From positions 1-64,000 of the forward strand of contig CAWDOY010000048.1 in the NCBI GenBank assembly GCA_963803975.1: a stretch of DNA of 64,000 bases. Direction: 5' to 3'. Below the pieces are notes generated by a model. The model had not been told where the DNA came from, made no database searches, and saw nothing but the letters and a program-made list of their open reading frames with translations. This DNA is from an uncultured delta proteobacterium. GTDB lineage: Bacteria > Desulfobacterota > WTBG01 > CAIYCZ01. Below are positions 1-64,000 of this stretch, piece by piece. The first letter of the stretch is position 1; each line of letters begins with the position of its first letter. Both the position numbers and the translations under genes were made by a program.

Positions 1-978
1 CTGTTCCCCTGGCCCGGTCCGGTGGTGTTCCCGACCCAGGGAAACGCGGTTGAGAAGGAGTCCTTCTTCCCGATGGATAAGGTGCGGTGGTACATGATTG
101 ACTTTCCTGCAGCCATTAAAGCCTATCCGGACAATGAAGAAGAGCAGCTGCGCTGGTCATGCGACCTGCACTATGAAATAGCACGGGCTGAGCTGGCCAT
201 TGTCGTTCAGCACAATGCCAAGCAGTTCATGTGGACCTGGGCGGCCCGCAGCAAGGAAGAGTTTCACAAGGGCGCCAATGAGGACTTCTTTCCCGCACGG
301 GTACAATATCGTGGCCCTGTCCGCTATGACCTCGGTTGAGCAGCTTGAATACGAGGAAAAAGTGCTGAAGCACATTGTGGACAAAATGGGCGGCAGTCTT
401 CCTCTCCGAAAAATCTCCGGATCCCATGGACCGCGAACGGTACAAGGTATGGATGCGGGTCACCAATGACTGGATCAGGACCGCTCATTCCATGCGCCTG
501 AGCCGTCCCACCGACTGTTTTCATCAGGGCACCGCGTGTCTTGATTCCATCGATACCGTGGCCGAGGAAATTCTGCGGGCCAACCGCACCAGCGGGATGC
601 GGCGGGCAGGGCAAGGGCCAGAACCTGCTTCCCATCAGCTTCCATGGCGGCTGGATCAGCCCCACGGAGAAGGGCTACGGCGCACTGATGACCACCGACC
701 TCTGGCCGGAGCAGGAACCGGAGAAGGCTGCCGAGGCAATTCACCGTTCCTCTTGTCATCGCTCATGGGGATGCTGGGAGAAAAAGTGCGCGGCAGCAAC
801 GGTGTGTCTGCTCGGGCCGGCCTATGACCTGCTCGGGCCGCAGTTTTTTAACGTGCACCTGCTGGTCAAGGCAATGAAGCGCGAATTCGACCCGAACAAT
901 GTTTCCAATCCGCCCTACGCGACAACGCCTGATGTCGTCGACCCGATACAACTTGCAGAAATGACCAAGGTTCTGTAA
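1..978 (+). CDS. FAD-linked oxidoreductase (VAO/GlcD-like), C-terminal part; runs off the window and is split by several frameshifts
   Basis: Overlapping + ORFs 22-339, 200-469, 375-827 and 541-978 join into one protein ending LVKAMKREFDPNNVSNPP, typical of the FAD-oxidase C-terminus (K..FDP.N..NP). Confidence 0.6.
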
Positions 979-1008
979 CAATAAATAACATAACAAAGGA
1001 GAGCTATC

Positions 1009-2012
1009 ATGTCAGAAGAAAAGGGAACCATAGAAAAATTGCTGGCTATACAAGCCGTTCAAGGTTTTTGACAGCCACGGACATCCAGGCCTGGAGAAAA
1101 AGGGAATTGCTGATCGCGCCGGATGTATTGATTTCTGGTGCGGAGATTCTGTTGTTGCCCGGAGCATGATGGGCGCCCGCGCATTCCTCGGCGATCCCAA
1201 CCCTTTCAAAGTTATTACCAAGGCGGAAGAATGCCCGAACCTGACCCCGGAAGTTTTCGTCCAGTACATGGACATGGCAGGGGTGGAGGCCATGTGCCTG
1301 CAGTGTATCCATGGTATAACCGATCCATTCCCCGGCAACCCGAACGGCTGGAAGTGGTATGTGCCCAACGAATACGTTAAAAAGGAATTCATCGATGCTT
1401 TCCCCGGACGCTTCACGGCGGTAGGCGGGGTGCATGCCCGCTTCGGCAAGCAGGCAGCGGTTGAAATGGTAATATCGGCGAAAGAGATACGGATTTCCCG
1501 GCATCAAGATTCATCCGCCCACCATAGGATATCCCAATAATCCCGACCTGTATCCTGCCTATGAAAAATGCCAGGAGCTGGGACTGCATGTCCAGATTCA
1601 CACCGGCGTGGAAGAGCTGCCGGGCACCAGGGCAAAATATCAGCACCCGGTCTATGTGGATGACGTGGCCATGGATTTCCCCAAGATGAAAATCCTGCAG
1701 CTGCACTGCGGCGTGTTCAACAATCCCATGATGGGTCTGTGGAATGTTATGAAGCACGACAACCTGTACACGGATATCACGATTCCCCACCCGACCCTCA
1801 TGCAGTTCAAGTACTACTGGGATATGGACCATCTGCGCTTCCTTGAATTCTTCATGCCGGACAAGGTTTTTTACGGCACTGACTTTCCCCTTACGCTGCC
1901 GGTCTACCGGGCCATGGTGGACAACATCATGAACCTGCCCCTGACCATGGAATTCAAGCACAAGCTGATGGGCAATAACTTCAGAAAGTTCATCAACTGG
2001 CAGAGTAAATAA
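1009..2012 (+). CDS. Amidohydrolase family protein (amidohydro_2-like), frameshifted
   Basis: SD AAAGGAG then ATG at 1009; VFDSHGH metal motif near 1070; GIKIHPP, YPAYEKCQELGLHVQIHTG and VFYGTDFP motifs across frames (shifts near 1045 and 1485). Confidence 0.75.
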
Positions 2013-2117
2013 TAGGGCTCGCGGAGAAAAACATTGAATCAGATACAGTCGGAAAAGGGTTTGTTACCGGTGCTGCGGCGGAATACGCGTGCTCTGAACA
2101 TGATATAGCAGTGAAGA

Positions 2118-2162
2118 GAGAAGGGTGTTCGATAACTGCGTCGGACACCCTTTCTTGCTTTT
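2118..2162 (+). terminator. Probable intrinsic terminator or RNA hairpin
   Basis: GAAGGGTGTTCGA / TCGGACACCCTTT stem followed by a T-rich tract. Confidence 0.5.
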
Positions 2163-2233
2163 CAGAGCTTTCGGCGCGTGCCGGCCAGGGGCTTAACAAG
2201 TGAGAAACAATATTTTAACAAGGGAGTGTGTGT

Positions 2234-2626
2234 ATGGACGCAAACATTGCCAAATGGGAAGCAGTATTGAAGGCTGATCCCGGCCTTCAGGACCGGCTGA
2301 AGCGCCTCGATCCAAAGGGCTATCCGGCCACCATTAGAGGCGATCTGCTCTGTCTTGCGGTACACGGCAAAACCCCGCTGGTGGTCAGCTGGGATGGCGC
2401 CGTGATTGCCGTAGCGCAGCGCACGCCTAAAAAACCTTTTTTAACATGGAACATAACCAGGGAAAAATATGCCGAGCTGTTTTCAGGCAAATGCCCGCCG
2501 GTTCTGGTAGCCATGAACAACGACCAGAAAAACATCAAGGCGGGCGCTGATCATCACAATGGTTCGCTGGTGGTGAGTTTTCTCGTTATGCTGCAGGAAA
2601 GCATGGAGGGAGGTGGCAACGCATGA
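2234..2626 (+). CDS. Hypothetical protein, weakly SCP2/sterol-carrier-like
   Basis: 130-aa ORF with SD AAGGGAG; stop overlaps the next start (ATGA). The SCP2-like call is a weak impression only. Confidence 0.55.
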   Translation: MDANIAKWEAVLKADPGLQDRLKRLDPKGYPATIRGDLLCLAVHGKTPLVVSWDGAVIAVAQRTPKKPFLTWNITREKYAELFSGKCPPVLVAMNNDQKNIKAGADHHNGSLVVSFLVMLQESMEGGGNA

Positions 2627-3900
2627 GCACTTTCTTTTCAGATTATGCACCGACAAAAACCGTGCTGCCGACAAGCGCCGGGGAAGTTCAGGAAATCATA
2701 AAACACGCAAACCGCACCAAAACCCCGCTGGTGCCGGTCAGCACCGGCAGCAACCTGCAGGAAACCCACCTGCCGTCAGTCAGGGGGGCCACCGCAGTCA
2801 ATCTTTCACAGCTTGACCGCATTCTCTACTTCGATGCCAAAAACCGCAATGCCGTGATCGAGCCGGGCGTTACCTTCGAGCAGCTGGAAAAGGTGTGCGC
2901 AGAAGAGGGCCTGCGCACCCTGACCGCAATTGATGTCCCCAAAGAGGCATCCGTGCTGGGGACCTATCTGGAAATGATGCCGCTCTACGGCTGGCCCAAA
3001 TACCATCCCTGGGAGATGCTCACCATGCAGGGGTTCCGCGCTGACGGCGAGCCGTTTGCCACGGGGCAGATGGCCATGAAGCAGGACCGGCCGGACAAGT
3101 ACTCCTGGGGCGTGTCATTTGCCCAGGTTGCCCGTCTTTTCTGCCAGGCGCAGGGAGCCCTGGGCATCATCACTGCTGTCGCGGTCACCCTGAAGACGAC
3201 AACGCCGGAAAACCAGGTGCTGTTTTTCCCCTGTAAAAATATTAACGAAGCGACCCGCGCCTTGAAAACATTCGCCGCAACAGAAGAGCCGCACGAAATA
3301 TTTGCCGCCAGCCGGACCTATCTTGCCGAGCTGCTGGGGGATGTTTCTGCCAGAGAGCTGCCGGCCTGGACCGTGGTGCTGGTAAACCGCGGCTTTGAAA
3401 AGGACGAGGTTGCATACAAGCTGAAAGATTACCGCGCGCTGGCAAAACAGCTGAACGGCGAGATCATGACAAAGCTGTCGCGAACCGCTGAAGCCCGGAT
3501 CCTTGCCGAGATTTCAAGTCCGACCGGCTCCGCGCTGCACGCAGGCGATGATTGCGAATGGGTGCCGTTTGTGACCATCGCAACAGCGCAGCAGATAAAA
3601 GACTGCTCTGCGCTGTTTGCAAAAGACTCCGGCGCAATTCTCATGCCGCTGCAGGCCGGCGCCTGTTTCTACTTTCAGCCGGATCTGCGCTATAAGGAAA
3701 AGAACCTGAAGAAAGCGCGCGCTGAATATGCCGGAATCTGCGCTAAGCTGCTCAAAGCCGGTGTCATGTTCCCCCGGCCGTCTGCTCTTATCGCCAGACA
3801 GGTGGCTTCATTTTACCAGGACAATTTCAAACTGCTGAAGTCCATCAAGAAGGCAGTTGATCCGAATAACATCATGAATCCCGGAAAACTGGGACTGTGA
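2623..3900 (+). CDS. FAD-binding oxidoreductase (VAO/PCMH/GlcD family)
   Basis: Intact 425 aa; VLPTSAGEVQEII, IEPGVTFEQL, QGALGIIT and C-terminal IKKAVDPNNIMNPGKL. Confidence 0.85.
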   Translation: MSTFFSDYAPTKTVLPTSAGEVQEIIKHANRTKTPLVPVSTGSNLQETHLPSVRGATAVNLSQLDRILYFDAKNRNAVIEPGVTFEQLEKVCAEEGLRTLTAIDVPKEASVLGTYLEMMPLYGWPKYHPWEMLTMQGFRADGEPFATGQMAMKQDRPDKYSWGVSFAQVARLFCQAQGALGIITAVAVTLKTTTPENQVLFFPCKNINEATRALKTFAATEEPHEIFAASRTYLAELLGDVSARELPAWTVVLVNRGFEKDEVAYKLKDYRALAKQLNGEIMTKLSRTAEARILAEISSPTGSALHAGDDCEWVPFVTIATAQQIKDCSALFAKDSGAILMPLQAGACFYFQPDLRYKEKNLKKARAEYAGICAKLLKAGVMFPRPSALIARQVASFYQDNFKLLKSIKKAVDPNNIMNPGKLGL

Positions 3901-3913
3901 GGAGGTGATACCA

Positions 3914-5067
3914 GTGACAAAAGAAGAACTGCTCGCAAAAGCATTATGCTGTAATCGTTGCGGAACCTGCCGCGGGGTGGTGCAGGACGCGGTGCCCAAT
4001 GCCGCATTTTCCGCGCAATGTCCCTCGGGGTCGACGCTGTTTGGTGAATATGAGCCGTCAGGGCTCATGTATATGGCACGGGGTATCGCGCAGGGTGAAC
4101 TGTACGTGGAACAAGGACCTGGCAACGGTCCTCTATTCCTGCACCCTGTGCGGCTACTGTGAGGATCTGTGCAGCCGCGGCTACCGGCACACGCCGTCCA
4201 TTACCATACTCGAGGAGCTGCGCAAAATTATTCCCGACGACTTGAAGCCCAAAAGTCTGCAGAGAGCCGCGGACGGGGCGCAGGTCCCGAAAAGCCACAA
4301 GCTGTCAATTCTTGAAAAATACGGCGTCAAGGACGTGGCGGATTCGGCCGCGGTTGATACCGTGCTGTTTGCCGACAACAGCCTGCTCTATAACAGCGCC
4401 AAGCTGAACGAGATCGGATTTATCGCGAAAAAGAGCGGCAAAAAAATCAGGCTGCTTTATCAGTAATCCGCTCCCGCCCGTTGACGAGACGCTCATCAGC
4501 GGCGGGCGCCAGGATGTGCTCGCGGGATGCATGAGCGCCATTGACGCGCAGCTTAAGAAACACGCCGTGAAGCAGGTGCTCTGTTATAACCCGGAAAGCC
4601 TCTCGGTGCTCAAACGGTTCAGCAGGAGCGGCGCCCGGTTTGAATCAATAACACGGCTGTATGCCGAGATGCTGAAAAAGAAACCAGCGAAGAAACTGAA
4701 AATGCCTGCGGTAACCTACCAGGACCCGTGTCACCTGGGCCGCTATGCCCGGGAATATGTTGCGCCGCGGCAGGTTATCGCCGGGCTGGGCCTTAGCCTC
4801 AAAGAGATGTGGCGTTCCGGATACAATTCTCTGTGCTGCGGTGCCGGAGGAGGACTTCTGGTTTACGGATCCTGCGCTCGCCAAACGATATGCTGCCAAC
4901 CGCTGGGAGGAGGCACAGGCAACCGGTGCCCGGGTGCATGGTTACCGCCTGCCCGTTCTGCAACGGCAACCTGGGAGCAGGGCAAGCCCAAGGGTTTCAG
5001 CGTGGTGGATTTAACATCCCTCATGGCAGAGGCGTTCGGTTACAAGGGAAAGGAGGTGGCGCGATGA
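3914..5067 (+). CDS. (Fe-S)-binding protein, GlcF/HdrD-like with CCG domain, frameshifted
   Basis: [35 protein letters not shown] and VTACPFC motifs distributed across ORFs 3905-4162, 3999-4466, 4516-5067 and neighbours. Confidence 0.8.
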
Positions 5068-6595
5068 AGAACGTAATCAGTAAGACTGCAGAAAAGGTTG
5101 TTGGCTCAGAGTGGGTGCGCACGGATGCACTGAGCAGAGTATTATCATGCCTCCGATGTGATGACCCATTTTGGTCAGGGCAATCTCTATCCGGAAAACC
5201 ATCCCCGTGGCTGTCGTCTATCCCGGGTCGACCAAGGACGTGCAGGCAGTGGTGAATCTGGCGCGCAGGGAGAAAATCGCCCTGTACGCGGTCGGCGGCG
5301 GAACCGTTCTGCTGATCGGCTCCATACCCGGCAAGAACAATTTCGGCATTACGTTTGACTTTCACCGCATGCAGAAGATCACGGTCGACAAGGAGCGCAT
5401 GGTGGTGCGCGCCCAGCCCGGCGCGACCGGGCTGCAGGTCAGCCAGGTGGTACGCGAGATGGATTTCGGCTACCGGCCCTATTTCGGCGGCAGCCCCGGG
5501 AACCTCACTGTTTGTTCCCTACCAGGTGTTTACCGGCCAGAACAAGATGGCGGGCTACCAGGACGGCATGGGCATCAACTGCGCTGCCGGCTATGGAAAT
5601 GGTGCTGGCAAGCGGTGAGATAATGAAGGCAGGCTCCATGTCCCACCCAAAGGCGCCCGGCTGGCCGCACGGCCCGGGCCCGGCGCTGACCTATCTGCCG
5701 TTCTTTTCCAACGCGGGATACGGCATAGTTACTGAGATGGAGTTCCGGCTGTTTCCCACGCCCCAGGAAGTAGGTCTCTCTGTGGGTGACATTCCCGACC
5801 CTCTCTTCAGCGGTGCACGGCTATGTACGAGGTGATGAAGCAGGATTATGCCTGCGGCGCAACCGTGATGGGCCCGGGGTGCTGGACGCATGCGCTCTAT
5901 TCAAGCCAGCACTGGCAGGAAGGCGCGCATTTCGTGAAAGCCACCCAGGATATAAATCTCATCGGCATGTCCTTCCGCGGGTCCTCCGCGAAAGTCGCCT
6001 TTGAGCGCAATGCCTGCATCAGGATCCTCGAGCAGTCAGGCGGTGTGGCAATGCCGGCCTGGATGGTTGCCATCCTCGACGGCCATGAGGCAAACGCAGC
6101 AGGCTGGCAGCAGTGCAACAGTCCGAAGATCTGCGGCACTTTCAACGGCACTTCAGATTCGGGCGGCATTTTCGTTTCCGGCGGCGTGTTTGACTCGCTG
6201 GAAAAGCTTGAGATATATATGGACCGGGGGATGAAGACGTACCAGCAGGTCTGCAGCGACAACCCGGAATTTCTCAACCACCCACATCCGATTGTCCGAC
6301 TGTACGCAAGCTGCGGCCAGACGTATCTGTCCATGGGAGGCCATTCCAACGCGGCGGGAGAGGTTATCTTCGTGCTGGACTTTGCCAACCGGGAATTTCT
6401 CCCCATGGTGGGGCCATTAAGGCCCAGTTTGACGTGCTGATGCAGGAGATCGGCATGGCGCCGCTCGGCGTCGGCCGCGACAAGCGGACCTGGACCGAGT
6501 GCCCGGACCACTTTGCCATGGCAAAGATTATTAAGAGCGTTATCGACCCGCAGGATATGCTGGCACCGGGTGTGGCATTCCCGATGAGCGAATAG
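5064..6595 (+). CDS. FAD-binding oxidoreductase, frameshifted
   Basis: SD GGAGG and ATG at 5064; [30 protein letters not shown] and C-terminal [14 protein letters not shown] ending TAG 6593-6595, over several frames. Confidence 0.75.
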
Positions 6596-6620
6596 AGAAG
6601 TAAATACTTAATAAAAATAG

Positions 6621-6658
6621 AAACCCCCTTTCACCGTAGCGTGATTGGGGGTTTTTTT
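6621..6658 (+). terminator. Intrinsic terminator closing the oxidoreductase operon
   Basis: AAACCCCC...GGGGGTTTTTTT just after the stop codon. Confidence 0.7.
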
Positions 6659-6819
6659 GCTTCCGGAATAGTATTATGTGCTTTGAAAAAACTGCGAGAT
6701 AGATCCGGCAGGCTGTTGCAAGTGATGCAGGGTAAAAAGAAAAAGGCAGGGCCATTGCTGACCGTGCCTTGTAAAAAAACAAGCTATCTTAAGTTGCAAT
6801 GTCGAAAATGCGACCTGCA

Positions 6820-7930
6820 TCAGGGAGCTTCGAGTTCGACCTGAATCGGGTTGTACTCAACAATGACTCGCGGTATTTGTCCCTGCGTCATTTCCCTCTG
6901 TGTCTCCGATAAATTTATACCTGAGCACCGGGCCGCCGATTCCCCTCTCAAAAACATCCTGATTAATATTAGAGTCAAGATATGCTATCTGATCGTAGGT
7001 CGGGCAGAGAATCTGTTTAATTTCTTTGCCAGCCGGGGCAGTATAAAGGATATAGGAATCCGTTCCCTCAGCGGTAGTCCAGTCTGATTTGGTTTGCTCG
7101 GCCTTCATATAAATCTCTGCCAAAACCTGGGTGTTATAGTTGATAATCGACAGTTCAACACGGCACACTACTTGCGGGCCATGACCGTTGAAATCCTGGT
7201 CGCCACGGGTATGTGGTGGCTTATAGGTTCTTTTGCCGGGAAGAATGGTGTCAGTATCCGTCGATCCCTGCGCAATCTTCACAAATGAAAGGTCTTCATA
7301 GCCGCAGGTGAGGACAAATTTATTGTTTTGCGATGTCAGCTGAACCCCGTCCGCCCCCAGGCTGACGGTCATATGATAATGCGTTGGTTTGACCAGATAC
7401 TGGCTGACATTGGTCCTTGATCCATTGCTGTTTTCCACATAGAGTTTCACATCTTCCAGATCAAAATCGTATCCGAAAAATTCCAGCACATCCAGCCGGT
7501 CCGGTATCAAAATGCGATCGACGCTCGACGGCACCACTTGACAAATGTAGGGTTTTAACGGATCCAGTGCCGCATCATAACCCAGATATTCCGTTTTGAT
7601 GCGTATCAATGCGTCTCTCATGCGATAGCCGATGAAGTCCACATTGCACCGGAACTCCGTGCCGACCACGGCAACCCCGCGGTCGAGGAGGTTCTGAACT
7701 TCCACTTCAATTAATTGCGCCAGCTGATCATCGATGCCCTGCAGCTGCGCAGCCAGCCGGTTCATTATATCCTGCCACTCGGAAGAATTCTGGTTAAGCG
7801 TGTTAATCGCATTATCGATTGCTCTGGTTATTTTGCTGACCGCCGAGTTGATGTCGCAGGCGATAAAAGACGGCATTGCCAGAAGCAATGATGCAATCAT
7901 GATTATAGACATGCATTTTCTTATTCTCAT
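6820..7930 (-). CDS. Uncharacterised lipoprotein (helical N-terminus plus beta-rich C-terminal domain); probable frameshift near the 3' end
   Basis: SD GGAGG; signal peptide with FIAC lipobox. The ORF stops at 6857, but the alternative frame RVIVEYNPIQVELEAP ends at 6820. Confidence 0.65.
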
Positions 7931-7949
7931 AATTACCTCCTTCTTTTAT

Positions 7950-9162
7950 TTATTGATTCAGCTCGCCTGTTTTATTCAGCTTCAGCACGTATATGTTATC
8001 GTCATATTCAGCTACCGCGTCATCGGGATGCGTATAGCCGGCAGCAATAAATCCCCCATCCAGGGTCTGCTGCACTTCATATGCCCTGTCTTCACCCGTT
8101 CCCCCATATGTTCGCTCCCACTTGATGCTGCCGTTCGCATCAAGTCGTGCCAGGTACATATCGGTTGCACCAGCTGAACCGATATAGCCGGCAAATATGT
8201 AGCTGCCGTCTTTATTTTGATGAATCGAAAATGCTTCGTCATCAAGTGTGCCGCCGAAGGTCTTTTCCCAGACCCGCTCACCTGACGTATCGAGCTTAAT
8301 TATGTACACATCCCGACCGCCGGCGCCGATGGATTCAGTGAATCCGGCGACAACATAACCTCCGTCTGCAGTCTGCTGAATGGAGTTTGACGAGTCATTA
8401 CGTACGCCGCCGAAGGTCTTTTCCCAGACCCGCTCACCTGACGTATCGAGCTTCATTATGTACACATCCCGACCGCCGGCGCCGATGGATTCAGTGAACC
8501 CGGCCACAACATAACCTCCGTCCCCGGTTTGCTGGATCGATTTTGCCTCTTCATTAAGATGTGCCGCCGAAGGTCTTTTCCCAGACCCGCTCACCTGACG
8601 TATCGAGCTTCATTATATAGACATCCTTACCGCCGGCGCCGATGGATTCAGTGAATCCGGCGACAACATAGCCCCCGTCTGCAGTCTGCTGGATCGACCA
8701 GGGGTCGTCCCAACTGTCCCCGCCATAGACTTTTTCCCAGCTCTTATTTCCATTCTGGTCAAGCTTAATTATATAAAAATCGCAATAGCCCGAACTGAAT
8801 GAACTGGTGCGTCCGGCAACAATGCAGCCCCCATCGCTTGTCCGCCGGATGCAGCGCGGTATCTCCGCATCTTCACCCCCGAAAGTTTTCTCCCAGGATT
8901 TATTCCCTCTTTCATCAAGCTTTATTATGTAGTAATCGTAGCCGCCGACGCTGAAAGAGCTTGTCTGAGCGGCAACAAAGTATCCTCTGTCCGCGGCCTG
9001 CTGGATTGAATACGCCCGGTCATGGCTGCCGCCGCCATAGGTTTTCTCCCAGGTTATCAGCGGCTGATTATCATTGCATGCAGCAGTAAAAAACAGTTCA
9101 AATATCATGAGCAGTGACAGCGCTGCCCTCGTCTCGAAAAATGCTGTTCTAAAATATTTCAT
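7950..9162 (-). CDS. Beta-propeller repeat lipoprotein (WEKTFGG repeats), one frameshift near 8560
   Basis: Lipobox TAAC; about seven 52-aa repeats (SIQQTxDGGYVVAG...KLD..G...WEKTFGG) across ORFs 8554-9162 and 7950-8594. Confidence 0.8.
8251..8700. repeat. Three near-identical ~156-bp tandem units inside the propeller gene
   Basis: CCGCCGAAGGTCTTTTCCCAGACCCGCTCACCTGACGTATCGAGCTT starts at 8251, 8407 and 8564. Confidence 0.9.
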
Positions 9163-9235
9163 AATATGCTCCTTTTGCTTTCAGCTTATTGTCAAAAATA
9201 TGTTGAATTTACTGATAGATGGACTTTGTTGCATT

Positions 9236-9278
9236 AAAAAACCGCCTGCAGGTATAATATCTCACCTGTGGGCGGTTT
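9236..9278 (-). terminator. Terminator-like hairpin in the leader of the propeller gene
   Basis: Minus strand reads AAACCGCCCACAGGT...ACCTGCAGGCGGTTTTTT, about 75 nt upstream of the start at 9162. Confidence 0.55.
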
Positions 9279-9560
9279 ATCTTCTGTTTTCCTTATTAAC
9301 AACACAGCTTTTAATGAGTTTCTCAACTGCACTCATTGTGCTGCCTATACTAAGGGTTGTGTTCTATTAAATTTCTGTGAATTATTATAATAAAAACTAA
9401 ATTTAATTTAATCTATTTAACAAAGTTATGTCAAGATAAATATTATGCTGTAGTGCATTTTAAAAAATGACTACATAAATTAATCAGTTCTACCGAAAAA
9501 TATAACGGTTTTCGCGTAAGGACTCAACGTCGGGCATAACTGTTAGCCGGGAGGGTTAGC

Positions 9561-9581
9561 CCTGTGGGCGGGGAGCTTCAC
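9561..9581 (+). repeat. Partial IS200/IS605-type right-end sequence
   Basis: CCTGTGGGCGGGGAGCTTCAC is identical to 22430-22450 and similar to 29750-29770. Confidence 0.6.
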
Positions 9582-9643
9582 ATTCAATGAGTGGTTTGAA
9601 AATCTATTGTAAAGTTCGCCGAGAAGAAAAAGAACGTATAATA

Positions 9644-10765
9644 ATGAATTTTAAAAATATATTTAAACGCGGCAACCATGAAACATCTGATGCTAAGGCT
9701 CAGCAGATCAGTATGTTTTCCCGGAATATGATGCTCATTCAGTGGCTGCTGATAGCTCTTGCGATTCTGTACATAGAGCTTCCCGGTTCATATGTGGAAA
9801 ACCGGCAGAGCGTAATAGTCACCCTTGTGGTGTATTGTCTTGCCGTGCTGTTCTTTGACTACTTTGGCTTGCACAGAATTCACCATAAAAACAAGATAGT
9901 CATACAAACCTGGGCGATGATTGCCTTCATAACCTATATTTTATGGTCTACGGGGAAAATTGAAAGCCCCATGCTGAGCCTCTATATCCTTGCCATTATA
10001 ACGACTGCTTCAACACTTGACAAAAAAGTCACACTTCTCGAAATGGGGCTTATCTCCGCCTGTGTGCTTTTTTTGACTTTTACTCCTTCGGTGCTTGCTA
10101 AAATGGACCTTACGCAGGCAATTCGCTTTTTGCTGATGCTGTTCCCGTTCTGGCTTATCGCATATTTCGCCAAGATGATGTCAGATGAAATCAGAAGTTC
10201 CCGGAATAAACTTGAACAGTTTGCCCTGACAGATGAGCTTTCCGGTCTCTATAATTACCGGGCAACCATGCAATTGGCAGAGAAAGAATTGCAGCGGGCA
10301 AAGCGGTATCGCCGCAGTTTTTCCATTGTGATGTGTGACATTGATAATTTTAAAGAGGTAAATGACAAGTACGGGCATAATGGCGGCAACACATTAATCA
10401 GACTGATTGCAAAGACCATGTTCAAAAGCTTGCGGACACTGGACATTGTCGGCCGGTTCGGCGGTGATGAATTCATACTGGTATTGCCTGAACAGGATGA
10501 GAATGGCGGGTATAAGGCAGGCAGACGCCTGCTCACGCTCATCGGTGACACCTACTATAACATCGCGAACAAGGAAATTAAAATTACGGTGAGCATGGGT
10601 GTTGCAACATATCCCAATCATGGCGAAGAACTTTCAGAATTAATAAAAAAGGCGGATGAGGCACTGTATGCAAGCAAGCAAAAGGGCAAGAATAAGGTAT
10701 TAATATGCGCAGATGAAACGATTAAACCCTCGGAGGAATTTATACCAGATTATGCGCGTGTTTAA
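9644..10765 (+). CDS. Membrane-bound diguanylate cyclase (GGDEF)
   Basis: Several TM segments, then TDELSGLYN, DIDNFKEVNDKYGH and RFGGDEF, with RxxD (RTLD) upstream of the motif. Confidence 0.92.
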   Translation: MNFKNIFKRGNHETSDAKAQQISMFSRNMMLIQWLLIALAILYIELPGSYVENRQSVIVTLVVYCLAVLFFDYFGLHRIHHKNKIVIQTWAMIAFITYILWSTGKIESPMLSLYILAIITTASTLDKKVTLLEMGLISACVLFLTFTPSVLAKMDLTQAIRFLLMLFPFWLIAYFAKMMSDEIRSSRNKLEQFALTDELSGLYNYRATMQLAEKELQRAKRYRRSFSIVMCDIDNFKEVNDKYGHNGGNTLIRLIAKTMFKSLRTLDIVGRFGGDEFILVLPEQDENGGYKAGRRLLTLIGDTYYNIANKEIKITVSMGVATYPNHGEELSELIKKADEALYASKQKGKNKVLICADETIKPSEEFIPDYARV

Positions 10766-10794
10766 CGGCATACTTTTTAGCAGCAGGAGGCAGT

Positions 10795-11199
10795 ATGGAA
10801 CAAATTAAAATAGTTGTCCGTTACGCAGACGGCAGGGTTGTCAAGGGATACAGCAGTAATTTTTTACCTAACCGGCCCAGCTTTCATCTCACGCCCTATA
10901 GCGCTGAATCCGGAAATGGAGCTATAGATGTCTCGTTGAAAGACCTCAAGGCGCTATTTTTTGTTAAAGATTTTGCAGGGGATTCATCCCGCAAGGATGA
11001 ACAAAAAATAGCTGAAGGTAAAAAGCCGGCAGGCAGGATGGTTGAAGTGATGTTTAATGATGGTGAGGTATTAGCGGGCACAACGACAGGATATGACCCA
11101 AACCGATCGGGATTTTTTCTTTTTCCAGTCAATCCCGAATCGAACAATATACGGGTATTTATACTCTCGAGCTTTGTGAAACAGGTACGCTTTATATAA
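10795..11199 (+). CDS. Conserved hypothetical protein with two internal Sm-like halves
   Basis: SD CAGGAGG; internally duplicated pattern VVRYADGRVVKG / VEVMFNDGEVLAG. Confidence 0.75.
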   Translation: MEQIKIVVRYADGRVVKGYSSNFLPNRPSFHLTPYSAESGNGAIDVSLKDLKALFFVKDFAGDSSRKDEQKIAEGKKPAGRMVEVMFNDGEVLAGTTTGYDPNRSGFFLFPVNPESNNIRVFILSSFVKQVRFI

Positions 11200-11401
11200 T
11201 CTGATTGTAGAGTCCCCCTGCAGAAAGGAGAATTGGATAATGATAAAAACGTTAGTTTCATATTTTATCAACAGCAAAGAATTAGCAAATTGTTTATTTG
11301 CTCTGGTTTTTATTACCATAGCCTATCTTTATATAAAAACAATTTTGCAGCTGAATTGTGGTTTCTAATTGACGCAACTTATTCAGCTTATACCGGTGAT
11401 C

Positions 11402-11439
11402 GCAAAGAAGCGGAGTCAGCAACGGCTCCGTTTCTTTGC
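11402..11439. terminator. Strong hairpin, possible terminator
   Basis: GCAAAGAAGCGGAGTC / GGCTCCGTTTCTTTGC stem. Confidence 0.45.
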
Positions 11440-11644
11440 ATCTACAGGGTGCAATTAAGAGTTCTTTGCTAAATTTAAGTTTGCCTGGAATTTCTGATTT
11501 CGATATTCGGAATTAATTCCGTCTTGTCCGGGTCAAGGGTGTGCTGAGAATTATTTGTATTGACTAATACCGGATTTTAATTCATAAATAGACAGTGTTA
11601 AATAGATATAATAGTAATATGACCCTGTAATTAGTACTCTGCAC

Positions 11645-11893
11645 ATGAAAAAGCCTGCTCAGCTTTACATCTATCCGAAATGGTCTTATGCCAGCAAAAC
11701 AGCGGTGCTGTTCTGCGCTATAATAGGGCTCTTATGCGCTACCGGGGGCGCGGTCATGCTCCACTACAAATTAAGGGCTGCCGGGGTTATCACCTGGCAT
11801 GTCGGGATGTTTGCAGTGCTCGGCAATACATACTACTACATCAGGGGGATGTATCAGAAGTATATGGATTGCGCGTGGGATGTCTATTATTGA
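11645..11893 (+). CDS. Small hypothetical membrane protein
   Basis: 82-aa ORF with two hydrophobic segments, downstream of a TTGACT/TAAT-like promoter region. Confidence 0.45.
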   Translation: MKKPAQLYIYPKWSYASKTAVLFCAIIGLLCATGGAVMLHYKLRAAGVITWHVGMFAVLGNTYYYIRGMYQKYMDCAWDVYY

Positions 11894-11963
11894 TGGAATA
11901 CAGCGCTCACTTGTGTAATAAGAGCGAAATGATAAAAGGCAGTGCTTAAATTATGGGCACTGC

Positions 11964-13530
11964 GGGGGTGTTGAAAAACCCCCTCTATAAGTATTGTCAG
12001 GCAGTACAAAGCAAAGCGCTATACAGTTTTTCTACCCAATCACCAAAAAACTGTTTAATAACAGCTCCTAACCTATTACGAATAATTAAATACCAGTCTC
12101 CATCATATGGTCGGGGGCTTAAGGCCTTGGCCAGCCGCTTCAAGTTGATTACCGCTGCTATCAGATATACTTGAATCGCAACATTAGCTAACCCACGACG
12201 AATGGCCCGCCGCAAGCCATGCTGCGTTTTCCCCTCACCATGTACCCCTTCAACATAAACCCGATGCCGGCTATAAACCCGTTGGGTATCTGTATCCCAG
12301 CCACGATTCTTTCTCCTGCGCGCTCGCAACAGTGCCTCATAACCATCCACAATTAGTATCACCCGTACCTTTGCCGTCTCAGGGATACATCGTTTCTGTA
12401 GTGGACAAGTGCTACAATCACTCTTCCGTGCGCGGTAGAACCACCCATTCTTCGTACGGTTTGCCCGCTCCAGACTTTTACCTCCAGGACACCGTACCCG
12501 TTGATGCTTGCCGTCATATTTGAACCGCCTGATCGGTATCCGCTTCTCCTTCACCCGCTCCCGCTCCGGCGGTATGATGCCATCTATCCCTCGTTTCTCT
12601 AACCCCTCATAATTCCGTCCATGGGCGTAACTCTTGTCTGCCGTTACCCGGCCCAGCTTCTTCCCGGTTGTCTGCTCAATGCGTTCTACCGTCTCAAGTA
12701 ACCGTTGTCCCTCATTCGCTTCTCCGGTCGTTACCTCAATATCTACGATTACCCCTTCTTTGTCATCGACTGCCGTGTGCTGTTTGTATGACGGCTCAAG
12801 ATGAAAATCCCTCCGTGAGGTCACCAGCGTTGCCTCGGGGTCGGTACTGCTTACCTTCTTCGGATGCTTTTCTCGTGTGCGGGGACGTCCAGGCCCCCGT
12901 GGCCGTGGATCTTCCGCCCGGTTGTCCTCGTCGGTATTGTTCTCTGCAACCACCTGCTCTGCGTGTCTCTCGGTTATGCTTTCCCATGACACGTCCGCTC
13001 GTATCAAAGTCGCATCGATATGCACCGTTTCTCCGCTCACCAACCCCTTTGCTATACAGCTCTGTACCGTCCTCTGAAATATCTTTTTAAACCGCTCTTC
13101 TCCCCAGCGCTGCCGTATCCGGCTCAGGCTCGAATGATCCGGCAACTTCTCTTCCAGACTGTATCCCGCAAACCATCGGAGCGCCAGATTTACCTGTGCC
13201 TCTCTCATTAACTTCCGATCATGCACTACTCCATGGAAAAACCCGGCCAGCATCAGCCGTACTGCTGCTTCCGGGTCTATCCCCGGTCGTCCATTACCTT
13301 CACAGTAACTCTCCCGCACTTCTTCTCGCAACCAGCTCAAATCAAGGATTCTATCTACCCGCCGCAGTATGTGATCTTCAGGAATGAACTGATCGATATC
13401 TCCTGCGATAAATAAGTGCCGCTGCTTTCGGTCCTGCTTGCCTATCATTGAGTGTCTCCATGATTATGTTTGATTTTGCGCTGCAGCATATCATATAATC
13501 ATTTCTCACGGAGACTTTTTCAACACCCCC
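11964..13530 (-). mobile_element. IS1182-family insertion sequence, intact
   Basis: Perfect 15-bp terminal inverted repeats GGGGGTGTTGAAAAA (11964-11978 / 13516-13530); 5-bp target duplication ACTGC at 11959-11963 and 13531-13535. Confidence 0.92.
11997..13448 (-). CDS. IS1182-family DDE transposase
   Basis: 483 aa; IPEDHILR, GRPGIDP, LPDHSSLSRIRQR, IDAT, ADKSY and VEGVHGEGK motifs plus a Cys cluster. Confidence 0.92.
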   Translation of the reverse strand: MIGKQDRKQRHLFIAGDIDQFIPEDHILRRVDRILDLSWLREEVRESYCEGNGRPGIDPEAAVRLMLAGFFHGVVHDRKLMREAQVNLALRWFAGYSLEEKLPDHSSLSRIRQRWGEERFKKIFQRTVQSCIAKGLVSGETVHIDATLIRADVSWESITERHAEQVVAENNTDEDNRAEDPRPRGPGRPRTREKHPKKVSSTDPEATLVTSRRDFHLEPSYKQHTAVDDKEGVIVDIEVTTGEANEGQRLLETVERIEQTTGKKLGRVTADKSYAHGRNYEGLEKRGIDGIIPPERERVKEKRIPIRRFKYDGKHQRVRCPGGKSLERANRTKNGWFYRARKSDCSTCPLQKRCIPETAKVRVILIVDGYEALLRARRRKNRGWDTDTQRVYSRHRVYVEGVHGEGKTQHGLRRAIRRGLANVAIQVYLIAAVINLKRLAKALSPRPYDGDWYLIIRNRLGAVIKQFFGDWVEKLYSALLCTA

Positions 13531-13588
13531 ACTGCCTCTTTTATTTTGCGCTGCGCAGGGATTATTCAGTGTACTATTTGCAGCTGCG

Positions 13589-14158
13589 TCAGTAGGGCTC
13601 TTTCCCTGCAGGAGACGAAAGCGTGTTTTTTGTTTGCTCCACAATAACCCGGGCGGTATTGGAGTACCCATGGGTTATAACAAAACAGGGTGTGCTGTTG
13701 ATGAAAGCCGGTTCACCATTGCGCATAATGCGCGCCTGGACCGTGTAATGATGCGCCGGGTTAATCCTTGCCGGGTCATAGGTAAGCTTAAAGGGAATTG
13801 GTATTTGTCCGGGTGAAGTAATTTTCTGGCCCGTAATTACGGCAGCAGCATCACGCGCGGCAAAGTCAAGCAGCACTACATCGATTACATCGTTGGTATG
13901 AAGCGCCAGGTCCTGCCGGCAATCAATCGAACCGGAAACGCTGGCCAATACTACTGGCGGCGCATCAGGCATTTTTCTTGACGGCCTGCCGGTAAGAAGC
14001 CCGGTACCTGCTTCACCGGTCCGGTACTTCCACAGGTCAAGCATGAAGTCAGTGCCGAGTTCGCCGGAAGAAGAACTGCGCGGCAGGAGCAGAGAAAAAG
14101 CTGCCGTAAATATGATGACCAGCACCTTTGCGTATCGTTTTATCATGCAGTTCAGCAC
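13589..14158 (-). CDS. YbaY/YscW-like exported protein
   Basis: VSGSI...ALH..D.IDV.LLD...D, GQIPIPFKLTYDPARI and YTVQARI pattern. Confidence 0.7.
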   Translation of the reverse strand: MLNCMIKRYAKVLVIIFTAAFSLLLPRSSSSGELGTDFMLDLWKYRTGEAGTGLLTGRPSRKMPDAPPVVLASVSGSIDCRQDLALHTNDVIDVVLLDFAARDAAAVITGQKITSPGQIPIPFKLTYDPARINPAHHYTVQARIMRNGEPAFINSTPCFVITHGYSNTARVIVEQTKNTLSSPAGKEPY

Positions 14159-14289
14159 CGTGAAGGGAGAAAACCGTATTCATCACTAACATATCAACGG
14201 AGACAGGGTGCGTATTGTTTTTTTCGATATATTTTTATTGTCGGAAAGTGCCATTGCTGCTCACCGGAAAAACGTCTGCAAAAACTTCC

Positions 14290-14973
14290 TTACTCCCCGA
14301 TGAACTGCTTAATCCCGAAGCGGGCGAGTTCATCCGCTGTCAGCCAGCGCGCGCCCATGGAAAAAAAATCTTTGGCGTTAAGAAGATTATCGCTCAGCGC
14401 CTGCTGGGTTTTATCAAATGTTGCCTGCCAGACCGGGGTGCCCTGCGCAACGTTCAGCAGGTACAGGGTAAAAGCGACTGAGGCAGGGCTGGGGGACGCC
14501 TCGGCAGTTCCCACGCGCTCCTTGTATCTCCAGACAATGCCGACCATCACATGGTCGGCCTGCAGCCTCCTGCCCAGTGCGATGGCAAGAGACTGCGGTG
14601 TGTCAGTGGCGGGATATTTCGGTAGTTCGGCATATGCAGCCTGAACAGTCGGGTCAGGAATGAGCGCCCCGGCGTAGCTCTTTTGCAGTGCCTCCTGCAG
14701 GAAGCCGGTCATAAGCTCGTCCGCGTTGCCCTTAACCTCCTTGATGTTAAAGCACAGATTGGACATGGTGCAGTAAAGCAGGCGATTCATGGGATCGCCC
14801 AGGCTGCTGTTATGCAGGCCCCTGACAAAAGGCATCAGCGCGATTCGCTGGACTTTAACTGCAGAAAGCCCGCTGCGCGCTTTAACGGTTTCCGGTTTTG
14901 ACTGGCAGCCGGCCAGCAGCAGTGTCAATGACATAACCGCATACGCGGCATGCAATAATTGCAGCTTCACCAT
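14290..14973 (-). CDS. Hypothetical lipoprotein (CsgG/LpoB-like fold suspected)
   Basis: Lipobox LAGC; RIALMPF, LGRRLQADHVMVGIVWRYKER and PASVAFTLYL. Confidence 0.7.
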   Translation of the reverse strand: MVKLQLLHAAYAVMSLTLLLAGCQSKPETVKARSGLSAVKVQRIALMPFVRGLHNSSLGDPMNRLLYCTMSNLCFNIKEVKGNADELMTGFLQEALQKSYAGALIPDPTVQAAYAELPKYPATDTPQSLAIALGRRLQADHVMVGIVWRYKERVGTAEASPSPASVAFTLYLLNVAQGTPVWQATFDKTQQALSDNLLNAKDFFSMGARWLTADELARFGIKQFIGE

Positions 14974-15162
14974 AAAGATATCTCCCTGTAAGGGTGGACC
15001 GTTGTTCTGTTTTGAAAATGATATAAAAGATGATAAATGGCCGGCCGGTTAAGTTCTCCGTTGAGCTATGTATTCTGTTATCATTTCCATCATAAAAGTC
15101 AATGTATATCCTGCAAATACGGCGCTCTTTCAATGAGTCCGCGTTGCCTGTGAAATTGAGCG

Positions 15163-16290
15163 TTAAAACCGGTAGATAAATGCCGGGGTGATGCAGAACA
15201 GGCCGGAAAAGTTCGATCCCATGTCCACCATGAATTGAAAGGTTTTTGTAATTTCAAGGTGTGTTCCAATGTGCGTGCTCCAGGGTTTTTTGGTGCTCTC
15301 CTGCAGGCTGTACCCTACCTTGCCCAGAACCGGTATGTCAGGGCGGCCTTTGATGGTATTTGTCGTGTCCCAGTAGGTTTCCCCGACCCAGAGATTCAGC
15401 CAGGAACCGCGAAGCTTTTTTCGCCATCCAAAGCGTAAAGAGCCCAGATGTGCCCTGACTGCCGGGCTTAATCTGTTTCCAAAAACCAGATCACCCTGCA
15501 GCGCGCTGACAGTGAAGTTCGAGTCAAGCGCGGCGAAAAAGTTTTTATACCCGCCGACCAGGGTAATGCCTCCGCCATAGGTGATGCCGGTTAAATCAAC
15601 AGACACTTTAAAATCTTTTCGACGTGCACCACGCAGGTTTTGTATGCGGTCAAGCAAATCCACACCGATAGTCGCATCGGTATACTGGCGCGTGTACCCT
15701 CCCAGCGCATACAGGCTTAAAAATGGAAAAATCCATGTATCCAAACGCACCGACCAGTTCTTCTCCCTGCTTTTCACTTTTATTTTTGTGAGTTTATCAG
15801 CGTGAATCGTGAAATCCGCGAGCGTAACCTTTGCATTGTCCACCTTGATATGCCGCCGTCCGTAATAAAAACCCGGTGTTACCCCGATGGCATAGGGAAG
15901 CTTATGGCCTCGTTTCTCAGCCCCGGCACCGAAAAAGGGGAAAAGAGTTTGCCATTTCAGTTCGGGGTCTGGCTGGGCTATGTCGGGTTTGGCGGAGACT
16001 GAAACGGACAGCGGTTCAGTAGTCTGAGGAACATCCGCCTCCTGCTTTTTCTCATTCATGCTGCTCATGCGCCACTTCATCAAGGTGGAGCTTTCTTCAT
16101 TGTCAAAGAGAGAGGGCCGCAAATCAGGCTTGATTGAGATGCTGCGGTTAAGTGCCTCAGCCTGCATACGTGCGGATGCATGGACGGGCAGGGGTGGTTC
16201 ACTGCCTGCTGATTCTGGAAAGGGGAAGAACAGAGGCACAAAAGAATAAAGCAGGATAATTATGTGAACAAACGATGGACGGATTCTCAT
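15163..16290 (-). CDS. Putative outer-membrane beta-barrel protein
   Basis: Signal peptide, amphipathic beta strands and C-terminal YRF. Confidence 0.65.
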   Translation of the reverse strand: MRIRPSFVHIIILLYSFVPLFFPFPESAGSEPPLPVHASARMQAEALNRSISIKPDLRPSLFDNEESSTLMKWRMSSMNEKKQEADVPQTTEPLSVSVSAKPDIAQPDPELKWQTLFPFFGAGAEKRGHKLPYAIGVTPGFYYGRRHIKVDNAKVTLADFTIHADKLTKIKVKSREKNWSVRLDTWIFPFLSLYALGGYTRQYTDATIGVDLLDRIQNLRGARRKDFKVSVDLTGITYGGGITLVGGYKNFFAALDSNFTVSALQGDLVFGNRLSPAVRAHLGSLRFGWRKKLRGSWLNLWVGETYWDTTNTIKGRPDIPVLGKVGYSLQESTKKPWSTHIGTHLEITKTFQFMVDMGSNFSGLFCITPAFIYRF

Positions 16291-16396
16291 GAGGTCGCAG
16301 TACTCATGTCATCTACATTAATGTGTCCGCTATAACTGTTTTATGTAATGCTGAGGCTGCCTGACAGGTATCTATAGCGAACGACAAAAGAAAGTA

Positions 16397-16495
16397 GTTA
16401 TTGCCAGAAGCGGGAGCGACGTGCCTGCGCGCTGAAGCGCTACGGCGCGCAAGCGTGGCAATCTCAATAGATTGCTTCACTTCGTTCGCAATGAC
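16397..16495. repeat. REP-like palindromic element containing a nested second palindrome
   Basis: GTTATTGC...GCAATCTC-AATA-GATTGCTTCACTTCGTTCGCAATGAC; the insert at 16424-16457 is flanked by a CGTG duplication. Confidence 0.65.
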
Positions 16496-16672
16496 TTCCG
16501 AGTTGTCAACGTATCTAAGTCGTTCACTATAACTAAAATAATAGTACACTTCCGGCAACGCTGCCACTAAATTTCAAAGCAGTGTTTGTGCAAAGATGAA
16601 ACATAACCCGGAGATGAGAGAACATCTGAAGACAGTCAATATTAAATATACTGCGGTTAGGAAAAGTATCGG

Positions 16673-17659
16673 TTACTGCAGGGGCGGCAGGGGAAGTCCC
16701 GCACGGATTTTTAAGGAGAAGTCCGAATCGTTCCCGGCTTCGTGCGCGCGTTTGCTAATATAGCTTTTTTTCCTGAGCTCGGCAAAGGGCAGGGTGGTGT
16801 CCAGCCGGCCCAGCTCATAGGCATACTCGGCTGTGTAACCGCTCAAAAGAATCTTCCAGCTGTAATGGATGTCGCCGCCGAAAGCCCGGATGAGCGTGAT
16901 GATGCTGGTGGTGCAGTTGGTCGTCAGGGTATTGTAAAACTCGGGCGATTCCCTGAGCTCATTGATCTTTTTAACATACTGCATGAAAAACTGCCGCGCG
17001 CGGTCGGGAGATACGCGGATACGGTAGAGATAGACATCCTCCTGCGGGTTGCGAAAGCTGGTGCGCACCCTGATCAGATCGCGCTCATCACCGGCGACAT
17101 AGATGAGCCCGTACTGCTTGAAAAACCCCTGTATCGAAGAGTATACCTGGCCCTTTGCTTTTCTGGTTTCAATGGAAAAGGTCACATAGTCTGTGCCGCC
17201 GAACCCGAAGCTGATCATAACATGGGCAATGGCATCGCCCATCCAGTACACGGTGATAAGGTCAACCGAGCTGATCTTGCTGATATCAAAAGTCTTGTCA
17301 TAATAGTTTGGGTCATAGTCTGTCTCAGTCCGGTAGTTGAAGTTGCGGATATTGTGAATCGTGACCAGGCTGCCTTGCGTCGTCGCATACGGAAGCATTG
17401 CAACATCTGCCTGCCAGTCGCGGTTGTTTGACGGTTTAATCGAAGACCACCAGACCGCAAAAATTACAAACAGCGCGAGAAAGCAGAGCAGGGTACGGCG
17501 CCGGTTCGGCAGCAGTAAGAATGCGCAGGCGCTTCCCATGGCGAAAACACCGGCAAGCAGGGCAGCCCCCGGCAGACTGGAATAATAGATGGCAAGCGTT
17601 CCCCAGACAGCCAGCAGCAAAACAATAATTACCAGCAAAATTATTACAATTATCCGCAT
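16673..17659 (-). CDS. DUF4105 (Lnb N-terminal-like) membrane protein
   Basis: N-terminal TM helices; PSNNRDWQ, IAHVMISFGF, SIETRK and YNTLTTNCTT. Confidence 0.85.
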   Translation of the reverse strand: MRIIVIILLVIIVLLLAVWGTLAIYYSSLPGAALLAGVFAMGSACAFLLLPNRRRTLLCFLALFVIFAVWWSSIKPSNNRDWQADVAMLPYATTQGSLVTIHNIRNFNYRTETDYDPNYYDKTFDISKISSVDLITVYWMGDAIAHVMISFGFGGTDYVTFSIETRKAKGQVYSSIQGFFKQYGLIYVAGDERDLIRVRTSFRNPQEDVYLYRIRVSPDRARQFFMQYVKKINELRESPEFYNTLTTNCTTSIITLIRAFGGDIHYSWKILLSGYTAEYAYELGRLDTTLPFAELRKKSYISKRAHEAGNDSDFSLKIRAGLPLPPLQ

Positions 17660-17664
17660 ATTGC

Positions 17665-19548
17665 TTATTTCAGGTTTTCAAGTAGAATCCGCCGCACTTC
17701 CTCAATGGTTTGCGGTTCCGACTGGGTTGAGTGGCTGGAGTGAACGATTAGCTCTGATGCCATACCCTCAAGATGAGCGCTGCTGTATTCTACAACACCG
17801 TCATTCCATTTCTCTTTTGGGTCATCCGGGTTCTCCACCGCGATGATTGAGTGTGCAATGACGCCCGGCGCGATGGACAGAGCGTCAAGTGCTTTGATAA
17901 ACTGGTTTTTGGGGTCCATGTTATCTGTGCTGCGCGGAATGTCCTTCAAGGAGCGCAGCGCTATTACCTGGGGGTTATGGACAAGCACATCCTGAAGCGG
18001 GTTAAACAACTTGCCGGGAAGCGATATGAATTTGCCGGCGAGCTTTCCGATCAAGCCCGCTGAAACAAAACTGCCCCGGTGCGGTGTAGAAATAAAAACC
18101 ACCCGGTGGACAAAGGGCAGCGGTTTAAAAAACAAGCTGCGTTTAATTATCGTCTTGGTCTCCGGCGTTGCCTTAATCTCCTCAAGCGGCACTGAAGAGA
18201 GATTATCCCAGAACCGCATTCCGCTGTCGGTGACCATGAGCCGCGTCAGCAGCCCTCCCTGGCTGTGGCCGATTACCACCATCTTTTTGAGGGCAGGGTT
18301 TTTCCCTTCCGGGTCAAACTTTGCCACAACGCTGCGCAGGGCATCAGCCAGGATGCCTCCGGAATATGCGACAGGGTTTCCTGAGTTGTAGGTAAAAAGC
18401 CAGAACTGGTAGCGCCCCCACAGAACGCGGTCATTCTGCAGTTCATTTAACATCTCCGCCCAACGCGCTGGGCTTGATGCGGTGCCGTGTACCAGCACTA
18501 CGGGTATACATTCCGGATCATAGGGCGTCATAAAAAACAGATCGTCCCTGAAGCGGGCGACATTCTTAATGGGAAGTGAGAAGTCACCGGAGAGAAGACC
18601 CTTCAGCTCCAGCTTGTAAATATCCGAGCCTTCAAGGGTATCAGCCAGGGCCGAGCTCAGCTCAAGCTCAAGCGGAACCTGACTGCCGTTGATGGCGACG
18701 CTCGTGGTCTTCTCCGTCGTATGAAGATCAAGATGACTACGAATAGTACCGTTTTTAATTCCTTCTGCAGCATTTTCCATACGCAAGAAGATGGTAACCG
18801 GCACCTTGATGTTTGGCATAACAAGGGAATAGGCGGCATTATCCACTCCCGCAATCGGCTCAATAGCTGCGGTCAGCGGCGCGCCAATGCCGGGCCAGCG
18901 GTAGCGATTGCGGAGTCCCCGCACCCCCAGCTCTGCAGCCTGTTTGAAGTGTACCAGACGGTAGTCGCCCCACTGGAATTCCTTCTCGTTGAGGTACAGA
19001 TTAAGGGTGCCGAAGGGAAGTTTATAGGCGCCGGCCCTGAGCATGACCTCAGCGCCGTCAGAAGAGGTTAGCCCCTCAGCAATGCTGCGGTTATACAAAT
19101 CCACTGCCGTGCGGTAGCGAGGATCAATGCAGCCCGGAGCAGCTTTCATTTCAGCTGGATAAAGAAAAGCGTATGCATAGCAGGCAGCAGCCAGAAAGTG
19201 GGGCCGGTCTTTGCTCTGCGAGGCATGATAAAAGGAAAGCTCCGCGAGCGCAAAGAGCCGGTCGGGTTCGGAAACGCCGTCAAGGCCGCCATGTATTCTG
19301 GCAAGTACTTTTTCCGGTTTATACTGAAACTCGTCCCACAGGCCGAAGCGGCTCAGTATCTGGCAGGTAAAAGGGCTCACCGTACCGTTGCTGAGCACGT
19401 TGGCGGTCAGGGTGCGCTGCACGGTCTTCGGGTCAAGCTTTGTGACGCCAACCGGCGTGGCACAGCCAATAAAGAAAACGATACCAATCAATAAGACCGT
19501 AACAGGCGTAAAGCTCAGGGCATTCTGCTTTGACTCAACTATTTTCAT
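17665..19548 (-). CDS. Alpha/beta-hydrolase (esterase/lipase-like) lipoprotein
   Basis: Lipobox FIGC; VVLVHG, GHSQGG nucleophile motif, TPHRGS, DGVV and SSHS. Confidence 0.85.
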   Translation of the reverse strand: MKIVESKQNALSFTPVTVLLIGIVFFIGCATPVGVTKLDPKTVQRTLTANVLSNGTVSPFTCQILSRFGLWDEFQYKPEKVLARIHGGLDGVSEPDRLFALAELSFYHASQSKDRPHFLAAACYAYAFLYPAEMKAAPGCIDPRYRTAVDLYNRSIAEGLTSSDGAEVMLRAGAYKLPFGTLNLYLNEKEFQWGDYRLVHFKQAAELGVRGLRNRYRWPGIGAPLTAAIEPIAGVDNAAYSLVMPNIKVPVTIFLRMENAAEGIKNGTIRSHLDLHTTEKTTSVAINGSQVPLELELSSALADTLEGSDIYKLELKGLLSGDFSLPIKNVARFRDDLFFMTPYDPECIPVVLVHGTASSPARWAEMLNELQNDRVLWGRYQFWLFTYNSGNPVAYSGGILADALRSVVAKFDPEGKNPALKKMVVIGHSQGGLLTRLMVTDSGMRFWDNLSSVPLEEIKATPETKTIIKRSLFFKPLPFVHRVVFISTPHRGSFVSAGLIGKLAGKFISLPGKLFNPLQDVLVHNPQVIALRSLKDIPRSTDNMDPKNQFIKALDALSIAPGVIAHSIIAVENPDDPKEKWNDGVVEYSSAHLEGMASELIVHSSHSTQSEPQTIEEVRRILLENLK

Positions 19549-19619
19549 GGGTTTATTTATTCCGGAAGATGAGCAAGAGTTTGGGATAATTTAATAAACT
19601 GTTGCTGCACTATATACCA

Positions 19620-19664
19620 TAAAAACAGCGCAGGGGGAGATATAATAATCGCCTCCTGCACTGC
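19620..19664 (-). terminator. Probable terminator on the minus strand
   Basis: CAGCGCAGGGGG / CTCCTGCACTG stem with an A-run on the left, i.e. a T-run on the minus strand. Confidence 0.45.
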
Positions 19665-19714
19665 TACTATCTATCATCAAGGATAGGACAAGCGGAACAG
19701 CGAGAATTATTGAG

Positions 19715-20254
19715 TCGCATAAAACCCCCGGCTCCTGCCGGGGGATGAAGCGGCTATCCAGACGAGATGGTATTTGCTATGATAGGGCATGCGATTCAGA
19801 AAAGGTGCCCATACCATCTATAAGACAGAGTACCATCTCGTCTGGATACCGAGATATCGGCGAAAAATCTTTGTAAAGGGTGTCAAGGAATATGCAGTCA
19901 AGACACTTTCGCACATCCCTGGACTCGATCCCGATATCGAGGTAATTAAACTCAATGTGCAGATAGACCATGTACACATGGTTATCGTGATACCGCCGAG
20001 AATTGCAGTTGCCGAGGTTGTACAGTACATCAAGTCACAGTCGGCAAAAAAACTAAAGGCGAAATTTCCTTTTCTTCACAAAACGTACGCGAGCAAAGAA
20101 GGCATCTGGTCACGAGGATACTGTGTATCGTGTATTGGGCTCAATGAAAAGGAAATTCTCGCCTATGTCTCCCATCAGGAAAAGGAAGACAAAGGGCAAC
20201 TGCAATTGACGTTGTGATCTAAGAAACCCCCGGCTCCTGCCGGGGGAGGGTCAT
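19715..20254 (+). mobile_element. IS200/IS605-family element, TnpA only (ends approximate)
   Basis: Identical 24-nt hairpins AAACCCCCGGCTCCTGCCGGGGGA at 19722-19745 and 20224-20247 flank tnpA. Confidence 0.85.
19789..20217 (+). CDS. tnpA: IS200/IS605-family Y1 (HUH) transposase
   Basis: YHLVWIPRYRR, DHVHM (HUH motif), WSRGY and YVSHQ catalytic Tyr. Confidence 0.93.
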   Translation: MRFRKGAHTIYKTEYHLVWIPRYRRKIFVKGVKEYAVKTLSHIPGLDPDIEVIKLNVQIDHVHMVIVIPPRIAVAEVVQYIKSQSAKKLKAKFPFLHKTYASKEGIWSRGYCVSCIGLNEKEILAYVSHQEKEDKGQLQLTL

Positions 20255-20261
20255 TTACCTG

Positions 20262-20828
20262 CTACTTGTCCGGATGAATCCTGGTTATCTTGGACCCCTG
20301 TATGCCGATTCCTGCCATCAGGCCCTTCTGATCGAAGATGACCGCATAAACGTCGTCTTTTAGGGTTGTGGTTGTCAATGACTTCGCCAGCCCTTCATCG
20401 ACAATGACAATGTTCGGGCCAGTGCCGAGTTCCCAGCCTTTTCTATTTTTAAGCGTTACCATTGCGTTCTTGTTCATGAAGAACAGGGCATACCCGTACT
20501 TCTGAATACCTGCCTGAAGGCCCCAGGAACCGGCAACCGTGTTGAAGTAGCCGACCGTCTTGCCAGCCTTGCGCAGGGCACCCACACCATACTGCCCGCC
20601 GACGATAAAACCCCCCTTGGTGATGCTGGGGAAAACAAGCACTGCCACTGCTTTCTCACTGATGGTTTTCGCCACGGGATTGCTGGCGTACAGCTGATTC
20701 AGGGCTGCGGTAACATCCCGATTGATTTCTGCTTTACTGGGAACCAGTACCGAAGCAGACGCAGTTACTCCTGCCAGGAAGATGATTAATGCCAGAACAA
20801 TAACAAGTGCTTTAGTTTTTCCTTTCAT
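20262..20828 (-). CDS. YSC84/SYLF-like lipid-binding exported protein
   Basis: SD GGAGG; signal peptide; AVLVFPSITKGGFIVGGQYGVG, GSWGLQAG and QKGLMAGIGIQGSKI. Confidence 0.85.
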   Translation of the reverse strand: MKGKTKALVIVLALIIFLAGVTASASVLVPSKAEINRDVTAALNQLYASNPVAKTISEKAVAVLVFPSITKGGFIVGGQYGVGALRKAGKTVGYFNTVAGSWGLQAGIQKYGYALFFMNKNAMVTLKNRKGWELGTGPNIVIVDEGLAKSLTTTTLKDDVYAVIFDQKGLMAGIGIQGSKITRIHPDK

Positions 20829-20914
20829 GACAACCTCCTTTTTAAATATTTTAAAACATCTCATGCCCTGTCCCTCAATGTTATTTTACTGAGACTGCCA
20901 TATCCACTCTTGTT

Positions 20915-21145
20915 TTACTGCTGTTTTTTCTTCTCCCCGATAATGTATCCGGTCAGGCCGCCGGCAACCGCGCCAACCGCTGCGCCAACTCCTGCATTGC
21001 CTCCGGCGATGGCAGCAATGCCGGCCCCGCCGGCAGCACCAATAAGCCCGCCGCTCATAGTGCGCTGCTGCTGATCTGACATGCCCGCGCATCCCATTGT
21101 TGACAGAAAAACGATGACAAGACCTGTTGCAATAATGCGTTTCAT
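20915..21145 (-). CDS. Glycine-zipper small lipoprotein
   Basis: Lipobox MGC; GxxxG repeats (GGLIGAAGGAGIAA...GAAVGAVAGG). Confidence 0.85.
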   Translation of the reverse strand: MKRIIATGLVIVFLSTMGCAGMSDQQQRTMSGGLIGAAGGAGIAAIAGGNAGVGAAVGAVAGGLTGYIIGEKKKQQ

Positions 21146-21349
21146 AATAGCGCTCCTTATAGTTGTTAAAAGCTGTCAGCTTTAAGCCTTCAGCTCTCAG
21201 CTTTTTTTCTGGGCCTGTTGCCTTTTCTTTTCCGATTCACCCACTCGCCGCGCCAGCCGCGACGAAGCGACGGCTCGGCGGGCTGTCGCTCTGGCGCAGC
21301 GGGTTCACCGAGTCCCCAAATCCTAACACCGAATTCCGAGCCCCTGCCG

Positions 21350-21810
21350 TTACTGCAACGGCTGGCCGGCAACTCCGGTTTTCAGATTGGGTTTTATCAG
21401 GTCTCCCACATAACCCTTATCACCGGTACTTCAATATCCCCGGGATTTGCCGCATAATATTCATCAACCTTGCGCGCAATGTCATTCATCTTCACACCGG
21501 CCATTCCCTCAACAGCCTTTGCAGAGAAATTTTCCACCTTTAATTGGGGATAGACATCCATCAGCGCCTGTTCAATGGTCACCACGTGGCAGAACCCCCA
21601 GAGAAAGGCCACTTTTTCATTCTGCGACGCTTTCTGCCAGATTGTACCGTTGAGCAGCTTTATGCCCATATCTGCAAGCTCCTTATTCACCGTTTCTCGC
21701 AACTGCTTCCGCGCCTCAGTCTCAACCGCCAGCGATGTCCGGGCAGTTCCAGCCAGCAGCATGAAGGCTCCCAGAAGACATACAATACATAATAATCTCC
21801 TGTTTTTCAT
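21350..21810 (-). CDS. Hypothetical exported protein; probable 1-nt deletion near the 3' end
   Basis: SD GGAGG; signal peptide. The ORF stops at 21397, but the adjacent frame continues LIKPNLKTGVAGQPLQ to TAA at 21350. Confidence 0.65.
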
Positions 21811-22002
21811 AGCACTTCCTCCTGTGTTAAATTTATAAATTATCAATCCACTTGATTGAAGCTTTAACGAAAAAAGTTTTGGGGTCGATATCGATATTAA
21901 TAAGATATTAACGCATGGTTTTCAATGATTTGTTTCACATTTCCATCATAAAAGTTGCTCCGGCTTTATTTGTCTTGGAGTAAAAGTACAATGCTTGAAC
22001 AC

Positions 22003-22345
22003 GCCACAGAATTACACAGAAACACACGGAACTGTTTAAACCTTTCAGCGCTATTCAGTGCGTGTCTGTGACCGCATTATTTAAAACATTTTTTGTCTTA
22101 GATTAAGCCACAGAAATATACGGAACTATTTAAAACCTTTCAGCGCTATTCAGTGCGTGTCTGTGACCGCATTATTTAAAACATTTTTTGTCTTAGATTA
22201 AGCCACAGAAATACACAGAAATATTAAAACCTTCAGTGCTATTCTGTGCGTGTCAGTGGCCGCATTATTTTGATTAAGCCACAGAATTACACAGAAATAC
22301 ACAGAACTATTTAAAACCTTTCAGCGCTTATTTGTGGCCGCATTA
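22003..22345. repeat. Four tandem imperfect palindromic units (GCCACAGA...TCTGTGRCCGCATTA)
   Basis: Units start at 22003, 22107, 22202 and 22278; about 70-105 bp each, with no unique spacers. Confidence 0.85.
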
Positions 22346-22419
22346 GATAATTTCCCATACAAATTAAAATCTGGAACTCAGGAAATAAGGTTTTATGCTT
22401 TTATCAATATCCTGCTGTG

Positions 22420-22450
22420 AAAGCCCCGACCTGTGGGCGGGGAGCTTCAC
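22420..22450 (+). repeat. Solo IS200/IS605-type right end
   Basis: AAAGCCCCGACCTGTGGGCGGGGAGCTTCAC matches the right end at 29740-29770. Confidence 0.7.
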
Positions 22451-22480
22451 TTTCAGTGAGCTCCAGACAAAAATCTTTGC

Positions 22481-22732
22481 TTATGCTTTCTTAATTATTT
22501 CGACGATGAATAGCAGCAGTATGGCCCCAACCGTCGCAGTAATTCTTGAACCAATTATTCCTATGGTCGTAATGCCAAGGAGACCAAATGCAAAGCCCCC
22601 AACTACGGCGCCTATTATGCCGACAATAATATTGCCGAGCAGGCCAAAACCGCCGCCTTTCATTAACGTTCCAGCCAACCAGCCTGCTACAGCACCAATC
22701 GCCAAGAATATTATCAATCCTGTTATATCCAT
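22481..22732 (-). CDS. GlsB/YeaQ/YmgE family stress-response membrane protein
   Basis: IGAVAGWLAG..MKGGGFGLLGNIIVGIIGAVVGG signature. Confidence 0.9.
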   Translation of the reverse strand: MDITGLIIFLAIGAVAGWLAGTLMKGGGFGLLGNIIVGIIGAVVGGFAFGLLGITTIGIIGSRITATVGAILLLFIVEIIKKA

Positions 22733-22766
22733 GATTACCCCCTTCTGTTGTTAAAGTTTTTTATTA

Positions 22767-23495
22767 TTACGGTATGCGTAACGTTTGCCCCGGGTAAATA
22801 CGATCGGGATTCTTCAAGATATCGCGGTTTGCTTCAAAAATCTGCCGCCACTGATTAGCATCGTTGTAAAAATGCTTGGAAATTTTTGACAGCGTATCGC
22901 CATTTACTACCGTGTATGTACGCACGACTGACGCAGCAGCAGAGCCAGTTACGGGCGCTGCAACACGTGCAGTGTTTGGCGTTTCGGCAGCAAAGGATGC
23001 GCCTCGCGGAGCAGCGCTGGACTCCTCAGCCTCAGCATCCTTTTTGCCAAAATACGATGCCGCGACTTTTGCCGCTACCGCCACACCCACCCCGCCAAGA
23101 AGAACTTTGCCGAGGGTAGCCAGATTGCTGGACTCAGGCGCGTGACCGTCGGGAGTTAATTTATCAACCATTACCGGTAGCAATTGCGCAAGAACATTCG
23201 CCCCATCAGCTGCCGGAATTCCTGCTTGCTGGGCTAAAGCTGCAATCTGATCACTGCCCAGGATTCTCGACAATTGATCGGGGCGAATAGATTGGTTTTC
23301 CCCTGTCCCTACCCACGACGAAAGAACATCGCCCAGTCCAGATTGTTGAAACATGCTCATCAACCCCTGTATGCCGCCCACCGAGTCGAGCATACTCAAA
23401 GCACCGCCAAGCAAATTTTGAGTTTGTTCTTCTGTTTGACTTGAAACAGACTCTGCTCCCAATGCATTTTGTACTATTTCCGTGAAAAGACTCAT
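22767..23495 (-). CDS. YidB (DUF937) domain fused to a C-terminal LysM domain
   Basis: [27 protein letters not shown] and [14 protein letters not shown]-terminal [17 protein letters not shown]...[10 protein letters not shown]. Confidence 0.85.
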
Positions 23496-23659
23496 AATGG
23501 GTTCTCCTCATAAAATAAATCAATGTTTACCAGCACCATGCCGTCGCTGACTGCATAGATCACTTCATAGTGACTCCCTCCTTAATAAGTGTTTATAATT
23601 TAACAACCCGTTCAGCCTGCGGGCTGAAGCCCCCGCCTGCTGTTTTCCTGCCTTTGCCC

Positions 23660-24097
23660 TCAGTCCAGGGGTATGCGGATTTTCTGTCCGGAAAATATGA
23701 GGTTCGCGTCCTTGATGACCTCCCGGTTAGCCTCAAAAATTCTGGGATAATCGTTCGCTTTGCCATAAAACTGTTTGGCTATTGCTGACAGCGTGTCGCC
23801 TTTCTTGATGACGTAGTACTCCACTTTGGCTTGAACAGGAGGGGGAGGGGCCTGCAGCTTGTCAATTTTCACCTCGGTAACCCCCTGGACGTTACCGGCC
23901 ATGAGCACTGCTTTTTCCATTGCCTCTGCGCTGCTGGCCTGGCCTGAAATCGAAACTACCCCGTCCTTGAACTCAACGCCCAGGCCCGATATCCCGGGGT
24001 TGGTCTCCTCAATGTGCTGCTTAATTTTTTCCGCAGCTTCCGCGTCACGATTGAAAAGTTTACGGCCGATATCTTTAACAAAATCGAAAAGTCCCAT
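23660..24097 (-). CDS. BON-LysM protein, Kbp/YgaU-like potassium-binding protein
   Basis: MGLFDFVKDIGRKLF start, BON domain (EKAVLMAGNVQGV) and LysM (GDTLSAIAKQFYG..NDYPRIFEAN). Confidence 0.9.
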   Translation of the reverse strand: MGLFDFVKDIGRKLFNRDAEAAEKIKQHIEETNPGISGLGVEFKDGVVSISGQASSAEAMEKAVLMAGNVQGVTEVKIDKLQAPPPPVQAKVEYYVIKKGDTLSAIAKQFYGKANDYPRIFEANREVIKDANLIFSGQKIRIPLD

Positions 24098-24177
24098 GGT
24101 GTCCTCCTTTTTCTTGTTGTGTTTATGGTGCTCGTCACATTGCAAAATTCCATCGAATAATGGAGCTGCGATACCCT

Positions 24178-25020
24178 TTACAGCAGCTGATCCTGCTGCC
24201 CGGCAAGAAGCCGTAAACGCCGGATCCGCTCTTCCGCTGGCGGATGCGTTGAAAACAGCCTTTGCAGCCCGCCAAAGAAGGGGTTCATAATGAACATATG
24301 AGAATGCGCGGGATTCCCCCGTTCCAGGGGAAAAGCCTGAACACCCTGTTGGAGTTTTCCCAGAGCGCTTGCAAGGGCCAGAGGCTTCCCGCTTATTTCA
24401 GCCCCTCCTTCATCCGCGGCATATTCCCTCACCCGGGAAACAGCCGTGCGAATTAACATGGCGCCAAGAGGTGCGCCGAACACGATGAGCAGTGTTCCCA
24501 GCGGATTATTCCGCCGATCCTGATCACCGACACCAAAACGGGCAAACTGCCCGAGCATGGCAATAGCCCCGGCAAATGTTGCCGCGATAGTACCGGTGAG
24601 GATGTCTCGATTCTTCACGTGTGCCAGCTCATGCCCGATGACTCCCGACAGCTCTTCATCATCGAGAATTTTCAGCAAGCCCTCTGTCGCCGCGACAGCT
24701 GCGTGTTCGGGGTTACGGCCGGTTGCAAATGCGTTCGGATTCTGTTCGGGAACAACAAAAACCTTCGGCATGGGTAAGCCGGCCTTTTTGGCTAATTCAG
24801 CAACAATCCTATACAGCCGTGACTGATCCTCCGGTCCGACCTGCGAAGCCGCATAGCGCTTCAGGATCATTTTGTCACTGAACCAGTAGGAGAAAAAGTT
24901 CATTGCGGCGGCAACAAGAAAGGCCATGACAGCCCCTTCTCCCCCTCCCACGGCTCCACCAATAACAACAAAGAGGATAGTAAGAAATACCATCAGGAAA
25001 AATGTACGGGTTCTATTCAT
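24178..25020 (-). CDS. htpX: Zinc metalloprotease HtpX (M48)
   Basis: PNAFATGRNP, HELAH, SRVREYAAD and FSTHPP. Confidence 0.92.
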   Translation of the reverse strand: MNRTRTFFLMVFLTILFVVIGGAVGGGEGAVMAFLVAAAMNFFSYWFSDKMILKRYAASQVGPEDQSRLYRIVAELAKKAGLPMPKVFVVPEQNPNAFATGRNPEHAAVAATEGLLKILDDEELSGVIGHELAHVKNRDILTGTIAATFAGAIAMLGQFARFGVGDQDRRNNPLGTLLIVFGAPLGAMLIRTAVSRVREYAADEGGAEISGKPLALASALGKLQQGVQAFPLERGNPAHSHMFIMNPFFGGLQRLFSTHPPAEERIRRLRLLAGQQDQLL

Positions 25021-25114
25021 AGTCCATCACCCTCCTTTTCTGTCAAGGATACCGGCGGATGTACAGGATTTATGATGTGAGATAACAGAAAAAAATCACA
25101 ACACATTGATATGT

Positions 25115-25144
25115 AAAAAGGCAGAGCAGTGAATGCTCTGCCTT
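25115..25144 (-). terminator. Intrinsic terminator after the OmpA-family gene
   Basis: AAGGCAGAGCA-GTGAA-TGCTCTGCCTT perfect stem with a T-run on the minus strand. Confidence 0.75.
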
Positions 25145-25179
25145 CATGACAATCATACTCTTTTTAATCCTGTCTGCTA

Positions 25180-25863
25180 TTAACCCTGCGGCTGATTCTG
25201 ACCTGCCTGCGGGGTAGGTTCAATGATGATGGAGACACGCCGGTTAAGCTGGCGTCCGCCTTCGGTCGCGTTGTCTGCAATCGGGTTCGACTCGCCCATG
25301 CCCATAGCAGTGATGCGGGCCGCCTGTACGTTTTTAATCGCCAGGGCGTTCTTTACCGCATTGGCCCGCTGCTCTGACAGCTGCAGATTATAGGATTCCG
25401 ATCCCGTGCTGTCGGTATACCCTACAACTTTTATGGTGGTGTCAGGGTATCTATTCAGAATTTGCGCCACGCGGTCAATTTCTCCTGAAGCGTAGGCTGC
25501 GGGCTTGATAACGGATGAGTTGGTGTCAAACATAACATCCGATTTAAAGGTGAGGATAATCGCGTCCTTTTCCCGCTGCACCCCCTGCATGATTGCATCC
25601 TGCTCCCGTGCCTGTGACTCAGCGAGTGCCTGCTTGAATTCACGCTCCTGTTTGTCCATGTAATAACCGATTACACCACCGGCAAGTCCGCCGACTACTG
25701 CGCCGATTGCAGCGCCTTTGCCCCCGCCGGCCGCGGCGCCGACCCCGGCGCCAACCACCGCACCCACCCCGGCGCCGATAGCGGTCTTAGGATTCTCCTT
25801 TATGGTTGCGCAGCCGGGCAGGATAAGAGCTACAATAAGTAACCCCACTAAAACATGTTTCAT
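25180..25863 (-). CDS. OmpA-family lipoprotein with glycine zipper (YiaD-like)
   Basis: Lipobox LPGC; glycine zipper; GYTDSTGS..YNLQLSEQRA and NRRV. Confidence 0.92.
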   Translation of the reverse strand: MKHVLVGLLIVALILPGCATIKENPKTAIGAGVGAVVGAGVGAAAGGGKGAAIGAVVGGLAGGVIGYYMDKQEREFKQALAESQAREQDAIMQGVQREKDAIILTFKSDVMFDTNSSVIKPAAYASGEIDRVAQILNRYPDTTIKVVGYTDSTGSESYNLQLSEQRANAVKNALAIKNVQAARITAMGMGESNPIADNATEGGRQLNRRVSIIIEPTPQAGQNQPQG

Positions 25864-25923
25864 GATATGCCTCCTCTGGTTCAGCCTTTAATGTTACCTT
25901 CTCAATATAGTATACGTTTTCCC

Positions 25924-26304
25924 TTATTTAACAACGTCAGTCGCCCCCTTCATCTTGTCCATCCCCTCCTGCACCTTGTCCATCGGGTTCTTTCCCTTGT
26001 CCTCATCCTTCTTCATCTTTTTTTCTGCTTTCTCATCAATGGCACTGCAGGTTTTGTCAGTCAGCATCCCGGCCGGCATTTTCATGTCTTCTTCTTTTTT
26101 CTGGAACTCTTTGATGGCCTCACGGGTGTCCTTGTCCATTTTACCGGTCACCTCGCCCTTGTAATATCCCAGGGTCTTAAGGCCCTCCTGGGCTTTTGAT
26201 ATTTTCTCTGCCTGCTGATTCTCTTTTTCTTCGGCAACGCACAGTGCAGTGAACGTAAAAACCACCATCACCCCAATCAGTACTGCTAAAATTATCCTGC
26301 TCAT
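25924..26304 (-). CDS. Peptidoglycan-binding domain exported protein
   Basis: Signal peptide; AQEGLKTLGYYKGEVTGKMDKDTREAIKEFQ. Confidence 0.8.
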   Translation of the reverse strand: MSRIILAVLIGVMVVFTFTALCVAEEKENQQAEKISKAQEGLKTLGYYKGEVTGKMDKDTREAIKEFQKKEEDMKMPAGMLTDKTCSAIDEKAEKKMKKDEDKGKNPMDKVQEGMDKMKGATDVVK

Positions 26305-26385
26305 AAAAACCTCCTTTTTGCTTTGTGAATGGTTTGTCTTTTGGGAAACCATGTAGATGCGGTTCCCCGGCTTCTGTTTCACTGT

Positions 26386-27072
26386 TTATTTATTAAAAAC
26401 TTTCTTTAAAAGATCTGTTGACCGAGCTCCGGGATTTACCCTGATCATTTTTTCCTGCTGACCCAGCATCACAAAAAGACCATCAGTTGATTTCTTGGTA
26501 ACATAATCGTTAAGGTCAAACTTTATCCCGCTCATCAAAGGCAGGGCCTTGGCCTTGCTCATAATATTTTCAAAAAGACGGGTAGTGCCCGCCTCTCCCA
26601 TGGTTGCTGCGATAATAGGCTTAAATTCAGTATAGATACTATCTGAGGTTTTCAGTTTAAAATAGTCTGTTGCACCAGTATTCCCACCATTAAGAATCTT
26701 CTGGGCATCCTCAAGGTTCATGTTTTTTATTGCATCGCCAAATATAGATGCTGCTTTCGGCGCCGCTTTCTCAGCTGCCCTGTTCATGCTGAGAATAAAT
26801 TCATCGACCTGTTTTTGCATCCCCATTTTGCCCAAAGTATCCGTTACCATACGCATCTTTTCCGGCATAAGAATCTTAATTGCTTGATTTCCAAAATATC
26901 CGTCTGTTTTCCCCACCAGGGCAATTGCTTTTTCGGTGCTTATGGCAAGTGCCTCTTTAAGGCCTGAGATTATGGTAGCCTGCTCAAGTCCAGCGGTTGC
27001 GGAAGCTCCAATCAACAGCATGCTGGTAACTGCAGCTAACATAACTATGTTCTTATAAATTTCTTTTCTCAT
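26386..27072 (-). CDS. DUF4197 family protein
   Basis: GLKEAL, DGYFGNQAIKILMP, SMNRAAEKA and R.NPGARSTDLLKKVF. Confidence 0.88.
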   Translation of the reverse strand: MRKEIYKNIVMLAAVTSMLLIGASATAGLEQATIISGLKEALAISTEKAIALVGKTDGYFGNQAIKILMPEKMRMVTDTLGKMGMQKQVDEFILSMNRAAEKAAPKAASIFGDAIKNMNLEDAQKILNGGNTGATDYFKLKTSDSIYTEFKPIIAATMGEAGTTRLFENIMSKAKALPLMSGIKFDLNDYVTKKSTDGLFVMLGQQEKMIRVNPGARSTDLLKKVFNK

Positions 27073-27114
27073 GGGATATTCTCCTGCTGTTTAACGGATA
27101 CTTTAGTTATTATC

Positions 27115-27564
27115 TTATGCTCCCTTGATCTCAGCGGTGCAATGTGCACAGCGGGATGCTTTAAGCGGAATAACTGATAGACAGTACGAACACTCTTTGG
27201 TGTCTGCTTCCGGTGGCGGCGCTTCACGTTTTAACTTATTGACCGAACGGATAAGCATGAACACAGCAAAGGCAACAATCAGAAAGCTGATTATGGTATT
27301 AATGAAGACCCCATAATTAACGGTGATTGCACCGGCAGCTTTTGCAGCAGCCAGCGTCTCATAAGCTCCGGCTATTTTTCCCTCCCTGATCACTATAAAG
27401 AGGTTAGAGAAGTCAACATTTCCCAGCAGCAGGCCAATGGGAGGCATGATAACATCATCAACCAGAGATTTAATAATTGTGCCAAACGCTGCCCCGATGA
27501 TAATGCCCACCGCCATATCAATAACATTACCACGCATGATAAATTCTTTAAATTCTTTAAGCAT
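27115..27564 (-). CDS. mscL: Large-conductance mechanosensitive channel with C-terminal zinc ribbon
   Basis: [28 protein letters not shown]-terminal CSYC...CAHC. Confidence 0.96.
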
Positions 27565-27643
27565 CGTCGCCTCCCTCTAATGTAGTATACATATATTTTT
27601 GACCCCCTTTACACAGCGTTGCCGAAGATTTACCATAGAAAAA

Positions 27644-28333
27644 TTATGCTTCCTTTTCGCCGATAAAGCGATACACGACCGCACCCAGTAACGCGCCAAT
27701 AATCGGCGCGATCCAGAACAGCCACAGTTGCGCAATTGCCCAGCCTCCAACATATAACGCAACGCCAGTGCTCCGCGCAGGGTTAACAGAGGTGTTGGTT
27801 ACCGGAATACTGATCAAGTGAATCAGGGTAAGGCACAGGCCAATAGCAATCGGCGCAAATCCTTGCGGCGCCCGCTTGTCAGTTGCTCCCAGAATGACGA
27901 TCAGGAACATCATCGTCATGACAACTTCACAGACCAGCGCTGCGAGCAATGAGTACCCGCCGGGTGAATGGTCACCATAGCCGTTAGAGGCAAAACCAGC
28001 GGCTACGTCAAAGCCGGCTTTGCCACTTGCAATAATGTACAGAACGCCGCCTGCTGCTATCGCGCCAAGGACCTGCGCTATAATATATGGCAGTAGTTTA
28101 CCGGCAGGGAAACGGCCGCCAGCCCAAAGACCGACGGATACTGCCGGATTAAGGTGGCAGCCAGAGATATGTCCAATTGCAAAGGCCATGGTCAGGACGG
28201 TCAAACCAAAGGCAAGGGATACGCCCAGCAGGCCAATGCCCACATTGGGGAATGCTGCGGCCAGCACCGCACTGCCGCAGCCGCCCAACACCAGCCAGAA
28301 AGTCCCAAAGAACTCTGCACCATAGGTTTTCAT
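27644..28333 (-). CDS. aqpZ: Aquaporin Z
   Basis: Two NPA motifs (HLNPAVS, SVNPARS); [24 protein letters not shown]. Confidence 0.96.
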
Positions 28334-28365
28334 ATCAACCCCTCCTGTGTTGTTAATGATCTATA

Positions 28366-28899
28366 TTATTTGCCCATATCCATTCCATCCTTTACTTTCC
28401 CCATGCCCTCTTCAATTTTAGACTTACCTTCTCCCATTTTGTCCATCCCGGTTTTTTCTTCTGGCTTTACCGCGGTGTCTTTAGGCGCTTCAACAGCTTC
28501 TACAGCTTTTTCTTCCGGCTTTACCGCAGTGTCTTTAGGCGCTTCAACGGCTTCTGCAGCTTTATCTTCCGGCTTTACCGCAGTGTCTTTAGGCGCTTCA
28601 ACAGCTTCTACAGCTTTTTCTTCCGGCTTTACCGCGGTGTCTTTAGGCGCTTCAACAGCTTCTGCAGCTTTTTCTTCCGGCTTTACCGCGGTGTCTTTAG
28701 GCGCTTCAACAGCTTCTACAGCTTTTTCTTCCGGCTTTACCGCGGTGTCTTTAGGCGCTTCAATAGCTTCTCCAATCTTTTTACCCGCCTTTTCCATGAT
28801 GCCTTCTTGACTTTGACAGTCAGATGCGGATACAAAAAATACTAAGGCAATAATCAGGAAAGAGAGGAGCTTAAGAAATGTTAGCATTATTTTTTTCAT
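28366..28899 (-). CDS. Exported protein with six 18-aa tandem repeats
   Basis: SD GGAGG; signal peptide; (AxEAVEAPKDTAVKPEEK) x6. Confidence 0.75.
   Translation of the reverse strand: MKKIMLTFLKLLSFLIIALVFFVSASDCQSQEGIMEKAGKKIGEAIEAPKDTAVKPEEKAVEAVEAPKDTAVKPEEKAAEAVEAPKDTAVKPEEKAVEAVEAPKDTAVKPEDKAAEAVEAPKDTAVKPEEKAVEAVEAPKDTAVKPEEKTGMDKMGEGKSKIEEGMGKVKDGMDMGK
28453..28776. repeat. 54-bp tandem repeat x6 (coding VNTR)
   Basis: Unit GGCTTTACCGCGGTGTCTTTAGGCGCTTCAACAGCTTCTACAGCTTTTTCTTCC with alternating variants. Confidence 0.92.
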
Positions 28900-29057
28900 G
28901 GCAACCTCCTTTTTAAATGGTTAAGGGAGACTCTAAAAATAGTATTTTCAAAGCGCTCAATGAATGTAACGTGTTGGTTTTTTTCTTGCAGTTAAGCGCA
29001 AATCGAATTATTTGAGGCACCCTTAAATTATAAAAAACTTCACTATTGCGGAAAAGC

Positions 29058-29387
29058 TCATTCCTTGGCCTTTTCTTCAACTTTCTCCGCGGCGCTCCCC
29101 ACTGCCTCTTTAGTTGCTTGAACACCTTCACCAACCTTTTCTCCTGTTTTCTCTGCGGCGCTCTGCACTGCCTCTTTAGTTGCATCAACGCCCTCGCTCA
29201 CCTTTTCACCTGCCTTTTCCATGGCATCTTTCGTTGCTTCAATGCCTTCGTCAACCTTTTTGCCTGCCTTTTCCATAGTGCCTTCAGTGCCTTCCTGCTT
29301 CTGGCAGCCGGAGACGGCAATAACAAATACCAGGGCAATCATTACCGGAATGATACCCTTCAGAAATGCTGCGATTGATCTTTTCAT
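29058..29387 (-). CDS. Lipoprotein with 22-aa LEA/YtxH-like amphipathic repeats
   Basis: Lipobox VSGC; EKAGEKVxEGVxATKEAV repeats. Confidence 0.75.
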   Translation of the reverse strand: MKRSIAAFLKGIIPVMIALVFVIAVSGCQKQEGTEGTMEKAGKKVDEGIEATKDAMEKAGEKVSEGVDATKEAVQSAAEKTGEKVGEGVQATKEAVGSAAEKVEEKAKE

Positions 29388-29599
29388 GGTGACCTCCTTT
29401 TTAAGTAACACTTTTTTAGTTTAACAACTGTTCAGCCCGCAGGCTGAACCCCCTGCCTTTAGATTTATTGTGCGTAACGCACCCAATCCTGCCGGGTACA
29501 CAGCCTTTGCGCCCGGCATTACAGCTGATGTTTTAGTTTACCAAACACTTTCTTATCTGAGAGCATAAAAACCTTTTACTGTCAATGCTGCCGGCGAAT

Positions 29600-29940
29600 T
29601 TACAGATCAAGCACCAGGCGCAGACCGCCGGTGGCCAGCTTGTCGATGTTGGGCGTCTTGACCGGTTTCATGCCTCGCAAGCCCCGCTTTGTAAGCGGGG
29701 TCAAGAGGCATGTATCGAAAAAGAATAATTAAACTCCGGGAAGCCCCGCCTTGTAGGCGGGGAGCTTCACATGGCCACCGCAGCAGCCGAGGTCTGCATT
29801 GCCTATGTCGTCGGCCATAATGAAGATGATGCCGGGTTTGCCTGTCCCGCCAGTAGCCTTGGCGGAGGCCGGGTCCGCAGCCTGAAAATTGTGCAAAGCA
29901 GCAGAATAATGACTGAAAGAATTACTTGTAGTTTTTTCAT
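29600..29940 (-). pseudogene. Arylsulfatase-family N-terminal remnant
   Basis: SD and signal peptide from 29940; GKPGIIFIMADDIGNADLGCCGGH | VKTPNIDKLATGGLRL, interrupted by an insertion and then truncated. Confidence 0.8.
29663..29770 (+). mobile_element. 108-bp non-autonomous IS200/IS605 derivative (PATE-like)
   Basis: Two GCCCCGC..GCGGGG hairpins; inserted after TTGAC and ending TTCAC with no target duplication. Removing it restores the GGH-VKTP frame. Confidence 0.85.
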
Positions 29941-30500
29941 GGGACCCCTCCCTTAGTTGATGTCAATAAATGTGGCAGTTATTGTATGGAAAGAATGTAA
30001 CAGGATAGTTGTTATATTTAGATATAGAACATTAAACGGGACGCGCAAGGGTTTTTTTATCCGTTTATAATAAAGATTTTAAAGAGAATATTATTTCATA
30101 ACAGAATGATTGATTGTCAATTAGAATATTGTTAAAACTGCCAAAAATTTATGGCAGCAGTAAAATGGATTTCTACTATTTGACGAAAAAAACCTGCCTG
30201 CACGTAGATAAGCTGCAATTAGGAACAGCCGCTGCCAGCTGTGGAGGTAAGGGAACGAAAGCAAAGCAGCAGGTTATCGAACGCAGTATTTTATTGCGCA
30301 AGTTATGATGTACAGGGAACGACAGAGCAAGTTATATGGCACAGGAAGGGAGAGCGGCGTGTATGGCGCAGGAAGGAGCACGATCGACAAACCGTGTGCA
30401 GCTTGAGCAGATTCTTGACAAGGTAGTACTGCATTCGTTCTGACACTAACTATAAAACCCGCTCTATTGGATGCCCAAAACTAAAACTGATAGATTTTAA

Positions 30501-30530
30501 TTGACGTGATTTCTTTCATGGGAGTATAAT
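30501..30530 (+). promoter_or_regulatory. Sigma70-type promoter
   Basis: TTGACG-18 nt-TATAAT upstream of the SBBP gene. Confidence 0.65.
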
Positions 30531-30598
30531 TTTATTAATTCCGGAGGGATTGTCCATGTCTGGGATTAATTTCAAAAATAGTATTGAGAAGCGTTTAG

Positions 30599-30636
30599 AA
30601 AACCTCTATCTGCATTTCCGCAGGTGGAGGTTTTTT
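30599..30636 (+). terminator. Terminator hairpin within the 5' leader of the SBBP gene
   Basis: AAAACCTCTATCTGC-ATTTCC-GCAGGTGGAGGTTTTTT, located between the promoter and the start codon. Confidence 0.65.
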
Positions 30637-30682
30637 ATTGTGGTAACTCTGTCAGGCAACCTTTTATACAGGAGGAGTAACC

Positions 30683-33290
30683 ATGTTATCAAACAATTAT
30701 AGGCGCATGACGTTGGTTAACAGCATAATATTATTTGCGATGTGTTTTTCAATCTGTTCAGCGGAGAGCGCAGTACTTAAGGATCAGCGGCAACTAAACA
30801 GCATAAAAAGAATCAGCACGGTGCAAGTTCCATTCATTGTGAACAAGGGGCAGCTGCAGGATAGCAGTATACAATTTTACGCACATACTTTTGGTGGCAT
30901 TGTTTCTGTATCGCGTGACGGTCAATTGAAGTACCTGTTATTGAACGAGCAGGGGCCGGCCTGTATCATCACTGAAAAAGCTGAAGGCGGTTTGACCTGC
31001 GCAATGCAGGGGGGTACGCAAAGCCCAACCAGGGTCAGTTTTTATAAGGGTAAAAATCCTTCGAGCTGGCAAAAAAATATTAAAACGTATAGCAGTCTTG
31101 ACGTCGGAGAAATTTATAAGGGTGTCAATCTTGAGCTGAAAGCCTTTGGGAATACTGTGGAAAAAGTCTTTCAAATCTCGGCGGGAACACAACCAGAAAT
31201 AATACGAATGACCATTGAGGGCCCCCGCAAGCTGAGAGTAAATGGCAGCGGTGAACTCGAACTGATAACAGAAGGCGGAACGGTTACTTTTTCAAAACCC
31301 GTAGCATACCAGAAAACCGCAGACGGGCGGCGCTCAGTACCAGTCTCCTATGAGGTGAAAGGTAACACCTACGGCTTCAAAACAGGCAGCTATGATCGCA
31401 GCCGTGAGCTTATTATTGACCCGCTTCTTGCTTCGACATTCATCGGCGGCTCGGACGCGTATAGCCGGGCACGCTCAATGGCCCTTGACAGCAGCGGCAA
31501 TGTTTATATCACCGGCTACACGCGGGCAACCGACTTTCCTACGACCTCGGGCAGCTTCAGCACAGCTCTTGGCGGCTCTTATGATGCGTTTATCGCCAAG
31601 TTTGATCCAGATTTAAAAACCCTGCTTGCAGCCACCTATTATGGGGGCGCGGACAGCGGCGATGAAGCTAATTCCATCAGGATTGACAGCAGCAATAATG
31701 TATATATTACCGGGGAAACCGGTTCCTGGGAACTGCCCACCACATTAGATGCATTTCAGCCTGAACACAAATTTGGCAAGGTAGGATCAGATGCTTTTGT
31801 GGCCAAGTTTGACAGTAGCCTGCAGAACCTGCTGGCTGCCACCTATTTGAGCGGCAGCAATGGCGGCGCTGAAGATGTGGCTTACTGTCTGGCCATCGGT
31901 CCCAGCGGCAGTATCTATGTGGCAGGGAAGACCGATGCGCCGGACTTTCCGGTTGTCGGAGGCTATCGGGTAAAGCATCCTGCTGATTCTGATAATCCTT
32001 TTGGCGGGACATTCCAGGCATTTATTGTAAAACTTGATGCAAACCTCAGGACCATGCTTGCGGGTACGTTTTTTGGCGCTGATGAGCTTGATACGCAAGA
32101 ACGCATTCTTTCTATGACTACTGACAGCAGCGAGAACATCTATGTGGCCGGGGAAACTCAGTCAGCCAATTTACCAGCAACCGCTGGTGCTTATGATAAG
32201 ACCATAAACGACGGTACGGTTGGTCCCCGGGATGTTTTCATTGCCAAGTTTGACAGCAGCCTGGTCAATCTGCTGGCAAGCACGTTTCTGGGCGGAAGTG
32301 ATTCGGACAGCCTTGGATATGATTATCCCCAGAAAACAGACAAGACCATTACTCTTGACAGCAGCGGCAATGTGTATGTAACAGGCACAACATACTCAGA
32401 TAAGGATTTTCCCACAACACCCGGCGCATTCAGCACCACCCGGGAATATGGCGGGACGTTTGTTTCAAAGTTTGACAACAAGCTTGAGAAACTGCTGGCC
32501 TCAACGTTTCTTTGTAATGGTTCCAGTCGCTCGATTGCAATTGACCGGGACGATAACGTTTATATTGCAGGTGATTCTGAATATGAATGCCCCACCTCAT
32601 CTAATGCCTACCAGAAACCCGTGGATGAGTACGACAGCGCATACATCATCAAGCTTAACAAGGACCTGACAACCATGCGTGCCGCAACATTCCTGGGCGG
32701 CAGCGACATTGATACAGCTCTTTCCATTGCAGTGGATAACAGCAACAACATATATATCACCGGCTGGACTGAATCGCTTGACTTTCCCACGTCTGAGGGG
32801 GCCTATGACAGGAGTCTCAACTCCAGCGAAGGTGATGCAGGTGCTTTTGTGGCAAAGCTTGACAAAGACCTCTCATCCGGTGCCAGCACAACCACCACCA
32901 TCAATGTGGAATGCCCGCTTAAGCTGTCCCTCGCCGCATTCAAGCCTTACGCCATTTTATGCGCTGCGTGATTTGCTGAACAAGTCACCCCAGGGGCAGC
33001 ACCTTGTCACCACCTACTATCAGCATGCACAGGAAATAAGCAACATTCTGCGCGCGCATCCTGAGCTGCAACAGAAGACCGGTGAATTTTTATCTGACAG
33101 TATACAGATTATCAATGCGTATAGTACTGGCGCTTGCGTTGCGGTAAGTGATGATAAGCTTGAAAGAGCACAAGCAATTATGATGGAAATATCGAACTAT
33201 GGATCAGTTTTATTGCGGAAAAACTTGAGACAAGTAATGGATGATCTCAAGACTGGTAAAATCATTAACTTTACTAATGGATTACACTAG
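30683..33290 (+). CDS. SBBP beta-propeller surface protein with C-terminal CFI-box-CTERM-like domain; frameshift near 32940
   Basis: Signal peptide; FIVNKGQ and LIIDPLLASTFIGG; repeated DSSGNVYxTGxT.S.DFPTT; Thr linker; the alternative frame gives LRDLL.KSPQGQHLVTTYYQHAQEI to 33290. Confidence 0.8.
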
Positions 33291-33394
33291 TTAAACTACA
33301 CACCCACAGGACAGGATAGCGGTACATCAGCATACGTCGCAATAACAAAGAATATGCACAAAAAAGCAGGGGGTATTTTTCAGACGCCGGCTAT

Positions 33395-34081
33395 TTAGTT
33401 ATGCCGGTGAAATATCTGCATGGAAACCAGCCAGGCAAGAAGAATCGCGGGAAACAGCTGCCCGATCAGCGCCTCAAGCATCACCAGCATCCGGGCAAGG
33501 GGGTGGACCGGGATGATATCGCCGTACCCTACCGTTGTCAGGGTCACAAAACTGAAATAGGTCAGGTCGCTGCGCATTTCACCGGCGGTATCCTGAGGGA
33601 TTGCCCCGGACTCGAGGAATGCCCCGGGCAGTGTCAGGGCAAGGATATGGTAGAGAAAGGCCCACATAAGGCCCAGAAGAAGATATACCGCTATTGCCCC
33701 CTGTATATGCCTGCCCGTTATGCGCCCCTCTTTGAAAATCAGCACCAGGATGATTACCGTGAGCAATCCGCAGCATATAAAACTTGCCAGGGCATCAAAA
33801 GCCAGCAGCACAGTATTCTCTGAAGACAATTTCGCAAAATTAAGAACAATAGCTGTCCCGATAAATGCGGATAAAACGGTCGTGAGAAACCGGCGTTTTA
33901 CAACCATCGCCACTCCGGAAACAAGTATCAGGGAAAACAGGACGGAATTTGCAAACCTGAATAGGTACCTATTGGAAAGCGGATAGAATATAAAAATACT
34001 CAGTACCAGGAAGATGAGTATCGAGGTCAGACACGTATCAGTTGACCAGAAGCGTTCGAGGGATGTTTTAAATTTCTTCAT
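33395..34081 (-). CDS. Potassium channel family protein (Ion_trans_2)
   Basis: YFSFVTLTTVGYGD selectivity filter plus TM helices. Confidence 0.9.
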   Translation of the reverse strand: MKKFKTSLERFWSTDTCLTSILIFLVLSIFIFYPLSNRYLFRFANSVLFSLILVSGVAMVVKRRFLTTVLSAFIGTAIVLNFAKLSSENTVLLAFDALASFICCGLLTVIILVLIFKEGRITGRHIQGAIAVYLLLGLMWAFLYHILALTLPGAFLESGAIPQDTAGEMRSDLTYFSFVTLTTVGYGDIIPVHPLARMLVMLEALIGQLFPAILLAWLVSMQIFHRHN

Positions 34082-35550
34082 GCAGCCGGCTTGCTGTTAT
34101 TTTGCAGGTGCTGAAGCCCCCGTTTGTTCAGCGGGGAAGAGTTGATGGTCATACGTTCAGCCTTTACAATCCAGCCGCCGCCCATGGCCTTGTAGAGGTT
34201 TATCAGTGCCCTGAACAGATCCCCGTGGGTCTGGGTGTAGGAAAGCTCCACATTAAACAGGGTGCGCTCGGCATCAAGCACCTCGATATAGCTGGTGTAG
34301 CCTTCGTCAAAGCGCAGGCGGGCTATACGGGCATAGTTGCGCAGCGACTCCACCTGGCGTGCCTGTGCCTGCAAACGCTCTCCGGTCTTTTGCTGATCGA
34401 TCAGCGCGTCATCGACCTCGCGGAATGCATTCTGGATAACCTGCTGGTAGCTGGCGAGTGTCTGCTGCTGGATGGCTTTTGCAGATGTGACCAGTCCGGC
34501 AATCCCGCCGGCAGTAAATATCGGAACTGATGACTGCACTGCATAACTCCAGATTTTCGATGGACCGGAGAACAGATCATTCAGGGCAGCGCTTGCTGCA
34601 CCCCAGTCTCCGGTGAGGGAAATGGTGGGGAAATACAGGGAGCGGGCAACGCCGATGCGCGCATTGGCTGCAATGAGGTCCTGCTCGGCCTGGAGTATGT
34701 CAGGGCGCCGCTCAAGGATAGCTGATGGCACACCAGCCGGAACCCCCGGCAGTACCAGCTGATCTATGTTCTTTCCCCGTGGAATCGCCCGGGGGTTCTG
34801 GCCAAGCAGGATACTCAGGGCATTTTCCTGCTGGGCGATGAGCTTCTCATACAACGGTACGGTTGCCAGCGCATCTTCATACTCTGATTTCACCTGGCTC
34901 AGCTCAAGCTCTGAGATAACCCCCTGATCGAATCTCATCGTGAACAGTTTATAGGATCCCTCGCGGGTTGTGGCTGTGTATTTTGTAATTTCAAGCTGAC
35001 GGTCAAGGGAGCGCAGCTCTATGTATGCATTTGCCACCGCAGTAACCAGGGTCAGAATGACTGTGCGCCGCCCTTCTTCTGAGCCTAAAAGTTCAGCGCA
35101 GGCTGCTTCTGTTGACCGGCGCAACCGGCCCCACACATCTATTTCCCAGCCCGCGGAAATAATCCCCTGATAGCCCCGGTGGATGGGGTCAATGGAAGGG
35201 GAGAGGGGGGCGTATCCTTTCTCAGTTACCCGCTCACGAAGAGCCCGTGCGTCCGCGCCCATTTGAGGAAACAGGTTTGACCGCGTTGAACCAAAGCGTC
35301 CGATGAATTCATCAACCCGCGCGGTGGCAATACGCAGGTCTTTATTTTCCTGAAGCGCAGTCTGAATTAACTGATTAAGAACTGGATCATTGAACTGTTC
35401 CCACCATGGGGTGTTGGTAAGGTCTCGTGTTTCTTTCACTTCAAAGCGCCACGCAACGGGCGTATCTATCTTGGGCCGGAAGTAATTCGGGCCGATCATG
35501 CAGCCTGAGCACGCAATTATTAAAAAGGGAAAAATAATAAGCCTGCGCAT
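34078..35550 (-). CDS. RND efflux outer-membrane lipoprotein (NodT/OprM family)
   Basis: Lipobox CSGC-MIGPNY; WWEQFNDP, WEIDVWG, RRPDI and LYKAMGGGW. Confidence 0.93.
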   Translation of the reverse strand: MRRLIIFPFLIIACSGCMIGPNYFRPKIDTPVAWRFEVKETRDLTNTPWWEQFNDPVLNQLIQTALQENKDLRIATARVDEFIGRFGSTRSNLFPQMGADARALRERVTEKGYAPLSPSIDPIHRGYQGIISAGWEIDVWGRLRRSTEAACAELLGSEEGRRTVILTLVTAVANAYIELRSLDRQLEITKYTATTREGSYKLFTMRFDQGVISELELSQVKSEYEDALATVPLYEKLIAQQENALSILLGQNPRAIPRGKNIDQLVLPGVPAGVPSAILERRPDILQAEQDLIAANARIGVARSLYFPTISLTGDWGAASAALNDLFSGPSKIWSYAVQSSVPIFTAGGIAGLVTSAKAIQQQTLASYQQVIQNAFREVDDALIDQQKTGERLQAQARQVESLRNYARIARLRFDEGYTSYIEVLDAERTLFNVELSYTQTHGDLFRALINLYKAMGGGWIVKAERMTINSSPLNKRGLQHLQNNSKPAA

Positions 35551-35551
35551 A

Positions 35552-38500
35552 TTAATGGCCCCCCTTCTGTGTCTGCTCACTGTGAGGTGTTCCTTTGTGT
35601 GAACGCTTCTCAACGACATAAAATGTAACCGGAATCAGGAAGATGGCAATGAAGCTTGCCGCCAGCATGCCGCCGATGACCGTGAAGCCCATGACCTGGC
35701 GGGACAGCGCACCGGCACCGCTCGATGTAGCCAGCGGCACGCAGCCGAGAATGAAGGCAAAGCTTGTCATCAGTATGGGCCGCAAGCGCAGGCGCGCGCC
35801 TTCAAGTGCAGCTTCCATGAGCGGCTTGCCCTGGTCGTAGCCCATCTTGGCAAATTCGACGATCAGGATGGCATTCTTTGCGGCAAGACCGATGAGCATG
35901 ACCAGGCCGATTTGCGCATAGATGTTGTTCTCAAATCTGCCGACCATAAGCCCGGCAAAAGCGCCAAAAATAGCGATTGGTGTGCCAAGCAACACGCTAA
36001 ACGGAAGTGCCCAGCTTTCGTACTGGGCTGCGAGGATGAGAAACACGCACAGGAGCGAGAAGCCGAAGATGACTAACGGCGATACGCCTTCCTGCGCCTG
36101 CTTTTCCTGGAAGCTCATGCCGAGGTAATCAAAGCCCATTTCGCGGGGCATGGTTTCTTTAAACACCTGTTCGAGCGCAGCCATGGCTTGCGCTGAGCTG
36201 TAGCCGGGCTTGGCAGAGGCGTTGATCTGTGCGCTGCGGTAGAGATTATAGCGCATGGTAAATTCCGGGCCTGCCGTGTTGCGCACATTGGTCAGGGCAG
36301 CAAGCGGCACCGTGGAGCCGTCGTCATTGCGCACGTAGAACTGGTTGAGGTACTCTGCCTTTGCGCGATAATCGCCCTCAGCCTGCACGTAAATCTGCCA
36401 CTGCCGGCCAAAGCGGTTGAAGTAGTTCACAAACACGCCGCCCATGAAGCACTGCAGCGTCTTATACACATCTGCCAGGTTTATGCCCTGCTTGAGCACC
36501 TTGTCGCGGTCCACATCAACAAACACCTGAGGCACGGTGGGAAGAAAGGTAGTGCTCACGCTTGCCAGCTCCGGCCGCTTCCGGGCTGCTTCGAGAAACG
36601 TTCTCACGTTGCCGGCGAGAAACGAGATGTCTTTACCTGCGCGGTCTTCGAGGATGAATGTCACGCCGCCTGCAGCGCCAATGCCGGGAATTGCCGGCGG
36701 TGAAAAGGCAAAGCCAATCGCGCCCGGAATATTTTTAAACTCACTGTTCAGGTGCGCCATGATGGCTTCGTATTTTTCATCGGGCTTTTTGCGCAGGGCC
36801 CACTCCTCCAGCGTGATGAAGAAAAAGCCGCTGTAGGTGTTCTGCACCTGGCTCAACATGCTGTAGCCGACAACAGATGAATAATACTTGACGCCGGGCG
36901 TTTTGCTCAGGATCTCCTCGGCCTGTTTCATGACGTCATTAGTGCGCTGCAGCGATGCCGCATCCGGCAGCTGCACGCCTGCATACATGTAGCCCTGGTC
37001 CTCCTCCGGCAAAAAGCTGGTTGGAATCCGTGAGCCCAGCAAACCGGTTAATACCGTCACACCCGCGAGCAGTATGAGGCTCATAAAACTCTTGCGGATG
37101 AGCAGCCCGCAGTATTTCACATAGCCGTCGGTTGCACGGCCAAAGACCCGGTTGAAGCCGTCAAAAAATCTCTGCAGCAGGCCGGAGCTTTTTTTCTTTG
37201 GCCTGAGAAGCAGGGCGGAAAGGGCAGGGCTCAGCGTGAGGGCATTGAATGCGGAAATGATGACCGACACGGCGATGGTCACGGCAAACTGCTGGTAGAG
37301 CCTGCCGGTAATGCCGGGGATGAACGCAGTCGGCACAAACACTGCTGCCAGTATGATGGCAATGGCAATGACCGGGCCGGACACTTCTTCCATTGCCTTG
37401 AGCGTGGCCTCCTTGGGCGTCATGCCGTGCTCGATGTGATGCTCAACTGCCTCCACCACCACGATGGCATCATCCACAACCAGGCCGATGGCCAGCACCA
37501 GCCCGAACAGCGACAGCGTATTGATTGAAAAACCAAACAGCGGGAAGAGCGCAAACGTGCCCACCAGCGAAACCGGCACTGCCAGCAGCGGGATGAGCGT
37601 TGCCCGCCATCCCTGGAGGAACAGAAACACCACGATAATAACCAGTATGAGCGCCTCATAGAGGGTCTTGATTATTTCATTGATGCCTTCGGTGACCGCA
37701 AGTGTTGTATCCAGCGCCACCACATAGTCCATATCCTGCGGGAAGTTCTGCTTGATCTGCTCCATCAGCTTTTTTGCCCCGTCAGCCGCATCGATGGCAT
37801 TGGAGCCGGGCAACTGATACAGTGCAATGAGAGCTGCAGGTTTGCCGTTGAGCCGGCCTTCCAGGTTGTACGTTTGAGCGCCGAGTTCAATCCGGGCAAC
37901 ATCTTTGAGGCGCACGATGGAACCGTCAGCTTGTGCGCGCAAGACCATGTTGCCGAATTCTTCCGTAGTTTGTAAACGTCCCAGCGCGCGGACCGCATAG
38001 GTGAATTCCTGTCCCTTTGGCACCGGTTCAGCGCCGATCTGCCCGGCAGGATTCACGGTGTTCTGTGCCTGTATGGCATTGACTATCTCGGGGATGGTAA
38101 TGTTGAGCTTGGCGAGCAGGTCAGGCTTCACCCAGAAGCGCATCGCATATTGGCCGGCCCCGAATATCGTAACGCTGGCAATGCCTTTAACGCGGGTCAT
38201 CTGGTCGTTTATATTGATGTAGGCATAGTTCGCGAGATAAATATTATCATAGGTGCCATTCGGCGAGAAGAGCGCGAACATGATGAGCGGCGCTACCGTT
38301 GACTTAACAACCGTGACGCCATAGTTGCGCACATCGGAAGGCAATTGGGACTCTGCCTGGCTCTGACGCATCTGTGCCAGTATCTGGTCGGTATTAGGAT
38401 CGGTATTAACGTCAAAGTTGACGCGCAGGGTCATCTGCCCGTTGTTGGCGTTGAGGGAGAACATGTAGTTCATATTGTCCACGCCGGACATCTGCTGCTC

Positions 38501-38695
38501 AATGGGGGTGGCAACAGACTGCTCGACGGTAACGGCATCCGCACCCACATAGGTGGTTTGTATCTGGATTTCAGGGGGGACAATGTTGGGGAACTGCGCG
38601 ATGGGCAGGCCCGACATCGCCACCAGCCCTATAATGACCATCAGAATGGAAATCACGATGGCCACGATGGGTCGGTTAATGAAGAATTTTGCCAT
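35552..38695 (-). CDS. RND efflux permease (HAE1/AcrB-like)
   Basis: 1047 aa; MAKFFINRP, AIGLVVDDAIVVVE, KNAILIVEFA and RLRPILMTS. Confidence 0.96.
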   Translation of the reverse strand: MAKFFINRPIVAIVISILMVIIGLVAMSGLPIAQFPNIVPPEIQIQTTYVGADAVTVEQSVATPIEQQMSGVDNMNYMFSLNANNGQMTLRVNFDVNTDPNTDQILAQMRQSQAESQLPSDVRNYGVTVVKSTVAPLIMFALFSPNGTYDNIYLANYAYININDQMTRVKGIASVTIFGAGQYAMRFWVKPDLLAKLNITIPEIVNAIQAQNTVNPAGQIGAEPVPKGQEFTYAVRALGRLQTTEEFGNMVLRAQADGSIVRLKDVARIELGAQTYNLEGRLNGKPAALIALYQLPGSNAIDAADGAKKLMEQIKQNFPQDMDYVVALDTTLAVTEGINEIIKTLYEALILVIIVVFLFLQGWRATLIPLLAVPVSLVGTFALFPLFGFSINTLSLFGLVLAIGLVVDDAIVVVEAVEHHIEHGMTPKEATLKAMEEVSGPVIAIAIILAAVFVPTAFIPGITGRLYQQFAVTIAVSVIISAFNALTLSPALSALLLRPKKKSSGLLQRFFDGFNRVFGRATDGYVKYCGLLIRKSFMSLILLAGVTVLTGLLGSRIPTSFLPEEDQGYMYAGVQLPDAASLQRTNDVMKQAEEILSKTPGVKYYSSVVGYSMLSQVQNTYSGFFFITLEEWALRKKPDEKYEAIMAHLNSEFKNIPGAIGFAFSPPAIPGIGAAGGVTFILEDRAGKDISFLAGNVRTFLEAARKRPELASVSTTFLPTVPQVFVDVDRDKVLKQGINLADVYKTLQCFMGGVFVNYFNRFGRQWQIYVQAEGDYRAKAEYLNQFYVRNDDGSTVPLAALTNVRNTAGPEFTMRYNLYRSAQINASAKPGYSSAQAMAALEQVFKETMPREMGFDYLGMSFQEKQAQEGVSPLVIFGFSLLCVFLILAAQYESWALPFSVLLGTPIAIFGAFAGLMVGRFENNIYAQIGLVMLIGLAAKNAILIVEFAKMGYDQGKPLMEAALEGARLRLRPILMTSFAFILGCVPLATSSGAGALSRQVMGFTVIGGMLAASFIAIFLIPVTFYVVEKRSHKGTPHSEQTQKGGH

Positions 38696-38700
38696 GGTGC

Positions 38701-39903
38701 CTACCTCTTCTCAGAATCTTTTGGTGCTGCAGGTGCAGTTTCAGCTTTTGCTGAGGCCTCAGAAGTCTTTGACACAACCAGCATGCCCTCTCTGACCTTC
38801 TGGATTCCTTCTGCGACGACGCGCTCTCCCGGCTTCAGACCTTCTGTTATAATCCAGAGTGAGCCAATTCGTTCAGCAACCTTTACCGGCCGGATACTTA
38901 CTTTGTTATCTGCACTGACTACTGCCACCTGGTAACTGCCCTGCTGCTCGGTAACTGCCCGCTGGGGAACCAGTAATGCGCCATTCCTGATTGCGGTTGC
39001 TGCCTTTATCCGGGCAAACTGTCCGGGCCGGAGTAAATTCCCTGGATTTGGAAAAATCGTGGCAACCCTGATGGTGCCGGTCTTCACATCCACCTGGCGG
39101 TCTGCAAAGGCAATTTCTCCTTTATGGGGATAGGTGCTTCCATCGGCAAGTATAAGCTCAAGGGCGATTTTCTGCTTTTCTGCTGACCCCTTCTGCATCG
39201 CTTTAATGTATTCCTGCTCGCTGATGGGAACATACGCTTTGATAGGATCAACGGTGGAAACCGTAGTTAACTCTTCAATCTGGCCGGAACCCACGAGGTC
39301 TCCAATCTGCGCTTTGGCAATCCCGGCAATGCCATCAAGGGGGGAGGTTATCCTGGTAAAACCAAGATCGAGTTTAGCCTTTTCAACCGCCGCCTGCGCT
39401 GAAAGCACTGCTGCATGTGTTGCCTGTTCAGATCCAACAGCATTATCGAGGTCCCGTTTACTGACAGCATTTTGCTCTGCGAGCGGCCTGATGCGCTTGA
39501 GGTTGGCCTTTGCTGTGTCCCACCCTGCCTGCTGCAGGCCGAGTTCTCCTTTGGACTGATCAAGCGTCGCCTGAAACGGCCGTGGGTCTATTTCAAACAA
39601 CACCTGGCCTTTTTTCACCAGATCGCCTTCTTTGTAGTTCTGCTTGATAAGGTAGCCGGTGACCTGCGCCCGGATGGTTGCATTCACCAGACCATCAGTG
39701 GTGCCGACCCATTCTGAATAAACCGGCACATCCTTCTGCACAACATCCACGACATCAACCTCTGGCGCCTGCGGCGCTGCTTTCTCCTCTTTAGCGCACC
39801 CTGTTGCAAAAATAACCAGCAGGCTCATGGCAAGCACCCTGCAGGTCAGAAAAAACGGCTTCAGGGCATTACTGCTCATTGTTTTTTGTGCAGCGTTATT
39901 CAT
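38701..39903 (-). CDS. RND periplasmic adaptor (MFP) lipoprotein
   Basis: Lipobox ATGC; IRAQVTG, FEIDPRPF, NPGNLLRPGQF and GLKPGERVVAEG. Confidence 0.93.
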   Translation of the reverse strand: MNNAAQKTMSSNALKPFFLTCRVLAMSLLVIFATGCAKEEKAAPQAPEVDVVDVVQKDVPVYSEWVGTTDGLVNATIRAQVTGYLIKQNYKEGDLVKKGQVLFEIDPRPFQATLDQSKGELGLQQAGWDTAKANLKRIRPLAEQNAVSKRDLDNAVGSEQATHAAVLSAQAAVEKAKLDLGFTRITSPLDGIAGIAKAQIGDLVGSGQIEELTTVSTVDPIKAYVPISEQEYIKAMQKGSAEKQKIALELILADGSTYPHKGEIAFADRQVDVKTGTIRVATIFPNPGNLLRPGQFARIKAATAIRNGALLVPQRAVTEQQGSYQVAVVSADNKVSIRPVKVAERIGSLWIITEGLKPGERVVAEGIQKVREGMLVVSKTSEASAKAETAPAAPKDSEKR

Positions 39904-40144
39904 GCTCGTTCTCCTGTAAACGTATGATTCTCGTTATATGTATTAAGAGCTTATAAAACAGGCAGGTGTAAATAATTTGTTTAAAGGGAAGTTAATTTTG
40001 GATATATTATTAAATAATATCAATCCATTGTCTATGGTAATTTTATATTTTAGAGAACCTGCTATCACAATAATATTGTTGCAGAATGGCAGGGCCATTA
40101 CTGACCCTGCCTTAAATGTTTTTGTTTTGTCATTTTATACCTTA

Positions 40145-40812
40145 CTACTTGCTATGTACATCATCCAAAACAGTCCGCAGCCGCTGCGCCCAGAATTTAA
40201 ACGCTTCTTCAGCAGTCCCGAACTTGCTCATGCTGTCCAGCTTACCGCCCGACCTGCGGTCAACTCCCTCGGCGAGCACCTGGTTGGTTGATGAGTCGAG
40301 AACCGCAAACTCCATGCTGATTTCGCCTACTCCGGTACCTTTTCCTGTCACCCCGCTCTTTACGGTGCTGATTGCCAGACCCACCGGCAAAACCGTGGAT
40401 ACGGCGTTAATTGCACGGTTCGGCAGTTCCAGTTCTGTTATGGCCACCCTGAGGCGCATGACATTGGGGCCGAATTTGGCAGTCAGGGGATAGGCACTGC
40501 CCAGGGCATCTATAAATGCACGGCTGAAGGCATCTGACAGCTCTTTCATCTCGTCTGCATCAATGCCTTTGTCCGCTGCATCGTCCTTGAAATAAAACCG
40601 CACCTGGTCAAGCATTATTTTGTTGTATTGTTTGAAATCAACTCCCGGTTTTATGTAACGCATGGCTACGCCGCCTTCCGGGCCGGGCTCCAGCCTTGAA
40701 TAATCCTGGAGAAAACCGGAATATTCCTTTACCGTGAGTTTCTGTCCCGCACACCCGGCAGCCAGACACAGGCTGATTACAGCAAAGATAACAGTTTGAA
40801 TAAATTTTTCAT
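40145..40812 (-). CDS. DUF3313-like lipoprotein; 1-nt deletion in the signal peptide
   Basis: SD AAGGAG and ATG at 40812; AGC lipobox; YSGFLQDYSRL..GPEGG, LRVAITE and DSSTNQVLAEGVDRR. Confidence 0.75.
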
Positions 40813-40853
40813 AACAACTCCTTTCAGCTTATAAAATTGTTGATAACTGTTTG

Positions 40854-40916
40854 ATCTGGAACTCAGGAACTCATGAAGGTAAGAATAAAAATTTCCTGAT
40901 TTCTCGAGTTCCAGAT
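40854..40916. repeat. Small inverted-repeat element (ATCTGGAACTC...GAGTTCCAGAT)
   Basis: 11-bp perfect terminal inverted repeat; related copies at 46047-46215 and a half copy at 22369-22384. Confidence 0.7.
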
Positions 40917-40993
40917 TGAAATTTCTTTGCATATTTACAAGGAATATAGTCTTACCGATCAATCCCGATTCCCCGATTCACCCATTCACCGAA

Positions 40994-41251
40994 TTAACCC
41001 ATCACTTCCGCACCGAGCAGCACGCCTTTGGGCAGCTTTGGCGGCGCAGGCGAAATTTCGATATACTTGATGTTGCGCACGGGAATGATCAGCAGGCGTC
41101 CTTCAACTTCGGCCATGATGCGGTCGGCTTCAAGCGCCTTTTTTATCGTTGATGCAATCTCGATGGGATCGTTACCAGCCTGCCGCGGCCAGCGCAGCGT
41201 AAGTTTCGTCTTGTCCATGAAGTAGATGGTGCCATATACGGTTGTTTCCAT
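40994..41251 (-). CDS. Small hypothetical protein
   Basis: SD AAGGGAG; 85 aa ending IPVRNIKYIEISPAPPKLPKGVLLGA. Confidence 0.65.
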   Translation of the reverse strand: METTVYGTIYFMDKTKLTLRWPRQAGNDPIEIASTIKKALEADRIMAEVEGRLLIIPVRNIKYIEISPAPPKLPKGVLLGAEVMG

Positions 41252-41330
41252 GTCTGGTCTCCCTTTGCTGTTCATCGTTCTATTTTGCGCGCCCCTCTGC
41301 GAGGCGGTTTAAAAACTATTCTGAGAATGG

Positions 41331-41813
41331 TTATTTGATCAGCGGTATTTTTGCGGCAAGCTCAAATCTAACCATCGCGTTAATCTTACTTTCAAGCTGC
41401 AGGTAGCGGGTGACCTTTTTGACCGGCAGCGTCTTGCGGAGCGTGCGAAAATAGAGCTCCTTGAGCTTCAGCTGGTCCCGCTCAATTGCCAGATATTCAT
41501 CAACCATTTTTACGGCATCCGGATCAGACAAATTCTTATAGTTCTTTGCGTAATCATCAATCAGTTTTATAAGACGGTCGTTTATCTTCTGCAGGTCAAA
41601 TTGATAGCTGTTATAATACGGCCAGAATTCTTTTCCTTCCGCTTCAGTCAGCTGCAGGTATTCTGCGATGTAAGCCTTTTTGTCCGCCTGAAGCGCATCT
41701 CTGAGGGCATCCATGCTGCCGGTCTGTTCTTCCGCCGTAACAGGCAATGCCGCCGGGATCAGCAGCATCAAGACTACTGCGGTCAACAATTTGGTTCTGC
41801 AGATTTTTATCAT
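41331..41813 (-). CDS. Exported helical protein (Spy/CpxP-like pattern)
   Basis: Signal peptide; ADKK.YIAEYLQLTEAEGKEFWPYYNSYQ and RYLQLESKI. Confidence 0.7.
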   Translation of the reverse strand: MIKICRTKLLTAVVLMLLIPAALPVTAEEQTGSMDALRDALQADKKAYIAEYLQLTEAEGKEFWPYYNSYQFDLQKINDRLIKLIDDYAKNYKNLSDPDAVKMVDEYLAIERDQLKLKELYFRTLRKTLPVKKVTRYLQLESKINAMVRFELAAKIPLIK

Positions 41814-41850
41814 AAAGGATTCTCCGGTTATCCAGTGCTCCCGGGCTCCA

Positions 41851-43004
41851 CTATTTTTTAAAGGGCGAGGCAACAATCACATAGGTTGTTTTGCCTTCAT
41901 CAGTGACTTTGCGGTAATACACCAGATCACGCTGATAGTAGGTGCGGCCCTCCACTTTTACCGCTACAGCATCTTTGGGCAGTTCAGACACCTCGATCCC
42001 AAAAGGGGGATTAACCACCACATAAACATTTTTTCCGTCGCGCTGTTTGATCATATAAAAGGTGCCGTCACTTACATAATAGTAGGTCTGGCCGTTTGCA
42101 GTGATGGTCTTGTATCCTGCCGGCAGCGCAGTCACTTCATGGCCAGCGGGTGTCGAGACTTTTACATAACCGGTCTCACCCTGGTTGGAGACCTGGGTGT
42201 ACCATTGACCGTCGCTCACATAATATGTGGTTGAGCTCACTACAACCGGAGCGGGTACTATAACAAATGTGGTAGCAGGGTAGTACCAGCGGTTATAGTA
42301 ATACGAGTTATCGTGATACCAGTCATCCCAGTCATCCCAGTAGTCATCATACCTGTCGTTGAGGTAATCCTGGCGATTTTCCTGGAGTCCTCGTGCGCCG
42401 GCATACTCGCCGAGGCTGGAGTCCTGGATATTCTGGCGGCGTTCCTCCCTGTTTGCGGGCCGGTCACCTTGACGTTCCTCGCGAGTTGCCTGGCGTTCAC
42501 CCTGGTTCTCGGTGCGGCCTGTTTGACGCTCTTCTTTGCTCGTATCCCGTTCGCCCTGGCGGGTGGTTCGTGTCCGTGGTCGCGCTCATCCTGCCGGGCG
42601 GTGCGCTCTGTAGTGCGTTCAGTTTGTCGTGTTGTCCTGTCAGTGGCGCCTGTCTCGCGCCTTCCCTGCAGCCCGGAAGTATCTGAGTTCCGCACCGAGC
42701 CGTAATCCCCGCGCTGCACGTCCCGGCTGCTCTGCCGTGAGTCGAATGAAGAGCGCTGCCCACTGCCCATGCTCCGGTCGCCTCCGTAGCCTCCCGACTG
42801 CCTGACCGATCCGTGTGATCCGCCGCCGGAAAACCCGCCGCGCGACCGCCGCCGCCGAAACCTCCTCCACCGCGGCCACCACCACCGCCTCTGCCACCCG
42901 CCACCACCTCTGCCACCGCCACCACGGGCATCAGCGTCATAAGCAAGGCAGAAAAGAAAAATGCCTGTAAATAATAACACCGAAATAAACATTATTTTTT
43001 TCAT
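41851..43004 (-). CDS. Exported Gly/Arg-rich protein with DUF6515-like C-terminal domain, multiple frameshifts
   Basis: Signal peptide ending ADA; RGGGG repeats and R/T/E/Q-rich linker; C-terminal V..LP.GY..I..NGQTYYY repeats (ORF 41851-42240). Confidence 0.6.
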
Positions 43005-43034
43005 GGTTGTCTCCTCCCTTGTAAAAAGCGTGTT

Positions 43035-43821
43035 CTACTCTTTATCAGAAGCTTTTTTAGTGCGCTTCTTTACCGGGAGAAGCGATATCTTTTTTGCTCC
43101 TTCAGGCGCCTTGAATGCAAACGTATCCTCTGGCATCTGAGGAAGCGCTGTGAAGCTCTTGAGCACCGCAATGTACTGCGGTGACCCCGGGCGCTGCTTA
43201 TACGTTATGACAATTTTTCGCAGCTGCGGCACATCCCCGGCGTCAACCCATATCTGCCAGTCAATGTTTTTTTGTGTCGCTGCGATATGGTGGCATTTTA
43301 TACCATCTGCATAGTGAAGGCCCAGGTAGCGGCAGGTTTTTGCATTTTTTATCAGTACGGAATACAGGTCATCGGAGAGCAGGTCTGCAAGAGGCGTGGT
43401 CACGCCGTATTTATCAACCAGCATGTCCATGGTCTCGCCAATGGTGCCGGGAGCAGCGACCTGGCCGTAGACATTGTTAGTCGCGGTCGAGCAGGGTAAA
43501 GGTTTTGTCGTCTTTCCAGATGGTAGTGTTGGTAATATCGCCCGTTGACTCAATCCAGAATTGTTTAGGCTCGCTTACCTTCAGCTTTCGGATGTGCGAA
43601 TACTGAATCTTTTGCCCGGACTTGAGCACCTCGTCCATAGTGTCAATGATCTCCACGCTGGCATTGATAGCCTTCTTTTTTTGTTCATTCAGCGCCTGGA
43701 GGATTTTCTCCGCCTGCGGATCAATGGCCGGGCTAGCAGCCTTTGACTGCCCCCAGCAGGTGCCAATAAATAGAGGTACTATAAATACCAACAAAAATAC
43801 TGTTTGCACAATGCGTTTCAT
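43035..43821 (-). CDS. DUF2092 family exported protein, frameshift near 43480
   Basis: IDPQAEKIL, GQKIQYS, APGTI, PLADLL, CHHIAATQKNIDWQIWVD and PGSPQY. Confidence 0.8.
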
Positions 43822-43943
43822 ACGACAACTCCTTTTTATAAAGTTAAATGTGATTAATAAATCTATATTGTTCAAGACGGGCCTGGTGAAGCTCTGCTGT
43901 TGATAGCTGATTTCTCTCTGCCACGGGCGGGAAACGGTAGTGC

Positions 43944-46041
43944 TTAAAAATTCCAGAATGAGTCTATCTCTTCGTCGGTAAAATCCCAGACCGCATTGTG
44001 CGGCGGCACCGGTTCTTTGAAAAATTCCGGAAGGCGGTCGTCTTTATTGGTGAATCCGGCTGCCAGGTTGAATTCATGCTCGGTGAGAAGAACCTTCCGT
44101 CCCAGTGGCGCGCCATTCTTCGGCAGTTTTGTTCAGCCCATCCTTTGCATTAAGCATGTCAGCTAAAAGTGATGCCACTTTAGGATTATCTAATGCCGCG
44201 AATCCGACAAATACACAAAGACCGGTACTGTCCAGGTATGTAGTGCCGATCTGCAGCCTTCTTGACAGCTCCACCTGCCCTTCCTTCTTCAGGGGATCAA
44301 CAAAACCGCCAACTTTCAGGATATTTACCGGGATACAGTACCCTGCCGTGTGGTCACTGCCCATGGTTGTCGTTGCATAGGTGATGCCCATCCCTTTAAC
44401 GGCGCGCGGGTCATACGCTGAAAGCCCCTGATTTTTAACAACCGGTACTCTGGTAATACCATGGGCCCTGCCGACTGCTCCGGCACCGGCGCCGATAGTG
44501 CGGCCCAGGGGTGTGCCGGCTCCGATTTCTTTCAGCAGCCGCAATGCGCCAGGTCCGTCACCAAAGGCAATGATGCCTGCTTCCATGACGACCCCCATGG
44601 CAACCACTGTTTCAATCGAGTCAATACCGATATCGTCCATAATATGGTCTGCTTCGGCGATGATATCCAGATCATCAATACAGCAGTCGGCCCCGAAACC
44701 CCAGATGGTTTCAAATTCAAAACCAGAGGTCACATAATTGCCATCCTTATCATTGTATACCTGGGAGCATTGAATAATACATCCCGTATGGCAGAAATGA
44801 TGGGGCCTGCCTTTGCGCGCAATAATAACGTCCCGCAGGGTTTCTCCGCTTATTTTATTAGCTCCGGCAAATTGGCCTTCCCGGAAATTCCTGGTCGGCA
44901 GCCCTCCCGATTCATTCATGATATTCACCAGCACATTGGTGCCGTACAGCTTCAGCGACTCACCGCTCACGGGATGGGCCAGCACCGCCTTTGCAAACGC
45001 ACGCGCAGAAATTTTAAATTTCTCCTGATCAACTATCGGTACGCCGGGGCCATCAGCAGGGTCAATGGTGATGTACTTAATTTTTTTGGAGCCCATAACC
45101 GCGCCCAATCCGCCGCGGCCATGGCTGCGAATATTGCCATCAGGATCCTTCACCGAGATATTGGCCGCTGCCAGGCACATTTCGCCTGCCGGGCCAATGG
45201 ACAGAATACCAGTTTTATCCCCATGTTTTTTAATAAGGGTTTTCATTACTTCATAATTCCATTTACCCACTAACTCTTTCTCTTCTCGAATCGTAATCCC
45301 GTTCTTGTCAACATGGAGACTGTAAAACGTGTCTTTCTCAGGCAGGCCTTCAATAATGAGGGCCTTAATGCCCAATCGGGCGAGGCACTGGGCAGCAGTG
45401 CCGCCGGCGTTACTTTCTTTGATGGTGCCGGTCAGCGGGCTTTTGGCTCCGGCAGAAAGCCGCCCCGAGTTTGGGCACATGGTCCCGGCGAGCAAGCCGG
45501 GAGCAAAGATAAGCTTATTGTCCTTTCCCAGCGGATCACAGGTTGGCTTTACTTCCTGTGCCACAAAGGTTGAGGTCAGACCTCTGCCGCCAAGGCCTTT
45601 CCATTTCTCGGGCACATCCTCAACTTTTGCCGTGAGTGTTGACATGTCTACGCGATAAATTTTGTCTGCATGAACTTTTTCCGGAATAATCATTTGTTGC
45701 TTGTAGATGGCCTGGCCTTTATCTGTCACGGGCGGGAAATACTGATTCTCCATGGCAAGACACTTTTTAGGACAGATTTCAACACAGAGATTGCAGGCGC
45801 AGCATTTGAGACGATCTATCTGCCATTCCTTGATAGCTTTGGTGACGACAATAGAATGGGTCGGGCACCGCTTGCCGCACAGGCCGCAGAAAATACAATC
45901 GTTAATAGTAATTTCAACTCTGCCCCTGGTAATGGGGGTATACACCCGCTTGCGCTGCGGATACATAAGCGTCGCAGGCCCGGTGAACAGGTTCCGCAAC
46001 ACGGTTTTTGACATGGTAAAAAATTTCATAATCCAGTCCAT
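43944..46041 (-). CDS. EchF-like 2x[4Fe-4S] domain in one frame with an aldehyde:ferredoxin oxidoreductase (AOR family); frameshift near 44105
   Basis: N-terminal PATLMYP..RG, CIFCGLCGKRCP and CCACNLCVEICP; then AOR motifs LGGRG, KSPLTGTIKESNAGG, GRGGLGAVMGSK, CHTGCIIQC, EFET, DDIGIDSIE and DSTGLCVF. The alternative frame ends FNLAAGFTNKDDRLPEFF...FWNF at 43944. Confidence 0.85.
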
Positions 46042-46046
46042 AGTTT

Positions 46047-46215
46047 ATCTGGAACTCAGGAACTCAGTAGAAATGAAAATAAAATTATGCTATCTGATCT
46101 CAAGAAAATCAAAAAGAATTGTCATTACAAAAATTCAGGTTCACTGATTATTAACTGAATCCTGAAATTCCAGTATTCGAAATCTTTTTATTTTTATGAG
46201 TTCTGAGTTCCAGAT
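46047..46215. repeat. Inverted-repeat miniature element between echE and echF-aor
   Basis: ATCTGGAACTCAG...CTGAGTTCCAGAT 13-bp terminal inverted repeat around an AT-rich core. Confidence 0.7.
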
Positions 46216-46246
46216 TCAATTTTTATTTTTCATCATCAGCCTGCTG

Positions 46247-47326
46247 CTACCGCTCCGTGCAGCTGATACATGGGTCAAGGGTTAGAATGATATTCGGAAC
46301 ATCCGCGACCTGCGAACCCTTCAGCACTGCGATCATCGCCGGGATATTGCTGAAGGTGGGGGTTCGCACCCGGAACCGCTGCAGGAATTTTGTGCCATTG
46401 GCTTTCACATAATGGATCACTTCACCCCGTGGCTGCTCGATGCGGGAAAAGTACTCGCCATTCGGCGTGCCCTTGACCTTGACATCAAACGGCCCATCGG
46501 GAATTTTTTCTGCTGCCTGGCGGATCAAATCTATGGATTGAAAGATTTCTCGGATTCTCACCAGGCACCGCGCATAGCAGTCTCCGGAGTTTTCAACCAT
46601 TGGCTCCAGCTCAAGGTTTTTGTACGCGGAATAGCCGATTTTTCGCATGTCGCTGGCATACCCGCTGGCCCGCAGCATGGGTCCGACACACCCGAGGCGA
46701 TAGGCATCTTCTTTGGAGATATGCCCTACGCCGACCAGCCGGTGCTTGACCGAATAGTCATTGATGAATACGTCAGTGAGTTCATGCAGTTCCTTCTCCA
46801 TGGCGAGTAATCTGGCTGTAATTTCATTTAATTTACCCGCTTCAATGTCACGCTTTACTCCGCCAACCTTGTTCATGCCGAAGATCACCCGACCACCGGT
46901 TGTTTCTTCAATGATGTCGAGAACCTTCTCCCGTATTCGGAGCGATTGCATGAACAGGCTCTCAAAACCGAAGGCATCAGCTGCCACGCCGAGCCAGAAG
47001 ATATGGCTGTGCAGCCGCCCCAGCTCCGCCCAGATGACCCGCAGATACTGGCAGCGCTCCGGCACCTCAATAGCCATAATCTCTTCCACTGCCTGGCAAT
47101 AGCCCATGCTGTGCATGAAACTGCACAGACCGCAGATCCGGTCTGCAACATAGGCATAGTCCATAAAATCCCTTTGTTCCACCAGCTTTTCCAGGCCCCG
47201 GTGGACAAAGCTTATGGAAGGGATGGCATCGACAATCAGCTCATCCTCGGTGATAAGCTCAAAATGAATCGGCTCGGGAAGCACCGGGTGCTGCGGTCCG
47301 AAGGGAATTACATTGGTACGAGCCAT
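46247..47326 (-). CDS. echE: Ech [NiFe]-hydrogenase large subunit
   Basis: PFGPQHP, HRGLEK, L1 motif RICGLC and L2 motif DPCISCTER at the very C-terminus; 359 aa. Confidence 0.92.
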   Translation of the reverse strand: MARTNVIPFGPQHPVLPEPIHFELITEDELIVDAIPSISFVHRGLEKLVEQRDFMDYAYVADRICGLCSFMHSMGYCQAVEEIMAIEVPERCQYLRVIWAELGRLHSHIFWLGVAADAFGFESLFMQSLRIREKVLDIIEETTGGRVIFGMNKVGGVKRDIEAGKLNEITARLLAMEKELHELTDVFINDYSVKHRLVGVGHISKEDAYRLGCVGPMLRASGYASDMRKIGYSAYKNLELEPMVENSGDCYARCLVRIREIFQSIDLIRQAAEKIPDGPFDVKVKGTPNGEYFSRIEQPRGEVIHYVKANGTKFLQRFRVRTPTFSNIPAMIAVLKGSQVADVPNIILTLDPCISCTER

Positions 47327-47793
47327 TGAATGCTACTCCTTTTTTTCCTGGGCTGACAATCAGCGGCAGCGGCCGACGGCTGCTGTGCCGGTTCATCCTG
47401 CTTCAGGGCAGCGGCTTTGGGCTGCTTAGGCGGCTCAGGCTTCGGCAGATTTTCGATGCTGAAGGGCGTTTTAATCGCGGTGCGGTAAAACGCGCCTTTG
47501 TAGTCAACGCTTATATTCTTAATGTTCAGGCCAAACAGGTCATTGATTTCATTCTCATATAAAAAAGCATTCGGGTAGATAACACTGATGCTTTGAATCT
47601 CATCCTGCTGCTGCACGGTGATGCGCAGGTTTTTAAAAAGATAGTCTTTATCGAACGAGTAGTTCAGTTCATAGGCGTCGGCAAGCGTGGTGCAGCCGAT
47701 CTGTACCATGCGATAGCCCTGGGCAAACAGGTCAGAGACAGCTCCCAGCAGAGCGTCTTTTTCGATAGGGATTATTTCCTGCGGTTCACTCAT
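47308..47793 (-). CDS. echD: Ech hydrogenase subunit D (NuoC-like); C-terminus possibly frameshifted
   Basis: GYRMVQI, ELNYSFDK and SISVIYPNAFLYENEINDLFG; position in operon. Confidence 0.85.
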   Translation of the reverse strand: MSEPQEIIPIEKDALLGAVSDLFAQGYRMVQIGCTTLADAYELNYSFDKDYLFKNLRITVQQQDEIQSISVIYPNAFLYENEINDLFGLNIKNISVDYKGAFYRTAIKTPFSIENLPKPEPPKQPKAAALKQDEPAQQPSAAAADCQPRKKRSSIQWLVPM

Positions 47794-47815
47794 AGGTTAA
47801 TACCGATACTATTTG

Positions 47816-48268
47816 TTATGCTTTTATAGATTGTTGTTGGGTGTTTTTCTGCTGCGCGTATTTTTCTTCAAGAATCCCGCACGCTTTTAATACGCCGTCG
47901 ATAATCGCTTCAGGCCGCGCGGAGCAGCCGGGGACATACACATCCACAGGCACTACCTTGTCAGCGCCGCCCAGCACGTTGTAGCAGTCCTGGAACACGC
48001 AGCCGGAACACGCGCAGATTCCCACTGCCACCACGACCCGGGGATTGGGCATCTGCTCATAGAGCGTCTTTAAAACATGCTTGCTTTTCTCATTGACCGA
48101 GCCGGTCACCAGCAGTATGTCGGAATGTTTCGGGTTGCCGGTGTTGATAATGCCGAACCGCTCCAGATCATACAGGGGGGTCAGGCAGGCAATAACCTCT
48201 ATATCGCAGCCATTACAGCTCGTTGCATTATAATGAAACACCCATGGTGAACGTTTAAACCAGGCCAT
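47816..48268 (-). CDS. echC: Ech hydrogenase small subunit (NuoB-like)
   Basis: RSPW, SCNGCDIE, GNPKHSD, GICACSG and YVPGCSARPE. Confidence 0.92.
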   Translation of the reverse strand: MAWFKRSPWVFHYNATSCNGCDIEVIACLTPLYDLERFGIINTGNPKHSDILLVTGSVNEKSKHVLKTLYEQMPNPRVVVAVGICACSGCVFQDCYNVLGGADKVVPVDVYVPGCSARPEAIIDGVLKACGILEEKYAQQKNTQQQSIKA

Positions 48269-48318
48269 ATTATAAATCCTAATTTGTAAACCCTAAAACC
48301 CGAACTTCAGCCTAAACC

Positions 48319-49200
48319 CTATTTAATCAAATGCAGCACAATAATATTTGACACCCCGGCCACGGCAGTAAACAGCCATGAGCTCAGGAATGTAAGCTGC
48401 CACTTGAACCGGGAATAATTGTTATCAATAAAAATCTCAAACAGATACGCCGCTATAGTCAGCACAATCCCCAGCCAGGGGTTGAAGGCAAAGAACAGAT
48501 ATACGATACCCAGGAGCAGCACATTTTCATACCAGTGGGATATTTCTATAAGGGCCAGGGCAGGGCCGGAAAATTCCGTGGTGAGCCCGCGCACGATTTC
48601 CTGATGGGCGTGATGCGATATGGAAAGGTCAAACGGTGATTTTCTGAACTTGATGGTGAGAATATACAAAAAGCCGGCAAACACGCCCGGCAGAGCCAGG
48701 ATAAGCGGTTTCTGGTACATCGCGATATCAGCGACCTTGAAGCTTCCGGTCACCATATACATGCCGACAGCCACAAGAATGACCATGGGCTCATAGGCCA
48801 CCATCTGGATTATCTCACGCTCAGCACCCAGGTGGCTGTAGGGTGAGCTGACCGAGTACCCGGCCAGCACAAAGAACGTCCCTGCCGTGGCCAGGCCGAA
48901 GATCATCAGCAGGATATCAGCACCGCAAAAAAACAGAGCGCCGGAAAACACGGTAAAGACAAAAAACAGAATTATATTGAAGTTCTGAAATTTATTAACA
49001 ACGATGCGCTCCTTTTGAAACAGTTTAAACACATCATAAAAAGGCTGAAGTATTGGCGGGCCAAACCTGCCCTGCAGCCGGGCGGTTAATTTGCGGTCGA
49101 TCCCGGCCAGCACGCCGCCAATGAACGGTGCGATAAGGACATACGCCAGCATCCGCTCAGCAAGGCCCAGGGATTGAAACAACTCAAACAGTGTCTTCAT
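48319..49200 (-). CDS. echB: Ech hydrogenase membrane subunit (NuoH-like)
   Basis: GIDRKLTARLQGRFGPPILQPFYD and KFRKSPFDLS.SHHAHQE. Confidence 0.92.
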   Translation of the reverse strand: MKTLFELFQSLGLAERMLAYVLIAPFIGGVLAGIDRKLTARLQGRFGPPILQPFYDVFKLFQKERIVVNKFQNFNIILFFVFTVFSGALFFCGADILLMIFGLATAGTFFVLAGYSVSSPYSHLGAEREIIQMVAYEPMVILVAVGMYMVTGSFKVADIAMYQKPLILALPGVFAGFLYILTIKFRKSPFDLSISHHAHQEIVRGLTTEFSGPALALIEISHWYENVLLLGIVYLFFAFNPWLGIVLTIAAYLFEIFIDNNYSRFKWQLTFLSSWLFTAVAGVSNIIVLHLIK

Positions 49201-51096
49201 AAGGCTGCAACCCCGAACATGATGAAAATCAAGGTCAGAGAAACTAACACACCGACATTACATAATATATCTTCGCCGAAAGTACTTCGTCAGGTAGTAG
49301 TTTTTAAGGTCAGCTGTCTGTTTATGATCCATGGGGCCTTCAAAGCTGACATTGTCAACATTTGCTCCCCCGAGATACGTTCCCACCCGCCTATAATTCT
49401 TATTAACGTATGCATAGTACATGAGCCCCAGGGGAAGAATGATTAAAATACCAATCATGATGACGTAAATAACAAGTATATTGAAGGTATCAACCACAGG
49501 AGATTTCCCGAACACGTCCTTGAGATAGGGATCTATGATGCGGGAGGAGATAAACGGAAACCCAAGGCACACGACAACGGTGGCAATTGCTAAAATAGCC
49601 AGGGTAAACTGTTCCCAGCGACTCACCGGATGCTCCACAACCTGGGTCTCGCCATATTTAATGGACATGATTTTACCCATCCATTTGGTCCAGAAAAAGA
49701 CCGTGGCTGCGCTGCCATAGGCTAACAGTATTGCCATTCCCGGATTGCTATCGATAAATGCTTTGAGTGTTACGAACTTGCTGATGATCATGCCGAAGGG
49801 GGCAAGAAACATTCCGGCCATGCCGATCATCATGACTGCGGTGAGCTTCGGCAGGCGCATAATCAAATAGTCCATATCCTCTATGTCACGGCTGCCCAGC
49901 CTGTATTCGATAATCCCCACGCAGAGAAACAAAAGCGACTTGGCCACCGCGTGGAAGATAATCAGCAGCAGCGCTGACCATACTGCCGCATCGGTATTGA
50001 CTCCTGCGCAGGCGACAATCAGGCCGAGGTTGGAGATGGTTGAGTAGGCAAGCACCTTTTTAGCGTTGCTCTGGGAAATGGCAATCAAGGCCGTAACCAG
50101 GAAGGTAACCCCGCCGACGAGCATGAGCATTTTTGCCGCCACCGTGTTCTCCAGCACCGGCGCCACCCGCAGGATGATATAGACTCCTGCTTTCACCATG
50201 GTGCTTGAATGCAGCAGCGCTGACACCGGCGTGGGGGCTACCATGGCGCCGGTCAGCCATGAGCAGAACGGGAACTGGGCTGATTTCACCAGGCCGGCAA
50301 AGGCAATGCACACGGCAGGAAGCAGGACAAGGCTCTTATCAGCTTGCAGCAGCTTATCCAGCTCCATGATTCGGGCAGAGCTGTACAGATACACAATACC
50401 CACCGCAAACGCCAGCCCGCCCAGCAGGTTCATATTCAGTGCTCTGAATGAGCTTTCAATGGACTGCTTGTCATTCCGGTAGCCGATGAGAAGCGCCGAG
50501 CAGATGGTGGTTATCTCCCAGAAGAAAAAGACCCACATGAGGTTATTGGAAAAGACGATGCCGAACATGGCGGACAGGAACAGGTAGATGAGGAACGCGA
50601 AATACCTGCGCCGGTCTTTTACTTCCTTATGATGCTCGTGATATTCGGGGAGATAGCCGATCGCATACAGGCAGATGGCGCTGCCGATAATGCCGACAAT
50701 CAGCGCCATGATGATGGAGAACTTATCCACGAACAGGCTGTGCTCAATGTGCATCGAGCTGCCGGAGGTAAACTCAAAGGTCAGCATAATCACTGACTGC
50801 ACGACTACGAGCAGCACGGGGAGATATCTTTTTGCCCGGATGGAAATATAAATAATAAAGCCTGCAATGAAAACTTCTATCGCAAGCATGAAAATATTGA
50901 TCAGATGGCTCTCAAGCTGGAAATATGCAGGCCCTTTATCAAGGTAGGTGATAAGCAGATAGATGGGTACTACGCACAGGACAATAATGGCAATAACGCC
51001 GATAATTCTTCTAAGCGTGACCAAAGCAGAAGGCAGCACCGCTGCTAATATCGCGATGCACAAGGGGAACACTATCAGAAAAATCAACGCATTCAC
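49197..51096 (-). CDS. echA: Ech hydrogenase antiporter-like subunit (NuoL-like); frameshift near 49275
   Basis: FFWEITT, KSAQFPF..WL.GAM.APTPVSALLHSSTMVKAG and LAYSTISNLG. The alternative frame ends in a TM helix whose TGA overlaps the echB ATG. Confidence 0.9.
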
Positions 51097-51271
51097 TGCA
51101 ACGTCCTCATATACGGTAAATGATTACCTGTTGTTAGACGATTTGACACAGTTGTCTGCAGCTGCTCCCGGTTAAATTACTATAGCACAAAATATCTTTA
51201 TCATCTGTTTAAAGAACATAATTAAAGAGAAAATATGCATGCACCATCTGAATTTAATCTGCACCCGCCTA

Positions 51272-53557
51272 TTAACTTGTCTGAATCATTTCTTTAAGTA
51301 TTTTGACTGTCTGTTTGGCTGCATCTTCCGGCTTTAAGCCTTTGTTGGAGATACCGCACACCACCTTGACAATATCGTGGTCACATTTTTTATCAGCCCA
51401 GACCTGTGCTTTGGGCGCTGCGATATACACTGAAAACGCATTCTGGCCGGTCCCCGGTCGCTCGCCGATGATGTGCAGCACAATCCGTTTTTTAGCGGGG
51501 TCGGATTTTTCGAACAGGATGTTGCCAACCTCGATAACCGGCCCGCACGCGGCCGCTGGTCACGAGAATATTTTTTTCATCAACCGTTAAGCCGGCTTCC
51601 TGCAGGTCTTTCTTCACCGCAGTGAGGTATGTTACGACCTGGCCTTCGCTCATGATTGCATTGGCATTTAACCCGTCAGAGATGACAATCTGCACATCCG
51701 GGTCTTTGCCTGCCCACGAATCCCGCAGCTTTTCAAGGGTTGCAACCGACTGCTCGTTCAGCTTTTCACCGGTGGGGGGCTGCACAATATAGTTTTCCCG
51801 GTCCTTTGCCTGAGTGGCAACCTGCACTGCATTGGGAACCGTCTTGATAAACTCAGGGGTAAATTCCGCCCATATTGATTTCTTGCCGTCGTCGTACAGC
51901 TCCCGCACTTTTTTATCCAGTTCCGGGTTCAGATCCCAGATGTTTTTGCCATACCCGGCAGCAAGCGCTACCCGCTGGCCGGTCTTCAGCCAGGTGCCAT
52001 AGATATCATCAAACTTCTGTTTGCCTTCGGCATATATTTCCTGTTCAGAGCGTTTATCGCCTTTGGCTGCGCAGTACTGATAATAAACCCAGATGGGGTC
52101 TCCGAAGTGCTTTGTTGGTTTGCCGTTCTTATCAATGATCTGGATTCGTTTATAGAATTCCCACATGGCATCATTGATTTTATAGCCGAATTTTTCCCGT
52201 ATGCGCACATGATCCTGAAACGCAGTGGTCAGATAGCCCAGCATGGGGTCATTCCTGGTGGGAAGGGCCATGATATAGGCGGGATTTGCCGGCATAATCT
52301 GATCCTGGCACCACTCCAGATCATCGAGGCTCACCGACATGTGCAGGGTTGAGCAGATATCAAGGCCTATGGCAAGCCCGTGCAGTTTACCCATGGCTAT
52401 ATCTTCCAGGCAGCAGCGCACCAGCTGCTCTCTGGTTCTGAAAACTTCCGGCCCGATGAAACCGGCAACATCGTTGACGTGTGTCCAGGCGCCCTTGGGC
52501 TGGACTTTCCCCAGGCCGTTTTTAATCGCCCGGGAAAATCCGTACTTGCGGGATTCAAGCACGACCATGTCCACCCCTTCGGCTGTTCCATTGGTGAAGT
52601 CAGCACCCTGGCCGGTCTCAAAATACATCCCGTAGCGCTGCCCTTTGCGTGATTTTGCATGGTCAATCATCTTGTCCACGCTGATGTCAAACACCTTGTT
52701 GGCCGCATCAGTTCCTGCCAGGCTCTGGAACATAATGGCAACCAGCTCCGGGTTTTTGTCGGCAACGGCCCGCTGCACGTCAACATGGGCCAGCACACAC
52801 CAGGGAATAATATCTTTAAGGCCAAAGGTATCCACCACATCCTTGAGGGTTTTTTCCACCCGGGCAGTACTTTCCACGGTTCCATCTACCGGGTTTGTGC
52901 CGATGACTATATCGCCCACCGCATAGGAGAAGCCGTCAAATGTCTGCCAGCGAATTTCCTCGGGATCATCAGTGGCAGAATTTGGCTGGATGCGGGCGCT
53001 CATGTACCCTTTTGCGCCGATTTTGCTGCCGGGCAGCGGATTAAAAATCTTTTGCCCAACTGCAATCAGCTCCTGATTGCTCATGAGCTTGACCACACAG
53101 GCTATTACATCACTATCAAGGCCCGGCATGATTGCCTTGATCTCTTTTTCCGGTTTGGTCAGGATAAATGTTTTTAGCTTTCCAATAGTCCAGCTTTTTA
53201 TCTTCTCGTACTGTGCTGCGTCTGTTGTTTTCCAGATTCCTTTCTGCAGGGTATCCTCCAGAAGGGGGCGCTCATGCAGGTCTTTTATTTTGGTGTTTGC
53301 AAGCAGCTTCCGGGCATTCTCCCTGCTCACTTCATCATCAGCTCCCACGCCGATTGTTTTATCTCCCTCCTTGAAGGCATTTGCCGCACCGACTATTTGC
53401 TTATACAGTGTCGGGTCAAATGAACCCTTGACCTGCTGAATATATTGAAAGATATCTTCTCCGGGTTTTACATCCTTAATGGTTATGGCGCTGCAGTAGG
53501 TACTCAAGCAAAAGATACCAATGGCGATCAGTGCTGCTATATAATGTGTCGTTTCAT
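51272..53557 (-). CDS. eutBC: Fused ethanolamine ammonia-lyase EutB-EutC with apparent N-terminal signal peptide; frameshifts near 53540 and 51535
   Basis: EutB motifs ANAFKEGD, ARIQPN, GTNPV, FQSLAGT, YFETGQG, VNDVAGFIGPE, LED..MGKLHGL and DPMLGY; EutC motifs PDVQIVISDGL, GRVRAG and IIGERPG. SD GGAGGG then ATG at 53557. Confidence 0.88.
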
Positions 53558-53652
53558 ACTCAATACCCTCCTGAACATAGCAATTATTTAATTAAATAGT
53601 ATAGAAAACTTCCGTTACAATTTTATTGCATGCCAGTTTGCATTTCTCTGTT

Positions 53653-54048
53653 TTAGTGCAGCAAAGTGGGCGAGATATACGTACCACCCTTTAAAACTTC
53701 CTCCACTGCTGCAAGGAGGTCGGTGGCTGCCATTCGCTTGAGCACGAAACCTTTCGCCCCTGTCGCAAGGCATTCATTCACCACTGTCTGTTCGTCATGA
53801 ACGCTCAGGATGATGGACTTGAGTTCCGGATTCAATCTCTGCAGCAGCCTGACAACGTTTTCCCCCGAAGATATTGGAAATGACAGATCTGCAATGATGA
53901 GATCAAACTGGGTACCGGTTACGGCTTCAGTAAGAGAGTGCTCGTCTGCTACCATGAGCATCGTGCACATCGTTTCCTTAAAAATAAGACGAACGACACC
54001 CACAAATGTTGGATGGGTATCGGCAAGCAGGATTCGTTCTGACAGCAT
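53653..54048 (-). CDS. Stand-alone response regulator receiver protein
   Basis: ILLADTH, DLIIADLS, LSVHDE and GAKGFVLK; no output domain. Confidence 0.85.
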   Translation of the reverse strand: MLSERILLADTHPTFVGVVRLIFKETMCTMLMVADEHSLTEAVTGTQFDLIIADLSFPISSGENVVRLLQRLNPELKSIILSVHDEQTVVNECLATGAKGFVLKRMAATDLLAAVEEVLKGGTYISPTLLH

Positions 54049-54193
54049 GGATCAACCTAACTGTTTCTATACCGGTGAACCATCAACGGGAGATAGTATC
54101 TGCAAGCGTATAGGGGGGAGTATAGAACAACAGGGTAAAAGGTCAACTAGGAGAAGTCCTAGTTTTGCGGAATATTTTTACTGGGTGAGAGAA

Positions 54194-54835
54194 TCAGGGC
54201 TCTGCAATGCCCTGCTTCACAGCGTACCGGACCAGTTCTGCCGTTGTTTTGATTCCGAGGTCTTCCATCATCCGGTACTTATGGTATTCTACGGTTTTTA
54301 TTGATATGTTTAAAATGGAAGCAATTTCTTTTACAGAATGACCCTCTGCAAGCAACTGCAGCACCTCACGCTGCCGCGAAGAAAGGCAGAGGGACGCATC
54401 GGTCCGCGATTTGGGTCCAGATTTGCAGGAATGCAGGAGTTTTCCGGCAATCAGGGGTGTTATATAAATTCTTCCCTTGAGCGCCTCCTGGATGGCTGCG
54501 ATAAGTTCATCGGGGGCGGAGTGCTTTAGAACATAGCCCGAGCCGCCTGCATTGAGGGCGTTAACCGCATAGGCCACATCGGGATGCATCGTGAGAAATA
54601 CCACCTTGATCCCCGGATGCCTTTTTTTTATCTGCCGTACGGCTTCTATGCCATTGAGAAGCGGCATGGATATATCGGCAACGATAACATCGGGCTGGAG
54701 TTTTTGGGCAGCAGCTACAAGTTCACGACCGTCCTCAACGACACCGGAGATGTCAAAGTCCGCGCAGAGCAATCTCTTCAGCCCTTCAACGAAGATTTTA
54801 TGGTCGTCAGCTATCAGCAGCCGCGGCTTGTTCAT
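54194..54835 (-). CDS. NarL/LuxR-family DNA-binding response regulator
   Basis: ADDH, DISMP and LSSRQREVLQLLAEGHSVKEIA..LNISIKTVEYHK. Confidence 0.95.
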   Translation of the reverse strand: MNKPRLLIADDHKIFVEGLKRLLCADFDISGVVEDGRELVAAAQKLQPDVIVADISMPLLNGIEAVRQIKKRHPGIKVVFLTMHPDVAYAVNALNAGGSGYVLKHSAPDELIAAIQEALKGRIYITPLIAGKLLHSCKSGPKSRTDASLCLSSRQREVLQLLAEGHSVKEIASILNISIKTVEYHKYRMMEDLGIKTTAELVRYAVKQGIAEP

Positions 54836-56520
54836 GTGCTTCCCCTAACGGAATGAAGATTTGAATTTCAGTGCCTTTCCCCGGATTTGATTCAACGGCA
54901 ATTGTGCCGTTAACGTGTCGCACCCGTTCTCTCATACTGGACAGACCAATTCCTGCGTTCTGTTTTGCCTTTTTTAAGTCGAATCCGATCCCCTTGTCCT
55001 GTATCAAAAGGCGGATGCCGCCGGAGATGCCATGGAGGTTGATGGAAGCGGCTGTCGCACTTGCGTGTTTAGCAATATTCTGAAGACCTTCCTGGATTAT
55101 CCGGTAAAGGCAAAGCGCCAGGTGCTGGGGAATTAAACCCGGGAGATCAAGTGGTGTGAAGGACAAATCAATGCCGGTTTTTTTGGTAAAGGTGCTGCAT
55201 TCCGCCTGCACAGCCTGAACCAGTCCCAGGTCATCGAGGATGGATGGATGAAGCCGGCGTGACAAGCCATGGACATCGTCGGCCAGATCAGTCAGATTGA
55301 TCCTCAGGGCCTTGAGGGCCTGAACAGTCTGAGGGTCCACAGGGCTCAATTGTTTTTCAATCAGCGCCGCTTCCAGTGCCAGTGCTGCAAGCCTTTGTGT
55401 CAGATCGTCATGGAGCTCCCGGGAAAGCCGCCTGAGCTCTTCTTCCTGGGCGTAGATAATTCTTCCGGTGAGTTCGCTGAGATCCTGTTCATTGCGCCGC
55501 AGGGCATCCTCTACCTTCTTGCGCTCGCTGATGTCCAGGGACACGCCCATCATGCTGAGTGGGTTCCCCGGCGTGGTTCGCTGCAGCTGGCCGCGGGAGG
55601 CGATCCAGCGGACAGTCCCGTCGGCCCTCAGGACACGGTACTCGATGGTAAAATCTGTTTCTGTCTGCATGGCCTGCTGAATGGTCTGGTGAATCCGTTC
55701 GCTATCCTCGGGATGGATACACTGCAGGAAGCTCTCGTACTGCAATTCATCGTGCGGGAGAAAGCCGAACAGCTCACGTGTTTTGCCGGTGGCCCAGACC
55801 TGTCCGGTATCCAGTGACATACTCCACATGCCTGCGTTTGCTGATGCCGCAGCAAGGCTCAGTCGCGCCTCACTTTCTCTCAATTCCAGTTCAGACATTT
55901 TCCGGCTGAGCGCATTAGCAGAAAATCTGGGAGATAAGGCTTAATTGCGTTACCATCGCCTGCGGCCATTCCCGCTCTTCCCGCATCATGGCGAAGGTTA
56001 TACAGCCTATGACTGCGCCTCCTACCACAAGGGGAATTATTGCGTCGGCCTTTGTTCCAAAACGTCTTATCATCTCGGCATCATGGCTCGCCTCCGGGGG
56101 GAGCTCTTCAAGCCTTGAAAAGAGAACCGTTTTGCCATGCTGGAAGACCTGGTTGAAGAGCCAGGGGAAATCCGTTGTTACTTCCAGTTGTATTTGAACC
56201 GGGGAGCCATCAGATGCCTGCGCTGTCCATTTTCCGTTTAACGAAAAGCTGGTATTTGCAGGTTTTATAATAGTCTGAACATCCTCATGCTCGTAAATGT
56301 GAGTGAACACATATCTGCCGGGCTCATGCTTAAGCTGCTGCCATATGGTAGACCGGTCGATGCCGAAGAATTCACAGATTCTGCGCTGGGCAGCCTCGAT
56401 TTCTTGATCAATCCGTTCAGCGGGGAGGTTGATAAAGTGAGTGGAAATTTCGGCCAGCAGCGTTTCGAAACGCAAGCGGTCTTCGAGTTCTGCGAGAAGT
56501 TTGGTTTCTAATTCAGACAT
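54807..56520 (-). CDS. Cytoplasmic GAF-PAS sensor histidine kinase (HisKA_3), frameshift near 55920
   Basis: GAF-like N-terminal part (ORF 55915-56520); PAS (IHPED, EYRV..DG..RWI); RELHDDL, QEGLQNIAKH, DKGIGFD and GIGLSSMRER. Confidence 0.85.
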
Positions 56521-56729
56521 TCGGTAATTCCATTATAATGAGCTAACGTAAAATAGCAGCTGGCTTCCCGAGATTAAGAGCCTGATCTCTACAACAGGAA
56601 TTTATAAATCTAAGGACGCAGGCATTGAAGATGGCATTTGTATATATATATCATTTCATATCACAACCTTCCAGCGATGCATATGAAATGTCAAAATAGC
56701 ATTCCAGCTTTGACCCGCGCCACGATCGC

Positions 56730-58190
56730 ATGCGTCTTTTTTATGGTCGGGCGGTTGCCGGGTGGATCGTCAATCTAAGGAAGCTGGGCCGACTGCAGCC
56801 GGAAACGCGTGCAGTTCTGGGTGAGACCTTCCGCACGTCAATAAAAAACGGTCCGCGGCTTGCAGACCCCAACACGTACGCGGAGTTGATGATTGCCGCG
56901 GAGACGGATGTGAGCGAGCTGCGCAGCCGGAGCATGCGCCGCGGCATCGGCGCGCCGTTTATCGGCTGGAACGAGAACCGGAAGGCCAGCAGTCAGGACC
57001 GGTACTTTCCTCTGGTGGGCCTGGCCCAGGCGCTGAGCGCAGTGGCGTTGTTTTCCAATACGCAGGATGGCAGCAGGAAGGTTGAGCTGGCACTCTACGA
57101 TTCTCTCGCTCAGGAGACGGTTGAAATAGACGGGGCCGCGATTCCTTTGGCGGCCGATTTCACTGCCGCTTTCGCTTACCAGATATCAAAATCCCAGCTG
57201 CAGCGCTTCAACCTGATTCACACCCTGGATATTGAAGCCGGACTGCGTGCCACCGGCTTTTACATGCTGCAGCCATTTGATCCCGATAAGATACCGCTTA
57301 TAACCGTGCACGGGCTGTTCTCCAGCCCGCTCAACTGGGTGGACGTGACCAACGATCTGCTGGGAGACGCGGAGATCCGCGCCAATTACCAGATCTGGCA
57401 CTTCTTCTATCCTCCCGGGCTGCCGATCCTCATTTCGGCCAGCATGTTCAGGGACAAGATTGACGAGTTGTTCCGCACCTTCGATCCTGACCACCGCAAC
57501 CCTAAAATGGATGACGTGATTGTACTGGCCCACAGCATGGGCGGGCTGTTGACCCGTACGGCGGTTTCAGAAAGTCATGACGCGCTGTGGCTGAAAATGT
57601 TCGGCAAGACGGAACGCGAGCTGTCTTTGCCGGCTGACCTCGGTGCCGAGCTGAACAAACTGCTCAACTTCAGACGCAGGGAGTTCATTAAACGGGTCAT
57701 CTTTGTGGCGGTGCCGCATCGCGGCAGCAAGATGTCCAAGGAGCTGATCGGCCGCATCGGCCGCAGCCTGGTGAAACTGCCGGCGCTGATCGTCCAGAAT
57801 CTTAATCAACTCCGCAGCCGTCTGGAAAAGTTCATCGAGCCGCAGTCGCTCACGGCCCTGGTGTCTCCGGAACAGCTGAACAGCATTCGCGGCCTCTCCC
57901 CGGATAGCGCCCCGATTCAGGCGCTCTCCAGGATTGCGATTGACCGCGGGGTGAAGTTTCATTCGATTATCGGCACGGAAAGCAAGACCGAAGACGGCGA
58001 GCCCTTCGACGGCGTGGTGACGTACTCAAGCGCTCACCTGGAGGGTGCCGTATCTGAGCTGACAGTGCCCTGCGATCACTCAGCGCACACTAATCCGCTG
58101 GTCATTCTCGAGATTGAGCGCATTCTCAGGCTGCATCTGCGCGAATACGAGGCGCGCACAGGAAAGAATGGGGGAAAACCTTTATCTTAA
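56730..58190 (+). CDS. Alpha/beta-hydrolase paralogous to 17665-19548, apparently lacking its N-terminus and signal peptide
   Basis: PFDPDKIPLITVHG, AHSMGG, VPHRGS, DGVVTYSSAHLEG and CDHS. Confidence 0.8.
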   Translation: MRLFYGRAVAGWIVNLRKLGRLQPETRAVLGETFRTSIKNGPRLADPNTYAELMIAAETDVSELRSRSMRRGIGAPFIGWNENRKASSQDRYFPLVGLAQALSAVALFSNTQDGSRKVELALYDSLAQETVEIDGAAIPLAADFTAAFAYQISKSQLQRFNLIHTLDIEAGLRATGFYMLQPFDPDKIPLITVHGLFSSPLNWVDVTNDLLGDAEIRANYQIWHFFYPPGLPILISASMFRDKIDELFRTFDPDHRNPKMDDVIVLAHSMGGLLTRTAVSESHDALWLKMFGKTERELSLPADLGAELNKLLNFRRREFIKRVIFVAVPHRGSKMSKELIGRIGRSLVKLPALIVQNLNQLRSRLEKFIEPQSLTALVSPEQLNSIRGLSPDSAPIQALSRIAIDRGVKFHSIIGTESKTEDGEPFDGVVTYSSAHLEGAVSELTVPCDHSAHTNPLVILEIERILRLHLREYEARTGKNGGKPLS

Positions 58191-58269
58191 TAAAGTGTCT
58201 TTCAACAACTATGAAATGTCAAAATAAAGACCCGTACTCCACTCGCCCGTAATATACTATCAGCCTAAC

Positions 58270-58307
58270 AAAAAGAGCAGGGCCATTAACTCGACTCTGC
58301 TCTTTTT
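58270..58307. terminator. Bidirectional terminator between convergent genes
   Basis: AAAAAGAGCAGGG...ACTCTGCTCTTTTT. Confidence 0.7.
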
Positions 58308-58406
58308 GTCTATAAAAATGATTGTCGATATTATTGTGGTTGCTGACAAGTCACAAAAATTACAGACTTCTACTATTTGCCGCTTTATTTACCCCGCCTC
58401 ATTAAA

Positions 58407-58706
58407 TTATTTATTAAATATACTAAAGAACTTATCAAGCCCGCTCTTTTCCAGTTTTGCCACAGTGTTAAGTTCTCCCGCATCAAGCCAGATCCCTTCA
58501 CATTCAGAACACTCATCTATCTTTATTCCTTTATAATCAATCTCTATCAGTTCCATTCCGCACTTGGGACATTGCATATAATGAAGTTTTTTCAGCCTTT
58601 GCTTTTCTTCTTCTGCAAGTCTCTTGTGCTTTTCTTCCTCAATCTTCTTCTTTTTTTCAAACTCCATTCTTGCAATATACTCGTCCTCTGTTTTAGTTGG
58701 TATCAT
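58407..58706 (-). CDS. zf-TFIIB-type zinc ribbon protein
   Basis: CPKCG..L and IDECSECEGIWLDAGEL. Confidence 0.88.
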   Translation of the reverse strand: MIPTKTEDEYIARMEFEKKKKIEEEKHKRLAEEEKQRLKKLHYMQCPKCGMELIEIDYKGIKIDECSECEGIWLDAGELNTVAKLEKSGLDKFFSIFNK

Positions 58707-59056
58707 TGATAGTACCTCCTTGTTTTGTTAAAAAGGGATTTCAGGATATATGATGCTTATTTATGACTGTACATTACATTATCGCTTTTCTTCATTGAGC
58801 AGAACTTTATACAGCAATGAAAGAAATGTCAATGCGCCTTTACCTGTGCAGACATTGTGTGGGAGATTAAAGGAATAAAACTGCAGACTATGTATCAACA
58901 CCCTGCGAAGTCGTTCAAGTTAACTCACTTCAGACTATAACATGATGTATTCTTTGGGTCTGCGGAAAATAACACGACGATTGTAAAAATATAAAAAACA
59001 GGGGTAAATAGAATGAGGGCCCCTGCTTTTAATTGGTTTTTATGTTGAGAACGCAT

Positions 59057-60113
59057 TTAGCCTCCGCCATCTCCCTCCATCCATGCATCAAGCAGTTTGT
59101 GGGCAACAGCCAGAACCACCGGACCGACGAAAAGTCCGATCAGCCCGAAAGACATCAGCCCGCCGACTACACCGATAAAAATAAGCAGCAGCGGCAAATC
59201 GGCGCCTCTTTTGATGAGAATCGGCCTCAGGACGTTGTCCAGTGTCCCGACAATGAGGGTGTAAACCAGAAGGAATATCCCCATGCCCGTGCTGCCGCTC
59301 CAGAAAAGCCACAGCGTGGCCAGTCCAAGCACCGGCACCACGCCGATTTGGGAAATGGAAAGTATTAACATCACCGCCGTAAGGATGGCGGCAAACGGCA
59401 CGCCGGCAATCAGCAGGCCCAGACCTCCCAACACCGACTGGGCCAGGGCCGTAACAACAATGCCCAACGACACGCCGCGCACGGCCTGACCGGCAAGCCG
59501 GACCGCATTTTCACCGTGCAGCCCTGCCAGACGACGCCCAAAACATAAAACACGATCGGCAGCTGCCTCGCCGTTGGCATACAGGATAGCGGCTATCAGC
59601 ACCGTGAGTAAAAATTCCACCAGCAGTTTACCGAACCCGCCCACCTGGGCCACAAACCACTTGATTAAATCGCCGGCATAGGGACCGATCGTGGCGGCAA
59701 TCTCCTGGATTCCTTCCCGGGCAGTCTTCTCCCAGACAGCCACCAACTTGTCCGCCGATAAACGGCAGCTTGGCCACCCATGCCGGATGAGGGGGAATTT
59801 TAAACGTTTCGAACGCTTTGACCCAAACAATGATTTCGTCGGTATTGGAAATGATCGTGCCGATGGCCATTGAGAGCGGTACGACCAGTACGCACAGCAG
59901 AACGATCGTCATGACCGCAACCGCCAATGAGCGTTTGTGCCACAGCCGATTCTGAAGCGTGATCATCAGGGGCCACGTTGCCACCACAATGGTTGTCGCC
60001 CAGACCGTAGCCCCCAGAAACGGCCGCAGAATCCATAAGCATGACCCGATAAGGGCCACGATAAAAATTACGCTCAGCAAACTTCGCGTCAAATCATTAT
60101 GCGCTTCGGTCAT
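59057..60113 (-). CDS. AI-2E family transporter (YdiK-like), frameshift near 59740
   Basis: WILRPFLGATVWATTIVVATWP, GVSLGIVVTALAQ and DNVLRPILIKRGADLP. Confidence 0.85.
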
Positions 60114-60485
60114 GTTGCCATACTCCGGGCCGCTTGATAGGAATTCATTTTTATTGATAGGAACTCGCTTTCGGATGAAGGAACTATAGGCCGCTGACTT
60201 ATTGTGTGTCAATAAAAATTCCGCAGCAAGATATGAAGAGGGGTTAACCGGACAAATACCAACATCTCGTGGTGGGCATTAACCGCTGAAACTGCCGACT
60301 ATGTATCATTTCTGCGAGAAGTCATTAAACATTAACTCGATTGCAGACTATACCATGCATGCTTAATAAAAGTATGAATGGGTTGCACAGATCTGGTCAT
60401 GACGCTTCACAGCAGAAGTATTCTGTTTTTGTGAAGAACCGGTAACCTCCCGGCCAGGAACGCACTGCCGTGTCAGCCAGTGCGC

Positions 60486-60815
60486 TCACTCGACGTCAAC
60501 CAGCACGTATTCGGTACCTGAAATCATGTAGTATTCCCCGTCGCATTCCCACAGGGTGGTGTCTTCTATTATGACCGTCGTGCAGTCAGGAGGCAGCGTA
60601 TCAACGTAAGTGGAAGTTTCGACAATGCTGCGTCTCGCCGTGCGCCGCGCCACCCCTGCAACGCTCACCGGCGTTCGAGGACGCCCCACTCTGGCCTCGG
60701 CAGACGAGATGAGGCCGTGTACGCCGGGGATCGGGCGCTGCTCTCCAAGTTCGAGTGCAAAAGCGCCGATGATCCCGGCCATCAAGAAGATCCCTAATCG
60801 CTTAGACAAAGTCAT
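60486..60815 (-). CDS. Small exported hypothetical protein
   Basis: ARVGRPRTPVSVAGVARRTARR followed by LPPDC..V; overlaps the upstream DUF2092 stop. Confidence 0.7.
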   Translation of the reverse strand: MTLSKRLGIFLMAGIIGAFALELGEQRPIPGVHGLISSAEARVGRPRTPVSVAGVARRTARRSIVETSTYVDTLPPDCTTVIIEDTTLWECDGEYYMISGTEYVLVDVE

Positions 60816-61625
60816 TTTCTACCTCCTACCGCAAAGATATTAGGCAATTCATCAATGTCGGGGAGATCTGTCAGATCCATCTTTTTGGCGTTTGTTGTAT
60901 TCTTGAAGCTAAAATTCTCGGACCCAACCTCGTTGCCGGTTTTCCAATCCCTGACCGTGATGCTGTATTGCGGCGCCTGCGCAACCCTGGTGCTGGTGAT
61001 GACATAGCGGCAAGGATAGGGACGGCTTCCCTGAGCAATCCAGATCTCCCAGTCAACTTCTTTCGTTCGAAAGGCGAGGTGATCGCATTCGACGCCGCCG
61101 ATCACGCCGGAGCCGAGGTCCTTTACGTTGACTACGGTAGCCATGAGTTTGCCGTAGACATTCGACACCAGTAAATCTGCGCCAGGCACGGGCCTCCCCT
61201 TTTTCCGCAACTCGTCGATCAGATGATCGATCGTGCCGGGCACTGCGAGCTGACCATAGACGTTTGCTGTCTTGCCGAGCAGCGTAATTGTTTTCCCATC
61301 AAAAAGAAACTCGACATCTGCAAACCCGCCGGTGCGCGTGGCGCGAAGCTTGTCAGGCCGATTGAGCGTGGCTTTTCCCGAACTCGCCAGCCCGAGCTTC
61401 TGATGGTCTTTGGTGACAATCTCGAGGATGGTATCGTATTGGAACGATATGGCCTTCTGCGCAGCCAGGTAATCAGACATGGCCTTGAACAGCTTCCTGG
61501 CGTCTGCCTCATCGGCTCGCGCGTCTGAGGGTGCGCCCAAGCCAACTATCATGCACAACACCACGGCGGATAGGTTCGCCACAGGAGAACTTGAGAAATT
61601 TACGGGCTGTCTTCTTCATCTGCAT
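60812..61625 (-). CDS. DUF2092 family exported protein; N-terminal frameshift
   Basis: SD AAGGAG and ATG at 61625; KAMSDYL, RPDKLRATRTGGF, PGADLL and CDHLAFR..EVDWEIWI. Confidence 0.82.
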
Positions 61626-61938
61626 GCTCCTTTTTTGAAGGAACTTTTATTGATATAATATTGAGAGGAACTCCCTTTAGGATGAGGCAAGCATAAGACT
61701 GGAGTGGTTGTGTGTCAATAAAAAATCGGCGCGCGGTATGGGCAGGGTTGTTGTCGTGCACAGAAATCAAAAGCTTGTTGTGAAAGTGAAAAACAGAAAA
61801 CTGCTTTCCTTTGACCTGCAACACAAAAGAAAAAATGAAACATTACCTGCTGATTAAGTCAAACCTTTATGCTATAAAAAGTTTCTTAAGAGCGATTTCA
61901 ATCTTTTGACAAAACGCAACGCAATGAAAGGAGCTGTT

Positions 61939-62652
61939 ATGAAAAATGTATTCAAACTACTATCTGTTGCTTTAATCAGCCTGTGCCTGTTAATTGGCTG
62001 CGCCTCAACCGAGGTCACCAACCGCCAGCAGATTGTGACCGGGCAACTCCCAAAGCCCGCTAACATCTGGGTGTACGACTTTGCCGCCACGCCCGCCAAT
62101 GTTCCGGCTGACTCCTCGCTTGCCGGCCAGTATTCTGCACCCCCAACCCCCCAAACAGCCGAGCAGATTGCTGCCGGCCGTAAGGTAGGCGCTGAAATTG
62201 CGGCGCAGCTGGTCGAGCAGATCCAGGGCATGGGACTGCCAGCAAAACGGGCTGCGATTCGAACGAAGCCGCAAATCAACGATATTGTGATCCGGGGCTA
62301 TCTCCTCTCAGTTAATGAGGGCAGTGCCGGAAAGCGCGTCACAATCGGATTTAGCACCGGGGCGTCCGAGTTGAAGACAGCGGTCGAAGGCTTTCAAATG
62401 ACAAAGAAGGGACTGCGGAAACTTGGTTCCGGCACCGTGGATACCGGCGGAAGTAAGGGCCCGGGTATGGCAGCACCTGCTGCCATCGCCATTGCGAGCG
62501 GCAATCCCGTTGGCCTTATCGTCAGCGGCGGGATGAAATTGTATGGAGAAAAAAGCGGCAGCAGTAAGATTGAGGGCAGAGTCAAACAGACGGTCAAGGA
62601 GATCACCGACCAGCTCAGACAGAGATTCGAGGAACAGGGCTGGATCAATTAA
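61939..62652 (+). CDS. DUF4410-like lipoprotein
   Basis: SD AAGGAG; lipobox LIGC; IWVYDFAAT, NEGSAGKRVTIGF and C-terminal EQGWI. Confidence 0.8.
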   Translation: MKNVFKLLSVALISLCLLIGCASTEVTNRQQIVTGQLPKPANIWVYDFAATPANVPADSSLAGQYSAPPTPQTAEQIAAGRKVGAEIAAQLVEQIQGMGLPAKRAAIRTKPQINDIVIRGYLLSVNEGSAGKRVTIGFSTGASELKTAVEGFQMTKKGLRKLGSGTVDTGGSKGPGMAAPAAIAIASGNPVGLIVSGGMKLYGEKSGSSKIEGRVKQTVKEITDQLRQRFEEQGWIN

Positions 62653-62728
62653 TTCTTTTTTTGATATACTTTTATAAAGGAGAGCCAAATACCAACAGTT
62701 TGGGCGCTGAGCGCCTTTTGTAAGGTTC

Positions 62729-63819
62729 CTATCCGGTAGGAATCGTTACGATGGGAGCAGTCCCTTTTTCTCCGGTCTCCACCAGGGTGAAGACAAACAT
62801 CAAAAAGGAAAAGATTTTCTTGGACATCAAAGTCCCGGTCGTCGATCCAGAAATAGGAGTTTCGATAGGGGATCGAAACAAAGGCATCAGCGGGCTTTCC
62901 CGGTGAGCTGTGAATCGCGGATCAAGGGGCGGATTTTTTCACCCGCAGCTGTTTCCGCGAAAGTAGGGGACACCCGTTTTTCCTTCACATCGGAGGCAGG
63001 GACTTCGATATCCGTTGACATATCGACGAGGACTTCCAGTATCGACCGGGTCAGGATCGCGATCTCGGTATCATCCCGGGGAACGCTTCCATACACCACT
63101 TTAAACGCATCGGCCTCAGTGGCCAAACCCAGCGTCTTCCGAACCTTTATACCCAGCGCCTTTGTTTCCGGATCCCGCTTTCCCAGGATAATCGTCAAAG
63201 CTGTTTCTTCCTTGTCCACTTTTTTGAATCTCATCCCGATGCCCCCGGCCAGCTGGATCTTCCGCATGTTATCAAGCAGGGTATAAAATTCAGGGTCAGC
63301 GGACTGGGTCCTTGCTTCCCCGCCAAAGCGGTTCCGGATCCCGTTAACCTCATGGACCAGCAGCCGGAATACCATGTCCACCGGATAGCCGCCCTGGATA
63401 AGGCTGAGGATGGCGGAAGGAGGAATAGGGGACATCAGGCTGCGGGCAAATTTATCTCCGATGATGGGGGTGAACGTGATGGTCGGGCGGTCCACATATT
63501 GCCCGAATGCCCCCACGCTCTCGGAAGTGCTCCAGGGTTTGGTATTGATCGTTGAGCCCAGATTAACCTGTCCCGCAACCTGGTACTGGCTGATCACCGA
63601 AGAGACGTCCATGAAAACCGGGGCATCGCCATAGCGGATTTTGACCATGTTAAAGAGCATCTGGCGCTTCCACGAATCGGAAATGGCCTCCGTGTAATCG
63701 AACCGGTCACGCGATACGGTTTGCGGGCCGATGCCCGCGCACCCTGCGAGCAAAAGAATCACGAGACCTGATAACAGATAAGCAAAGGTCTTCATGCCCT
63801 GTATCTGTACACGTGCCAT
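62729..63819 (-). CDS. Hypothetical lipoprotein, frameshifts near the 3' end
   Basis: Lipobox LAGC; DRFDY..AISDSWKRQML.N.VK.RY.DAPVF. Alternative frames give DAFVSIPYRNSYFWIDDRD and APIVTIPTG. Confidence 0.7.
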
Positions 63820-63844
63820 ATTCCCTCCCGTCTGTGCATGCTTT

Positions 63845-64000
63845 TTATAGAAACGCCCCGGCTAACAGACTCAGCAGCTCTCCCACCGGCATAACCAGGA
63901 AAATGAGCGGCAGGCCGGGCAGGGACGCGAAAACCGCAATCTGGATGATATTCTGATTGCTGAAGGGAAACACCTTCATATCGCGGATCATCCCGAAGCT
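63845..64000 (-). CDS. C-terminus of a membrane protein running off the window
   Basis: SFGMIRDMKVFPF...LPGLPLIFLVMPVGELLSLLAGAFL-stop. Confidence 0.55.
   Translation of the reverse strand, partial: SFGMIRDMKVFPFSNQNIIQIAVFASLPGLPLIFLVMPVGELLSLLAGAFL

Follow-up and report, generated by a model that had tools for sequence, protein, structure and literature searches.

A putative ethanolamine-to-acetate and H2 module with an exported EutBC, an Ech hydrogenase and an EchF::AOR fusion in an uncultured sediment bacterium

It was found that an uncultured sediment bacterium (genome 98.1% complete) carries, in a 64,000-nucleotide stretch of DNA (the window), a gene block encoding a fused ethanolamine ammonia-lyase with an export signal (EutBC), an Ech-type [NiFe] hydrogenase and an EchF::AOR fusion. 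Judged from sequence, this block is rather likely to convert ethanolamine to acetate, NH4+ and H2; all functions beyond the gene calls are read from context. The gene content and places reported by a first-pass annotation of this DNA were confirmed: the kinase, NarL regulator, lone receiver, eutBC, echABCDE and EchF::AOR genes lie on the minus strand where they had been placed, and members of the eutE, eutD, eutG, shell, eutA, eutH, eutR and eutVW families were absent among 71 scanned ORFs of the window. Its interpretation was partly supported, in that the comparative evidence strengthened its core, the flow from EutBC through acetaldehyde and AOR to Ech and H2 without a CoA branch or bacterial microcompartment (BMC).

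The echF::aor gene (43944..46041, minus strand; Pfam AFOR_N, AFOR_C and Fer4) was assembled as an ORF at 44074-46041, its true end being at 43944. The product comprises a NuoI/EchF-type 2x[4Fe-4S] domain (residues 1 to ~100), a ~25-aa tail and a complete aldehyde:ferredoxin oxidoreductase of the tungstopterin AOR family; residues 5-123 matched NuoI/EchF-type NCBIfam models, and residues 127-647 matched AFOR_N and AFOR_C. PDB matches were obtained for residues 10-111 (6cfw_N, MbhN) and for the AOR part (9mqx_D and 1aor), in which the iron-sulfur motif reads C-x3-C-x3-C (CHTGCIIQC) instead of C-x2-C-x3-C as in 1aor, a departure that counts against the proposed function. The AOR consensus N-terminus, MAEKIYRV, bears no signal. 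The fusion was intact in two related loci, L097 (694 aa) and L018 (692 aa), and it was rare: of the best 120 matches from 5.8 billion, 2 other protein clusters had it. No paper on an AOR-Ech module was found in the open literature.

The five other Ech subunits are encoded upstream on the same strand. The [NiFe] large subunit EchE (46247..47326; Pfam Complex1_49kDa, NiFeSe_Hases) has 359 aa, no C-terminal extension and intact nickel-binding motifs, RICGLCSFMH and a terminal DPCISCTER. It is preceded by echD (47308..47793; NuoC-like, Pfam Complex1_30kDa) and echC (47816..48268; NuoB-like small subunit with one [4Fe-4S] cluster, Pfam Oxidored_q6). The cysteines of EchC sit in SCNGC, GICAC and PGCSARP, and its sequence contains no Tat signal. 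The membrane subunits are the NuoH-like EchB (48319..49200; Pfam NADHdh, 1.3e-41) and the NuoL/MrpA-like antiporter-type EchA (49197..51096; Pfam Proton_antipo_M, Proton_antipo_N), which has 15 hydrophobic segments. The echA ORF as assembled (49258-51096) is cut short by a 1-nt insertion at 49281; in L097, echA encodes 632 aa and overlaps echB. Between echE and echF::aor lies an AT-rich spacer of 205 nt (46042..46246, minus strand) with promoter-like sites at 46112-46076, which are consensus matches only. This spacer is strain-variable, as contigs of X1 and X2 carry 31 other letters in place of 46067-46202, and it is 7 nt long in L018.

Upstream of echA, a single-chain B12-type EutB-EutC lyase is encoded at 51272..53557 (minus strand; Pfam EutB, 2.6e-148, and EutC), with both parts in one frame of the ORF as assembled (51492-53507). 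In L097 the protein is intact, with 763 aa and a EutC profile match over positions 37-226 of 235. When the eutC frameshift is read through, the spacer to echA (51097..51271, minus strand) measures 175 nt, so that the gap of about 175 bp noted earlier was right; it contained neither a terminator-like site nor an Rfam match. In one study, two sediment RNA libraries yielded contigs over aor, ech and eutBC, a weak hint of their expression, and one RNA-library contig covers 50821-51245, reaching into this spacer.

The EutBC N-terminus is a Sec-type signal peptide (MKRHII..AALIAIGIFCLSTYCSA followed by ITIKDVKPGED), and an export signal, Sec-like or twin-arginine, was observed on 33/33 orthologue N-termini, 7 of which contain S/T-R-R-x-F-L. 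This conserved signal implies that ethanolamine cleavage is probably periplasmic. Export, rather than a compact cytoplasmic route, would be the simplest explanation for the missing microcompartment, transporter and EutA. Three points count against periplasmic cleavage: no periplasmic adenosylcobalamin radical enzyme is known to us; the enzyme would need cofactor loading after Sec export and reactivation without EutA and ATP; and acetaldehyde released beyond the inner membrane might diffuse away. The genome has a second eutBC copy on contig C1, broken into four pieces. It resembles a fused eutBC class of 74-78% identity (L098, L100, L104 and L115), whose flanks, read out to as much as 10 kb, contained neither aor nor ech; this too counts against the model.

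Co-location of eutBC, AOR and Ech was observed in Thermodesulfobacteriota MAGs in at least four gene orders. Among 41 genomes, including the own genome, a close Ech orthologue (EchE identity at least 80%) was found in 4. Three of these (G000, G036 and G029) had eutBC and an AOR orthologue within 12 kb of it, and the fourth (G001) showed echE-echF::aor on a short contig. A eutBC gene adjoining an AOR without close Ech was seen in G031, G023, G025 and at a second G029 locus. When genome contigs were scanned with EchE, 25 loci with a full-length EchE at least 72% identical were obtained; an AOR orthologue was present at 8 of them, with eutBC at 7 of those 8, and another AFOR-family gene at 6. Both kinds of gene were absent near the remaining 11 close Ech loci, which counts against the model; at 6 of the 11, one flank is shorter than 1.2 kb. 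At 29 EchE loci of 52-66% identity, neither gene was found.

The order eutBC-echABCDE-echF::aor is common to the window and L097, and L018 has echABCDE-echF::aor-eutBC. Unfused orders were aor-eutBC-echABCDEF-ferredoxin (L026, L031, L107), the same in L033 with no ferredoxin gene found after echF, and echABCDEF-SBP-aor-eutBC (L028, L029, L032). A 64-aa ferredoxin gene was located 3' of echF at 3/3 unfused-order loci read there with a match, and was absent at 3/3 fused loci. Together, the recurrent co-location and the exchange of ferredoxin for fusion support the conversion of ethanolamine via acetaldehyde to acetate and H2.

The regulatory genes upstream, all on the minus strand, encode a soluble histidine kinase, whose GAF part (55915..56520; Pfam GAF) is divided by a 1-nt assembly indel from its PAS-HisKA_3-HATPase_c part (54807..55898; Pfam PAS_3, HisKA_3, HATPase_c; NCBIfam MctS/UhpB-like), a NarL/FixJ-type response regulator (54194..54835; Pfam Response_reg and GerE helix-turn-helix) and a stand-alone receiver (53653..54048; Pfam Response_reg). 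In L095 and L117 the kinase is continuous across the GAF/PAS junction (...QIFANALSRK...), and hydropathy indicated no transmembrane segment. A promoter-like site, a consensus match only, precedes the lone receiver at 54146-54119 on the minus strand. The two-component system had been counted as part of the module, but it is not kept with eutBC-ech-aor in relatives; in close relatives the GAF-PAS part alone recurs, joined to a sigma-54 activator. Downstream of aor, on the same strand, lie genes for a frameshifted DUF2092 (LolA-like) secreted protein (43035..43875; Pfam match in two pieces, with a further 1-nt indel at 43480) and for a DUF6515 secreted Gly/Ser/Arg-rich protein, split in the assembly (41851..43004; located by tblastn from L097, in which 11358-12509 matches DUF6515). 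The DUF2092 protein, whole in L097 (274 aa), is possibly a module accessory; its gene adjoins aor in the window and L097 only.

In E. coli FdhF with HycBCDEFG (group 4a) and in CooS-CooF-CooMKLXUH (group 4c), a soluble oxidoreductase acting on a low-potential substrate is connected through Fe-S subunits to a group-4 [NiFe] hydrogenase. The present module shares with these formate hydrogenlyase and CODH/hydrogenase complexes a pterin- or metal-dependent oxidoreductase wired to a membrane-bound hydrogenase and ending in H2. However, an AOR-family enzyme takes the place of the formate dehydrogenase (DMSO-reductase family) or CODH as input module, a covalent fusion ties it to the NuoI-like subunit, and the hydrogenase is of the minimal six-subunit Ech type. 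The six subunit families and their order are those of Ech (echABCDEF, group 4e) in Methanosarcina barkeri and Thermoanaerobacter kivui, and the 359-aa EchE, with its two Cys pairs and its lack of a C-terminal extension, also agrees with that type, whereas EchF here bears a whole C-terminal AOR, by which free ferredoxin would be bypassed, and the operon is joined to eutBC. Purified T. kivui Ech is described as coupling H+ translocation to ferredoxin-driven H2 formation (PMC9356269).

Compared with the Salmonella and E. coli eut operons, the EutB/EutC catalytic core and active-site motifs are conserved, but EutBC is one chain behind a signal peptide. In the whole genome there were 0 matches to BMC shell proteins, EutH, PTA (EutD) and acetate kinase; for Fe-ADH (EutG family) nothing exceeded the cut-off, and EutA gave only one 44-position partial match. 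No EutE-type gene was found in the window. These absences strengthened the proposed independence of CoA and BMC. As to the cofactor genes that were to be checked, HypD and CbiC were found in the genome, WtpA (tungstate uptake) gave nothing over the cut-off there, and PBP_like_2 matches were ambiguous as tungstate-uptake candidates, which counts against the model.

The closest published relative found for the module is a cluster of Pelobacter (Syntrophotalea) carbinolicus, which ferments ethanolamine and whose eutBC1 and eutBC2 are described as an 'unusual fusion' (Aklujkar et al. 2012, PMC3543383). As here, EutB and EutC are fused, periplasmic binding proteins are neighbours and eutA is lacking, according to the passages on this cluster; its corrinoid ABC transporter and VWFA/ATPase genes resemble the second locus on C1 (PMC3543383). 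The 43-gene eutBC cluster includes aorA2, an acetaldehyde:ferredoxin oxidoreductase, but this AOR is unfused and ~35 genes away by locus tag, and an acetyl-CoA branch is also present; the main text never uses the word 'Ech', and the passages on EutBC do not mention an export signal (PMC3543383). In Thermacetogenium phaeum, an AOR gene lies inside the eut cluster, one AOR was detected in ethanolamine-grown cells only, and a hydrogenlyase-type hydrogenase was induced on ethanolamine (Keller et al. 2019, PMC6436200). That organism differs in having a two-subunit EutBC in a microcompartment, an ethanolamine transporter and an acetylating dehydrogenase, and the relevant parts of that paper report no fusion or adjacency of AOR and hydrogenase (PMC6436200).

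It is unlikely that AOR-Ech is a general H2 sink for aldehydes (or ferredoxin) from several sources, such as alcohols, other amines or amino acids, with eutBC an occasional neighbour instead of a dedicated feeder. Members of the AOR orthogroup (66-82% identity) were also found where eutBC is lacking from the genome (G022, G034, G010, G009, G017), and an unfused paralogue, 82% identical, lies elsewhere on the same contig, indicating that this AOR is not specific to ethanolamine; moreover, the most similar solved AORs are named general aldehyde oxidoreductases, and in Geobacteraceae the partners of this Ech clade are glycolytic genes and another gene of the AFOR family. Nevertheless, eutBC was present at 7/7 AOR-beside-Ech loci with enough flank, and in L097 and L107; the three components were kept together through at least four rearrangements, and the searches for PTA, acetate kinase and Fe-ADH revealed no other acetaldehyde route. 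More doubtful is a different substrate for the EutBC-like enzyme, either another vicinal amino alcohol (aminopropanols, for example) or ethanolamine head groups in bound or polymeric form, so that the aldehyde would not be acetaldehyde. Identity between the exported fused clade and characterised EutB is only ~35-40%, a PotD/PhnS-like amine-binding protein and a porin-like barrel accompany this clade, and one active-site position reads ...ALP... where E. coli has ...GMP.... On the other hand, EutB of E. coli and Listeria (PDB 3abo, 2qez) has aligned counterparts of the motifs SARIQPN, GTNPVD, YFETGQG and GLDIC, and P. carbinolicus, with the fused EutBC type, is described as growing on ethanolamine (PMC3543383).

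Decay of the module into pseudogenes in its own genome is highly improbable, even though the assembly shows interruptions in eutBC, echA, aor, the kinase gene and two genes further downstream, and likewise in the second eutBC copy. All breaks are isolated 1-nt indels, of a kind also found in the unrelated conserved genes cbiC (3 pieces), glcD and an AI-2E transporter gene, and the ech, aor and eutBC coding sequences contain no stop-codon substitutions or larger deletions. The extra bases are missing in L097 and in short-read contigs of 3 DNA runs: the insertion in aor at 44107 was absent from 5/5 contigs spanning 44105-44107 (X1, X3, X6), and for eutBC, with indels at 53540 and 51533, contigs of X1 (DNA) and X17 (RNA library) have one base fewer at 51534. 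L097, an independent metagenome contig 89.7-93.2% identical to the window over two main aligned pieces, has the same operon with every gene whole. By these comparisons, the truncations are single-base assembly indels and not real breaks. Neither the indels nor the EutBC signal peptide had been mentioned in the first-pass annotation. Equally improbable are the readings that the synteny was simply inherited and ties the genes to no common function, or that the complex runs in reverse from acetate to acetaldehyde, driven by H2 and the gradient. RND efflux genes recur downstream at several loci, so some neighbourhood conservation here is non-functional; yet the set was kept while gene order was shuffled, and a gene fusion arose. 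The ammonia-lyase step is irreversible, and a reductive direction would therefore have no use for eutBC.

In the preferred reading, the ethanolamine-to-acetate and H2 route, exported EutBC (by Sec here, by Tat in some relatives) would release acetaldehyde and NH4+ from ethanolamine in the periplasm, which would take over the job of the microcompartment and make an ethanolamine importer unnecessary. Acetaldehyde would cross the inner membrane by diffusion, and the AOR domain, anchored on the cytoplasmic side of that membrane, would oxidize it to acetate. Electrons would leave the tungstopterin by way of the [4Fe-4S] cluster of AOR, pass both clusters of EchF and that of EchC, and finally reach the [NiFe] site to reduce protons to H2 with free ferredoxin not involved; in relatives with unfused AOR, the small ferredoxin encoded 3' of echF is probably the carrier. 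The AOR-to-H2 step has a negative free-energy change of roughly -30 kJ/mol. Ethanolamine may be the natural substrate of a possibly tungsten-using and possibly syntrophic host, in which EchA and EchB would couple H2 formation to ion export as the sole energy conservation on the route.

The module lies in a genome of 4.25 Mb (57 contigs, 98% complete), of which the window is contig C48:1-64000. As the first-pass annotation had claimed, it forms one co-oriented block: GAF, PAS-HisKA_3-HATPase, NarL regulator, receiver, eutBC, ech and aor are all on the minus strand, from 56520 to 43944. Five genes belong to the NuoL, NuoH, NuoB, NuoC and NuoD families, and the sixth, NuoI-like subunit (EchF) is the N-terminal domain of a fusion protein. 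All six matched Pfam and NCBIfam models in the order echABCDEF, which was repeated across about 60 related loci. The large subunit carries both cysteine pairs of a group 4e Ech, RICGLCSFMH and, at the C-terminus of EchE, DPCISCTER, the motifs that ligate the NiFe centre. The iron-sulfur relay of this group was likewise found, with four Cys in EchC (cysteine motifs SCNGC, GICAC and PGCSARP) and two CxxCxxCxxxCP motifs in the EchF domain (CIFCGLCGKRCP and CCACNLCVEICP); eight Cys of EchF were invariant across 35 sequences. The nearest solved relative of this domain is MbhN of the Pyrococcus membrane hydrogenase. Judged from these residues, the components of the hydrogenase appear functional. An RND efflux pair (adaptor and AcrB-like pump) is located at 35552-39903 of the window, and such a pair was seen again a few kb downstream of the module in L026, L029, L018 and L014, in unrelated arrangements. 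Transposase genes of the IS1182 and IS200/IS605 families occur at 11997-13448 and 19789-20217, respectively.

The first 123 residues of the fusion protein match NuoI/EchF-type models, and the remainder is a complete AOR-family protein with AFOR_N and AFOR_C domains (Pfam, 5.4e-65 and 5.8e-60), the closest solved AORs being PDB 9mqx_D (1.9e-83) and 1aor (5.9e-74). DSTGLC, the E of FEFET and the H of GSDHT align with 1aor, and we assume that these Glu and His residues belong to the active site and that Cys residues ligate the [4Fe-4S] cluster. The first Cys motif, CHTGCIIQC, is spaced unlike CyaCpigC of 1aor and offers three Cys as candidate ligands; this unusual spacing counts against the mechanism proposed below. 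EchF and AOR share a single ORF in L097, an independent metagenome contig with the intact operon (694 aa), in L018 of the relative G036 (692 aa), in the cluster P0005 (697 aa) and, apart from a 3' indel, in the window. The linker corresponds to the tail of free EchF (about residues 100-130). The fused form has the arrangement of a hydrogenlyase, an oxidoreductase attached to the electron-input subunit of the hydrogenase.

The fusion is rare. Among the best 120 of 1484 matches to residues 1-200 in a 5.8-billion-cluster collection, EchF and AOR were combined in only two clusters, P0005 and P0006 (692 aa), the others being 5 polyferredoxins and 113 unfused AORs of 575-577 aa. No further NuoI-AOR fusion was found among the best 150 of 8960 matches in a 1.84-billion representative library, which is clustered at 50% identity, so that fused and unfused forms may have a common representative; these matches include AOR-Fe-ADH fusions, AOR-OMPdecase-like fusions and one polyferredoxin. 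Other natural AOR fusions join the enzyme to an iron alcohol dehydrogenase (P0130, P0173, P0191, P0201 and P0212) or to an OMP-decarboxylase/HUMPS-like domain (P0272 and P0274). Farther along the window's contig (L093), two AORs stand back to back at 79191-80765 and 81341-82912, one of them an unfused paralogue with 82% identity to the AOR of the fusion. A radical-SAM/SPASM gene, an aquaporin and an IS200-like transposase are close by. Complex prediction with the unfused AOR and EchF of ORM2a, a complete MAG, returned a score of 0.00; it was made without control pairs and counts neither way. The AT-rich spacer between echE and echF::aor (46042-46246) is 205 nt long, and only 7 nt in L018. In other strains 136 nt of it are replaced by 31 nt. 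Because short pieces of the spacer also match on four further contigs of the genome, it could be a small repeat or else an inserted internal promoter.

As assembled, several frames of the module end early: eutBC by 73 codons, aor by 43 and echA by 20. Further breaks affect the eutBC start, the DUF2092 and DUF6515 genes and the kinase at its GAF-PAS junction. Such damage might be read as pseudogene formation. However, each break is an isolated 1-nt indel (at 53540, 51533, 49281, 44107, 43480, 42580/42568 and about 55900), and unrelated genes are broken likewise, namely cbiC in three pieces (G000:C1:196606-197138), glcD and an AI-2E transporter gene. L097, with the same gene order and an identity to the window of 89.7% and 93.2% in the two main aligned pieces, contains all genes whole, with eutBC of 763 aa, echA of 632 aa and echF::aor of 694 aa. 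In public DNA and RNA runs, the extra base at 51534 was missing from the DNA run X1 in the contig making 14.3 of 22.1 depth and from the sediment RNA library X17 in 1/1 contig, and that at 44105-44107 was missing in 5/5 crossing contigs (X1, X3 and X6). The pseudogene reading was therefore rejected. The indels look like long-read consensus error, and because independent contigs lack them and unrelated genes share the type of break, the genes were taken as intact in nature. Any pseudogene call in this genome needs checking.

EutB and EutC form one reading frame in the window, with both domains and their site motifs (EutB, 2.6e-148). In L097, where the gene is intact, the EutC match spans profile positions 37-226 of 235, and SARIQPN, GTNPVD, YFETGQG and GLDIC align with EutB of E. 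coli and Listeria (3abo/2qez). This EutBC belongs to a clade apart from the characterised enzymes. Instead of two subunits in the cytoplasm or a microcompartment, we found one chain with an N-terminal Sec or Tat signal, and no shell genes. Once the 1-nt deletion at 53540 is corrected, the start of eutBC falls at 53557, and the N-terminus reads MKRHII..AALIAIGIFCLSTYCSA followed by ITIKDVKPGED. The signal, overlooked in the first-pass annotation, was identified by eye and hydropathy, and a positive start, hydrophobic core and small-x-small site were present in 33/33 readable orthologue N-termini, with a twin-arginine motif in 7/33 (e.g. SRRKFLAMMGAAG). Directly after the signal region follows a conserved (I/V)x(I/V)KDVKPGEDVF. 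No signal peptide was found on AOR or the Ech peripheral subunits. The clusters of relatives also hold a PotD-like binding protein of the periplasm and a beta-rich protein with a signal peptide and a terminal Phe, which resembles an outer-membrane barrel. In the window's own genome, the PotD-like and barrel-like genes adjoin a second, broken eutBC on another contig. This second fused copy (G000:C1:166441-181645, L094) is in four pieces, 72-84% identical over the pieces, and its neighbours are a porin-like barrel, a BtuCDF-like ABC transporter, MoxR AAA, DUF58 and a PotD-like binding protein, with cbiC about 16 kb off.

Across the 41 genomes compared (the window's own and 40 relatives), AOR paralogues were found in every one, often more than 20, fused eutBC in 11, and a close Ech orthologue (EchE of at least 80% identity) in only 4. 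All three units lay within 12 kb in G000 (the window's own genome), G036 and G029 (= ORM2a); in G001, echE-echF::aor is on a short contig and eutBC on another. A pattern scan for EchE in the genomes of 185,579 species gave 80 loci, 25 of them with a full-length EchE at least 72% identical. The AOR orthologue was present in 8/25, accompanied by eutBC in 7/8; the eighth contig ends inside aor. A different AFOR-family gene directly follows echF in 6/25, all Geobacteraceae, and neither was found in 11/25, six of these 11 having a flank of less than 1.2 kb on one side. In the 29 loci with EchE of 52-66% identity (Spirochaetota, FCPU426, Bacillota and Methanomicrobiales), neither gene is present. 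Co-location of eutBC, ech and aor in relatives, one of the points on which the first-pass annotation had staked its proposal, was borne out, in at least four gene orders: eutBC-echABCDE-echF::aor in the window and L097, echABCDE-echF::aor-eutBC in L018, aor-eutBC-echABCDEF in L026 (= ORM2a), L031, L033 and L106/L107, and echABCDEF-binding protein-aor-eutBC in L028, L029 and L032. The gene set is kept while its order varies. In a tree of 55 EchE sequences, eut-aor-linked loci occupy the basal branches of the Thermodesulfobacteriota clade (27 rows, support 100/100), and the loci from Geobacteraceae make up a later group, under a midpoint root only; with that root, the tree fits an old linkage that was afterwards lost or exchanged. 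The ech-aor genes of G036 (contig C14, L018), which is classified in another family of the same class, are 90-91% identical to those of the window, and its eutBC, with a Tat not a Sec signal, is only about 70% identical. This suggests that parts of the module were transferred or recombined. The Geobacteraceae AFOR-family gene is distant and 625-630 aa long (L022:11505-13397 and L035:11800-13677; also L024, L036, L038 and L039). Beside it lie genes for pyruvate kinase, glycogen phosphorylase, phosphofructokinase or aldolase, and this Ech-AFOR pair may be a GAPOR-like glycolysis-to-H2 link.

In three loci with the order aor-eutBC-ech and an unfused AOR, echF is directly followed by the gene of a conserved 64-aa ferredoxin with the pattern CxxCxxC...CP...C (L026:11593-11787, L031:10075-10269 and L107:8877-9071). 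Such a gene was not found in L033 or L029 and was absent from three fused loci. Because the ferredoxin follows echF in the unfused order and is absent from the fused loci, fusion and ferredoxin look like alternative connections of AOR to Ech. From this alternation, the best single argument available, we infer that AOR feeds this Ech.

The absence of a microcompartment noted in the first-pass annotation extended to the whole genome, with no BMC, EutH or PTA match and no Fe-ADH over the cut-off. The components of a Eut microcompartment (BMC shell, EutE, EutD, EutG, EutA and EutH) were not found as a system; the only EutA match in the genome was partial, over 44 positions, and none was credible. 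Two full-length and two partial Aldedh matches were located on other contigs. No acetate kinase was found in the genome. As a route over acetyl-phosphate is lacking, acetaldehyde has no evident fate other than oxidation by AOR. Of the accessory genes named in the first-pass annotation, the maturation gene HypD and, for cobalamin, cbiC are present, and tup/wtp stayed ambiguous: WtpA gave nothing over the cut-off in the genome, and the PBP_like_2 matches fit TupA or PstS alike, which counts against the proposed mechanism.

The two-component system, which the first-pass annotation had counted as part of the module, is not conserved with it. Kinase, NarL and receiver queries against the 80 Ech loci gave only a short GAF match in L028 and a weak (29% identity) kinase match in L064; the GAF-PAS part is common only to L095 and L117, which come from close relatives. 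There (L095:250-2300 and L117:445-2490) it is joined to a sigma-54 activator, the GAF being 57-81% identical to that at 54807-56520, whereas in the window it is joined to a HisKA_3 kinase, an output-domain swap upstream of the same operon. Because the GAF-PAS sensor is soluble, with no membrane segment, it would read a cytoplasmic signal, e.g. aldehyde. An Rfam scan of 40000-60000 (E ≤ 0.1) gave no match, hence no cobalamin or other riboswitch, and a search for terminators gave none in the two intergenic spacers, with counts equal to shuffles. Promoter-like sites were consensus matches only. In the sediment RNA libraries X17 and X18, the structural genes are covered by contigs, 53.6-56.7 kb hardly at all. 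Since the libraries had been selected with the stretch 43944-53507, genes cannot be ranked by contig depth and carry-over of DNA is possible, the coverage is only a weak hint of expression.

In the mechanism that we propose, periplasmic EutBC would yield acetaldehyde and NH4+, and acetaldehyde would pass the membrane to the Ech-bound AOR domain, which would oxidise it. From there, electrons would travel via five iron-sulfur clusters to the NiFe site, and the potential difference of roughly 170 mV between acetaldehyde/acetate and H+/H2 would drive ion export by EchA/EchB. Ion export of this kind, with ferredoxin, has been shown for purified T. kivui Ech (PMC9356269). The module might then represent a third type of hydrogenlyase, here termed 'aldehyde hydrogenlyase', in which a tungsten AOR is hard-wired to an ion-pumping [NiFe] hydrogenase at the inner membrane face and catches acetaldehyde from an exported B12 radical lyase; the periplasm would replace the microcompartment, and the fermentation would be purely chemiosmotic, with no substrate-level phosphorylation. 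We put this forward tentatively, as somewhat more likely to fail than to hold. We know of no periplasmic adenosylcobalamin enzyme, which counts against the export reading, as does the fact that cofactor loading and reactivation are not accounted for. A dedicated module is opposed by a sister class of exported eutBC that occurs without aor or ech, and a dedicated role of the AOR by the presence of its orthogroup without eutBC in other genomes.

A passage of PMC3543383 describes growth of Pelobacter carbinolicus on ethanolamine, and fused eutBC genes, binding proteins, no eutA, and aorA in the same 43-gene cluster; as far as described there, this neighbourhood resembles the second locus of our genome (fused eutBC and binding proteins). 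In T. phaeum, according to a passage of PMC6436200, an AOR lies inside a microcompartment-type eut cluster. Among open-access papers and bioRxiv, we found none uniting EAL, AOR and Ech, and none on an exported EAL. The module is classed as a variant of the hydrogenlyase idea, and what is new in the window is the eutBC-first order and the EchF::AOR fusion.

Sediments and guts commonly offer ethanolamine from membrane lipids as a substrate, and its textbook catabolism requires a protein microcompartment and a CoA-dependent branch giving ATP by substrate-level phosphorylation. The module suggests a much smaller solution in strict anaerobes, in which the toxic aldehyde is made outside the cytoplasm and burnt directly by a membrane complex that reduces protons and pumps ions. 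Should the AOR-Ech fusion function in this way, aldehydes would join formate and CO as hydrogenlyase-type substrates. Ech could then also be purified and imaged together with its electron donor, the fusion serving as a natural single-polypeptide handle, and the possibility that an adenosylcobalamin enzyme works in the periplasm would become testable in a defined metabolic setting. Public runs with near-identical DNA come from freshwater and wetland sediments, where the organism, if the reading is true, would supply syntrophic partners with H2 and acetate.

Follow-up and report, generated by a model that had tools for sequence, protein, structure and literature searches.

The fused EutB-EutC gene on the minus strand at positions 53557-51272 of the window (the whole stretch of DNA analysed, 64,000 nt) encodes an ethanolamine ammonia-lyase with a predicted Sec-type signal peptide at its N terminus. 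Since a secretion signal precedes the fused subunits, the enzyme probably works outside the cytoplasm. According to our preferred reading, to which we assign a probability of roughly 0.7, the enzyme is exported through Sec to the periplasm and feeds acetaldehyde to a membrane-bound module of aldehyde:ferredoxin oxidoreductase (AOR) and Ech hydrogenase, while the two frameshifts that interrupt the gene are assembly errors. Textbooks place ethanolamine ammonia-lyase, an adenosylcobalamin (AdoCbl) radical enzyme, in the cytoplasm or in a microcompartment. Export is unexpected for this enzyme class, and a literature search found no paper describing an exported EutBC.

By homology, the product is an ethanolamine ammonia-lyase in which EutB is fused to EutC. 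The EutB domain, located at residues 35-466 of the 671-amino acid (aa) open reading frame (ORF) 53507-51492, matched PF06751 with 494.9 bits (cut-off of 25), and the intact homologue P0002 scored 637 bits against the NCBIfam EutB model NF011649 (cut-off of 554). The EutC domain was recovered in two pieces, with 68.1 and 39.2 bits against PF05985 (cut-off of 25.8), the second piece being encoded by ORF 51481-51272 in a separate frame. The EutC part is divergent: it lacks the N-terminal region of classical EutC (profile positions 1-35), and P0002 reached 97.9 bits against the equivalog model NF003971, below its cut-off of 230, whereas the cytoplasmic fused protein P0181 scored 253.8. In P0002, the EutB domain extends to about residue 489, and the EutC domain begins at about residue 555.

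The EutB part belongs to the same TIM-barrel family as the enzymes of E. coli, Salmonella, and Listeria (PDB 3ABO and 2QEZ; P0002 versus 3abo_A, E = 3.3e-65), and the EutC part belongs to the classical EutC family (P0002 versus 3any_B, E = 4.3e-13). The classical enzyme consists of two chains, whereas here a single chain carries a predicted N-terminal export signal. A preliminary description of this DNA had pointed out substrate-binding motifs; SARIQPN, GTNPV, YFETGQG, and GLDIC are all present in the translation. Residues aligned to R160, Q162, N193, E287, and D362 of E. coli, which we take to be the substrate-binding and catalytic residues (Shibata 2010, Mori 2014), are kept. Across an alignment of 40 sequences, P0002 residues R189, E314, and D400 (the counterparts of R160, E287, and D362) do not vary, and conservation reaches at least 90% at Q191 and N222 (the counterparts of Q162 and N193).

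As assembled, eutBC is spread over three frames, because a second frameshift (~51532-51534) shifts the last EutC part. The preliminary description had proposed a single EutB-EutC chain over 51272..53557; the fusion itself was confirmed, but the chain is not continuous, the second frameshift having been missed. The same description was correct about the beginning of the gene, where it had placed a Shine-Dalgarno sequence and an ATG giving MKRH, followed by a site at which one base should be restored. The frame of ATG 53557 reads MKRHII and then TAG, and one base is missing between this frame and ...IAALIAIGIFCLSTYCSA followed by ITIKDVKPGED. The adjacent frame is open from 53591, reads ...YIAALIAIGIFCLSTYCSAITIKDVKPGEDIF, and runs on into the 671-aa ORF. 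Relatives have no TAG after MKRHI, because every near-identical contig spanning 53540/53541 has one extra base; records 8 and 32 otherwise differ by 2 letters over about 200 nt in this region. The coordinates of all features are collected in the table.

Features of the eutBC locus and its surroundings (window positions)
Feature	Coordinates	Strand	Basis
Shine-Dalgarno AGGAGG	53572-53567	-	9 nt before ATG 53557; read directly
24-residue Sec-type signal peptide (MKRHI..IAALIAIGIFCLSTYCSA), predicted	53487..53557	-	Reading frames and homologue statistics
Frameshift 1: one base short versus all spanning contigs of relatives	53540..53541	-	X1, 9.01 of 9.01 depth; X6, 11.6 of 11.6
EutB (large subunit) domain	52110..53405	-	Pfam PF06751, E 2.6e-148; PDB 3abo_A and 2qez_A alignments via intact homologue P0002
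EutB-EutC linker, ~70 residues, without family match	51897..52109	-	Between domain ends
EutC (small subunit) domain, first part, EutB frame	51537..51896	-	Pfam PF05985, profile 36-152, E 9.6e-19
Frameshift 2, inside EutC: one base too many versus all spanning contigs of relatives	51532..51534	-	X1, 7.48/7.48; X4, 9.3/9.3; X6, 7.88+14.3 of 22.1
EutC domain, last part, different frame as assembled	51272..51531	-	Pfam PF05985, profile 165-226, E 6.4e-10
eutBC stop codon	51274-51272	-	Translation
Ech-type group-4 [NiFe] hydrogenase, five genes	46247..51096	-	Pfam; cysteine motifs
EchA/NuoL-like	49258-51096	-	Pfam
EchB/NuoH-like	48319-49200	-	Pfam
EchC/NuoB-like	47816-48268	-	Pfam
EchD/NuoC-like	47308-47793	-	Pfam
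EchE/NuoD-like	46247-47326	-	Pfam
AOR with N-terminal EchF/NuoI-like 2x[4Fe-4S] domain	43944..46041	-	Pfam AFOR_N/AFOR_C/Fer4
Receiver-only response regulator, upstream	53653-54048	-	Pfam
NarL/LuxR-type response regulator, upstream	54194-54835	-	Pfam
PAS-HisKA_3 histidine kinase, upstream	54807-55898	-	Pfam
GAF piece, upstream	55915-56520	-	Pfam

Both breaks are missing from all near-identical spanning contigs, which come from three DNA metagenome runs, and rpoB in the same assembly is likewise broken, lying in two frames and containing an internal TAA. For these reasons, the two frameshifts most likely represent assembly indels and not gene decay. If they were real, this copy would be a decaying pseudogene in this strain only. 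Such decay would fit the occurrence of two frameshifts within 2.3 kb, neither of them in a homopolymer run, and the genome carries a second eutBC paralogue that could make the copy dispensable; moreover, no run with reads of the source sample was found (the best one contained 0.36 of the sampled words), and the frames were checked against contigs of close relatives. We nevertheless consider decay improbable, as the split rpoB is essential, the second eutBC copy contains even more frame changes (at least four), and several unrelated genes of the window are split as well. Besides the two indels, the window gene is 91 to 95% identical to intact P0002 and has no in-frame stops.

With the missing base restored, the N terminus reads MKRH..IAALIAIGIFCLSTY-C-S-A, with predicted cleavage after Ala (GCC 53489-53487) and a mature start, ITIKDV, at 53486. 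Pre-sequences were counted when 18 aa or more preceded the invariant mature start (I/V)x(I/V)KDVKPGEDVF. A pre-sequence of the same kind was present in 112 of the 120 best homologues, which are about 760 aa long and 70 to 96% identical, in line with the expectation that homologues would share the extension. Ala occupies position -1 in all 112, and position -3 is Ser in 74, Cys in 32, Ala in 4, and Gly in 2. The length is 24 aa in 89 of the 112 pre-sequences; the net charge of the n-region is +2 in 94 and at least +1 in 110. The uncharged stretch comprises 14 to 23 residues, and the best 10-residue Kyte-Doolittle window has a median of 2.92. Sequence pairs are less alike in the pre-sequence (pairwise identity of 0.56) than in the first 25 mature residues (0.84). 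A charged n-region, a hydrophobic h-region, and small residues at -3 and -1 characterize Sec-type (signal peptidase I) signals, the class to which our hand-made rules assigned these pre-sequences. The signal-like N terminus, shared by 112 of the 120 best homologues, exceeds chance. A lipoprotein signal was rejected, since the predicted site is followed by I or V and 74 of 112 pre-sequences have Ser instead of Cys at -3. An encapsulation peptide was rejected as well, since the genome has no shell genes.

Deeper relatives (Alphaproteobacteria, Smithella, and Bacteroidota) have twin-arginine (Tat) signals at the same place. These were seen on fused homologues from Mesorhizobium (L016), Geminicoccaceae (L017), an alphaproteobacterial MAG (L018), and Smithella (L020), and on L014; Mangrovimonas (L029) has an RK variant of the motif. 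TIGR01409 scored above the cut-off in 2 of 19 Tat-looking proteins tested (L017 and P0207), and Pfam TAT_signal was below the cut-off in every protein tested. The N-terminal motif of the clade was found in 38 of 150 library representatives; 16 of these 38 combine RR with an uncharged stretch, 2 show RK-x-F-L, and 4 look Sec-like. A 66-row tree places all 45 signal-bearing rows in a single 49-row clade (SH-aLRT of 100), while EutBC forms without a pre-sequence, including cytoplasmic EutBC, lie outside it. Four rows of this "exported" clade (P0124, P0128, P0126, and P0136) lack a recognizable signal. The window sequence clusters with P0002, and the tree requires at least two switches between Tat and Sec. 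The Tat signals of deeper relatives are an independent pointer to export and, together with the conserved Sec-type signal, support the earlier suggestion that this B12 enzyme may be exported.

The N terminus could be read in other ways. It may remain uncleaved as a signal anchor that keeps the enzyme tethered on the outer side of the inner membrane, its catalytic part lying in the periplasm. The h-region is indeed very hydrophobic, its uncharged stretch of up to 21 to 23 residues approaches the length of a membrane span, and tethering beside the Ech-AOR complex would be sensible. However, an invariant Ala at -1 and small residues at -3 in 112 of 112 pre-sequences are hard to explain without selection by signal peptidase I, and the invariant mature sequence starts exactly past the cleavage site, making an anchor unlikely. 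A dependence on Tat, with the K-R after Met acting as a degenerate twin-arginine motif, would solve the cofactor problem, since the enzyme would be exported folded with AdoCbl bound. In 85 of 112 pre-sequences, KR precedes hydrophobic residues in the manner of RRxFL, and sister lineages have clear Tat signals. Yet the window's clade does not show the Tat pattern: RR is present in 3 of 112 pre-sequences, and 23 have no RR, KR, or RK in the first 12 residues (e.g., MKQL, MQRI, and MKHF). The pre-sequences are 24 aa long versus about 38 to 45 aa in Tat types and more hydrophobic (2.3 to 3.4 versus 1.4 to 2.45), and TIGR01409 matched none of three Sec-type controls, so that Tat export is quite improbable here.

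The enzyme might also be cytoplasmic, the hydrophobic segment being either a tether with the enzyme inside or a start-codon artefact with translation starting downstream. All characterized ethanolamine ammonia-lyases are cytoplasmic and require AdoCbl made inside the cell, and the first common start of the long frame as assembled is TTG 53507, which falls inside the h-region. Against this, a strong Shine-Dalgarno sequence precedes ATG 53557, positive charges before the h-region favour an N-in/C-out topology, and the genome lacks shell genes. The form of the pre-sequence is, in addition, conserved across phyla and elsewhere swapped for Tat signals, which are known only for export. We therefore regard a cytoplasmic location as very improbable.

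The gene is followed, after a gap of 175 nt, by ech and AOR genes. Judged by its motifs, the downstream hydrogenase is a true Ech-type [NiFe] hydrogenase: EchE contains RICGLCSFMH at residues 62-71 and DPCISCTER at residues 351-359, i.e., both NiFe CxxC motifs. The AOR has its C-terminal ~40 residues in another frame, which represents a further indel; the identical EchF-AOR fusion is found in P0272 and P0273. Promoter and terminator scans around eutBC gave nothing decisive. Rfam detected no RNA family anywhere in the window, and there is thus no B12 riboswitch before eutBC by this search. Contigs 88 to 95% similar to eutBC in RNA library X16 come from relatives and are no proof of transcription. 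The locus of the closest genome (L021) was not used as context, because there the 3′ end of AOR is joined directly to the 3′ third of eutBC, probably through mis-assembly.

From the sequence, we infer export and, with it, cleavage, extracytoplasmic cofactor loading, and coupling of AOR to Ech. A single EutB-EutC chain would be made with a cleavable Sec-type signal peptide, pass unfolded through SecYEG, and be cut after ...C-S-A. It would then fold and bind AdoCbl in the periplasm and convert ethanolamine to ammonia and acetaldehyde there. Both products would diffuse across the inner membrane, at the cytoplasmic face of which the AOR encoded downstream would oxidize acetaldehyde to acetate. The AOR carries an EchF-like iron-sulfur domain and therefore probably docks on the neighbouring Ech hydrogenase, which would yield H2 and an ion gradient. 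The periplasm would thereby take the place of the Eut microcompartment as the site of toxic aldehyde production.

The gene content of the genome, which is 98% complete, fits the earlier idea that export would account for missing shell and transporter genes: no BMC shell gene (PF00936) and no EutH (PF04346) were found in it. Unlike classical Eut systems, it also lacks full-length EutA, the sole match covering 44 positions. Among five relatives carrying the gene, BMC is absent from all five, and full EutA is present in one.

The supply of cofactor poses a problem for a Sec-exported enzyme. AdoCbl synthesis takes place in the cytoplasm, and a protein exported through Sec is unable to take the cofactor with it; we know of no AdoCbl exporter. 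A reactivase would find no ATP in the periplasm. The idea that the organism is unable to make AdoCbl was dropped, as the genome contains two CobA-type adenosyltransferase genes (C1:202795-203298 and C3:200794-201309); no PduO/EutT-type adenosyltransferase was found in it. At crown Sec-type loci, eutBC is followed by a strictly conserved block comprising an unknown membrane protein, a BtuD/BtuF/BtuC-like transporter, MoxR, and VWA proteins. In the window's own genome, this BtuFCD-like/MoxR/VWA block adjoins the second eutBC copy. For the membrane protein in relatives, ESM Atlas gave leads below 0.9 to MOP/oligosaccharide-flippase families. Tentatively, the conserved block may load, and perhaps resupply, the Sec-type apo-enzyme with AdoCbl in the periplasm, which together with EchF-AOR and Ech would make up a membrane-spanning, compartment-free "ethanolamine hydrogenlyase."

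The second copy and 12 related loci have the same block as Pelobacter (Syntrophotalea) carbinolicus, whose fused eutBC1/eutBC2 genes adjoin periplasmic binding proteins, a corrinoid-type ABC transporter, VWA proteins, and AOR, a comparison made by published description (PMC3543383). This organism is able to use ethanolamine for growth; its eutBC genes are all of the fused type, and eutA is missing (Aklujkar 2012, PMC3543383). That paper assumes ethanolamine uptake and mentions no signal peptide for EutBC ("signal peptide" appears three times, for other proteins), and its Table S2 gives only "ethanolamine ammonia-lyase."

The proposed coupling resembles formate hydrogenlyase (FdhF and Hyc), in which an EchF/HycF-type iron-sulfur module links a soluble oxidoreductase to a membrane-bound, H2-evolving group-4 [NiFe] hydrogenase; in the present case, the module is fused to the AOR itself. 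Formate hydrogenlyase uses formate, whereas the substrate of the complex predicted here would be acetaldehyde. To our knowledge, Tat-exported corrinoid reductive dehalogenases (e.g., PceA) are the only well-known extracytoplasmic corrinoid enzymes. Tat-type relatives of EutBC would likewise fold with the cofactor bound before export, but PceA-type enzymes have an unrelated fold and a corrinoid that is not adenosylated, and the window's clade is Sec-type. Nitrous oxide reductase NosZ (clade I, Tat; clade II, Sec) is one periplasmic cofactor enzyme family that, likewise, uses Tat or Sec by lineage. The copper centres of NosZ are assembled in the periplasm by known machinery; we know of no such machinery for AdoCbl.

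Members of the family are widely distributed among anaerobic sediment bacteria (Geobacter relatives) and are present in cultured rhizobia and flavobacteria as well, which makes the question testable at the bench. If the enzyme is exported, radical B12 chemistry would be relocated to the periplasm, providing an answer to acetaldehyde toxicity other than a protein shell and raising the question of how AdoCbl reaches and is renewed in an ATP-free compartment. Judging from the AOR-Ech link, ethanolamine may be converted to acetate, ammonia, and H2 by a route that conserves energy. Should periplasmic loading prove true, this fused EutBC would be the first extracytoplasmic AdoCbl radical enzyme and would give a first indication of a route by which B12 is delivered or recycled to the periplasm.

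The fused EutB-EutC ethanolamine ammonia-lyase gene (eutBC) lies on the minus strand at 53557–51272, and its 5′ end is arranged as the preliminary description had it: AGGAGG precedes an ATG at 53557 whose frame reads MKRHII and then TAG, and the adjacent frame, open from 53591, reads ...YIAALIAIGIFCLSTYCSAITIKDVKPGEDIFQYIQQV and continues into a 671–amino acid (aa) open reading frame (ORF). In this ORF, residues 35 to 466 match EutB (Pfam, E = 2.6e-148), followed by EutC profile positions 36 to 152 (E = 9.6e-19). The description of EutB running in frame into EutC thus holds for these positions but not for 165 to 226, which lie in a third frame beyond a second, overlooked frameshift near 51532–51534. 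Immediately upstream of eutBC are two response regulators (53653–54835) and GAF/kinase genes; the GAF piece (55915–56520) and the PAS-HisKA_3-HATPase kinase (54807–55898, minus strand) both start with MSELE, are 16 nt apart, and may belong to a single sensor kinase or to two paralogous modules.

Contigs of three DNA metagenome runs (X1, X4, and X6) and one RNA run were compared with the window over 51200–53700; these contigs come from other samples, and the best public run shares only 0.36 of the window's words. At 53540/53541, every spanning contig had one extra base (X1, 4.37 + 4.64 of 9.01 depth; X6, 11.6 of 11.6), and two such contigs differed from the window at just 2 other letters over ~200 nt. 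At 51532–51534, every spanning contig had one base fewer (X1, 7.48/7.48; X4, 9.3/9.3; X6, 7.88 + 14.3 of 22.1). The window's own assembly, G000 (4.25 Mb, 57 contigs, 98% complete), is indel-rich: rpoB (contig C16, 26260–30325) is spread over two frames and has a TAA inside it, contig C1 carries a second eutBC copy with at least four frame changes, and in the window three genes listed in the table and the C terminus of an aldehyde:ferredoxin oxidoreductase (AOR) are split between frames; rpoC is intact. Genes for a FAD_binding_4 protein and an amidohydrolase (4516–6440 and 1608–2012) are also split. Both eutBC frameshifts are most likely assembly errors, and it is unlikely that eutBC is a true pseudogene in the source strain. 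Since the assembly is indel-rich, any pseudogene call in it needs reads.

Features of the eutBC genes with putative export signals and their surroundings (window coordinates unless a contig or locus is given)
Feature	Location	Strand	Remark
Shine-Dalgarno AGGAGG	53572–53567	−	9 nt ahead of ATG 53557
671-aa ORF	53507–51492	−	Continuation of frame open from 53591
69-aa ORF, EutC remainder	51481–51272	−	Third frame; profile 165–226, Pfam E = 6.4e-10
AOR with N-terminal EchF/NuoI-type 2x[4Fe-4S] domain	43944–46041	−	Domain is ~105 first residues; position expected for echF
DUF2092 gene	43035–43875		Split between frames
AI-2E transporter	59057–60212		Split between frames
DUF5122 propeller protein	7950–9162		Split between frames
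Second fused eutBC paralogue	C1 ~178325–180610	−	~75% identical, outside window
Tat-type eutBC	L016		Mesorhizobium prunaredense
Tat-type eutBC	L017		Geminicoccaceae MAG
Tat-type eutBC	L018		Alphaproteobacterial MAG
Tat-type eutBC	L014		Deltaproteobacterial MAG
Tat-type eutBC	L020		Smithella MAG

If the N-terminal extension is an export signal, fused homologues should share it, and most of the closest ones did. The 120 best homologues (70 to 96% identical, mostly 751 to 776 aa; labeled Thermodesulfobacteriota, Geobacter, Desulfuromonadales, and Geomonas sp. RF6) contain EutB in all cases and EutC in nearly all. In 112, the invariant mature start was preceded by a pre-sequence of 18 residues or more. 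In four others, the start codon was called within the hydrophobic region, and four were missed by the motif (one with a signal, one with a short pre-sequence, and two without the N terminus). Ala occupied position −1 relative to the predicted cleavage site in all 112 pre-sequences, and position −3 was S (74), C (32), A (4), or G (2). The pre-sequence was 24 residues long in 89 and its n-region had a net charge of +2 in 94; the median of the best 10-residue Kyte-Doolittle window was 2.92. Pre-sequences shared 56% pairwise identity, against 84% over mature residues 1 to 25, which is what a signal peptide retained for form would show. None of the 112 contained a lipobox. RR was present in only 3 and KR in 85, while 23 lacked RR, KR, and RK, which counts against a Tat motif in the window's clade.

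The putatively exported protein is, as judged from its residues, predicted still to be an enzyme. In its EutB part, an intact homologue 94% identical to the window protein (P0002) aligned with 3abo_A of E. coli (E = 3.3e-65) and 2qez_A of Listeria, and in its EutC part with the E. coli small subunit (E = 4.3e-13). In 40 exported and cytoplasmic sequences, positions matching E. coli R160, E287, and D362 were invariant and those matching Q162 and N193 were at least 90% conserved; we take all five to be functional sites on the basis of E. coli structural work. The EutC portion of the putatively exported form is divergent.

Comparison of 24 genome loci revealed classic twin-arginine signals of ~38 to 45 residues with mildly hydrophobic cores (Kyte-Doolittle 1.4 to 2.45) on five fused genes (see table). 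The eutBC product of Mangrovimonas futianensis (L029) begins with M-D-R-K-D-F-L-K. TIGR01409 was above cut-off in L017 and P0207 (17.3 versus 16.7), reached 14.8 in P0249, and matched neither the other 16 Tat-looking proteins nor three Sec-type controls; Pfam TAT_signal was under cut-off in the proteins tested. An exhaustive library search returned 1455 proteins at E ≤ 0.001, and the clade's N-terminal motif was present in 38 of the best 150, which a hand-made rule divided into 16 with RR and an uncharged stretch, 2 with RK-x-F-L, 4 Sec-like, 12 other or truncated, and 4 with none. In a 66-row tree, all 45 signal-bearing rows fell within one 49-row clade (support 100) together with four rows without a recognizable signal; fused and unfused forms lacking a pre-sequence fell outside. 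The deepest branches of this clade are Tat-type, and one Tat subclade is nested in the mainly Sec-type crown group, so the export route would have switched at least twice in this tree, which comes from a quick search, has several long branches, and was rooted by our choice.

Supply of adenosylcobalamin (AdoCbl) is the weak point of the export reading. The second eutBC copy bears its own Sec-type signal, MKRFIAITAMIALGVFAFSTYSSA/IAIKDVKPGEDVF, with a TorF-like porin upstream and, downstream, a block encoding in order a membrane protein, an ABC ATPase, a BtuF-like binding protein, a FecCD permease, MoxR, DUF58, a 530-aa protein, and a VWA protein. This block follows eutBC at 13 of 13 crown Sec-type loci, including the query locus L023 and the second copy itself (10 complete, 3 cut by contig ends), and at none of five informative Tat loci or four outlying Sec-like loci; it is also absent beside the window's own copy. 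Neighbors of Tat-type genes are a zinc alcohol dehydrogenase (L016 and L018), Pta-AckA and AOR (L014), or glycogen genes (L020). The membrane protein (L023, 12393–13175; ~260 to 290 aa, without a Pfam family) has orthologues 64 to 79% identical in 12 other loci, always 3′ of a crown Sec-type eutBC; a language-model search gave only weak leads (<0.9) to MOP/oligosaccharide-flippase families. By gene linkage alone, presence of the block beside Sec-type genes and its absence beside Tat-type genes suggest dedicated periplasmic cofactor handling. G000 also encodes two CobA-type adenosyltransferases (one at C1, 202795–203298) and two cobalamin riboswitches, one of which (C1, 187907–188096) is 7 kb from the second eutBC copy; no cobalamin riboswitch lies within the 64-kb window.

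Shell and transporter genes had been described as absent, and neither a microcompartment shell gene nor EutH was found in G000. Its sole match to the reactivase EutA spans 44 positions; among five relatives with eutBC, none had shell genes and one had full EutA. Downstream of the window's eutBC are five Ech-type (group-4 [NiFe]) hydrogenase genes (echABCDE), whose large subunit retains both nickel-binding CxxC motifs, and then the AOR gene. The EchF-AOR fusion is real but narrow, occurring in 2 of 120 AOR homologue clusters (P0272, 697 aa; P0273, 692 aa, 60 members). The arrangement suggests that AOR is a built-in hydrogenase subunit, an "aldehyde hydrogenlyase." The 205-nt gap between echE and EchF-AOR contains an inverted repeat (46047–46215) with arms at 46047–46084 and 46186–46215 (13 nt perfect, 29 nt at 79%) enclosing a 101-nt AT-rich stretch. 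In L021 (9583–10858), the closest genome record, an AOR gene's 3′ end runs straight into the final third of eutBC (residues 493 to 759), probably through a co-assembly artifact or a deletion. Elsewhere, the window carries an insertion sequence with a DDE transposase (DUF772/DDE_Tnp_1) and an IS200-like Y1 transposase (11997–13448 and 19789–20217).

In the favored mechanism, the fused chain would be exported unfolded via Sec and its signal cleaved after C-S-A; mature EutBC would fold and bind AdoCbl in the periplasm and deaminate ethanolamine there. Acetaldehyde and ammonia would diffuse inward, and oxidation of the acetaldehyde by EchF-AOR on Ech would produce acetate and H2 and build an ion gradient. 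Subunit fusion would suit export because it guarantees one-to-one delivery of EutB and EutC.

The EutBC fusion, the missing eutA, and an adjoining corrinoid-type transporter have already been described in Pelobacter carbinolicus (Aklujkar et al. 2012, PMC3543383); the parts of that paper covered here assume ethanolamine uptake and do not mention an EutBC signal peptide. Full-text literature other than subscription journals yielded no report of ethanolamine ammonia-lyase outside the cytoplasm. The window contributes evidence that the apparent eutBC breaks are most likely assembly errors, the EchF-AOR fusion, a Sec-type member of the putatively exported EutBC proteins, and a contrast between loci, in that the putative cofactor block accompanies Sec-type genes but not Tat-type ones.
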